Source: an uncultured virus (IMG/VR IMGVR_UViG_2061766007_000542)
Taxonomy: Duplodnaviria; Heunggongvirae; Uroviricota; Caudoviricetes
IMG/VR virus record: IMGVR_UViG_2061766007_000542
DNA: 29,183 nucleotides
Strand: one strand, 5' to 3'
Below the pieces are notes generated by a model. That model was not told where the DNA came from. It made no database searches and was given only the letters and a program-made list of their open reading frames with translations. This document shows positions 1-29,183 of this stretch, in pieces. How positions within the stretch are numbered: position 1 is the first letter of the stretch; the number at the start of each line of letters is the position of its first letter. The translations under genes and the position numbers were made by a program.

Positions 1-81
1 GTTCCTAAGTAAACTTTTTTTATTTTCATTCTTCTTTTGTATGATTTAAATAAACAATAATATTGCCCTTTGTATCATATC

Positions 82-804
82 TTAGTAGTTATAAAGAGCC
101 ACATAATCTTGTATTTCCTGTGCTGTCCATACTTTATCCTCACATATTGCCTCATCTACATATCCTTGTATTGTGTTTGTATGACTTGGATGATTTCTAC
201 CAAATACAGTCAGTCATCCATAAGGTCATGTTGCGCTACCATTACCTGTTGCTGTCGTTGATATAACTTGTACTCAATCTATATATCATAACATAGTCGT
301 TCCATTATATGTTAGAGCATAATGATGCCATGTATTTAATGGAGAATAACTATAATTAATTGTATCCCATGCTACCTCCTCTCTTAGATGGCTAAACTGT
401 ACTTGCGAATTGGTTTGATTGAATCAGATACCCCAAGTTACTTTTGTAGAGGAATCAGCTATACTTATTCACATAGGATGGTCGCTTGTATAATGATTTC
501 ATGTAGGTTTCATAAAACACATAATAGTAAATTGTGATGGAAAGCTCTCTCATGTATTGAAATCTGAATATAATCTCTTTCAATCTGAATTATTATATCA
601 GCATCATTTACTTATTCAGTTCGCATTATATACTATTCCATTATTCGTAACTGTGTGTCATTGTGTATCAGTAAATACTGCATCAGATTGATTCATATTT
701 ATGTACCATAGTGTGTTGGCTGTTGGTTTTCGTTTATCTCCTAAATAAATATTCTTCACCTCGTTTTCAGTTCATGGAGTACCTGTATAAACATAAATTG
801 CCAT
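82..804 (-). CDS. LamG/concanavalin-like (Laminin_G_3-type) domain protein, probable receptor-binding/tail-tip protein, 240 aa
   Basis: Open ATG..TAA with TGA=Gly. Motifs FTIMCFMKP, LNTWHHYALTYNGTTMLGYIDGVQV and GYVDEAICEDKVWTAQEIQ are typical of LamG. N-terminal VKNIYLGDKW segment. Lies directly after the tail fibre. Confidence 0.8.
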
Positions 805-810
805 CTTCTA

Positions 811-2184
811 TTATATACAAAAGTAAATGGTATCGTTCTCTTGTACGGTGTAGTATTGCTGTAGTGCATCATACTGAGCTTGTGTTCCTACTCGGAAGTA
901 TCCTGGTTTGTATGGACTATTCGTGTTGTATTGGATAGCTCCTCATTGAAAGGTTGTATTCTCCCATTTCTGACTTGTTGAGTTATAACTTACTACTTGT
1001 CAGTTAGTAGGGCTTGCAATTGTAACATCAGTAAGAGCAGATAAACTTGTAGTCATAGAAGGTACAATTGAAGTTTCTAATTTACCATTAGCATCTAATA
1101 CAGGAACATTTCAAGCACTTGTTCAAGTGTTTTTCGTTGCTGCAGTTCCTATATCTCAAGGTTGTACTGCTGTTGCTCACAATCAAGCTCATGTTCTAAT
1201 AGTTGCTAAATCTGAAATAGTATCTTGTTTAGCACTTAATCCATCGTCTACATATTTTTTCGTTGCAGGACTTCCATTATATTCAGGAGTATAAGGAGTT
1301 GCATAATTTACTCCTGTTGCTAAATATCAAGGATTAGTATTATTTACAACAGAAATCGCAGTTACATCCGCACTAACTATCGTAAATTTTAATCCTGTAT
1401 CTTTCATATAGGTATTTGTTCAGTCGTTGCTTGTAGCACTCTCTAATTTTGTTCTTAGAAAGATAGGATCGCTGTTATCAAATCAAGAAAGGAAGTAATC
1501 TTCATTATTGTACCTTATAACAGCACCATCCCCTCAAAGAGCGTATTCATAAATCTGTTGTGCTACCGTTAAAGAACTTAAAGAAGGGAGAATAAATTGT
1601 CTTGTGTTTACCGTAGGGATATTGATGAAATTATTATAATCAAAAGCATCAGCTTGGAGTCCGTTTGGATCATATACTGATTGCATCATATCTCAAGCCC
1701 CCGTTCCATCTGCTCAGTCTTGAACTTGGAAGGTATCAACTGTTCCACTTGTCTCTGTAATGGTTACGGTTGTTGTTTTTCAAACTTTAGAAGAAGTAAT
1801 ACTTGCTATTCCATTTCAAGTAGGTCATTGAATTCCTTGCTCTCATTGTTCCCCTTGTTCTCCTTGTGGTCAAGTTAAAGTTGTTTTAGCGTTTGTAAGT
1901 GTTACATTGCTTGAATCATCTTTTCAGAAAACAATATCATCTCATGAAAAAGAAGCTGAGACAATACTCGCTCATGCAGGTCAAGGATTTCATTGAACAC
2001 CTTGTTCTCCTTGTTCTCCTTGAGGTCAAGTTTCTCCTGTATCTCCTTTGTCTCCTTTGAGTTCTTCTTTACTTGCTAATCTTGCTTCATTAGTATCACT
2101 ATCAAGAATCAGTATCTTATCACTTTCTGATACCTCAGATTTTACTTCAATATCTGATAAGGGTTTAACTGGTAAATCTGTCAT
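811..2184 (-). CDS. Collagen-repeat tail fibre protein, 457 aa
   Basis: Two Gly-X-Y runs (about 1972-2058 and 1810-1872) in which TGA occupies several Gly slots. Fibre repeat PATKKYVD. C-terminal YF(W=CGA)VGTQAQYDAL..DTIYF motif seen in phage fibres. Confidence 0.85.
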
Positions 2185-2206
2185 TTTCTAATGTTTAAAA
2201 AATAAA

Positions 2207-2425
2207 TTAGTTGCTTTCTTGTCTTGCTCTCCATTTACTATCTTCAAGATATGTTGGATCACATTTAATCTCTAATCCATAATCATCTTTAGGATCAGTA
2301 ATAAGGGTTAAGACACTACTAAAAAAACTTCATAGAGCATAATCTCTACTTTTAGTAGCAAAATTCTCTCTTCAACTATCTTTCCGAGAAGTGTTTGCTG
2401 GTTGTCTATTTCTTCGTTGAATCAT
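2207..2425 (-). CDS. Small hypothetical late protein, 72 aa (MIQWRNRQPANTSWKDSG...)
   Basis: Open frame in the recoded code between a late-promoter motif and the fibre gene. Confidence 0.6.
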
Positions 2426-2453
2426 TAAAAAACTACAAATGATAAACATTTGC

Positions 2454-2481
2454 AGTATAATCATATTTTAGATTTTGGCGG
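2454..2481 (-). promoter_or_regulatory. Late-promoter motif copy 1 (CCGCCA-16 nt-TATACT)
   Basis: One of five identically spaced intergenic copies. Upstream of the fibre operon. Confidence 0.7.
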
Positions 2482-2482
2482 T

Positions 2483-2647
2483 TTATTGTGATACAAGGAA
2501 GGTTAGTTTTTCTTCTATATCTCCCATATGCCAAGTGATATTAGTCCTCAAGTTTCTTATATCTTCTCTTAATTCGTTATTTTGTTTGATAAAATAAAAA
2601 GAAAGAAAAGTCTGAATAAGAATAAGGATTAAAAGGATTCGTTTCAT
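2483..2647 (-). CDS. Small membrane-anchored protein, 54 aa (MKWILLILILIQTFLSFYFIKQNNELRED...)
   Basis: ATG..TAA with an N-terminal hydrophobic helix and short coiled coil. Confidence 0.65.
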   Translation of the reverse strand: MKRILLILILIQTFLSFYFIKQNNELREDIRNLRTNITWHMGDIEEKLTFLVSQ

Positions 2648-2653
2648 TGTGTA

Positions 2654-3106
2654 TTATTCGATATAAAAGAATTGTATTCTATATCAAGGTTGTAATTTTT
2701 TTATTCAATCTTCTCGTTTTGAATAACAATCCGTATTTGAGAGTCAAGTGTTATCTTCGGTACTATCACAACTAAAAAGGCGGTTTTTTGAAAAATAGTT
2801 CTCTATAATATAATCATGATATCTTGTTCAATCAGGTTCACGATTCGTTATTTCATAAGTAGCAACACAATCTTTTATAGCTTTACTGTAAAAGACATTT
2901 ACATCACTTATAACCTGAGAATATCAATTATCTACATATTCATATTTTTCTTTTAAAAATTTTTCATACTCTACCGTTAGACTTGCACATCATAAATTTC
3001 TTTCAAAATCATCTCTATTTAGTGATTCAGTAAGTTTTGAATCTAGAAAATAGTATCAGCAAATAACAAAACACACCATCATAACTATAAATTGTCGGTT
3101 TTTCAT
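2654..3106 (-). CDS. Membrane-anchored/exported protein with four extracytoplasmic Cys, 150 aa
   Basis: Open with TGA=Gly. N-terminal MKNWQFIVMMVCFVICGYYFL anchor, then a soluble domain (NLGCASL..VFYSKAIKDCV..FSC..DCYSKW). Confidence 0.7.
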
Positions 3107-3149
3107 TGTAAAAAAGATAGTAAAATAAAATTTATTTTTTATCTATATC

Positions 3150-3320
3150 TTATTCTTCTTCTCATTTTATAACTCAATAAAGATAATGAAGATATCATTT
3201 TACTGAGTCTATTTTTTCAATAGTTTCTTGATGTTGCCTTTCTAAAAGACTAATAACTTCTTTAAAACCTCTATACACAGTGATTAGTAAAATAACAAGC
3301 AAAATGTACACCAATCGCAT
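3150..3320 (-). CDS. Small membrane-anchored protein, 56 aa (MWLVYILLVILLITVYRGFKE...)
   Basis: ATG..TAA with an N-terminal hydrophobic helix. Confidence 0.6.
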
Positions 3321-3336
3321 TAGTTAAAATTACATA

Positions 3337-3438
3337 TTAAAAGAATATTTTAAATAATCAGAATCCACCCATTAAACAGAATAAGAGGATATTACCTAAA
3401 ATCTTTTGTGTTTTTATTGTAAAAATTCAATTTTTCAT
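3337..3438 (-). CDS. Hydrophobic micropeptide, 33 aa (MKNGIFTIKTQKILGNILLFCLMGGFGLFKIFF)
   Basis: First ORF after the TTGACA promoter. Shares a near-identical leader with the 3106 gene. Confidence 0.5.
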
Positions 3439-3469
3439 TGTAAAAAAGATAACAAAATAAATTTGCTAT

Positions 3470-3497
3470 CTTTTATGTTTTTATATTTAAATGTCAA
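3470..3497 (-). promoter_or_regulatory. Sigma70-like promoter for the moron cassette (TTGACA-16 nt-TAAAAG)
   Basis: Perfect -35 hexamer at 3497-3492 in the intergenic gap; weak -10. Confidence 0.5.
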
Positions 3498-3499
3498 GA

Positions 3500-5416
3500 T
3501 TAAGCGAACTGTACTCATTCTGATCATTGAACGAAGGCTCTACCTTTCACTTTACTTTGGTCTACCTCCTTTCAATTTACATAAATTGGGATATCTCATA
3601 GTGAGTCAAACATTCAGAATTTTCAATCTTTATGGTTTTTCTTCCATTCGTTATATGATTTTTGAGCATCTTCATCACTCATATTATATCACAATACTTG
3701 AGCTTGTTCTTTAATTGTTGTAATCTTTTCATCATCGCTCATGTCGTTCCATTCTTCTTTTACATCAGCGACACTTGTTAATAAATCATTTACAATAATT
3801 GCAGGAGATGCATCTCAAAACGATTTTGCGGCTTCTCCAATAGTTCATGGAGCTTCTCTTAGCATATCCATCAAACCGTTAGGGTCTGCTACTTTTAGCA
3901 TTCACATTCCTTTTGAAGCTCATTTAAGAAACTTCTTACCGTTTTTCAAAACATAATTGAAAACATCTCAAACACCTTCAACAACTTGTTTTCCTCCTAT
4001 TCAAGCCTTAGCCAATCATTTTCCTCATTTGTTTAATAATAATCAAGCTTTTTGTTTGATAGGGTCTGCTTTATTAGAGAGCCAATCCATAAATCCTCCA
4101 AACCCTCATTTAGAAGGTCATTTAGTAGCAGTAGAAGCCAAATTGTCAGCATATTCTGTAAGATTAGCATAGTCCTTATAAAGTTTTGCTGTATCTTGTC
4201 AGAGTTCTTTTGTTAAAGTGCTATGAATAGTGTTTTTGAGTTTATTTGAAAGAATACCTTTTAATTCTTGTAATTCATTTGTAACCTCATTTCATTTAAA
4301 GAATTTCTGTGGGGTTCTTCCTTGTAATCCACTCTTTAAAGTCTGTGAATCTTTGAGAGAGTAGTTAGCAAATTTACTATCTTTATAAGAATCTTTTAGA
4401 CTTCCTAAAGCATCTTCATAAGCTTTGAGTTTATCTGGATCGTTTTTAGCTAAATCTTGGATATCTTCTGCCAAGTCATCAATAAGTCCTTGTACATTGA
4501 TAGTAGAAGTCGATTTCTCTAATGCTGGATTGATTGTTTTCTTAAAGATTTGATTAGCTTTTGACCTTGCTTGGATACCTCTACTTTCAGCACTCCATCA
4601 CTCTGTTAATCATTCTCAAACATTATATTCTAAAGCAGTATCAGCAACGGTATTTACTTTTCTTGCTTGTGCTGTTTTTAGATTTTGCTCCGCTTCATTG
4701 AGGACATTCTGAGCTTCTTCCACTCATTCTCAAAGTTTTTTCGCTTGTTTTAATTCTGCTTTAGCATCTTTTACAGCTATTTCTGCATCTTTGAGATTTG
4801 CTCAAGCTCTTTGGACTTCTCTTGCTTCTTTGATTGATTGGTCAATAGTAGAGGAGTAAAGTTTCTCTCCAAGTTTCTGTAATCATTTTCAAACTCAACG
4901 AACTGTAGCATCAGTTCAAGCTAATGCTCACATAGTTCAAGCTGTAACTGCAAGCCTCTTTCAGACTTTACTCTCTTCTTCAACTGGTCTTTCTTTTAGT
5001 CCAGTTTCATAAAGAATTGTTTCGTCTCCACTTTCAAGATAAGCATTCAAACTCTCAATACTTGACCCTTTATCTTGTGCATAATTGATAAAACTATTGA
5101 TTACATCTTGAGTTTTAGCATCAGTTTTCAATTGGAACTTATCTTTTACCAAATCAGCCAACTGTTCTTGTCTTACATTACTTTGAAGATAGTTTTTTTG
5201 TTTTGGATCTTGTTCCGTTGTACTCTTATAAAAGAGTTCATTTTCTGTTTTTATCCTATCGTTAGAATAGTTTTGTTGATTAAGTTTATTGATTGCTTGT
5301 TGATACAGTTTTTGTTGTGCTTGTATCTTTTCAGTTCAAGTGAGGTTGGAAGTCACTTGTTCCAACCTTTCCACTTGTTCTTTGCTTAATCAAGGGAAAT
5401 TTGTGTTTGTGTCCAT
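3500..5416 (-). CDS. Large virion protein, probable DNA-ejection/internal protein 2, 638 aa
   Basis: One continuous frame with TGA=Gly joining track ORFs 4961-5161 and 4292-4474. Helical, Ala/Gly/Lys-rich. Position matches podovirus ejection proteins. Confidence 0.7.
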
Positions 5417-5419
5417 TCT

Positions 5420-8395
5420 TTATAATCACAATATAAAATCAATATTTTGGTCTGAATAGATGTTTTGAGTGTCGAATAATCCATCAAAATATTTTGTTCT
5501 ATCGTCAGAAGGTCAAGTTTGGATAGGAGATTGATAGTTATAATAAGTTGATAAATCGATACCCATTGATTGATTAAGCCATTGTGCAGCCGCATCGGTA
5601 TAGATAGGGTCTGGTTTATATCCCGTTGCTCTATAAAAGTTTAATGCTTCAGACTCATTCTTTTCATAGAGATTCCTTGCAAAATGTTGGAATACAGCCT
5701 TTGCTTTATCAGTTCCCATATTACCACTTAAAAGTTCTTTAATATCATTGATTTCTTCCGTCGTTGGACTTGCCCCTCCTTTCAATGCTTTTGCAATTTC
5801 TGAAGAAGCTACTCTCAAATCTGAATACAAAGCTCAAACAGTAGGGTCTCCAGTTTCTGACTTAAATTCGTTAATCCATTTATTGATTGTGTTAATATCA
5901 TAGTTTCATAATTCATCAAAAGAATCAGAAACAGCCTTTAGAATAGACATAGCCGTTGAGTTGGCTGAAGAAGATCCTCAAGGTCAAGCCGCCTTTTGCC
6001 AATCTTTAATAACTTTATTAGCTTGGTCAAATTTTCCTTCTGTATATCAAGCATCTCTTCCAATGGCAGCAGCAGCCGCTCTAATTCTTGCATTAGATTT
6101 ACCATTATCAGCTCAAGATTTAGGAAGACTTGCTGGATTAGTTTGATAAGTTAAAAGTCCCTCTACTGTTAACCATTCATCATCTGTAAGATCTCTCCAT
6201 CAAGGATATTTTGTGAAATCGTAAGTAGTACCATTATAATTAAAGGTTGTTTCTTTCCCCCCTATATCACTATTAGCCTTTGGAGGTTGACTTGGATCAA
6301 AGAATCCTTTACAAGAAGGGCTTCAAGCTAAAATATGTCTTGTATGTACCACTCAATCACTGTTATAATTACTATCTTTTACATCAAAACTTCAATCATC
6401 ATATACTTTCGTAACAATTCCTACATGTCCATAATTTACTCAATCACTGCTTTTGTGGTTATAATCAAACACTGCAACACTTCATACAATAGGAGTATCA
6501 CTATTTACTGAGTTTAGTTTTGTGTTTATATCATTGTCATAATATCTTCCTAATCCTATTTTTTGGAGATAATCATTTACAAACTTTCCACATTGTCCAG
6601 CCTTATAATTATCTTTTGCTTCTGATTCATTGAGAAAATCTCATAAAGTATAAGTTCAAGTTCAAGTATCCAACGATAAGTGAGAACTATCTACTAAATC
6701 ATAAGGTTTAGCAGTTGAAACCGTTTCAGAAGGGTCTTCTAAGTATTGATAAGAGATACTACCGTTTGGATTAGTGGTCATTATTACAGATTTACCATTT
6801 ATTGTTGCTACACTTTGTTTAGATAGCATTCAATATTGAGTAGCTACTTTTTGTTTATACTCTGCCTTTCATTGTAAAGGTTTGATAAAGTTCTCAGTCA
6901 TTGCTTGAGCTACACTTATTCCCTTTTCATTCGCATAATTGATAATATCATCTACTACTTGAGCCTGACTCCTTTGAATAATATCTCCGTACTGTTCATA
7001 ATAAGAAGTTAAAGCATTGTTGAGATTTGCTCTTAGTTGCTTTGGATCACTTACAGAAAGGTCTGTTAATTCGTTTTGTAATTGATTTTGAAGTTTTGCT
7101 CCAGCATATTGATTATATAAGTTCAAGTCTTGCTGTTTTGACTGCTGTAACAAATTCATTTCGTTTGAAATAGCTGTTGTAGTCAATTGAAGTTGTGCTT
7201 GTTGTTCTGGTGTTCTATAACTTGCTGTTTGCATAGCAAAACCAAGCCCTTGTAATCTTTGGTTAAAGATTCTTTGGTCTTCTTGTGCTTGTGCTTGCAT
7301 AACTTGTACAGATTGATTAGCAAGAGCAAGATTGCTATTTCTACCATTAAGAAGAATTTGATAAGAGTTTTGTAAATTAGCTTCTACTTGCTGATAAGGA
7401 GCAAGAGCTTTTTGCATTCTTGCAGCTGCTAAAGCATCACTTACATTTCCACCCGCATTATTAGCATATCTTGTCATGATACTTTCCATCTTTTGATGGT
7501 TTTGATTAAGTTGGTTTTGATAGTTTGATAATTTCTCACTATCACTAAAAACCCCAAGCCTCTCACACATTGAAGTCCAATTATCATAGATTTGATAAGA
7601 TTGTCATGGATCAAGATTTAGTTTTTTAGAGATAGATTGAAAGAGTTCAGCATTAGCAGTTGGGTCTGCAGGAGTAGCAAGGTTAGCAATTCTCAAATTG
7701 ATTTCATCTTGTTGCTTTTGTTGTCGTTCTCTATAAGCTTCAGGACTGTATTCTTTAATATAGTTTAGTTGGTCATTAGTGATCTCTGCATCATTCATAC
7801 CGTTTAGAATACTATCTCAGGTATTGTATCTTTGAGCGGTATCCATTCCCTCTTTTTTCTTCCAATAACTATCCAAGAGAGCTTTTTGTTGATCGTTTCT
7901 ATCGTTATAATGAAACATCTTGTTATAAGTATCTCTATCTGAGAAATACTCTCTATTTGTTTGTCGGTAAGCATTCAAGTTATTAGTGATTTCATTCATT
8001 CTTGCATCACTATCCAATTGATAGTCTGGTCTTCAAGTTTGTTGTGCTGTTCCCTCTTGTACTTTTACTTTTCCATCAGTCTTTCCGAACATTGAAGTGT
8101 CTAATTTTTCCTCTGGATCATAAGTAGGAGTTTCAATCTTTGGTTCTTGTTGCTGTACTTGTTCTTGTTGCTGTACTTGTTGATTTTGTTGTTGATTTTG
8201 TGAGGTCTGTTGTGGATTAGAAAAAGAATTAGAATCCTGAATCTGTTGAGGGTTAGTTTCTGATTGATATTGATTCCAATAGTTCTTAAAATCTTCTCAA
8301 GTTCAAGGTTGAGCTATCAGATTTTCAATTTCTTTTTTCCCCTTTTCATCCATTCAATTCAATTGATTTTTGAAATTATCATAGGTCATAGCCAT
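5420..8395 (-). CDS. Large Gln-rich virion protein with internal CHAP domain, probable ejection protein 1, 991 aa
   Basis: Continuous frame joining track ORFs at 8017, 7798, 7570 and 5830. CHAP-like segment at about 6295-6600: GQCGKFVNDY...PIVGSVAVF...YGHVGIVTKVYDDGSFDVKDSN. Confidence 0.8.
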
Positions 8396-8413
8396 TTGTT
8401 TTCGCTTATTAGA

Positions 8414-8442
8414 AATAAAAACACACAAATTTCTTTGTGTGT
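8414..8442 (-). terminator. Hairpin ACACACAAA/TTTGTGTGT plus T-tract, overlapping the start region of late-promoter copy 2
   Basis: Perfect 9-bp inverted repeat 8421-8442 followed by TTTTATTT on the minus strand. Confidence 0.45.
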
Positions 8443-8470
8443 AATATAATCATTTTTTCAATTTTGGCGG
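8443..8470 (-). promoter_or_regulatory. Late-promoter motif copy 2 (CCGCCA-16 nt-TATATT)
   Basis: Upstream of the ejection-protein genes; same spacing as the other copies. Confidence 0.7.
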
Positions 8471-8494
8471 ATTATATGCTTTATCCTTTTTTTA

Positions 8495-9262
8495 TTATCA
8501 GAGTTTTACTATACGGAAAGTACAAGCAACAAAACAATTATAAGTTCACGAATTACATGCTCTTCATACTAAAGGAATAAGTTTTGTCCCTTTCGGATAA
8601 GTCGATATTGCTGTACAATTAAAAGTTGCACCGTTTCAAGTTCCCCTATAACTTGCTCATTCGATATGAGAACACATTCAAGTTTTTGGATCAATAGTAT
8701 CTAAATAAACCCAAGTTTTATCTTTATAACTATTTATTGAATCATAAGTATTTCCCCAATAAGTGAAACTACCACCTATTAAAATATAATATACTCCATC
8801 TTCTGCAATTTCAACATAAGTTGTCTTTGTGGTTTTATAGTTTATAGTGTTTTGTGTTCATCAAGAAGCATAGGTAACCTCTCACTCTCTTAAAATATAA
8901 CTTGTAGCATCAGGAGAAATAATATTATTAAATGCTTTACTTCCTGCATTATATCATAAAGCTTTTAAATCATCATCAGTAAGCCCATAGGGAAGATTAG
9001 AGGGATCTCGTTTCCCTCTTGTAAAGATTGGAGCTTCATAAGATACAGGAGTATTATTGACAGAATTGTCTACAAGAGCCATTCATGCTATCTGTAAAAG
9101 CTTAAAATCAGTATCTTTATTTGCATCTCTGAATTTCCATTTATCTCCTTGTAATCAAGGTCTTATCTTTGTACCGTTATCATCTCTTGGTCGGTTACTA
9201 TCTCAGAAAACGGCGTCATCACCGTTTCTGAAATCGTTCCCAAATTGTTTTCAAGCATACAT
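8495..9262 (-). CDS. Virion tail-associated protein with beta-rich C-terminus, 255 aa
   Basis: TAATG-coupled to the upstream gene. Open with TGA=Gly. YVEIAEDGVYYILIGGSF resembles beta-sandwich tail domains. Confidence 0.65.
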
Positions 9263-11622
9263 TATCATCTGTTCCTTTGATTAGCGACTAAATCTACTAC
9301 AAACAGTTCTGGACTTGCTTTTTCTGTTCAAGTTCCTCTTACTTTTACTTGTAAAGTATGAGTCTTTGGAAGTTCAAGCAAGTTATTAAGGTTTGTGAAT
9401 CTCTGCTCTCATTCTGTATATTCATCTGCAGTTATTTCTCAGATTTTTCTAAAGTGATTGTATTCTGTATAAGTATAGAATCAAGTTCAAACAGTTGCTA
9501 TTGCAAGTTGTTTGAGAGAACTTTCTGTTTGTTGTGGTAAATCTCAAACAAGTCTATAAGTAAACCATACACCGTCATCTTCTACATACTCCAAATGATA
9601 AGTTCCTGTAGTTCAAACAATCTTAAGTTCTTCTGTTCTTAATTGTTCAAGTGCAAGATCTGGGTCTATTCAAGGCATAGCTTCTCCTACTTTGAAAGTT
9701 CGATAATGATAATGATTTCAAGCTCCCCAAAACTCTAATTTGCAGTCTTTTGAGGGAAGAATATAAGAACAATATAAGTCTGACTCTTCTTTCTCTAAAA
9801 GATGATTTCCTATTGCGATTGGGTATTCAGCCTCTCGTACTGTTTGATAGTTCTTATACTTATTGTCATCTTGATAAATGATATTATATTTTTTTGTTAC
9901 TGTTTCTTCTTCTTGTTCGTCATATTCTTCTTTTTCATAACTTACGATCAAATTTTCTCCCTCTACTTTTAAATCAGTGATTTCTCCTTCACAATCCAAA
10001 ATAAAACTTCAAGCTTTACCTCAAGTCGTTTGTCAGTATTGAAAAACACGGTTATCTTCTGTTGTTAGAATTAAATCTCCTCTATATTCTACCATCTTTC
10101 AAGTAAATCTATATTGTTCCTCTGTATCGATTAAATTTTCATATTGTAATACGGTCTGACCTGTCTTTTTCTTATTCCCTCAGATTAAAGGAACAAGCTC
10201 TTGAGTATTATAGCACCACAATTGACTTATCCCTCTGTCTTCTCCTACAAGATACATAAGATAATCAATATTGATAGCCCCTTTGAAAGTACATCAATAA
10301 GCAATATAAGGAGTTCCTTTTCATCAAGTCAAATCGCAAGGAATAATATAACCGTTTCAATCCATGTCCCCTATCATATAGATTCTTTCATTCCAAGAGA
10401 TCATGTCTACCACATCCATTGTTGTTGGATTATCCCAAGCCATATATTGAGTTAATTTATAATCCGTTATATCATAACCAGTCTCGTTCATTTTCCGTGA
10501 TGATTCATACTGGTAAAGTGTTTGTGTTGTTGCTCATTTCTCCCAGTAATACTCTCAGATTTTTTTGAGTTTTCTATCATTTTTGATAGGAAGCAAATTA
10601 TAAGTATTGAAAGTATCTGCATAAATGTCTACGATTCAATCTCCATAATCTCGCCTCATGCTTTCTACTCTAAAAGGGTCTGGTCATCACATAAAATTAA
10701 CCATAAGCCTATCTTCCCATTTATAAGTACTTCTTCCATCTTTTTGCTTCAAACGGAAAGTAATACGGACATAATGATTACTATTTTCTGAAGTTCAAGC
10801 ATTGTTTGGATTAGCTTCAAGTTCAATATATTCTGGAGTATAAATATCATAAGTATCTCCATAACTTATCGTAGCGAGATTATTTCTCAAACTTACAAAG
10901 CTATTAGTCTGAGGAGAATAATAATGTTCCCATTCCCAATACTCGACAGATTCAATATAAGGAACGGCATCATCATCTCTTCCATTATATTTATAAGCTC
11001 AAACTGAAAACTTTATTTTCCCAAATTCTGAAGTAGGAATATTAAAATACACTTCTCATCGTGTAGCATTGTTATCCGACTTCTTTATCATGTATCATTG
11101 ACACAATCATTTAGAATCATCCTGTGGACGATCCCACCTTTCTATTACACCTCCTTCTCGTACAAGATTTGTAAGAGCATCAGCTGGAAATGTTTTCTGA
11201 AAGATATATCCGTTTTTATTATAATTATACTGTGCATCATTTGAAAACACCGTAAAATTCTTCCAATCTCATCATTCATATTGTGCGATAATATCTTTTG
11301 AAGTCCCTCGATCTGCTTGATTATATGTCCCATATCTTCCAGTATAAGATACTGTAGTGTCTGGCATAGTAGCATCTGGATCAGCTATTACTGCATCGTT
11401 TTCATACACTTTCCCATCAGTTTTCAATACTAAGCTTCCTACTTGTTTAATAATATCACTTCAAGTCTCCGTTTTTTCACTCCAAGCCGTACCTTTTACA
11501 CTTTTACTACTTGAAAAAATGTCTAAGTTTTTACTTCTTAGACATCAAGGATTAGTAGAATATTTATCAGTTTGCTGTCCTGCTGGGAGTCAAGAAGTGA
11601 TTATGTTTAGATTTTCTACCAT
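9262..11622 (-). CDS. Probable tail nozzle / packaged-DNA stabilisation protein (P22 gp10 / T7 gp12-like position), 786 aa
   Basis: TAATG-coupled to the adaptor gene. Long beta-rich frame with TGA=Gly including track ORF 9718-9999 (not every codon checked). Function assigned by size and synteny. Confidence 0.65.
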
Positions 11623-12296
11623 TATTTATCGATTTTAGAATAATAAATACTTTGTACTCTTTGAGTGATATATCTTTTCATTTCCTCCTTTTTCTGTTCA
11701 TAAAGATTCCTACATCTATCAGCTTTATCAAAGTCTTGTTTATGTTCTCGAAGTTCTGCTTTTAATCCGAACATCACTACTTCGTAAAAGTCTTTTAAAT
11801 CTTCATGTCAAGGGAATAAAACTTCTTCTTCCTCATCATCAAGAGTTATTTCATTTACTGCACTTATTCCTTCTACTTTTAATCCTCCTTCAATAGTTTC
11901 TTCTGGGATTCGATTAAGAATAATATGATTGTCTTTTACGGTATAACCTCTTAATCAAACCAATTCTTCACTGTCTGACAATTCATTTAATACTTCTGTT
12001 CCATTTTCTGTAATGATAGACACTCTCTTTACTTTAGCTATTCAAGGAACTTTAACAGTATTTCAGAGGTCATCAATATATTCTGTTTCTTCTCTCTCGA
12101 TTTTATACTCTTTAGCTCATTCTTGGAGGTCTGTATTTCGATAAGTCCAAAAATAATCTTCTTGTACTGTTACGATCATTCTCCATAGTTCTTTATATCT
12201 TGCATTAAATTTTCTCAATGCTTTTTCATAAGGATAACTAGCAACTGATGTATTTGTATCTTCATAAGCATCCTTAAATATTTCTTCTATCGTCAT
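11622..12296 (-). CDS. Probable head-tail adaptor, 224 aa
   Basis: Directly after the capsid gene. MTIEEIFKDAYEDT..TDLQEGAKEY layout resembles adaptor proteins. Confidence 0.65.
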
Positions 12297-12335
12297 TCTC
12301 AATAATAAATAACAAGTTAAAACATACTATTTATT

Positions 12336-12362
12336 AAAGAGGAGGAGAGATTTCCTCCCCTC
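12336..12362 (-). terminator. Possible intrinsic terminator after the capsid gene
   Basis: Stem GAGGGGAG/CTCTCCTC (one G-U) with loop GAAAT and a weak T-tract. Confidence 0.5.
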
Positions 12363-12373
12363 AAAAATATTTA

Positions 12374-13237
12374 CTAAGCAATAGCTGTAATCTCTGCTTT
12401 TACAAGTTGTTCTCCATTTTGGTCAAATACTTTTCCTCCATGTGCTACTTGTCCTAATAAGTTGTAGTACATTCCAGCTTCTGCTTCAGTTACTTTTGCT
12501 TTTACAAGCTGTCTTACATAGTTGAAAGCTTTTGCTCTGAAAGCATAAACATTTGTAGAAGTGATAAGATTTGATTCAAAGATAGAGAATCCTCCAAATT
12601 TTCCTAACCATCCTTCTACTGCTGCATCAGCTGCTACTTCTGTTCCAGCCAAGATTCCTGCTTGTGCAATAACTGCTGAAACATCAGGAGATACTACAAG
12701 GATTCTATTATTCATAGGAACATCTTTTTTAGAAAGTGCTGTTCTCAATCCCATAATATCTTTAGCAACCGTTGAAACAGACATTGAAGCGATAGTCTGA
12801 ACTTGACTTGAATGAGCTGTAAAGTAAGCATCAAGCATAGTGATAATTGAAGTTTCTACAGCTTCATCAATACCGTTTACAAGGTCTTTCATTCTTTCAC
12901 TTCCGATATTGTAGAGAGTTTGGATTTCTTCAAGGTCTGAGAATTTTTCTCTGTATTGATGCAATTTGTTAATTACAAGGTCAGAGTGAGTGATTGTTCT
13001 ATCACTTGCTGTAATATCAGCACAAGAAGTAGCTTTAATATCTCCACTGTTCAAAGCTGAAACATCTGTAAGAGAGATTTTTGGACTTACTGGAACTGAA
13101 ACAGTATCTCCAGCTCTTCTTAAAGTTCCTTCAAATTCGTAGTTAGCGAATCTCATAAATGGTTTTCTTGGATCGTCAGACATTTTTCTTCTCAATTCTG
13201 CTGCGACAATCTGTGTAATTTTATCAGTATTAGCCAT
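12374..13237 (-). CDS. Major capsid protein (P22-coat-like), 287 aa
   Basis: NYEFEG..RAGDTVSVP, LSKKDVPMNNRILVVSP, GWLGKFGGFSIFESN and HGGKV motifs. Located after the scaffold. Intact even in code 11. Confidence 0.9.
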   Translation of the reverse strand: MANTDKITQIVAAELRRKMSDDPRKPFMRFANYEFEGTLRRAGDTVSVPVSPKISLTDVSALNSGDIKATSCADITASDRTITHSDLVINKLHQYREKFSDLEEIQTLYNIGSERMKDLVNGIDEAVETSIITMLDAYFTAHSSQVQTIASMSVSTVAKDIMGLRTALSKKDVPMNNRILVVSPDVSAVIAQAGILAGTEVAADAAVEGWLGKFGGFSIFESNLITSTNVYAFRAKAFNYVRQLVKAKVTEAEAGMYYNLLGQVAHGGKVFDQNGEQLVKAEITAIA

Positions 13238-13285
13238 AATAATATAAGTTTAAAAGATAAATATTCCTTTGGTTGTTTGTTGTTG

Positions 13286-13450
13286 TTAGTCTTCTTTTGA
13301 CTGTACTTTTGCTTTACCTTCCTTGATTTCCTTTTCTATTGCTAAGAACTGGTCTCTTGGAAGAACTGCTAATTCTTCTTCTGTCCATACTTTAACAGAT
13401 TTCTTTTCTGTTTTTACTTCTTGGACTTCTTTTTCTTCTTTAATAGCCAT
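13286..13450 (-). CDS. Small protein resembling a scaffold C-terminal coat-binding motif, 54 aa
   Basis: MAIKEEKEVQEVKTEKKSVKVWTEEELAVLPRDQFLAIEKEIKEGKAKVQSKED, between scaffold and capsid. Confidence 0.65.
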   Translation of the reverse strand: MAIKEEKEVQEVKTEKKSVKVWTEEELAVLPRDQFLAIEKEIKEGKAKVQSKED

Positions 13451-13458
13451 TTCTTTTG

Positions 13459-13995
13459 TTAATCATTTAAAATTTTTATTTCTCCTTTTTCTGCTTTACT
13501 TGCTATCGTTGCATAAGCAGTTGGATTTTTTTCTGCAAGTTCAGCTATTTCAGAATAACTGTACTCCTTCTTTTCGATTTCTGAGTCAATTTTCTCCCTT
13601 CAAGGATTAGTGTTTACGGTACTTGTTGGAGTACTCACTTGATAGTCAGAGATTTTTAGACATTGTTCCCGTGTTAAGTCTGGATATTTCTCTTTAACAG
13701 ATTTGATTTCCTCTGGAATCACATCAAATCCATTCTTTGCTGAGAAAGTGATTTCATCTCTTAAGTTCTTTTCGAGAGTCTCTTTGTCGACCTCTTGATT
13801 CTCTCTTTGTGCAATATCAGCTTTCTTAAAAGCTTCTTTTGCTTGTTTCTTTTTCTGATCATATTTCTCTTTAGAAACATAGTTGTTTTCAACTTCTTCT
13901 TTAGAGATATACTTCTCAGAAAGTTCTTCTCTTGAGATAAAATCTTCTTGATTGAATTCTTGTTCACTTCAATCATCATACACGATTTTTGGCAT
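13459..13995 (-). CDS. Probable capsid scaffolding protein, 178 aa
   Basis: Charged helical protein upstream of the capsid gene; open with TGA=Gly. Confidence 0.7.
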
Positions 13996-14028
13996 CGCTT
14001 ATTCAGTTAGTAGATAAAAAAGTGTTGA

Positions 14029-14307
14029 TTAGTGGTCACCCTCCACCGATATATCAGATTGATTACTGATCCTTGTTAAAAGATATTCTGGAATCTTTAA
14101 GAACTCATCAATTAACTCTAATTCTTTCAGCTCCATATCTCTTTTGTTATAGATGGACTTACTCCTATCTTCACTGATTCAAGATAGAATGCCAGCTTTT
14201 AATTCTTCTTTTCTATCCTCTAAATATTGTTTGATAAATTCCCAATATTGAGAAGATAGTCAGTCTTTTATTGTTCCAATATCCTTTTTAGCTAAATTGA
14301 GAGACAT
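14029..14307 (-). CDS. Small helical protein following the portal, 92 aa
   Basis: MSLNLAKKDIGTIKDGLSSQYWEFIKQYLEDRKEEL...; overlaps the portal stop. Confidence 0.7.
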
Positions 14308-16270
14308 CGTTTCATGAAGTAGGTCATAAAGCTTGAGGTTGTGCTTGTTCCTTATTATTCTGTGAAATATAATTACTTACAAGCTGATTTTGTGTTGCAT
14401 CGTTTCCTTGTGCCATTCCTTGTTGCATAGCCATTGCTTGTTGTTGTCAGCTTAAGATTAAAGCTTGTCTTCTTTTCATTATTGCTTTTGTCTTTGCTGG
14501 TCAATCAATAGCCTTTTCATACACTTGAATATAAATCTTGTGATTTTCTCCCATATCTGTGATAGGTCAGACATCTTCTCCATTGTTTAAGAGTTCAAGG
14601 TCAAGCATTGCTTTATCATATTCTGGAGGGAAATCATAAATCGTATTTACAAGCTCTGAATCCATTCCCATCACATTTGCAAATTCTCTCGTAAGTTGGA
14701 TTTTTCAAAACTCGTTTGCTTGTTCCATTAAAGGTTGATAAGATGCCATAAATGCACTTTTAGTTGCTTCTGTTTTATCTTGTGCATCGAGTATCGTTAT
14801 AAGTGACATATGTAAATCTCTTTTCGTATCTAAGTCTTTTCCCATGATGGTATAAGTCACATCTCAGAAACCACTATTTAATACAATGTTCTTTTCAGAC
14901 TTCATTTTGAAATACTTTTGATAGCTTCTATACCATAGAACATCCCAATATTTCTTTTCTCCTCGTAAGAATACTTTGAAAATAGTTGTAAGTCTGACAT
15001 TTTGATTAGCTTGTAGTAATTGACTCTGTGTAGCGGTAATTGTTTTAGCATATACTCCGATACTTTGCTCGTCAAATCCTATTTCTTTTGTACTTTTAGC
15101 ATCTATCATATTTTTGAGATTGTATCCATCTCCAGTTGAAGAAGTTTGTGTTTGGACATTTTTTATAATCTCTCTATTTTCAAGATTTCATTTTGAAGGG
15201 ACATATTTTCTCTTTCAGAGTTGTCTGTGTGCTAATTCTTTTCAGTCAACCACATCACTATTAAAGACAGTAATTCAAGAGAAAGTTTCCTCATGAATCT
15301 TATTGATTAAGAGATTCATTACTTCTTCTTCGCTCTCTTGATTATCACTCGCTAAATCTCCTACACATAATCCATAAGGATCTCATTTCTTAGGAAGCAA
15401 CCAACTATGAACTACTGGACATGGAATAAGAGTAGCATCTTTTTTCTCCTCTTTTCTTACAGCTTCTACTTCTTCACATCTTATTAAAAGAGTTCTATCG
15501 TTCGCCCATTCTGTAAGATACCACCTTCCATTGAATTTTGTAAAGTGTCTATAAACGGAATATTGTTTTAAAGGAGATTGATAAGTGTTCCACATTCCAT
15601 CGATTCCATAACCATCAGCTCGTTGGAGTAAATTGTTATGATAATCGCTTCCTAATTTTTCTTTTAGATCTTCAAGCTCTTCATCAGTAAGCATAAGCTC
15701 TTTATTCTTATAGAGTTCGTTTATTTCTTCTTCAGAAAGTACAAGCTCAAATCCGTGAAAGTTAAAACCTTTTACTACATCAAAGTAAGGATCAGGAATC
15801 CAACACATAGGAGAATAAAGTCTTTTCTTTGGAGATTCTGTTATATAATCCCAACCTTCATCGACTGCAAGATAAACTCCATAATCCACTTCATCAGAGA
15901 TTTTTTGATAAGTGATGATTTCTTCATCTAATTCCTCATAATCAAACTTCAATAATTTATTCCAAGTTTTAGCATATTCATCATCGCCCCTTTTTCTTCC
16001 TTGAAATTCTACAAGAGGTCTATTCTTATAAAGTGCAGAGATGAAAAGATTCCTGTAAGTATACATTGATTTACTCTTTACAACATCACCGTCTTTTATT
16101 CCTTTTCAGTCTACATTGTATTGAGAAAGATACTTTTTTAAAAGAGGTCTTTTTACTCTTGCGACTTCTGCTCAAGCGGTATATTCATTTTCTACTTTCT
16201 GCAAAATTTCCTCAAAGTCCCAACCTTTGATTTTATCTATCATTTTTTTTGTTATAAAGTTGTTTACCAT
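14288..16270 (-). CDS. Portal protein, 660 aa
   Basis: Frame joining track ORFs 15383-16066 and 14864-15109. CWIPDPY and TITATQSQLLQ motifs, Gln/Met-rich C-tail, follows terL. Alternative start at 16243. Confidence 0.85.
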
Positions 16271-16304
16271 CTTCTTTGTTTTAAGTATCAAATTATTTAC
16301 GGTC

Positions 16305-16332
16305 AGTATAATCAAAAATTCAATTTTGGCGG
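16305..16332 (-). promoter_or_regulatory. Late-promoter motif copy 3 (CCGCCA-16 nt-TATACT)
   Basis: Upstream of the portal gene, immediately after the terL terminator. Confidence 0.7.
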
Positions 16333-16342
16333 AAAATAAAAT

Positions 16343-16379
16343 AAAAAAAAATCTGACTCTTATTTTCAGTCAGACTTTT
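16343..16379 (-). terminator. Intrinsic terminator after terL
   Basis: Minus strand reads AAAAGTCTGACT-loop-AGTCAGATTTTTTTT. Confidence 0.65.
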
Positions 16380-16416
16380 CTTCTTTTTTTGTCTTTTTTT
16401 ATCGAGAAAAATACAA

Positions 16417-17706
16417 TTATCGTGATTCTATGATTTTTCATTTCTTCACATTTCCCTCAAACACTTCACAAACAACCGCTAAATATCTAAAAGCATCAGA
16501 AGAGTGAGAACTCCAATCGTGTTCTGGTCACTTAAAAGAAGTTCTTTTTTCATCAAACTCTTTATGATAATTCTTCAAACATTTTCGCCCTCGTTCTGTT
16601 TTCTCTTTATCGAAATAACATCTTGGAAGTATTGCTCTTGCTGAATTGATTCCATCTAGAACAGAAAGTTTAGGAACTATTTGAACATCATTGAAACCGT
16701 ATTCATACATTTTCTCTTCTACGGTTTTTCAAGTCTGTAAACTTCTTGCTTGTGCATCGTGTGGGAGTCGCACCGTTCAATATCTATAACCTTTCTCTCT
16801 TAAAACTCCTACATAATGAGAAAGTCATTCTCAATTATTCTCATAATGGTCTATTACTCTTATTTCTCTTCCGAAGATTTGGAAGAATCGAATAGCTGTA
16901 CTATCGTTTATTCCTAAATCTCGAACCGTGAAAACATCAAGGGCAGGATCATAAGGAACTTTTGTTCTTTGACCGTTATTTTCCAATTGACTCAGTATTT
17001 CTGCATAATAACTACCATTGATTCAAGCATCAAAAGAGCAATAATACTCTTGTTGAAAAATTGCATCATTTCCATTTTTTTGGATTATTTCTCTTCTTTC
17101 TCATTCAAGAACTTCTGGAGCGATTGCTTTTGTATCTTCTACCGTTTGAATTGATACAAGCCGTTTGTCGTTATCTTTTGCCATATCTAAAAGTTCTTTT
17201 GCATGATTATCTCATCTTGGAGTAAAGTTGAAAATCGCCCAACCTCCATTCTCTGCAAGAATAGGACGGAGAAAATCTCGCACCACTGGACTTTGTAAAG
17301 AGTACTCAGAGAAAACAATTCAGATTGGATTTGTCCCAACGATACTATCTACATTATCAGACCCTATGATTTGGATAATACTTCCATTGATTAGCTCTAT
17401 TTTCATTTCTGTATCGTTCTTTCTGCTTACCAATTCATCTGGAATATGTTTGATAGTTTTCCAACCATCTTTATCGATTCCATCTCGGACGGCCTTCTTT
17501 CATTGTGAATAAGTAGGGAAAACATAATAATAAATTCAGACTTCTTCCATTGCTTTCTTTACTATTACATTGAAACAAGCTTTATCTTTTCAAGCCCTAC
17601 GATGCCAAACCATAATAATTCTTTTTACTCCTTCATCTATTGCTTCAAAGATTGGTAATTGATAATCTCTTGGTTCAAAATGATAAGGAATTGTTATTTC
17701 TGTCAT
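16417..17706 (-). CDS. terL: Terminase large subunit, 429 aa
   Basis: Walker A WHRRA(G)KD; GTNPI(G)IVFSEYSLQSPVV(W)DFLRPILAENGGWAIFNFTPR(G); nuclease TV(W)DLGINDSTAI(W)FFQ; HDWSSHSSDAFRYL. Bracketed residues are TGA (G) or CGA (W). Confidence 0.95.
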
Positions 17707-18119
17707 TTTTTATATGAAATAATGTTAATATTTAAAGAAGTGTCTGACTCTACTTTATCGATATACATTTTATGATACTTTCAGAGTTTTTCTAATGCTG
17801 AGTTTACATTTTTAAGATCATAAATCTTTTGAGTTTTTCCTTTCAATTCTATTTCTTGTCTTCCCATTCCTATTTCTACGATCTCTTGGAGATTTTGTAA
17901 AACATACTCAACTCATACATCTAATTTTTCTACTTTCTTTTGAGATTTCTCTGTTAGATACTCTGAAACCTTAACATTACTTAATAGTTTACATCATAAA
18001 GCTTCTGCCGATTTTTGGCTTACTCAGTAGACTTTCTTATAAGCATCAGTAGCATTGAAGCTTTTTAGATATTCCAGACAGAACATCTTTTGCTTTTGAG
18101 TTAAATCTTTCGTCTTCAT
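17694..18119 (-). CDS. terS: Terminase small subunit, 141 aa
   Basis: LTQKQKMFCLEYLKSFNATDAYKKVYG..KLLSNVKVSEYL..ALEKLGKYHKMYIDKVE; overlaps the terL start. Confidence 0.9.
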
Positions 18120-18150
18120 TTTTGTCGTTTATGATAATAAAACATTTGAG

Positions 18151-18178
18151 AGTATAATCAATTTTTAGATTTTGGCTA
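18151..18178 (-). promoter_or_regulatory. Late-promoter motif copy 4 (TAGCCA-16 nt-TATACT)
   Basis: Upstream of terS. Confidence 0.7.
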
Positions 18179-18180
18179 AA

Positions 18181-18205
18181 ACAAAAAGGGAAACCTAATT
18201 CCCTT
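18181..18205 (-). terminator. Intrinsic terminator AAGGGAA/TTCCCTT plus T-tract
   Basis: Inverted repeat 18186-18205 followed by TTTGTTTT on the minus strand. Confidence 0.6.
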
Positions 18206-18264
18206 AATGCCTAACAGTCATAAGATGACAAAAACGAAACAACATCTCCCAAAGGAGCAACACT

Positions 18265-18292
18265 AATATAATCATTTTTTAGAAATTGGCTA
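18265..18292 (-). promoter_or_regulatory. Late-promoter motif copy 5 (TAGCCA-16 nt-TATATT)
   Basis: Overlaps the stop of the HTH gene; same spacing as the other copies. Confidence 0.6.
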
Positions 18293-18602
18293 AATTTTTT
18301 TCTACTTTATCAATATTTTTTACATTATTCTTGAACTTATTTAGGATCACATCTATTTTGCTATGATGCACTCCTAAGAGGTATGATATTTTTCTTGCTG
18401 AGATTTGTTGTCCGTCTACATATTCGTAGTCAAAGTATAAATCAAAGAGAGTATCATGGATTGCTTCTTTTTGATTGCTACGAAAGTATTTTGTTAGTGA
18501 TATTACATAAGGGATTGAATAAGTGATTATTACTCGATTATCCTTTACTGCTTCTCAAAGGATTCATTTTTTAAATAGCTTTTTACATCTTTCATCTATC
18601 AT
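18279..18602 (-). CDS. HTH protein (sigma70 region-4-like), candidate late transcription activator, 107 aa
   Basis: C-terminal YVDGQQISARKISYLLGVHHSKIDVILNKF helix-turn-helix. Last gene before terS, the usual position of late activators. Confidence 0.65.
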
Positions 18603-18645
18603 TTATAAAACAAAAGAAATAAAAATCTGATTATTTTAAAGAGGT

Positions 18646-19347
18646 TTATAAGTCTGAATTTTTCATACAATCTCTATTAAGATATTGTTCTTTATGTGTT
18701 GCCCACCTGCAATTATCTTTACAATAATCTCAATTACAATCTATCCTATCAATAGTTGTTTCTTTTTCTCAAAACTCTTTACAATGTTTTTCATATGATT
18801 CTCACATATCTCTAAAAAACTCTTCAAAATTTTTCCACTTACATTTTATTCATTTGTCGAAATAATGTTTCTTTCAAGAATATCATTTCGTTCTTCATAA
18901 AATATCACACCAAATAGTATATATTCTCATATCTCTTGTCCTTTCTACTCAATATTTTCTTTTAGTTTTCATAACATCTACACAAATACATCAACAAGAT
19001 TTAGTGTGTCAACTTATAAGATTTTGAAGATATGTTGTAATAATATTTCAGCATTCACATTGTGCAGTTATAACTCTTCTTTTATTCTTAGGTGTTTCTT
19101 CTGATATTATTGTTAATCTTCAATACTTCTTTCATATAATTTCTTTATGTTTTTTATTTACACAACTACATCAAGAAATATTTCATTTTAAAATATGATA
19201 TGCTCTTGTTTCAATTGTTTTTCAACATACATTACACCTGCAAATTAACCATTGATGATATCAAGCCTTTTTTCATAATCATAAAATTGTTAATCATCAA
19301 TATGTTTTTCAGATTGTATCCTCAAAATTTATTTTTTTCCCTCTCAT
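18646..19347 (-). CDS. HNH homing-endonuclease-like protein, 233 aa
   Basis: Two Cys-rich repeats (IGKKYGRLTI..CECGN..NLISGHTKSCGC), IYTIWCDI and TIDRIDCNGDYCKDNCRWATHKEQ. Contains 22 in-frame TGA and is invisible in code 11. Confidence 0.9.
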
Positions 19348-19853
19348 ATTTTTTGTTTTTTTGTTTTTATATAAATATGCCACTTTTCAACCATCTCCTC
19401 ATATTCTCATTGAGATATTTTTACAGTTTCATTATCGTTTCGATAAATTGCTTCTTGTTTTTTTCATACTGTTTCATCCATAAACACCTTATAATCTCTA
19501 TAATTTCCGTGTTTTGTTACATTACAAGTATAACATTGAGGATAGACTTGATTTATATCAAATCTATATTTTAAACATCACCTTGATCTATAGTGTCAAG
19601 CCTGTATTTCTCTTCGAAAAAATCTTTTTTTACAAGTGCAACATTCGCACATTCATTTATCATCAGAATAATACAACCTTACATATTCTGAAAAAACTCT
19701 ATCTGCTAAGTCTTTCCAAGAGTCTCGATTTTTATAAGTTTTGAAAATATCATTTCGTAACTCTTGGTTTTTAGTTTCTTCGAACAATTCTTTTGCTTTT
19801 TTTGTTTTAAAAAGATTGTTTATTCTTTCTTGAAGAGTTTTTCTTTTTTTCAT
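19329..19853 (-). CDS. ninG: NinG/Rap-like recombination endonuclease, 174 aa
   Basis: ADRVFSEYVRL..GMCECCTC..F(W)REIQAGHYRSR..RFDINQVYPQCYTCNVTKHGN. Confidence 0.85.
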
Positions 19854-19913
19854 AAAAAAAGGAAAGAAGCCATATAAAACAGCTTTTCCCAAGTCTTACC
19901 ACAAATTACTTTC

Positions 19914-19941
19914 CTTATAAGGTTTTATTTTTCGTTGTCAA
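19914..19941 (-). promoter_or_regulatory. Sigma70-like leftward promoter (TTGACA-16 nt-TATAAG)
   Basis: Perfect -35 and 5/6 -10, upstream of the NinG-HNH-HTH genes. A second TTGACT..TATAAA candidate lies near 20002-20029. Confidence 0.6.
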
Positions 19942-20118
19942 GAGATAATTTATGAAAATTAAAATACCAATTACAAAAAGAGAAAAATCTGATTGATAAC
20001 TTTTATATACCATATTTTTAATAAGTCAACTTTAATTTCTAAGATAAAAACATATTTTAAGAGTGTGGTTAGACTTATAAGTAGAATCTCTGTATTTTAA
20101 CTTATAATTTTTTTCACA

Positions 20119-21015
20119 ATGATTAAAACTTTTATTGAACGATTAAAGATTAACAGAAATAGCCCTAAAAATACTTTAGATAATTATTCAAGAGTACTTA
20201 ATAAATTTAATAATTTTCTTACTAAGAGTTCTTTTGGAGATGTCACCCTTTACAACCCTGAAACTGTGAGATTTTATCACATAGATCAACGAATAGCAAT
20301 ACAAAGAGAGAAATACACAATAAAGACTTGTAATTTTTATGTTTGATGTATTAGAAGCTTTTTTAGATTTTGCCTTTATAGAGAGCTGAATGTTTTAGAT
20401 TACAAGGGAATCAATTTCTCTAAAGAGCCTGAAAGGAAAATCGAGTATTTAAACGATGAAGAGATAGAGAGTATCTTTCAAGAAATTAAAAAGAGAAAGG
20501 TAAAAAATAAAAATCAGATTCTTATCAAGGTAAGAGATTTGTGCATCGTTAAATTTCTTTTCTACACAGGACTAAGGATTTCTGAACTTTTGAATTTAAA
20601 GAAGTCTGACATCAAGGACGATATGATCCAAGTAATAGGAAAAGGAGGAGTGCATAGAGTAACTTTCATAAAGAGAGGAACAGAAGAGAGGAAGCTTCTT
20701 GACTATTATTTACGATTAAGGAAAGATAATGAAGAACGACTTTTCGTAAATCATAGCAATAACAGTTGAGGGAAACTTAGTAGAAATTCCGTTGAAAGAA
20801 TGGTAAAAGAGGAGTGAAAGAAACTCTGAATAAAGGTACGACCTCATATTTTCAGACATAGTTTTGCCACAAAATTGATTAGAAAAAAAGCATCTATTTT
20901 CCATGTACAGAAACTTTTAGGACATAAAAATATACAAACGACTCAAAATTACCTATGATGTCTGGATAAAGAGCTTGAAGAAGTGCAAGAATTAGTAAAA
21001 GAGAAAATAGAGTAA
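20119..21015 (+). CDS. Tyrosine recombinase (XerC/D-like or integrase), 298 aa
   Basis: N-terminal SAM-like domain ([10 protein letters not shown]), [35 protein letters not shown] and [16 protein letters not shown]. Full R-K-HxxR-H-Y catalytic set. Confidence 0.92.
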
Positions 21016-21018
21016 AAT

Positions 21019-21066
21019 ATGCATTGCATTATGCAGTGCATATATGCAGTGCATCATGCAGTGCAT
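21019..21066. repeat. Four tandem 11-bp palindromes ATGCA(G/T)TGCAT
   Basis: Copies at 21019, 21031, 21044 and 21056. Confidence 0.9.
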
Positions 21067-21079
21067 ACATTAAATTTAT

Positions 21080-21400
21080 ACAGTTGTGAACTGTTAAAAC
21101 ATCACTATACAAAGTGATAAAAAACCACTATAAAGCATTAAAAAAGTATGAAAAGAAAAGAAGAAAAAAAGAAAAGAAAAAAAAGAAAAAAAAGAAAAGA
21201 GAAATTTCCCCCCCACACCCCCCTATATAGAGAAAAGAAATAAAAAAGAAAAATAAAGAAAAGAAAAAAAGAAGAAAAGAAAAGGCTTTTTCCAAAAAAT
21301 TTATTTTTTTGTTGATCAATGAATCAGATAGGGGAGTGGAGTTGGTTAAAAAATCAGATCATTTCTTAAACACAAAAACACAGTTGAGAACTATTAAAAC
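21080..21400 (+). repeat. 21-bp direct repeat ACAGTTGWGAACTRTTAAAAC flanking an A/G-rich tract
   Basis: Copies at 21080-21100 and 21380-21400 with 2 mismatches, exactly 300 bp apart. Confidence 0.8.
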
Positions 21401-21590
21401 TTTTACGGCGACCAAAACAAAAAAGGGGAGTGATAATAGTTTTTGACTATGATTTCTTACATTTTCATCTCTTTTGAGATGTGATTTTGATGTAATTTTG
21501 AAAAATAATTCATAAAATTTATTTATTTTTTGTCAAGTTTAGTAAAGTTTTATCAGTTCTGAATTGCTATAAAAAAAAGTAAAAAAAGTC

Positions 21591-21618
21591 TTGCAAAATA
21601 ATTTTTTAGGATTATACT
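21591..21618 (+). promoter_or_regulatory. Sigma70-like rightward early promoter (TTGCAA-16 nt-TATACT)
   Basis: Upstream of the plus-strand replication operon. Confidence 0.65.
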
Positions 21619-21687
21619 ATAGGCGTTATCAAAGATTACAAATTTCTTTTACATTGCACAAGATACATAAGTGCAGGTAAAAAAATT

Positions 21688-21722
21688 AAAAGTCTTTGAT
21701 CGCAACATCAAAGGCTTTTTTT
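21688..21722 (+). terminator. Leader terminator 1
   Basis: AAAAGTCTTTGAT-CGCAAC-ATCAAAGGCTTTTTTT. Confidence 0.7.
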
Positions 21723-21799
21723 CAAGTCTAACCACAAAAAAGATTTTACAAAAAGGAGCTATGATGTTTGGAGTTCGCCTACATCCAAATTAACGGAAT

Positions 21800-21873
21800 A
21801 AAGTCTGTTTATATACGGTGGTAGGAAAATGCGAACTCCTTCCTACTGCCAGATATAAACGGACTTTTTGTTT
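21800..21873 (+). terminator. Leader long hairpin / terminator 2
   Basis: 21800-21827 pairs with 21840-21867 (26 pairs including G-U, 2x2 internal loop), then a T-rich tail. Confidence 0.65.
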
Positions 21874-21914
21874 ATACGGTAGAAAAAATCTTTTATTTTC
21901 TAACCTATCACGAA

Positions 21915-22097
21915 ATGTTTACAATTTTCGACAAGGGAAACGGTAGAAACTTCATCGGATACAAAGATGGTGGAGCATTCGAACTGGTAAAAGAAGGAGG
22001 GAGGATCTACATTGCAGAGTGGAAATTTGATTTCTGACTTTGTGCCATGTGAAATCCTCTCGTCTACGGTAAGGACTTTATCTACGGAGAAAATTAA
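21915..22097 (+). CDS. Hypothetical protein, 60 aa
   Basis: MFTIFDKGNGRNFIGYKDGGAFELVKEGGRIYIAEWKFDFG...; first ORF after the leader. Confidence 0.65.
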
Positions 22098-22100
22098 GAA

Positions 22101-22661
22101 ATGAAAGTCGAGTATTTAGAAAAAATGAAAGACTTTTATTCAAAACTTCCACCAGAACAACAGGCTGAATGACTTTCACTTCTCTTAGATGAAATCATTA
22201 GAGAGAAAAAAGAGAAAGCAGAATGCTGAAATAAAAAGTGGAATAAAAAATCTTCAAAAAAACTCATTTCTGGATCTACCACACACACAAATCCAGAAGA
22301 AAAAACAAGAACAGAAGAAAAAACAAAAACAGAAGAAAAAATCAAGGTAAAAGACTTTGTCTATCTTACTCAAAAAGAGTATGACACACTCAAAAGCGAG
22401 TATTGAAGCAGGACTACTTCGGATATGATAGACCGTTTGAACAATTACATCTGAAGCACTTGAACAAAATACAAATCGCACTACTTCACAATCTTGAATC
22501 GGATTAGAAAAGAATGAATACCGAAAAGATATATTGAAACCAAAACGAGAGTTGAACAAGTCCAAAAACAAAACTTTTATTCTGAAAACAAACAAAATGA
22601 AACCAATAGCAATTCCTCCTTTAACCGAAGAACAGAAACAGACTGTAAGGAACTATTTTAA
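22101..22661 (+). CDS. Probable phage replication initiator, 186 aa
   Basis: C-terminal VYLTQKEYDTLKSEYG..IDRLNNYIGSTGTKYKSHYFTILN(W=CGG) motif of phage replisome-organiser proteins; internal repeat linker. Confidence 0.7.
22294..22341 (+). repeat. 18-bp tandem repeat CAGAAGAAAAAACAARAA (about 2.7 copies) inside the initiator gene
   Basis: Units start at 22294, 22312 and 22330. Confidence 0.7.
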
Positions 22662-23040
22662 TGGGGATACTGCATGACAAAAAGAAAGCCGTATCTACTT
22701 CCGATACTGAAGAATGAGAGCAGAATGAGAAAGGATCTTAGCTGCTGAAATGAATCTGAAAAAAGTCCAAGATGAACAGAAAGAGAAATACAAAAGACAT
22801 ATGGAACGAGTAATCAATGAAAACATCAAAGAAGATAAAAAAAGATGATGAGATTGAAACTATGTAATCGTAAAGGTAAATCAATGGACAAAATGAAATA
22901 CTGTTGTATTAGGGTTTGATGATGGACGGGATATTGAAACAAAAAAACAAAAACTTTCTAAAGTTATAGAAATAGAGGAACGGAAAAATCCTGATTACTA
23001 TAACGAAATAATCAATAGATACCATTTTATCGATAATTAG
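22597..23040 (+). CDS. Hypothetical protein, 147 aa
   Basis: Open with TGA=Gly; overlaps the 3' end of the initiator gene; TTTTATTCT leader. Confidence 0.65.
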
Positions 23041-23044
23041 CACA

Positions 23045-23218
23045 ATGCAAACTTATAGCGATACAGAGAAATTCTTTGAACTTTCTTTCAGAGCGAAAAA
23101 GCTTTGATATGAAAAAGACAAATGTAGAGAACTTGCAAGAGCATATATCAAATATTTCTACGAAGTTCCAATCAATTGAGATATCCTTCTCTTTGAAGAT
23201 CGGTGCAAAAAACAATAA
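23045..23218 (+). CDS. Hypothetical protein, 57 aa
   Basis: ATG..TAA, tightly packed between neighbours. Confidence 0.6.
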
Positions 23219-23242
23219 TTTATTACTTAAACATATTACACA

Positions 23243-23836
23243 ATGAATGAAAAAAACTTATTCAAAAAAATCAACGAGGTAAAGAATGCTATTAGTAAAG
23301 CAAATCTCAAAAAGAGCTGAAAAAACTCTTTTGCTAAATTCGAATATTACGAACTATCAGACTTCTTACCTCTTTTAAATGAAATATGTGATAAAAACTG
23401 AATCTTTAATCATATTTCATTTGAAGAAAACAAAGCAGTCTTAGAGATTATCAATTGTGATAATCCAGCACAAGTAGTAAAATATGAAGTTCCTACTTGT
23501 GAACTTGAATTGAAAGGTTGTAATAAGATTCAAGCTTTAGGAGGTGTTCAAACTTATAGTAGAAGATACCTTTACATTACAGCTTATGATATCTGTGAAA
23601 ACGATTCATTTGATGCTGTTACTTGAGATTGAGATAAAAACGAAAAGAAAGAAAAATCTGACTTTTCAAATGAAGATTTAGAGAAAATAACGATATCTAC
23701 TCTTGAGAAAAACAAAACTGTAGAAGAATTTATAGAGAAATGCAGAACGGTTAAAAACATTTCAAAAGAAATGGAAGAAAAAATTAAACATAAATTCTCA
23801 GAAGTAGCTAATTCTTTATTTGAAGATGCTAAGTAA
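23243..23836 (+). CDS. erf: ERF-family single-strand annealing protein, 197 aa
   Basis: LKKSGKNSFAKFEYYELSDFLP..IQALGGVQTYSRRYLYITAYDICEND. Confidence 0.9.
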
Positions 23837-24246
23837 TGGACGAAAATATGAAAAACTTAGAGGAGGCTTTAATTGTGAGCCTCCTCACAAAGAACGAATA
23901 CTTCAAAGGGAAGTGATTACAACTTACAGAAGATGATCTCTTTGAATGGATAAAGCTTCAAGATGAAATAAACGATCTTGTAGTAAAACTCCGTTCAAGA
24001 GCAGTCGAGGAGAAAATGAGGCTTGATGTAGATAAGGGAAAGAGAACTCTCGAACTTAAAACAGAATTAGATGAGAACGGAAAAAAGAAATATACAGAGA
24101 GCCAAATTGATGCAATGATTAGGAGTGAATTTATCGAGAAAGATTTAGAAATAAATTATTTCAAAACACAGCAAGATTTACTCTCTAAGAAATCAGAGAC
24201 AATAACAGAATATGTAAATATTGTGAAACTTACTTTGAAAAAATAA
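23836..24246 (+). CDS. Helical hypothetical protein, 136 aa
   Basis: TAATG-coupled to erf; extends track ORF 24016-24246 upstream through a TGA. Confidence 0.7.
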
Positions 24247-24271
24247 ACCTTTTATTCTTTAAACTTACATT

Positions 24272-24550
24272 ATGAGAAAAAACCGATTATTGATAATTTG
24301 TATTATCTTGATGATTTTAGGTTGTATTGGATTCTGTGTAGGATTCAAACCATCGGATAATGATACTTTAGAAGAAGTAGCAAAGCTAAAAGAAAGACTT
24401 GACCAAATAAATGAATCTATTTCTTTCAATAGTGATGAATGGAAAAGACTTGAAGAAAGTCAGAAAGACCTTGAGAAAGGGAATGCAGAACTAAGAAAAG
24501 AAAAGGAAGCAACAGAAACAAAGATTAAAAACCTATTGGGTTTAGGGTAG
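24272..24550 (+). CDS. Membrane-anchored coiled-coil protein, 92 aa (0-frame product)
   Basis: N-terminal hydrophobic helix and coiled coil; ends just after the slippery heptamer G GGT TTA. Confidence 0.8.
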   Translation: MRKNRLLIICIILMILGCIGFCVGFKPSDNDTLEEVAKLKERLDQINESISFNSDEWKRLEESQKDLEKGNAELRKEKEATETKIKNLLGLG

Positions 24551-25047
24551 GAGAGAGTGACTCCGAACAAAAAACTCCTCAACAAAAACAAAAAGAGGAA
24601 AAAAATATTAAAGAAACATCAGGTAGTATCGTTTTAGAAAATCAAAAGAGCGAAGAAAAATCTGAAAGTGGAATAACTGTAGGAAATTGAAAAAAGATAA
24701 TCAAAAATGAATTTCAAGAATGAGATGAAAGGACAAAAATGGTACAGTATGCTTACGAGGTTTGAGGGTATGATTTAGTTGCACTTATTGAGTGTGAAAA
24801 CGCTACATGGAATCCTTTCAGACAATCAGATGTTTATAAGGATTGAGTAAGAGAGCCAAGCTTTTGACTCTGCATGATCCACAAAGGTTTTCATCCTGAG
24901 ATTGTAAATGATTCAAGATTTTGGGAGGATTGGAAACGACAGATTGATACTTGTAATAGATTATATCAATGAGGTACGAGATTCTATTGACCAAGTAGAA
25001 TGATTAAAGGGAAAAGATGTTCAGACTATGTAAAAGACCGTTTTACT
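24538..25047 (+). CDS. Lytic-transglycosylase (SLT-like) domain in the -1 frame, probably reached by frameshift; truncated by N gap
   Basis: Frame open from 24529 to the gap with first ATG only at 24739. LVALIECENATWNP..EPSFGLCMIH resembles the catalytic-Glu and GLxQI motifs. Confidence 0.65.
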
Positions 25048-25105
25048 NNNNNNNNNNTCCTGATACCTTACTAACACTTTTAAGAGATAACAGGCAAGAG
25101 AGAAG

Positions 25106-25276
25106 ATGAAGAAGATAACAACAAAGGAAGAATACGAGCAGAGTTGTAAGAGATTCTATGAATTACAACTTCAAATCAACAAATGTGATGAGAACATCGC
25201 AAAACAAAAGGCAAGTGTTATTGAGAGAATCTTCTGAGTATTATTTGATAAAATTTTTAAATCTGATGAAAAATAA
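25106..25276 (+). CDS. Hypothetical protein, 56 aa
   Basis: ATG..TAA, TAATG-coupled to the next gene. Confidence 0.55.
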
Positions 25277-25566
25277 TGCCAAGAAATAAAGATAAACAAA
25301 ATGAGTATGACTATCATCATTTGAACTCTTATTCCAATGGTTGAACAGACAATCCAGACAATATGCTTAACATAAAGAGGTCAGAACACGAAGCGTATCA
25401 CAATTTATTCTGATGACTTGGGATAATAGATGCGTTGAGAAAGCTTTTCTCACGATGAGAAAAATCATTTGAAGATGGGAAAATCAAAAATGAATTAAGA
25501 GATTGTCTAAGAGATTTAGATTATAAAGACTCCTGCAAAGGAGGGAGTAGAAAAAAGAGAAGATAA
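25276..25566 (+). CDS. Small HNH-motif protein, 96 aa
   Basis: DYHHLNSYSNGGTDNPDNMLNIKRSEHEAYHNLFG. Confidence 0.75.
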
Positions 25567-25592
25567 ATCAGACTTTTATTCTTTTAAAAGAA

Positions 25593-25838
25593 ATGATAGA
25601 GATAAAAGACCGAGATGAATACTGTAATCAATTCATAGATACTTTCCACTTTCAATTAAATTGATGTGCAGAAGCCTATCAGAGATTTATAGGAGAGCCG
25701 AAAGTTTTTATAAGCTTGAATATCTTTAAGTTCGAGGATAAGATGAGAGAGAAATGATATAAAGACGGAGCATTGAAAGAGTTTGTTGAAAGTAAGTATT
25801 GAAAAGAAGCAAGTGTTTTAATTGATAAATTATTGTAA
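25593..25838 (+). CDS. Hypothetical protein, 81 aa
   Basis: Open with TGA=Gly; TTTTATTCTTTT leader. Confidence 0.65.
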
Positions 25839-26098
25839 TGTCAGAAATCCGAACAACAAAAATAGGCGGTCAAGAGTTCGTGACACTTACGGACTACCTC
25901 AGATTAAAAGAGGAGAAACAAGAGCTTGAATATCTTTGAGATATAAACGAGGAACTGAAAGAGGAGAATAAGAAACTGAAAGATGACTACCAAGAACTAA
26001 AAAGCCAAATCTTATGTATAGTAAGAGAAAGCAAAAGAGTTTGAGAAGATTTATTACAGACATATAAAGATTTAGAAGATTATGTAGAAGTCACTTAA
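25838..26098 (+). CDS. Coiled-coil hypothetical protein, 86 aa
   Basis: TAATG-coupled; heptad-like LKEENKKLK. Confidence 0.65.
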
Positions 26099-26109
26099 TC
26101 AGATGGAAA

Positions 26110-26260
26110 CTCACCTGCCGTTCTAGTAGCCGGTCATAACGGCATACTAGATAAAAGAGGGAGATTATATAGGTCGGAGGGTAGTTTATACGAGAAAAAA
26201 ACAGCTCATATTACTCGAGCTATGATATGAGAAGAAATAGGGTAAAAACCTGTCCGACCT
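26110..26260 (+). ncRNA. Candidate structured RNA(s): pseudoknot plus multibranch stem
   Basis: Relatively GC-rich non-coding gap with several complementary segments (see findings). Family not recognised. Confidence 0.4.
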
Positions 26261-26282
26261 GCTTAGATTATAAACAATAAAG

Positions 26283-26696
26283 ATGGAAAACAAATTAGAA
26301 CAGCTATTGAATAGCTTGATAGAGAAAGGGTGGAAACCATTTGGAGAATGATGTCATAGGTCGCCATATAAAAGAGTTGGTATTCATAAAAATTACAATA
26401 AAGAAAGGACTTATGTATTGTTTTATAGTAATAACCATTCTCATTGGAAAGTATTAAGGCAAGTGGTTTCAAGAGAAAGCTGACTATGGCAATTCGTGTG
26501 TGAGAATAAAATGGTACGACTTGATACAGATTCGTGAGAGAGTGATAGTTATCTTTGTTATTATAACATCGACGGATATCCAAAAGATGATCGCTTTGAA
26601 ATGGGAAGAGATGATTATCGTTTCCGGCTAATAGAATCAGCCTTGAAAGATGAGTCAGAATTAGAGAGTTTTATTTTAGATAACATCAAAGTGTAA
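26283..26696 (+). CDS. Hypothetical protein, 137 aa
   Basis: MENKLEQLLNSLIEKGWKPFG..SRESGLWQFVCEN..; open with TGA=Gly. Confidence 0.7.
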
Positions 26697-27019
26697 TGAA
26701 AGACTACTGTATGGAATGCTTACAAGTCAACAATGCAATCACACGGCTTGTAGATAAATTCTGAAAAAAATACTACGGAGAAGACTTCAAGATTGAACGA
26801 ATAGATCGAAAAGATGAAGACTTACACTGCAACCTCCGAATCAATACCATCCACCGAAACATTGATGAAATCTACACGGCTCTATGGTTTGATATACCGA
26901 AAGAAATAGTCTTAAAATTCAAAGAAGAACAAACAGACAAAGCAATAAAAAAAGAAACATTTATGAATCTAAAAAACTTTTACTTCTTAAACAAAAAATG
27001 AGAATCATCATCCAAATAA
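26696..27019 (+). CDS. Hypothetical protein, 107 aa
   Basis: TAATG-coupled; five CGA/CGG codons plus one TGG. Confidence 0.65.
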
Positions 27020-27447
27020 TAACAATAGTAATCTGCATGACATATACTCCAACGATGCAGGGGAAAACATACATCCCAGCAGAGCAACCACAAATCAATG
27101 CTAAAACATCAGCAGAAAACAATGAGAAGATGTGGAAGTATCTACGAGATAACAGAATAGAGATAGATACAAAAGGGAAAGTATACATCGCTTTCATAAC
27201 AGAGAAAGAAATCAAAGAAAACACAAACATCTTCATAGGGATAGATTGAAAAACAATTTGATGGCTTGATAAGAGTAAGAGAATCAAAACAGAGAATCCG
27301 AAAGAGTTTCTCTATCAAATATCATCAATAGACTTGATAGGGAATAACAATTATAAATTCAAAGCAGAAATCAAAGGAGATAAACTGAACATCAATGCAG
27401 TAGTAGGAGAAGATAATAACAAGATAGAAGAAATCAAAGTGTTTTAA
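26998..27447 (+). CDS. Hypothetical protein, up to 149 aa (start may be ATG 27037)
   Basis: Track ORF extended through TGA to TAA. Confidence 0.65.
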
Positions 27448-27462
27448 ATTATAAAAAACAAA

Positions 27463-27663
27463 ATGAAGAACTATGATAGTGCAATAGATGAACTCGTAAT
27501 CAGTGCAAAAAATGAACTGGACAGGACAGATTGTGTGACTCCTGCTTTCTTATGTCAAGACAAGAAAGGGAAAGAGAGAGTAGAATTCTGATGAATAACA
27601 ACGTTTCAAAAGTTAAAAGAACTTTGATACAAAATCTTACAAGTATTTATCCCTGACATTTAA
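27463..27663 (+). CDS. Hypothetical protein, 66 aa
   Basis: Open with TGA=Gly. Confidence 0.6.
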
Positions 27664-27666
27664 AAC

Positions 27667-27873
27667 ATGCTGAAAAAAATCAAAAACCTAAGACCGTGAG
27701 AAGTCCCAATCTACAGATGCAGGATCGCAAGAAAAATCAAGGGATGAGTTTACTACGGATACGTAGAGGGACAACTGATAGGAACGAATCAATTCTTCCG
27801 AGTAGTAAAAGAACTCTTGAATAACTACTGCAAGAAGAAGTATAGGAGAACAATCAAACAGATGAGTGAATAA
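27667..27873 (+). CDS. Basic hypothetical protein, 68 aa
   Basis: Open with TGA=Gly. Confidence 0.6.
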
Positions 27874-27896
27874 TTATTTACATTATATGGTATCTT

Positions 27897-28000
27897 ATGA
27901 AAGAGATAAAAGAACTCTTTGAAAGAGGGATAAAACACTGATATTCTCCAACTGATGTATTTGATGATTTCTTGAATGTAACGATTTTAAGTATCATAGA
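27897..28000 (+). CDS. 5' fragment of a second allele/copy of the N6-methylase-like gene, cut by N gap
   Basis: Same peptide as 28220-28323; only synonymous differences if TGA=Gly. Confidence 0.7.
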
Positions 28001-28025
28001 NNNNNNNNNNTTTAACTAATACACA

Positions 28026-28217
28026 ATGGAAAACTTAAGAATCACAAAAAAATATACAAAAAGAAAAGAAGGGCGAGAAAGCCAACTAATCATAAAACGG
28101 AAATGAAACGAGATAGAGGAAATAAACGAGGAATCAGAAAAAGTATTTAATGCAATAAAAAAGAATGCTCCAGCTTGTATGAAAAGAGCAATGAAAGATT
28201 TAGATAATGAGGAGTAG
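28026..28217 (+). CDS. Hypothetical protein, 63 aa
   Basis: ACACAATG start, TAG stop. Confidence 0.6.
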
Positions 28218-28219
28218 AA

Positions 28220-28948
28220 ATGAAAGAGATAAAGGAGCTATTTGAAAGATGAATAAAACACTGATATTCTCCGACTGATGTATTTGATGATTTCTTGAAT
28301 GTAACGATTTTAAGTATCATAGACATAAACAAAACGGAGGAATACGAAGAAAACGAGAAAACATACGAGAGAATAATCAAAAAATATGATTGAGATGTTG
28401 AAATGTTTTCAAAAATACTTGCTTGTTTTGTGAAAAAAATGGAAGAAACACAAGAAACATTAAAGGATTGGATTTGAGAATATTTTATGCAAGAAATATC
28501 ACACGGAGAACATTGACAGTTTTTTACTCCTGATCATATAGCTCATCTTTGTGCAGAAACGACGATAAATAAATTGACAGAAGAAAAGAAATTCCCATCT
28601 TATATGGATTGTGCTTGTGNNNNNNNNNNCGGTCAATTCTTTACTCCAGATCATATAGCCCACCTTTGTGCAGAAACGACGATAAGTAAATTGACAGAAG
28701 AAAAGAAATTCCCCTCTTATATGGATTGTGCTTGTGGAAGTTCAAGAATGCTACTACAAGCTCAAAGACTTAAGAGAAGGAAATCATACGGAACAGATAT
28801 TGATAGAAGATGTGTTTTAATGAGTGTCTTTAATCATTTATTCTATGGATTGATTGGATGCTTTACCGTATGAAATACCTTAATGAATGAAAGGAAAGAA
28901 GTATTTGAAGTTATGCCACCTTTCATTTACCACAAATCATTTAATTAA
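28220..28948 (+). CDS. N6-adenine methyltransferase-like (HsdM-like, short) protein; internal segment duplicated across N gap
   Basis: IGEYFMQEISHGEHGQFFTPDHIA, MDCACGSSRML, YGTDID and GNTL; ends VMPPF..TAA. Confidence 0.75.
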
Positions 28949-28971
28949 CTTTTATTCTTTAAAATAACACA

Positions 28972-29183
28972 ATGGAAATAGTAGTAACAAAAATTCCAGA
29001 AACCAAAACAAAAGACGAAATGTTTTGATTTGAATTTGAAGGGAACAATGTTTCGTTTAGATGAAAACAGCTTGAACCAGCAATAGCAAGTTGAATCTTC
29101 TTGCTATATAACGAAATCAAAGAAAAAGAAAACCAAAGAGCAGAGGCAAGAAGAGAGAGAAATTATTACAAAAGAGAACTTAC
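28972..29183 (+). CDS. Hypothetical protein, runs off the window
   Basis: TTTTATTCTTT..ACACAATG leader; open to the window end with TGA=Gly. Confidence 0.6.

Follow-up and report, generated by a model that had tools for sequence, protein, structure and literature searches.

Two genes in a 29,183-nt stretch of DNA from an uncultured caudovirus (the window, taken here at its full length) raise the question of what governs the use of a reassigned stop codon: TGA, which is read as glycine, is absent from the major capsid gene and encodes nearly every glycine of an HNH endonuclease gene. The initial annotation had proposed that slow or limiting decoding of UGA leads the most abundant protein to avoid it and leaves a weakly expressed nuclease saturated with it, and had named AT drift countered by translational selection as a simpler alternative.

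Genetic code of the phage and its two outlying genes

The phage was shown to use the code of Absconditabacteria, with TGA for Gly and CGA/CGG for Trp (for the Trp reassignment in this group, see PMC8629427). Open reading frames of at least 100 codons covered 0.89 of the window with TGA as Gly, versus 0.30 in code 11. The gene for the terminase large subunit (16417..17706, minus strand; PHROG 2, E = 7.7e-26), which served as code check and as an unbiased bait for relatives, has 13 of 32 Gly as TGA and 9 of 13 Trp as CGA/CGG. When it was aligned with seven standard-code homologues, TGA columns stood opposite Gly in 55 of 91 cells, and CGA and CGG columns stood opposite Trp in 25 of 56 and 7 of 7 cells, respectively. 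In-frame TGA occurs in 36 of the 40 window genes, in both arms and in early and late genes alike, so that the window is already unreadable there in code 11. Scans of the window and of 21 further loci, among them the remainder of G000, detected no tRNA genes.

The major capsid protein gene (12374..13237, minus strand; 287 aa; PHROG 267 major head protein, E = 1.5e-18), whose profile also matches solved capsid structures (best 8e16, E = 1.3e-12), encodes its 17 Gly by 16 GGA, one GGT and no TGA (P = 1.2e-5 binomial, 5.6e-5 beta-binomial). The free-standing HNH endonuclease gene (18646..19347, minus strand; 233 aa; PHROG 374, E = 3.1e-45, no Pfam match) has 22 TGA and one GGG (P for at least 22/23 = 1.7e-6 binomial, 3.0e-5 beta-binomial), or 24 TGA among 27 Gly codons if read from the upstream ATG at 19410. 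Our recounts agree with those of the initial annotation, and both deviations survive correction for 33 genes. The other 31 tested genes encode 258 of 529 Gly by TGA (0.49) and are nearly homogeneous around this share (beta-binomial alpha 29, beta 30). Thus, of the ‘extreme stratification’ described earlier both ends are real, but they are two outliers and not the ends of a gradient. Over 27 window genes the TGA fraction did not correlate with optimal-codon score (rho -0.24, p 0.22), GC4 (rho -0.03) or GC3s (rho -0.28, p 0.16).

Between the capsid and the large terminase genes, all on the minus strand, lie a 54-aa open reading frame (13286..13450; no PHROG family; 0/1 Gly as TGA, 6/21 in relatives), a putative scaffold labelled from position and composition (13459..13995; 2/4 TGA) and a putative portal labelled from position (14288..16270; 14/42 TGA), the latter two without family match. 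They are followed by the terminase small subunit (17694..18119, minus strand; PF03592, E = 4.3e-23; 5/8 TGA). A consensus scan placed a terminator-like hairpin immediately downstream of the stop codon of the capsid gene (12342..12362, minus strand); such sites in the window were not above chance (3 found versus 2.3 +/- 1.6 in shuffles), and a promoter scan of the window was uninformative.

Capsid genes of related phages and highly expressed host genes

Avoidance of TGA by capsid genes is conserved, and it is not specific to TGA, as other poorly translated codons drop too. In pairs found with the terminase bait, capsids had 18 of 290 Gly as TGA versus 299 of 485 in terminases, the capsid being lower in 16 of 16 relatives. 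Across 25 distinct related capsids, which are kin and not independent events, the share was 27/456 (range 0-0.17), versus 500/793 for portals and 440/698 for terminases. Among distant code-25 phages all seven capsids were below their own background, six of them at p<0.05; in the seventh (G057:C12; 10/17 versus 0.74) the depletion was not significant. From background to capsid, TGA fell from 0.61 to 0.06, ATA from 0.49 to 0.06, AGG from 0.16 to 0.03 and TAT from 0.80 to 0.33, and capsids favoured TTC, TAC and AAC as host EF-Tu does (rho 0.73 between the codon shifts of capsid and EF-Tu over 53 non-Gly, non-Trp codons). The capsid gene of the window (ATA 0/21, TAC 6/8) has the highest optimal-codon score of 33 window genes. 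Its lack of CGA/CGG was counted correctly in the initial annotation but means little, since the gene has a single Trp; the 25 related capsids pooled gave 0/28.

The host comparison covers sampled code-25 genomes of the host order. When 141 genomes were searched for the host of this phage, neither a clear spacer nor a close prophage emerged at the DNA level, capsid and integrase matches were distant (best integrase 43% identical), and matching by codon profile was ambiguous (G126, G086 and G065 best for EF-Tu). In these genomes host genes changed in the same direction as the capsid. EF-Tu had a lower TGA share than the background of its genome in 27 of 28 cases (medians 0.04 versus 0.39), and the same held for ribosomal proteins in 24 of 30 genomes (p 0.002). 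In the remaining 6 of 30 ribosomal proteins were not below background; in several AT-rich lineages TGA makes up 55-80% of ribosomal-protein Gly, and the range across lineages is 0.01 to 0.80. Some of these TGA-rich lineages have a tRNA(UCA) almost identical to that of strong avoiders, so the bias is not fixed by this tRNA by itself. CGA/CGG accounted for 1/25 Trp codons in EF-Tu, 101/521 in ribosomal proteins and 1019/2811 in the background.

Taken together, these data favour a balance between mutation and selection at a codon whose reassignment is constitutive, that is ordinary codon optimisation, to which we give a probability of about 80%. AT-biased mutation would turn GGA into TGA, so that unselected Gly codons would drift to about 80-95% TGA. 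Genes of abundant proteins (the capsid, host EF-Tu and, in most lineages, ribosomal proteins), with abundance judged from gene identity, hold TGA down, as the statistics show, and ATA, AGG, CTA and CGA together with it. Codon statistics suggest that UGA is read slowly or limits translation; the cost would be slower or less accurate decoding by a minor tRNA, scaling with protein output. The view that the most abundant protein disfavours TGA is thus borne out, in that the depletion is conserved, common to EF-Tu and ribosomal proteins and not explained by AT content (see below), and the simpler alternative of AT drift against translational selection fits both ends of the distribution.

Sampled hosts of the order carry a single tRNA(UCA), which has the identity elements of a Gly tRNA, and RF1 was the only class I release factor found in them (RF2 not found in 5 of 5 genomes). 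In two genomes all three Gly tRNA genes were single-copy, and gene number cannot rank them. The tRNA-Gly(UCA) has G37/C38 in 18 of 18 retrieved copies, and tRNA-Gly(UCC) has A37/A38. A further reading, which we consider unlikely, would make the reassignment tRNA an intrinsically poor decoder and UGA a built-in expression dial, cleared out of bulk proteins but actively kept in toxic mobile nucleases, which it would dampen; UGA-Gly and CGR-Trp would then be second-class codons, and lineages using TGA freely in ribosomal genes would be those where selection is too weak against AT drift.

The HNH endonuclease gene

The HNH gene lies between a NinG/Rap-like gene (19329..19853, minus strand; PF05766, E = 4.2e-15; 6/8 TGA) as upstream flank and a conserved 107-aa open reading frame (18279..18602, minus strand) as downstream flank. 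An HNH gene at this position was not found in 22 loci from 15 contigs of relatives; in two HNH-less contigs the gap between the flanking genes is 31 and 45 nt. HNH homologues are located at other sites, and presence is patchy between conserved flanks. In contigs of four DNA runs the head genes were covered and the middle of the HNH gene was not, with none joining across, which is silent on presence or absence. Judged from sequence, the gene is most likely a recently inserted AT-rich mobile gene with a putative homing or cleavage function that has drifted towards TGA. It would represent the drift end of the distribution, presumably weakly expressed and with no selection acting on its TGA codons.

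The idea of the initial annotation that the gene is saturated with TGA as a throttle, taken here as a slow codon limiting a toxic nuclease, has some observations in its favour: apart from being an outlier in the window, the gene and its code-25 homologues were above their locus background in 6 of 6 cases, and in G064-G066 no background gene reached a TGA share of 0.90 among the 77 that have 15 or more Gly. Of 70 distinct HNH homologues examined, only the five in clearly code-25 contigs were counted besides the gene itself; these have 72 of 87 Gly as TGA, versus 814/1272 in the background (p 2.7e-4), and low GC4. However, 3 of 81 ordinary genes in TGA-rich hosts are at or above 0.90, and the HNH gene is AT-drifted throughout. 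It is the most AT-rich gene of the window (GC 0.25, GC4 1/38), with AAC 0/12 and TAC 0/12, and all four Trp codons are TGG and none CGA/CGG. Its own four-fold sites, put through a crude composition model, give a neutral share of 0.92; the observed 22/23 agrees with this, as do the five other homologues, although with g=0.14 (raw GC3) P for at least 22/23 is 0.006. Throttle and drift predict the same direction, and drift does so without an extra assumption; a selected throttle thus appears quite improbable. Saturation as a means to make the nuclease untranslatable in standard-code cells is not supported either, as TGA is carried by nearly all window genes and the reassigned Trp codons are missing from this one.

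Other readings, known systems and meaning

The capsid gene can be read unchanged in code 11, TGA-free phage DNA is present in code-25 bins (G001:C38), and code-11-compatible phages of these hosts are reported by Liu et al. 2023 (PMC10746230); the gene might therefore be a recent import from a standard-code phage or be kept compatible for a second host. This is very unlikely. Related capsids are diverged (68-89% protein identity; four-fold p-distance median 0.26, maximum 0.58) and their 27 TGA are scattered over nine alignment columns, which indicates that TGA arises and is held low; most relatives have 1-3 capsid TGA, which break a code-11 reading. Unrelated capsid families show the same pattern, and nine tenths of the window genes need TGA as Gly. 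A GGAG, AGGA or GAGG motif precedes 4 of the 40 genes, the capsid and HNH genes not being among them, so that the capsid does not have the appearance of a standard-code cassette.

Local AT content was also weighed as the full explanation of both ends, with the capsid unselected. The capsid is among the most GC-rich window genes (0.36), and host gene GC is inversely related to TGA share (rho -0.57, partly circular because GGA itself adds G). Yet no other window genes are as low in GC4 as the capsid and HNH genes (3/114 and 1/38), and these two differ in opposite directions in TGA use: the capsid GC4 predicts 0.94 TGA where 0/17 was observed (P ~1e-12 even at g=0.10), and the share of C-ending codons among TTC/TAC/AAC/CAC is 0.62 in the capsid and 0.2-0.46 elsewhere, a shift that runs counter to drift. 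Composition thus accounts for the HNH gene and is refuted for the capsid, which leaves this reading scarcely any probability. Equally negligible is a recoding switch tied to the infection stage, of the kind described for phages that recode TAG or TGA in standard-code hosts: uneven distribution of recoded stops among genes is the signature that Borges et al. (bioRxiv 2021.08.26.457843) report for it, but here early and late genes both carry TGA, the loci scanned gave no tRNA, the second reassignment (CGA/CGG as Trp) fits Absconditabacteria, RF2 was not found in any of the five genomes of the order that were examined, and the late capsid gene avoids the recoded codon instead of using it.

Phage structural genes are under translational selection (Lucks et al. 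2008, PMC2266997), and in gene transfer agents it is strongest in the major capsid gene (PMC9765227). Likewise, the capsid gene here is richer in host-preferred codons than other genes, with shifts tracking EF-Tu; unlike in those systems, both of the common codons most strongly avoided are reassigned ones, TGA (Gly) and CGA (Trp), although most Gly outside the capsid gene is encoded by TGA. In Blastocrithidia, in-frame reassigned stops fall with expression and are depleted in ribosomal proteins, as here, which was read as translational burden (PMC12153298); that case concerns a eukaryotic nuclear code with a dual-meaning UAA and has mass-spectrometry support, whereas here the code is bacterial, UGA is purely sense with its own tRNA, and the pattern is one of sequence statistics.

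Code-25 phages of Absconditabacteria/Gracilibacteria were described with in-frame TGA in ~90% of genes (Borges et al., bioRxiv 2021.08.26.457843); ours shares the host code, a similarly wide spread of TGA and the lack of code-switch machinery. The passages considered (PMC10746230, bioRxiv 2021.08.26.457843) take a whole-genome view, and ours is per gene. Liu et al. 2023 (PMC10746230) suggested that a high density of TGA may reflect codon optimisation towards an abundant alternative tRNA; in most sampled lineages the per-gene data point the other way. In stop-recoded gut phages of standard-code hosts, structural and lysis genes are those enriched for recoding, for which a role as timing switch was proposed (Borges et al., bioRxiv 2021.08.26.457843); use is gene-specific in both, but here the reassignment is constitutive across the host, and the capsid gene is poor in the codon. 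Passages of PMC3787670, PMC2704378, PMC4032931 and PMC8080830 contain nothing on expression-dependent use of a reassigned codon, and for code 25 we found no avoidance of it in highly expressed genes in print.

In practical terms, a TGA-free capsid gene is no evidence for code 11 or a standard-code host. The data give a quantitative sign that in most sampled Absconditabacterales and their phages the reassigned stop is non-optimal even as the commonest Gly codon, which favours AT mutation pressure, and not a translational advantage, as the force spreading UGA-Gly. Host lineages differ widely in the TGA share of their ribosomal proteins and form a natural series on which mutation-selection models of code change can be tested.

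Genetic code and glycine codons in the window

The window covers 29 kb of a tailed phage genome (GC 32%), and ORFs of at least 100 codons cover 0.89 of it with TGA readthrough versus 0.30 under code 11. When its terminase was aligned with seven standard-code homologues, TGA codons stood opposite Gly in 55 of 91 cells, CGA opposite Trp in 25 of 56 and CGG opposite Trp in 7 of 7. The double reassignment of TGA to Gly and CGA/CGG to Trp is described, in the part of the source available, as the Absconditabacteria code, code 25 (PMC8629427). TGA occurs in 36 of 40 window genes, similar to the about 90% stated for code-25 phages in the accessible text of Borges et al. Scans of the window and of 21 additional loci gave no tRNA genes. 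A GGAG/AGGA/GAGG motif precedes the start of only 4 of 40 window genes, and the AT-rich capsid leader carries none. Past a run of N the same record holds a second code-25 phage (L228, L229) with its own terminase, capsid, integrase and ERF; two phages were probably joined, or placed in one bin, to give this record. A duplicated segment flanking an assembly gap, within a methyltransferase-like ORF (28220-28948), is probably an assembly artefact.

The major capsid gene (12374-13237, minus strand) and the HNH endonuclease gene (18646-19347, minus strand) were both identified by PHROGs, the capsid additionally by solved structures. Recounting reproduced the hand counts of the initial annotation exactly: the 17 capsid Gly codons are 16 GGA and 1 GGT (no TGA), and the 23 of HNH are 22 TGA and 1 GGG. 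Compared with the 31 other genes pooled (258/529 Gly as TGA), P was 1.2e-5 for the capsid and 1.7e-6 for HNH, or 5.6e-5 and 3.0e-5 with overdispersion allowed for. The remaining genes are nearly homogeneous, without a gradient of TGA share against codon score or GC; thus, the graded stratification proposed initially reduces to two outliers. A membrane-anchored coiled-coil ORF (24272-24550) likewise lacks TGA (0/6). The small terminase (17694-18119), a conserved core gene, is nevertheless TGA-rich in relatives (205/248 = 0.83), matching the HNH class.

Avoidance of TGA in capsid genes

To avoid selecting capsids for a lack of TGA, loci were collected with terminase as bait. In contigs containing both genes the capsid was lower in 16 of 16 (18/290 versus 299/485 for terminase). 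Pooling loci from terminase and capsid baits gave 25 distinct capsids, from mutually related phages that are not independent events, with 27/456 Gly as TGA and 0/28 Trp as CGA/CGG; the putative portal had 500/793 TGA and terminase 440/698. Recent import of the capsid gene was rejected: the 27 TGA codons are distributed over 9 columns of the alignment, and the median p-distance at four-fold sites is 0.26; TGA therefore arises in the capsid and is kept low. Relatives' capsids are consequently mostly unreadable under code 11.

All seven distant code-25 capsids were also below their own background: 1/23 versus 0.37, 0/15 versus 0.62, 5/27 versus 0.63, 9/29 versus 0.56, 2/21 versus 0.36, 6/16 versus 0.85 and 10/17 versus 0.74, the last depletion not being significant. 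Four were retrieved with a capsid query, a route that may favour genes poor in TGA; the other three were found without one (the second phage of the record, contig G066:C8 and locus L035). G066:C8 (L192-L194), the source of the 5/27 capsid, is a code-25 phage or prophage of 43.7 kb; its integrase is the closest to that of the window (43%). A fifth capsid match, G001:C38 (L233), was excluded as a contig essentially without TGA; of the 13 long ORFs on this phage contig, which sits in a TGA-rich Absconditabacterales bin, just one contains TGA, and the contig is either a phage compatible with code 11 or a contaminant of the bin.

The bias extends beyond TGA. From six other phage genes to the capsid, TGA fell from 0.61 to 0.06, ATA from 0.49 to 0.06, AGG from 0.16 to 0.03, and CGA, at 0.21 in those genes, disappeared, while TTC, TAC and AAC were all raised. 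Over the 53 codons that remain when those of Gly and Trp are set aside, these shifts correlated with the shifts of host EF-Tu (rho 0.73). The two lowest GC4 values (G+C at four-fold sites) in the window belong to capsid (3/114) and HNH (1/38), for which a simple composition model expects TGA shares of 0.94 and 0.92. AT content thus fits HNH (22/23) and is rejected as an explanation of the capsid (0/17).

Host genomes and decoding machinery

A motif scan reached 141 genomes of the host order, of which 32 were sampled for ribosomal and background regions on the basis of long contigs, spread of rplB TGA counts or phage-like matches, and the gene labels were checked. Against a background of mechanically called ORFs (4-80 kb per genome, possibly including spurious or highly expressed genes), ribosomal proteins had a lower TGA share in 24 of the 30 genomes that offered sufficient codons (medians 0.26 versus 0.39, p 0.002), the order being reversed in six, and EF-Tu was lower in 27 of 28 (medians 0.04 versus 0.39), with a share of at most 0.10 in 17. 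The CGA/CGG share of Trp rose from 1/25 in EF-Tu through 101/521 in ribosomal proteins to 1019/2811 in background. Most sampled host genomes thus show the same bias, hosts here meaning the sampled order. The ribosomal-protein share ranged from 0.01 to 0.80 across sampled hosts and was highest in AT-rich genomes, TGA making up 55-80% of ribosomal-protein Gly in several AT-rich lineages. Across the order, ribosomal protein L2 carried 0 to 8 TGA in its N-terminal domain (rplB loci, 135 genomes). Pyruvate phosphate dikinase of genome G064 (L196:14546-17179) is TGA-poor (9/76 versus background 0.69), which suggests a very abundant enzyme.

In two single-contig genomes, of which one strongly avoids TGA and the other uses it heavily, tRNA(TCA), Gly(TCC) and Gly(GCC) are each present once. 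The TCA tRNA, labelled tRNA-SeC by ARAGORN, has Gly acceptor pairs and U73, and carries G37/C38 where Gly(TCC) has A37/A38. A strict pattern allowing A or G at position 37 retrieved it from 18 of 141 genomes, with G37/C38 in all; these copies (G060 L354:45-118, G009 L364:1880-1953 and 16 more genomes) have C32 or A32. A36 anticodons normally require a modified A37. This tRNA-Gly(UCA) may account for a UGA cost; it cannot explain the differences between lineages, since those that avoid TGA and those rich in it carry almost the same tRNA. In 5 of 5 genomes a single class I release factor was found, under the prfB cut-off and with the PxT motif characteristic of RF1. Together with the TCA tRNA, this makes UGA a constitutive sense codon in the sampled hosts.

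The HNH gene and the origin of the contrast

NinG and a 107-aa gene flank HNH in the window. Among 22 loci on 15 contigs no HNH homologue separated these two genes, which lie 31 and 45 nt apart in two of the contigs. Because HNH is lacking at this site in the relatives compared, it is by sequence comparison an insertion. The gene has a GC of 0.25, with AAC 0/12 and TAC 0/12. From 70 distinct homologues examined, the five in code-25 contigs were counted; they had 17/21, 12/14, 12/16, 12/12 and 19/24 TGA, each over its own locus background, and a GC4 of 14/169, for which the composition model gives about 0.84 versus 0.83 observed.

The initial annotation suggested that saturation with TGA could throttle HNH expression. 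Selection for such a throttle predicts the same direction as drift; a cruder GC input to the model (g=0.14) gives P 0.006 for the window gene, and 0 of 77 background genes of G064-G066 reach a TGA share of at least 0.90. However, the shares of HNH and its homologues match the composition expectation, so that drift suffices for the saturation; HNH Trp is 0/4 as CGA/CGG, and a selected throttle appears improbable. Nor does saturation raise the supposed barrier in standard-code cells, since 36 of 40 genes already contain TGA and HNH has no CGA/CGG Trp. The alternative offered initially, AT drift countered by translational selection, fits both sides: TGA is avoided in capsid and EF-Tu, and at HNH the drift expectation is met with the throttle unneeded.

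Beyond what is directly established (the code and the counts, their conservation, the bias at several codons, its parallel in hosts and the insertion of HNH), we favour, at a probability of about 0.8, translational selection on the reassigned codon, with drift in the mobile gene at the opposite extreme, a pattern conserved and ordinary in kind. AT-biased mutation would turn GGA into TGA, UGA decoding would carry a per-codon cost, and expression would be high for the capsid and low for HNH. According to the parts of the sources available, phage structural genes use host-preferred codons (PMC2266997), with selection strongest in the major capsid gene (PMC9765227), as in the window capsid, and reassigned codons are depleted in highly expressed genes of Blastocrithidia (PMC12153298), as in capsid and EF-Tu here. 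Our data oppose, for most lineages sampled, the suggestion in the accessible text of Liu et al. that a high density of TGA may be optimal for hosts using code 25 (PMC10746230). No per-gene TGA statement for code 25 was found in the literature searched; Campbell et al. 2013 or the supplements of Liu et al. and Borges et al. may contain one. In these uncultured bacteria, TGA share could act as a proxy for expression.

Follow-up and report, generated by a model that had tools for sequence, protein, structure and literature searches.

A Temperate Tailed Phage Very Probably Written in the Genetic Code Predicted for Absconditabacteria, with UGA as Glycine and CGA and CGG as Tryptophan

Gene Content and Reading Frames

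The window, i.e., the whole stretch of 29,183 nt that was analysed (IMG/VR record IMGVR_UViG_2061766007_000542), represents about four fifths of the genome of a temperate tailed phage. Terminase, capsid and tail genes occur together with an integrase (Pfam and PHROG matches), a gene complement typical of temperate Caudoviricetes. The matched set includes both terminase subunits, the capsid protein, a collagen-repeat fibre, a CHAP domain and the integrase (family matches in Table 1). Late genes occupy the minus strand from nt 82 to 19892 and specify a Laminin_G_3 protein, the fibre, a CHAP-domain protein of about 1000 aa, the capsid, a probable portal, the large (TerL) and small (TerS) terminase subunits, an HNH endonuclease and a NinG-like protein. 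Early genes lie on the plus strand from nt 20119, and include a tyrosine integrase, a replisome organizer, an ERF recombinase and a fragment of an N6 methylase. The GC content varies between about 27 and 34% along the length and is about 32% overall. Three runs of 10 N are present (at 25048, 28001 and 28620), and no Rfam matches were found within the window.

Translation of the window with table 11 yields 20 ORFs that reach 80 aa, none of them above 287 aa, whereas table 25 (TGA = Gly) gives 68 of this minimum size, with lengths up to 1013 aa. The TerL frame, with its 13 in-frame TGA codons, can be read through only where TGA stands for an amino acid. Thirty-five of the 68 table-25 ORFs are overlapping or antisense and were excluded from the codon counts, leaving 33. 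The portal ORF is open up to nt 16471, and this N-terminal extension looks spurious. TerL was recognised by its PHROG match; it gave no Pfam match at E ≤ 0.01, and a sequence search against solved structures returned no match.

Table 1. Genes and codons of the window that bear on the genetic code. Residue counts are from the best 150 TerL homologs; close genes are the aligned TerL genes of the same lineage.
Feature	Position	Strand	Observation
Collagen-repeat tail fibre	811..2184	-	CGA at aa431 (892–894) in the PF24243 C-terminal motif
Major capsid gene	12374..13237	-	phrog_267; 0 TGA among 17 Gly codons, 0 CGA/CGG, 1 TGG
Probable portal gene	14288..16270	-	assigned by position, without family match; 2 CGA, each TGG in relatives
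TerL	16417..17706	-	429 aa; phrog_2, E 1.3e-23; 13 TGA (Gly)
TerL aa429 CGA (last codon)	16420..16422	-	hydrophobic (L/I/V) column; none of the relatives shows TGG
TerL aa372 and aa374 CGA	16585..16593	-	TGG in 2/29 and 20/29 close genes
TerL aa313 CGA	16768..16770	-	aromatic/hydrophobic column: Y52, F27, I20, W12 of 150
TerL aa273 CGA	16888..16890	-	Trp/Ile column: W 86, I 42 of 150
TerL aa262 CGA	16921..16923	-	W 129/150
TerL aa182 CGG	17161..17163	-	W 142/150
TerL aa143 CGA	17278..17280	-	W 113/150
TerL aa74 CGA	17485..17487	-	W 145/150; TGG in 22/29 close genes
TerS	17694..18119	-	PF03592
NinG-like gene	19329..19892	-	PF05766; 4 CGA
Tyrosine integrase	20119..21015	+	PF00589; 5 CGA
Replisome organizer	22101..22661	+	phrog_13246; CGG at aa134 (22500–22502)

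Codons at Conserved Positions of TerL

A preliminary description of this DNA had proposed a double recoding, in which CGA and CGG are read as Trp in addition to TGA as Gly, and had drawn mainly on motifs in TerL. This gene contains 8 CGA, 1 CGG, 2 CGT, 16 AGA, 1 AGG and 4 TGG codons. The protein was searched against 1.84 billion representative proteins, and the best 150 homologs (39–56% identity) were aligned. Five of the nine CGA/CGG codons fall in columns that are 57–97% Trp among these homologs, and none of the nine is in a conserved Arg column.

The five codons at conserved Trp columns (aa74, 143, 182, 262 and 273) agree with the original proposal, and when the codon positions were rechecked the coordinates it gave for aa262 and aa273 were also correct. 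A sixth motif, TV-CGA-LPHDA (aa313), is weaker than had been stated, since its column is aromatic or hydrophobic and not conserved Trp; among close genes, this codon is CGA in 18 and TGG in 9. The codon at aa372 sits in a variable column where the commonest residue is Arg (29/150), which counts against the Trp reading, and the column of aa374 holds Ile in 78 and Leu in 47 of the 150 homologs.

Codons taken as controls behaved as expected for Arg. The CGT at aa36 is in a column with R in 149/150 homologs, the AGG at aa37 in one with R in 145, and the AGA codons at aa13 and aa357 in columns with R in 137; two further AGA columns have R in 131 and 125 of 150. The Arg columns of TerL are thus filled by AGA, AGG and CGT, the three codons to which conserved Arg had been attributed. 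TGA falls in Gly columns, with G in 146/150 homologs at aa39 and 145/150 at aa165, and in 133 and 131 at others. Translating TerL with CGR as Trp raised the phmmer score for 149 of the 150 homologs, the mean change being +25.8 bits. The single exception lost 0.9 bits.

Pooled Column Counts and Other Genes

Profile column counts for each codon, which the preliminary description had put forward as a check, were made in the manner of Codetta for TerL (150 homologs), the integrase (79 distant homologs) and NinG (24 homologs), with log-odds summed over columns that were at least half occupied. Close matches of the same lineage that had been translated with CGA as Arg were left out (41 for the integrase and one for NinG). 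The 17 CGA sites favoured Trp (W +20.4, Y −8.4, R −12.2), as did the single CGG site (W +4.4, R −1.9), and the six TGG sites gave W +16.3. Arg was favoured for CGT (two sites, +5.2), AGA (38 sites, +60.2) and AGG (seven sites, +17.7), and Gly for TGA (24 sites, G +18.5, W +0.8). Where a column had a majority residue, the CGA/CGG codons were at six Trp and one Arg column, and the AGR/CGY codons at no Trp and 28 Arg columns (Fisher p = 4e-6). The CGA/CGG columns are therefore not mostly Arg.

The lone Arg-majority column, at NinG aa46 (R10, W6 of 24), can be put down to faulty translation. Eighteen of the 24 NinG homologs have W at Gly places (e.g., IQAWH for IQAGH), indicating that they are recoded relatives translated as by table 4, and their R at CGA has the same origin. 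At the Gly places the remaining six, which are more distant and look standard-coded, have G, and W is found in 6/6 of them at NinG aa93 (CGA at 19614–19616, in the motif FF-CGA-REIQAGH). Every invariant Arg column of the integrase is occupied by AGA or AGG (aa139, 153, 180 and 246 with R in 79/79 homologs, and aa201 with R in 78/79), and none of the five CGA codons is in an Arg column; their sites are Tyr-rich, Thr-rich or variable (e.g., Y in 67/79).

Motifs in two other genes had also been read as containing Trp, and comparison with related sequences agreed in both cases. In the replisome organizer (the initiator of the preliminary description), KSHYFTILN-CGG-IRK aligns with KSHYHTILAW and KSHYHTILNW, giving W at the CGG position in 2/2 GenBank phages. 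The tail fibre of the window, with its motif YF-CGA-VGTQAQYDAL, matches PF24243 weakly (E 8e-4, below the cut-off). The same family was sought in four complete relatives and one incomplete relative and was matched strongly in two of the complete ones (E 2e-13), both of which have I-TGG-A-G-T-(E/Q)-A-Q-Y in place of the F-CGA-V-G-T-Q-A-Q-Y of the window.

When the end of the fibre was compared with GenBank phages, the lone match (E = 2) carried a CGG, annotated as Arg, at this site; as the match is not significant, it is given little weight. The possibility that this Methanobacteriales-labelled virus shares the recoding was considered and rejected. It looks standard-coded and encodes a pseudomurein endopeptidase, so it is probably a genuine archaeal virus using the standard code, with Arg at the site.

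Interchange of CGA and CGG with TGG among Relatives

A scan of IMG/VR with TerL found 55 loci, of which 32 are close (77–90% identity) and full of in-frame TGA codons, while the remainder are distant and have none. A codon alignment was made of the window TerL and 28 full-length close genes (29 in total), four partial loci (L027, L028, L032 and L039) having been dropped. Fifteen columns contain CGA, CGG or TGG in any sequence, and in 14 of these TGG stands beside CGA or CGG; for example, one column has TGG 11, CGA 17 and CGG 1, and another CGA 7 and TGG 22. AGA occurs in just one of the 15 columns, in two sequences.

Codon pairs were then counted genome-wide from blastp alignments (HSP identity of at least 60%). 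Because CGA was translated as Arg for these alignments, they are biased against finding CGA/TGG interchange. Even so, the 337 pairs of window CGA codons included TGG 185 times, CGA 133 times and AGA three times, and window CGG codons were paired with TGG in 29/37 cases. Conversely, TGG codons of the window were paired with CGA 59 times and CGG five times (of 488). AGA had a different set of partners (AGA 959, AGG 136 and AAA 130 of 1444, with AAG also represented), CGA being absent from the nine commonest. CGT was paired with AGA 43 times and CGT 26 times (of 70), and TGA with TGA 776, GGT 89 and GGA 76 times (of 1058).

Counted by site, 52 of the 64 CGA/CGG codons of the window are covered by a relative, the other 12 having none to compare, and at 31 of the 52 at least one relative has TGG. 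For the AGR/CGY control, 202 of 307 sites are covered and five of these have TGG (Fisher p = 7e-21 against CGA/CGG). At nine of the 52 covered CGR sites, AGR or CGY was present in at least one relative, mostly in alignments with distant loci or in doubtful ORFs. Under the proposed code, the path CGA–CGG–TGG would be synonymous throughout and a step from CGA to TGA would not, which would fit CGG as the rarer intermediate.

The Code Assignment

Three independent kinds of evidence bear out the double recoding, namely the columns of distant homologs, the interchange of CGA and CGG with TGG, and the gain in phmmer score with CGR as Trp. Judged from these sequence comparisons, a reading of TGA as Gly and of CGA and CGG as Trp, with CGT, AGA and AGG still Arg, is supported. 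The assignment of CGG draws on few codons, ten in all, with TGG or W at five; the evidence consists of TerL aa182, the replisome organizer (W in 2/2) and the pairing with TGG described above. CGC lies outside the test, as its three codons are all in doubtful ORFs.

The genes of the window therefore very probably follow the code that has been predicted for Absconditabacteria (SR1), i.e., UGA = Gly, CGA and CGG = Trp, CGU, AGA and AGG = Arg, and UAA and UAG = stop. The Codetta prediction for these bacteria placed CGA and CGG as Trp on top of UGA as Gly (Shulgina and Eddy 2021, eLife 10:e71402, PMC8629427), and the same code is restated for Absconditabacterales in PMC13092985 (2026). With this code, the phage would be mistranslated by both standard and table-25 annotation, the latter, as had been anticipated, giving 64 wrong codons in the 33 ORFs (41 in the 22 better-supported ones) because CGA and CGG are read as Trp.

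Codon Usage and the Capsid Gene

The 33 ORFs contain 8475 codons, including 54 CGA, 10 CGG and 72 TGG, so that CGA and CGG make up 47% of Trp codons. In the 22 better-supported ORFs (7085 codons; 37 CGA, 4 CGG and 63 TGG) the share is 39%. The frequency of CGA in the ORFs of the window is 52–64 per 10,000 codons. CGA/CGG codons occur in late genes (nine in TerL and seven in a 786-aa tail protein) as well as early genes (five in the integrase and two in the replisome organizer). The claim that the phage uses the full code in both early and late genes thus holds for genes of both strands, but not for the major capsid gene, which avoids TGA as well as CGA and CGG (Table 1). The capsid genes of 18 relatives are similar, with 0–3 TGA codons and no CGA/CGG in any, while in other genes TGA accounts for 25–89% of Gly codons. 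From this pattern, the most expressed gene seems to be under selection to avoid the reassigned codons.

It is possible, if rather doubtful, that the choice between reassigned and ordinary codons is not neutral, with the capsid gene shunning TGA, CGA and CGG throughout the lineage and the rest of the genome using CGA for about 40% of Trp, above the level reported for the host bacteria. If so, the SR1 code would still carry a decoding cost that is visible to selection, codon capture would have gone further in the phage genomes than in their hosts, and the code would act as a lock, so that neither the lineage nor its genes could spread beyond hosts that share it.

Decoding Machinery and Host

No tRNA genes were found in the window, in the available parts of 21 related loci, or in any of four complete relatives (36.9–40.9 kb, with direct terminal repeats), while the same search detected tRNAs in 14/14 control genomes. 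The Pfam matches of the window include neither a release factor nor a tRNA synthetase. In the absence of phage tRNAs, decoding would fall to the tRNAs of the host, in which UGA would already have to mean Gly, and CGA and CGG Trp. Candidate decoders are a host tRNA-Gly(UCA) for UGA, and tRNA(UCG) and tRNA(CCG) for CGA/CGG. All three have been described in such hosts, along with a tRNA(GCG) for CGU/CGC, although the identity of the CGN tRNAs (Trp or Arg) was judged provisionally, from identity elements (Shulgina and Eddy 2021, PMC8629427).

The code and the lack of phage tRNAs together point to an Absconditabacteria bacterium as host. Searches for a cellular copy of the phage returned little. 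A scan with TerL of one genome per species gave a single match, 41% identical, in a standard-code Puia MAG; a scan of metagenome contigs with the integrase found close relatives only on phage-sized contigs (41 kb or less); and a protein atlas look-up returned viral capsid clusters only. An attachment-site tRNA fragment was sought near the integrase with Rfam, which gave nothing above chance. Weak further evidence on the host comes from the named cellular homologs of the integrase, which at 32–40% identity are labelled Patescibacteria, Pacebacteria and Peribacteria. The most similar among those listed is from Candidatus Peribacteria (about 40% identity).

Alternative Readings

Could CGA and CGG be ordinary Arg codons, in a lineage that has exchanged Trp for Arg at these positions? 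The table-25 frames are open without any change to CGA or CGG, as this would allow, but TerL would then have lost Trp to Arg at five near-invariant columns, and the conserved Arg columns, in TerL as in the integrase, hold no CGA. Close relatives interchange CGA with TGG and not with AGA, and the Trp reading improves the score of nearly every TerL homolog. An exchange of this kind is hardly credible. More can be said for ambiguous or slow decoding, in which CGA is read partly as Arg and partly as Trp, so that the reassignment is real and yet not clean. The notion arises from the avoidance seen in the capsid gene of the window, which has none of the reassigned codons, and in those of its 18 relatives, which have next to no TGA and no CGR; wobble ambiguity for codes of this type is also discussed by Shulgina and Eddy (PMC8629427). 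Against it, CGA and CGG are used at nearly invariant Trp columns of the essential TerL (aa74, 182 and 262), and as they provide 39–47% of Trp codons, frequent insertion of Arg would be hard to tolerate. Ambiguous decoding is accordingly considered quite improbable, and a clean reassignment to Trp is preferred.

Other alternatives accept the codon meanings and differ as to whose code it is. The code may be as described and the host belong to another lineage, either a relative of Gracilibacteria/BD1-5 with UGA as Gly, or an unsampled group reading CGA and CGG as Trp. The tie between phage and host is through the code alone, a reading of CGG as Trp has been predicted for some Gracilibacteria (PMC8629427), and the nearest named cellular integrase homolog among those listed carries the Peribacteria label. 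In the sections of PMC8629427 and PMC13092985 that deal with these codes, however, the combination of CGA and CGG as Trp with UGA as Gly is reported only for Absconditabacteria, and a different host lineage is regarded as unlikely. The phage might instead have a code of its own within a standard-code host, as is thought for some stop-codon-recoded gut phages, for which suppressor tRNAs and release factors are described in PMC10746230. Here, by comparison, neither the window nor the four complete relatives have a tRNA gene, the Pfam matches hold no release factor or tRNA synthetase, and recoded codons are already present in early genes (integrase and replisome organizer). Gut phages that recode stop codons in a code of their own do reportedly exist, according to a preprint of 2021, which counts in favour of this reading, but for the present phage its likelihood is close to negligible. 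An Absconditabacteria host whose code the phage shares remains the favoured explanation.

Significance and Comparison with Known Systems

The code itself is already published, and its use by a phage, including CGA and CGG as Trp, is expected in hindsight and is well supported here. No report of phages reading CGA or CGG as Trp was found in the full-text literature, a body of text that leaves most subscription journals outside its coverage. Likewise, in the relevant sections of the literature on the predicted code, no experimental confirmation of CGA and CGG as Trp in SR1 bacteria was found. The CGA/TGG swaps across a large phage lineage provide evolutionary support for a code that was predicted from profile alignments. 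They also imply that reassignment of sense codons is no lasting barrier to phages, which bears on recoding as a viral firewall. At a practical level, mistranslation affects no fewer than 32 IMG/VR contigs and many database proteins from the lineage, with W at Gly positions (as table 4 would give) and R at Trp positions, and a codon-level test of the code could be used to predict the hosts of such phages.

The code of the window resembles that of Absconditabacteria/SR1 (PMC8629427) in its UGA = Gly, CGA/CGG = Trp, use mostly of AGA for Arg, and low GC. It differs from that prediction, which was made for bacterial genomes, in being found in a phage lineage. CGA is also more frequent than in the Absconditabacteria species (52–64 compared with fewer than 37 per 10,000), a rough comparison, since all ORF codons were counted here and aligned Pfam domains were used there. 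NCBI table 25 has TGA as Gly and TAA and TAG as stops, as in the window, but assigns CGA and CGG to Arg.

Among phages, the closest in character are the code-25 phages of Absconditabacteria and Gracilibacteria (Liu et al., mBio 2023, PMC10746230), which have in-frame TGA, UGA as Gly and prophages with integrases. They were tied to their hosts by CRISPR spacers. There the code was judged from the coding densities that tables 11 and 25 give, and the main text of that study contains neither 'CGA' nor 'arginine'. Two phages that read AGG as Met, from samples with AGG-recoded Bacilli (PMC8629427), are similar in following a sense reassignment of the presumed host without a tRNA of their own. In those phages a single reassignment is involved, of another codon and another amino acid, whereas the phage described here combines the reassignment of a stop codon with that of two sense codons.

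Codon usage in the capsid and HNH endonuclease genes

By codon count, the glycine codons of the major capsid gene comprise 16 GGA and one GGT, with no TGA (0/17), and the gene is also free of CGA and CGG, the two codons proposed to be read as Trp in this phage. The capsid genes of 18 relatives are similar, with 0–3 TGA and no CGA or CGG codons. Across the other genes of the window, TGA makes up 25–89% of the Gly codons, the top share being that of the HNH endonuclease gene (24 of 27).

Features of the window and their coordinates
Feature	Position (nt)	Strand	Adjacent N run
49-nt repeat, copy 1	2439-2487		
49-nt repeat, copy 2	8428-8476		
49-nt repeat, copy 3	16290-16338		
Major capsid gene	12374-13237	-	
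N-terminal extension of probable-portal ORF (67 residues)	16271-16471	-	
HNH endonuclease gene	18646-19410	-	
Stretch 3′ of integrase (~1.1 kb)	21016-22100		
Near-duplicate pair 1	27897-28000 vs 28220-28323		28001
Near-duplicate pair 2	28517-28619 vs 28634-28736		28620

Candidate regulatory regions and assembly

On the minus strand, each copy of the 49-nt repeat family (67–71% identity to the reference copy) immediately precedes the start of a late gene. All copies include a GC-rich block as well as a TATAAT-like box. The repeat may act as a late-gene promoter or a regulator site. One copy is inside the N-terminal extension of the long probable-portal ORF, which is low-complexity and hydrophobic. 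This extension looks spurious; translation probably begins near nt 16270. The stretch following the integrase gene carries no convincing ORF. A long palindrome (at about 21003–21080) and purine-rich runs are found here. The stretch could represent attP, an origin or a regulatory region; a tRNA fragment was sought within it and not found.

Both near-duplicate pairs, of about 100 nt each and 93–94% identity, flank N runs, and the methylase ORF has a peptide repeated on both sides of the N gap. The near-duplicates look like strain variants or unmerged scaffold ends.

Public homologs and host labels

The public predicted NinG relatives of this phage lineage (P0273–P0290) have W in Gly positions, as under table 4, while their Trp positions hold a mixture of R and W. 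Judging by these residues, they are mistranslated twice over.

A Methanobrevibacter MAG has, on a contig of 35 kb, an annotated capsid fragment (P0407, MBO7696153.1) with 88% identity to the capsid of the window. The window encodes a CHAP peptidoglycan hydrolase, which favours a bacterial host, and the MAG contig is therefore probably a misbinned phage contig. The protein cluster of P0410 (capsid, 59% identity) has members on contigs as long as 920,981 bases; these may be related prophages residing in genomes of roughly 1 Mb.

The fibre-motif codon that is CGA in the window is CGG in BK063679.1 (L140/L141, 13312-13386), a virus whose label gives Methanobacteriales as its host. This virus carries a pseudomurein endopeptidase, so its CGG is probably plain Arg.

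Follow-up and report, generated by a model that had tools for sequence, protein, structure and literature searches.

A candidate two-gate RNA leader with an internal attachment site ahead of a phage replication operon

Introduction

The antisense-controlled attenuators of pT181 and pIP501 and the leader-peptide pseudoknot of the IncB and IncI-alpha plasmids use loop-loop recognition, with a variable specificity sequence placed before the replication initiator. Unlike in those plasmids, neither a separately promoted antisense RNA nor a leader peptide was found at the locus described here. In phage P4, control depends on the CI RNA with seqA and seqC, which has been described together with IsrK of Gifsy-1 (PMC4825925), and c4 motifs have also been listed (PMC2864571). 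As far as the former account goes, P4 resembles the present locus in having, before its replication genes, a leader in which a structured RNA has its complement further upstream, and in being controlled by premature termination. It differs in that here there is one target, no seqC, and no likeness in sequence or in Rfam; moreover, the pairing loop is here the terminator loop, and the promoter is lost on integration.

Other described systems share the role of integration. In BPs, Brujita and Charlie, immunity is integration-dependent, and attP cuts the repressor gene, removing a degradation tag (PMC3694055). As described there, attP lies inside the control unit and recombination itself sets the state, as appears to be the case here; the present attP, however, lies in a non-coding leader and would separate an RNA antiterminator and its terminator, and the small ORFs scanned include no recognizable repressor. 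In ICEKp1 and in ICEclc (promoter Pcirc), a promoter that points outward in the integrated element meets its genes only after circularization, and stem-loops in the 5'-UTR attenuate when the element is integrated (PMC13023037; PMC5812530). The junction of promoter and genes in the circular form alone is common to these elements and the present phage, whereas the reported control concerns the integrase gene and here it concerns the replication operon and involves an antiterminator strand of matched sequence and, as a second gate, a kissing loop. Gokushoviruses of enterobacteria integrate at dif (PMC7062461), and XerS/difSL is a single-recombinase system (PMC1914069). In these accounts as here, the site measures 28 bp (two 11-bp arms and a 6-bp spacer), one arm is degenerate in the phage copy, and the host palindrome is regenerated at one junction; unlike the gokushoviruses, the present phage is tailed, encodes its own Xer-like recombinase and carries the site inside its early leader. 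In E. coli, terminator loops have been reported to mediate regulation, probably not by base pairing (PMC11979758); this is only a loose parallel to the second gate. No published description of the present element was found in the open-licence PMC and bioRxiv literature.

On balance, we favor the explanation that a two-gate RNA leader controls the replication operon of this phage. Such a leader would offer a concrete answer to how a temperate phage stays silent without a visible repressor, since the integration site in the leader may allow dormancy without a repressor protein. Its second gate is a covariation-backed RNA family absent from Rfam, and the hosts of these phages belong to a group for which hardly any gene regulation is known.

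Results

Genetic code, host and genome

The window, i.e., the whole stretch of 29,183 nt that was analyzed, has almost no long ORFs when read in table 11 and shows tailed-phage genes when read in table 25. In protein alignments of 7 recombinases and 3 ERF proteins, none of the 42 non-identical cases of CGA or CGG places R opposite the codon, and 35 place F, Y or W there. The phage code is TGA=Gly and, as judged from these alignments, CGA/CGG=Trp, and a code of this type has been reported for Absconditabacteria (PMC8629427). Because the recoding pattern matches that code, we infer that the host is an Absconditabacteria-type CPR bacterium. Code-25 prophages, though not their control, have been described (PMC10746230). 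By run record, the sequencing runs that contain the DNA are mostly bovine gut metagenomes, and no RNA datasets are among the runs listed. Within the window, the late genes (1-19900, minus strand) meet the integrase side (20119-29183) head to head. The 68-kb record carries a second unit of the same kind (recombinase/leader type) at 62311-63930; it also contains N gaps, has a repeat of 158 bp at positions 25059 and 67824, and is probably a scaffold of two related phages.

Organization of the leader

The leader is placed between the tyrosine recombinase gene and the early operon, which also encodes ERF (Table 1). All the sequence elements that the original prediction had claimed at 21753-21872 are present where it placed them, while the genome recoding, H1, the promoter, attP and the first attenuator, 40-170 nt upstream, had all been missed.

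Table 1. Features of the leader and its flanking genes in the window
Feature	Position	Strand	Basis or remark
Xer-like tyrosine recombinase (phage integrase), 298 aa in code 25	20119..21015	+	Pfam Phage_integrase, E 4e-33
Early promoter, TTGCAA-16-TATACT	21591..21618	+	Consensus scan; predicted
5' antiterminator strand, pairs with T1 5' arm and loop	21623..21637	+	Forms first in nascent folds
attP, 11+6+11 mimic of the host dif-like palindrome (left arm 21651-61, spacer GATACA 21662-67, right arm 21668-78)	21651..21678		Layout in 12 leaders
Terminator T1, 13-bp stem and U tract	21688..21722	+	z -5.3; exclusive of the antiterminator helix
AAGGAG (21753-58) and mini-ORF MMFGVRLHPN (ATG ATG...TAA, 21761-93)	21753..21793	+	Present; most likely incidental
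Hairpin H1, presenting code word a in its loop	21766..21790	+	-6.7 kcal/mol in the window
Code word a (GGAGTTCGC)	21770..21778	+	Covariation with a'
Terminator hairpin T2: 10-11 bp upper stem, internal loop, A/U-rich lower stem (stem 21800-21867, U tract 21865-72)	21800..21872	+	z -6.4
a' (GCGAACTCC), 3' side of the 12-nt T2 loop	21831..21839	+	Exact complement of a
Echo of T2 5' arm, which could pair with the T2 3' arm once freed	21870..21882	+	6/200 shuffles
Hairpin H3 over the U-rich region ahead of the first start codon	21878..21907	+	Predicted in the OFF fold, absent from the a:a' fold
First early ORF, 60 aa, family not known	21915..22097	+	Anchor for gathering relatives; 8 homologues
Replisome organizer / DnaD-like initiator	22101..22661	+	phrog_13246, E 2e-20

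The recombinase is 37% identical to a host Xer-like protein, and its best NCBIfam matches are XerA, XerC and XerD, every one under the cut-off. A search of viral contigs with the integrase profile returned, among 80 loci, only 2 known close relatives. The first early ORF has no match in Pfam, NCBIfam or PHROG, and searches of genome contigs with ERF and this ORF gave no matches. Between the integrase and the promoter (21017-21072), a 10-mer occurs three times as an imperfect palindrome and is followed by an A-rich tract; relatives carry other repeats in the same position, and these sequences may be an iteron-like origin or a recombinase operator. A further hairpin lies upstream of the promoter at 21375-21455 (z -3.0), and one of its arms is also complementary to 21544-21566.

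The attachment site and the proposed first gate

The predicted early promoter recurs at this position in all relatives whose upstream DNA is long enough, prophage junctions excepted, and T1 is present in the relatives with differing sequence. The antiterminator:T1 duplex has a mean energy of -13.3 kcal/mol for cognate strands versus -4.7 kcal/mol for non-cognate ones, the cognate partner being best in 12 of 14 rows. Mutually exclusive helices, with the antiterminator forming first, are thus predicted for T1 and supported by covariation.

The attP site is placed between the antiterminator strand and T1. The palindrome that it mimics occurs in 78 of 141 genomes of the host order, mostly as one copy (control, 3/141), and the palindromes in these 141 genomes carry the same spacers as the phages. 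All 10 contigs compared (long ones picked by hand, 20 kb per side) show a fall in GC skew across the palindrome, with a change of sign in 5, and an xer homologue lies within 1.5 kb of 4 of 35 host sites. The palindrome is probably the dif site of the host bacterial order; the recombinase acting at it could be the host or the phage enzyme.

Integrated copies reveal what recombination does to the leader. Locus L051 aligns with the bacterial locus L313, in which an empty palindrome lies at 4892-4919 with secA nearby, up to the left arm, and then continues into the phage spacer, the right arm, T1, H1-T2 and the operon. Genome G093 carries both junctions, on separate contigs: one consists of host genes (DnaB), a hybrid site, T1 and the operon, with no promoter, and the other of the recombinase, the promoter, a strand that pairs over 14 bp with the G093 T1 (-16.9 kcal/mol) and the restored palindrome. 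At the DNA level, integration separates the promoter and the antiterminator from T1 and the operon, and H1-T2 is retained in both prophage junctions. In the free phage, T1 would be held open by pairing with the 15 nt at the start of the transcript; integration at the host dif site would remove the promoter and the antiterminator and leave T1 as an insulator. We are confident that attP splits gate 1, the DNA step being observed and the RNA step presumed. The original prediction had stated that no CI-like repressor gene was visible. None was recognized among the 70 small ORFs scanned, 57 from G001 and 13 from the window; this is not proof of absence, and the attP-split leader explains the lack better.

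An RNA loop for a protein had also been considered for the motif at 21651-78 and was dropped in favor of attP. Scans of whole collections with the attP core yielded chance matches (at least 120 and 49 loci), and only one of the 49 loci, a known relative, had a promoter and a terminator. Several variants of the site were seen. In the L043 leader, a single antiterminator helix encloses a tandem of two attP-like cores whose spacers differ. In L039, a piece resembling the 3' half of a tRNA (1867-1907) takes the place of the dif mimic, which suggests a tRNA attP at the same leader position; this piece has no exact genome match, and none of 18 loci contains a tRNA according to ARAGORN. In G093, the dif arms recur in a second, degenerate palindrome between the recombinase and the promoter (L354:2990-3020), G122 has several arm-like sites near the palindrome, and in two runs the window position 21663 reads G instead of A, which gives another spacer known from host genomes.

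Conservation of the a:a' pairing in relatives

Relatives were gathered by a pattern for the first early ORF, which gave 4 viral and 19 metagenome loci. In total, 21 loci were examined, including the record's own two; L033, L041 and L049 were left out before counting (not phage ORFs), and the remaining loci collapse to 15 distinct leaders, the window's included. A Watson-Crick run of 7-10 bp to the T2 loop, 31-48 nt upstream of the loop, is present in all 15. Two further leaders, found later in host genomes, fit the pairing with new words, so that it holds in 17 of 17 distinct leaders. Among the 10 closest leaders, cognate runs average 9.2 versus 5.5 for non-cognate ones, a sum reached by 2 of 3,628,800 permutations, and in a MAFFT alignment, where the window's row is shifted by one column in the loop, both sides of the a:a' helix are changed in 6 of 9 pairs (0 of 500 shuffles); because the leaders are kin, these permutation and shuffle counts are not probabilities or p-values.

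A near-identical strain has 13 substitutions in 868 nt, of which T21774A and A21835T swap both sides of one pair of the a:a' helix. In another close contig, the H1-T2 stretch (21741-21885) is exchanged for 127 other letters with matching flanks, and two other close contigs have no listed change within the code word. Different words sit on identical T2 stems in the pairs L044/L051, L040/L042 and L042/L047, and words differ where the flanking stems are 94-100% identical. The stem of T2 comprises 23 pairs in the leader alignment, with 99.1% of cells paired and 5 pairs changed on both sides; a 10-bp upper stem above the internal loop is found in all 10 close leaders, and 15 of 17 leaders have 6-7 T in the 8 nt after the stem. 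H1 folds at -3.7 to -7.5 kcal/mol in all 10 leaders of subfamily 1 and is weak (-0.6 to -1.3) in four others.

In the window, the fold of the hairpin region (z -4.3) is matched by 0 of 200 shuffles. The a/a' 9-mer pair occurs once in the 68-kb record, and when the bases of the 73 upstream nt were shuffled 200,000 times, a 9-bp match to the T2 loop arose 70 times. In nascent folds, the a:a' pairing probability ranges from 0.67 to 0.99 over the 17 leaders and is 0.95 in the window when the T2 3' arm has not yet emerged. The perfect complementarity of the upstream 9-mer to the hairpin loop, which had been noticed in this one sequence, is confirmed and proves to be conserved by compensatory change, and a:a' is almost certainly a real RNA helix. 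Twelve loci of viral contigs with an exact 9-mer pair were also collected, and none matched the RNA model. Between T1 and H1 (21730-21745), a C/A-rich element, CCACA(C), lies in a weak hairpin and recurs in all subfamilies; a protein site or a partner of the T2 5' arm is possible.

The mini-ORF

The original prediction had interpreted the element as an attenuator coupled to translation of the peptide MMFGVRLHPN. AAGGAG and the ATG do exist, and the ORF spans a. In none of the 14 other leaders, however, is a frame over the code word opened by an ATG, the code words of other subfamilies are without GGAG, and a close strain carries a 1-nt deletion at 21779 (in a contig whose other gaps are not listed). 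The accompanying claim that strong Shine-Dalgarno (SD) sites are rare is borne out, SD-like 4-mers preceding 5 of 211 ORFs (ORFs of at least 90 aa in five records, starts set at the first ATG), and this near absence of SD use itself argues against AAGGAG serving as an SD. As judged from these comparisons, involvement of a leader peptide is largely refuted, and a ribosome-coupled attenuator is scarcely credible. What stands of the attenuator reading is the RNA pairing, its covariation and the place before the replication genes.

Proposed mechanism of the second gate

The H1/T2 element is the second gate of the early-operon leader. As for T1, mutually exclusive helices with the antiterminator forming first are predicted for T2, backed by folds and covariation. 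Word a in the H1 loop would capture a' as a' leaves the polymerase; the short linker could not then follow the two turns of T2, the lower stem would fail to zip, and the polymerase would read through (ON). The freed T2 3' arm would pair downstream and open the first ribosome site or a following terminator. Full T2, the more stable fold, would represent the OFF state.

Between a and the base of T2, the 15 leaders have a linker of 1-23 nt, versus a stem of 19-25 bp, and the two later ones have a linker of 3-4 nt. A straight-line distance test (2.8 Å per bp, 6.5 Å per nt) rules out the kiss together with the full stem in 7 of the 15 leaders only, and the window's 23-nt linker passes; with the ring closed, however, this linker would have to wind with two helical turns, for which, by geometric estimate, about 30 nt would be needed. 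The 10-bp upper stem of T2 could coexist with the kiss. The OFF fold has an energy of -46.7 kcal/mol versus -35.8 kcal/mol for the ON fold, approximately 11 kcal/mol in favor of OFF. Since OFF is more stable, ON must be the kinetic state, and finished RNAs should consequently expose both loops.

A downstream partner for the T2 3' arm (at most 9 of 200 shuffles) is found in 15 of 17 leaders. The exceptions are L039, where it is absent (96/200), and G093, where it is weak (140/200, or 24/200 with a longer window chosen afterwards). In the window, the echo pairs with the T2 3' arm when a:a' is enforced in the fold, and in its subfamily the partner is predicted to open H3 over the first start region, so that H3 may gate translation. 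In the 2 leaders whose T2 lacks a U tract, the partner of its 3' arm is the 5' arm of the terminator that follows. Either arrangement gives the same sign, and the folds make it fairly probable that the kiss means ON.

RNAs with full T2 would expose both loops and could capture a or a' of new transcripts, leading to termination. RNA of the same phage would thus turn further copies OFF, and the fast-changing word would make this silencing phage-specific. No second target of the T2 loop (at least 7 bp) was found at a shared position within 1.5 kb in the 15 leaders, the RNA model finds one match per phage unit, and no antisense promoter was found; the leader RNA itself is therefore the simplest trans partner. 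We would give trans control by the phage's own RNA a little less than even confidence. By eye, no internal promoter was seen ahead of H1-T2. Since T1 should stop most prophage transcription before H1-T2, a lysogen may make little H1-T2 RNA, and gate 2 would more likely act in the free state, sensing copy number or co-infection.

Discussion

The reading that accounts for both gates is that dif-mimic recombination, by splitting the antiterminator, sets lysis or lysogeny without a repressor, and that the kissing word lets the leader RNA count or silence its own copies while ignoring those of relatives. Both codes would diversify so that phages sharing one host site neither trigger nor block each other. 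We hold this reading tentatively, as possible rather than probable. Given the short codes and a sigma-70-type promoter, both gates can be tested in E. coli or in vitro, with no need to culture the host, and they would form a set of natural orthogonal terminator switches.

The nearest alternative is an attenuator that acts only in cis and kinetically, in which the kiss sets a fixed read-through fraction or a pause and the word merely drifts, any complementary pair being good enough. The lack of a second loop target near the leader in a consistent place, of a second copy and of an antisense promoter speaks for it. Compensatory double changes, however, should by established reasoning be slower than neutral ones, whereas the words differ although the flanking stems are nearly identical, and in one close contig the whole module has been replaced; we consider a purely cis-acting device unlikely. 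A still less probable explanation is that the RNA made in a lysogen and processed to T2 would bind the leader and force termination, as in P4 CI, with the kiss recording this trans pairing and favoring OFF. The logic is that of CI pairing with the upstream seqA as described in PMC4825925, an upstream target complementary to the RNA loop is present in 17 of 17 leaders, H1-T2 is kept at both prophage junctions, and in the second unit of G000 the T2 loop pairs over 10 bp with the 5' antiterminator strand (-13.7 kcal/mol). On the other hand, such cross-talk is specific in 1 of 13 leaders only, for which reason it was rejected as a general pairing, and no seqC-like downstream site is conserved. Neither the window nor any of 8 related loci reached the gathering score of an Rfam family, and the 10 weak matches are generic terminators with no C4-type among them. 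The likeness to P4 CI and P1 c4 that had been proposed from the window therefore holds for the logic only. Moreover, integration removes the promoter that would make the RNA, so that a lysogen would contain little of it, which weakens the P4-like reading further.

The terminated RNA of approximately 250 nt might instead be the product itself (structural, a kissing multimer, a decoy or host-targeting), or the hairpin might act as single-stranded DNA at an origin. The very stable fold (z -8.2) and the iteron-like repeats upstream would suit such roles, but conserved G-U pairs in T2 favor RNA over DNA, the hairpin position, the U tract and the relay to the next terminator fit attenuation, and integration cuts the transcript; these roles appear very improbable.

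A stand-alone promoter of the early type, two hairpins and a U tract at G000:C1 53460-53570 (minus strand, L026) would give an RNA of approximately 65 nt. This RNA was not found in G001, G002 or the other loci searched, and as a partner of the leader it did no better than shuffles (102/200) and was rejected. A segment of this RNA pairs with the second unit's T2 loop (-16.6 kcal/mol, 5/200 shuffles), but the segment lies inside a stem. In the second unit (G000:C1 63670-63930, L025), the same word is present in the T1 loop and the T2 loop, with its complement in the 5' strand and in H1, and cross-talk between the two gates is possible there.
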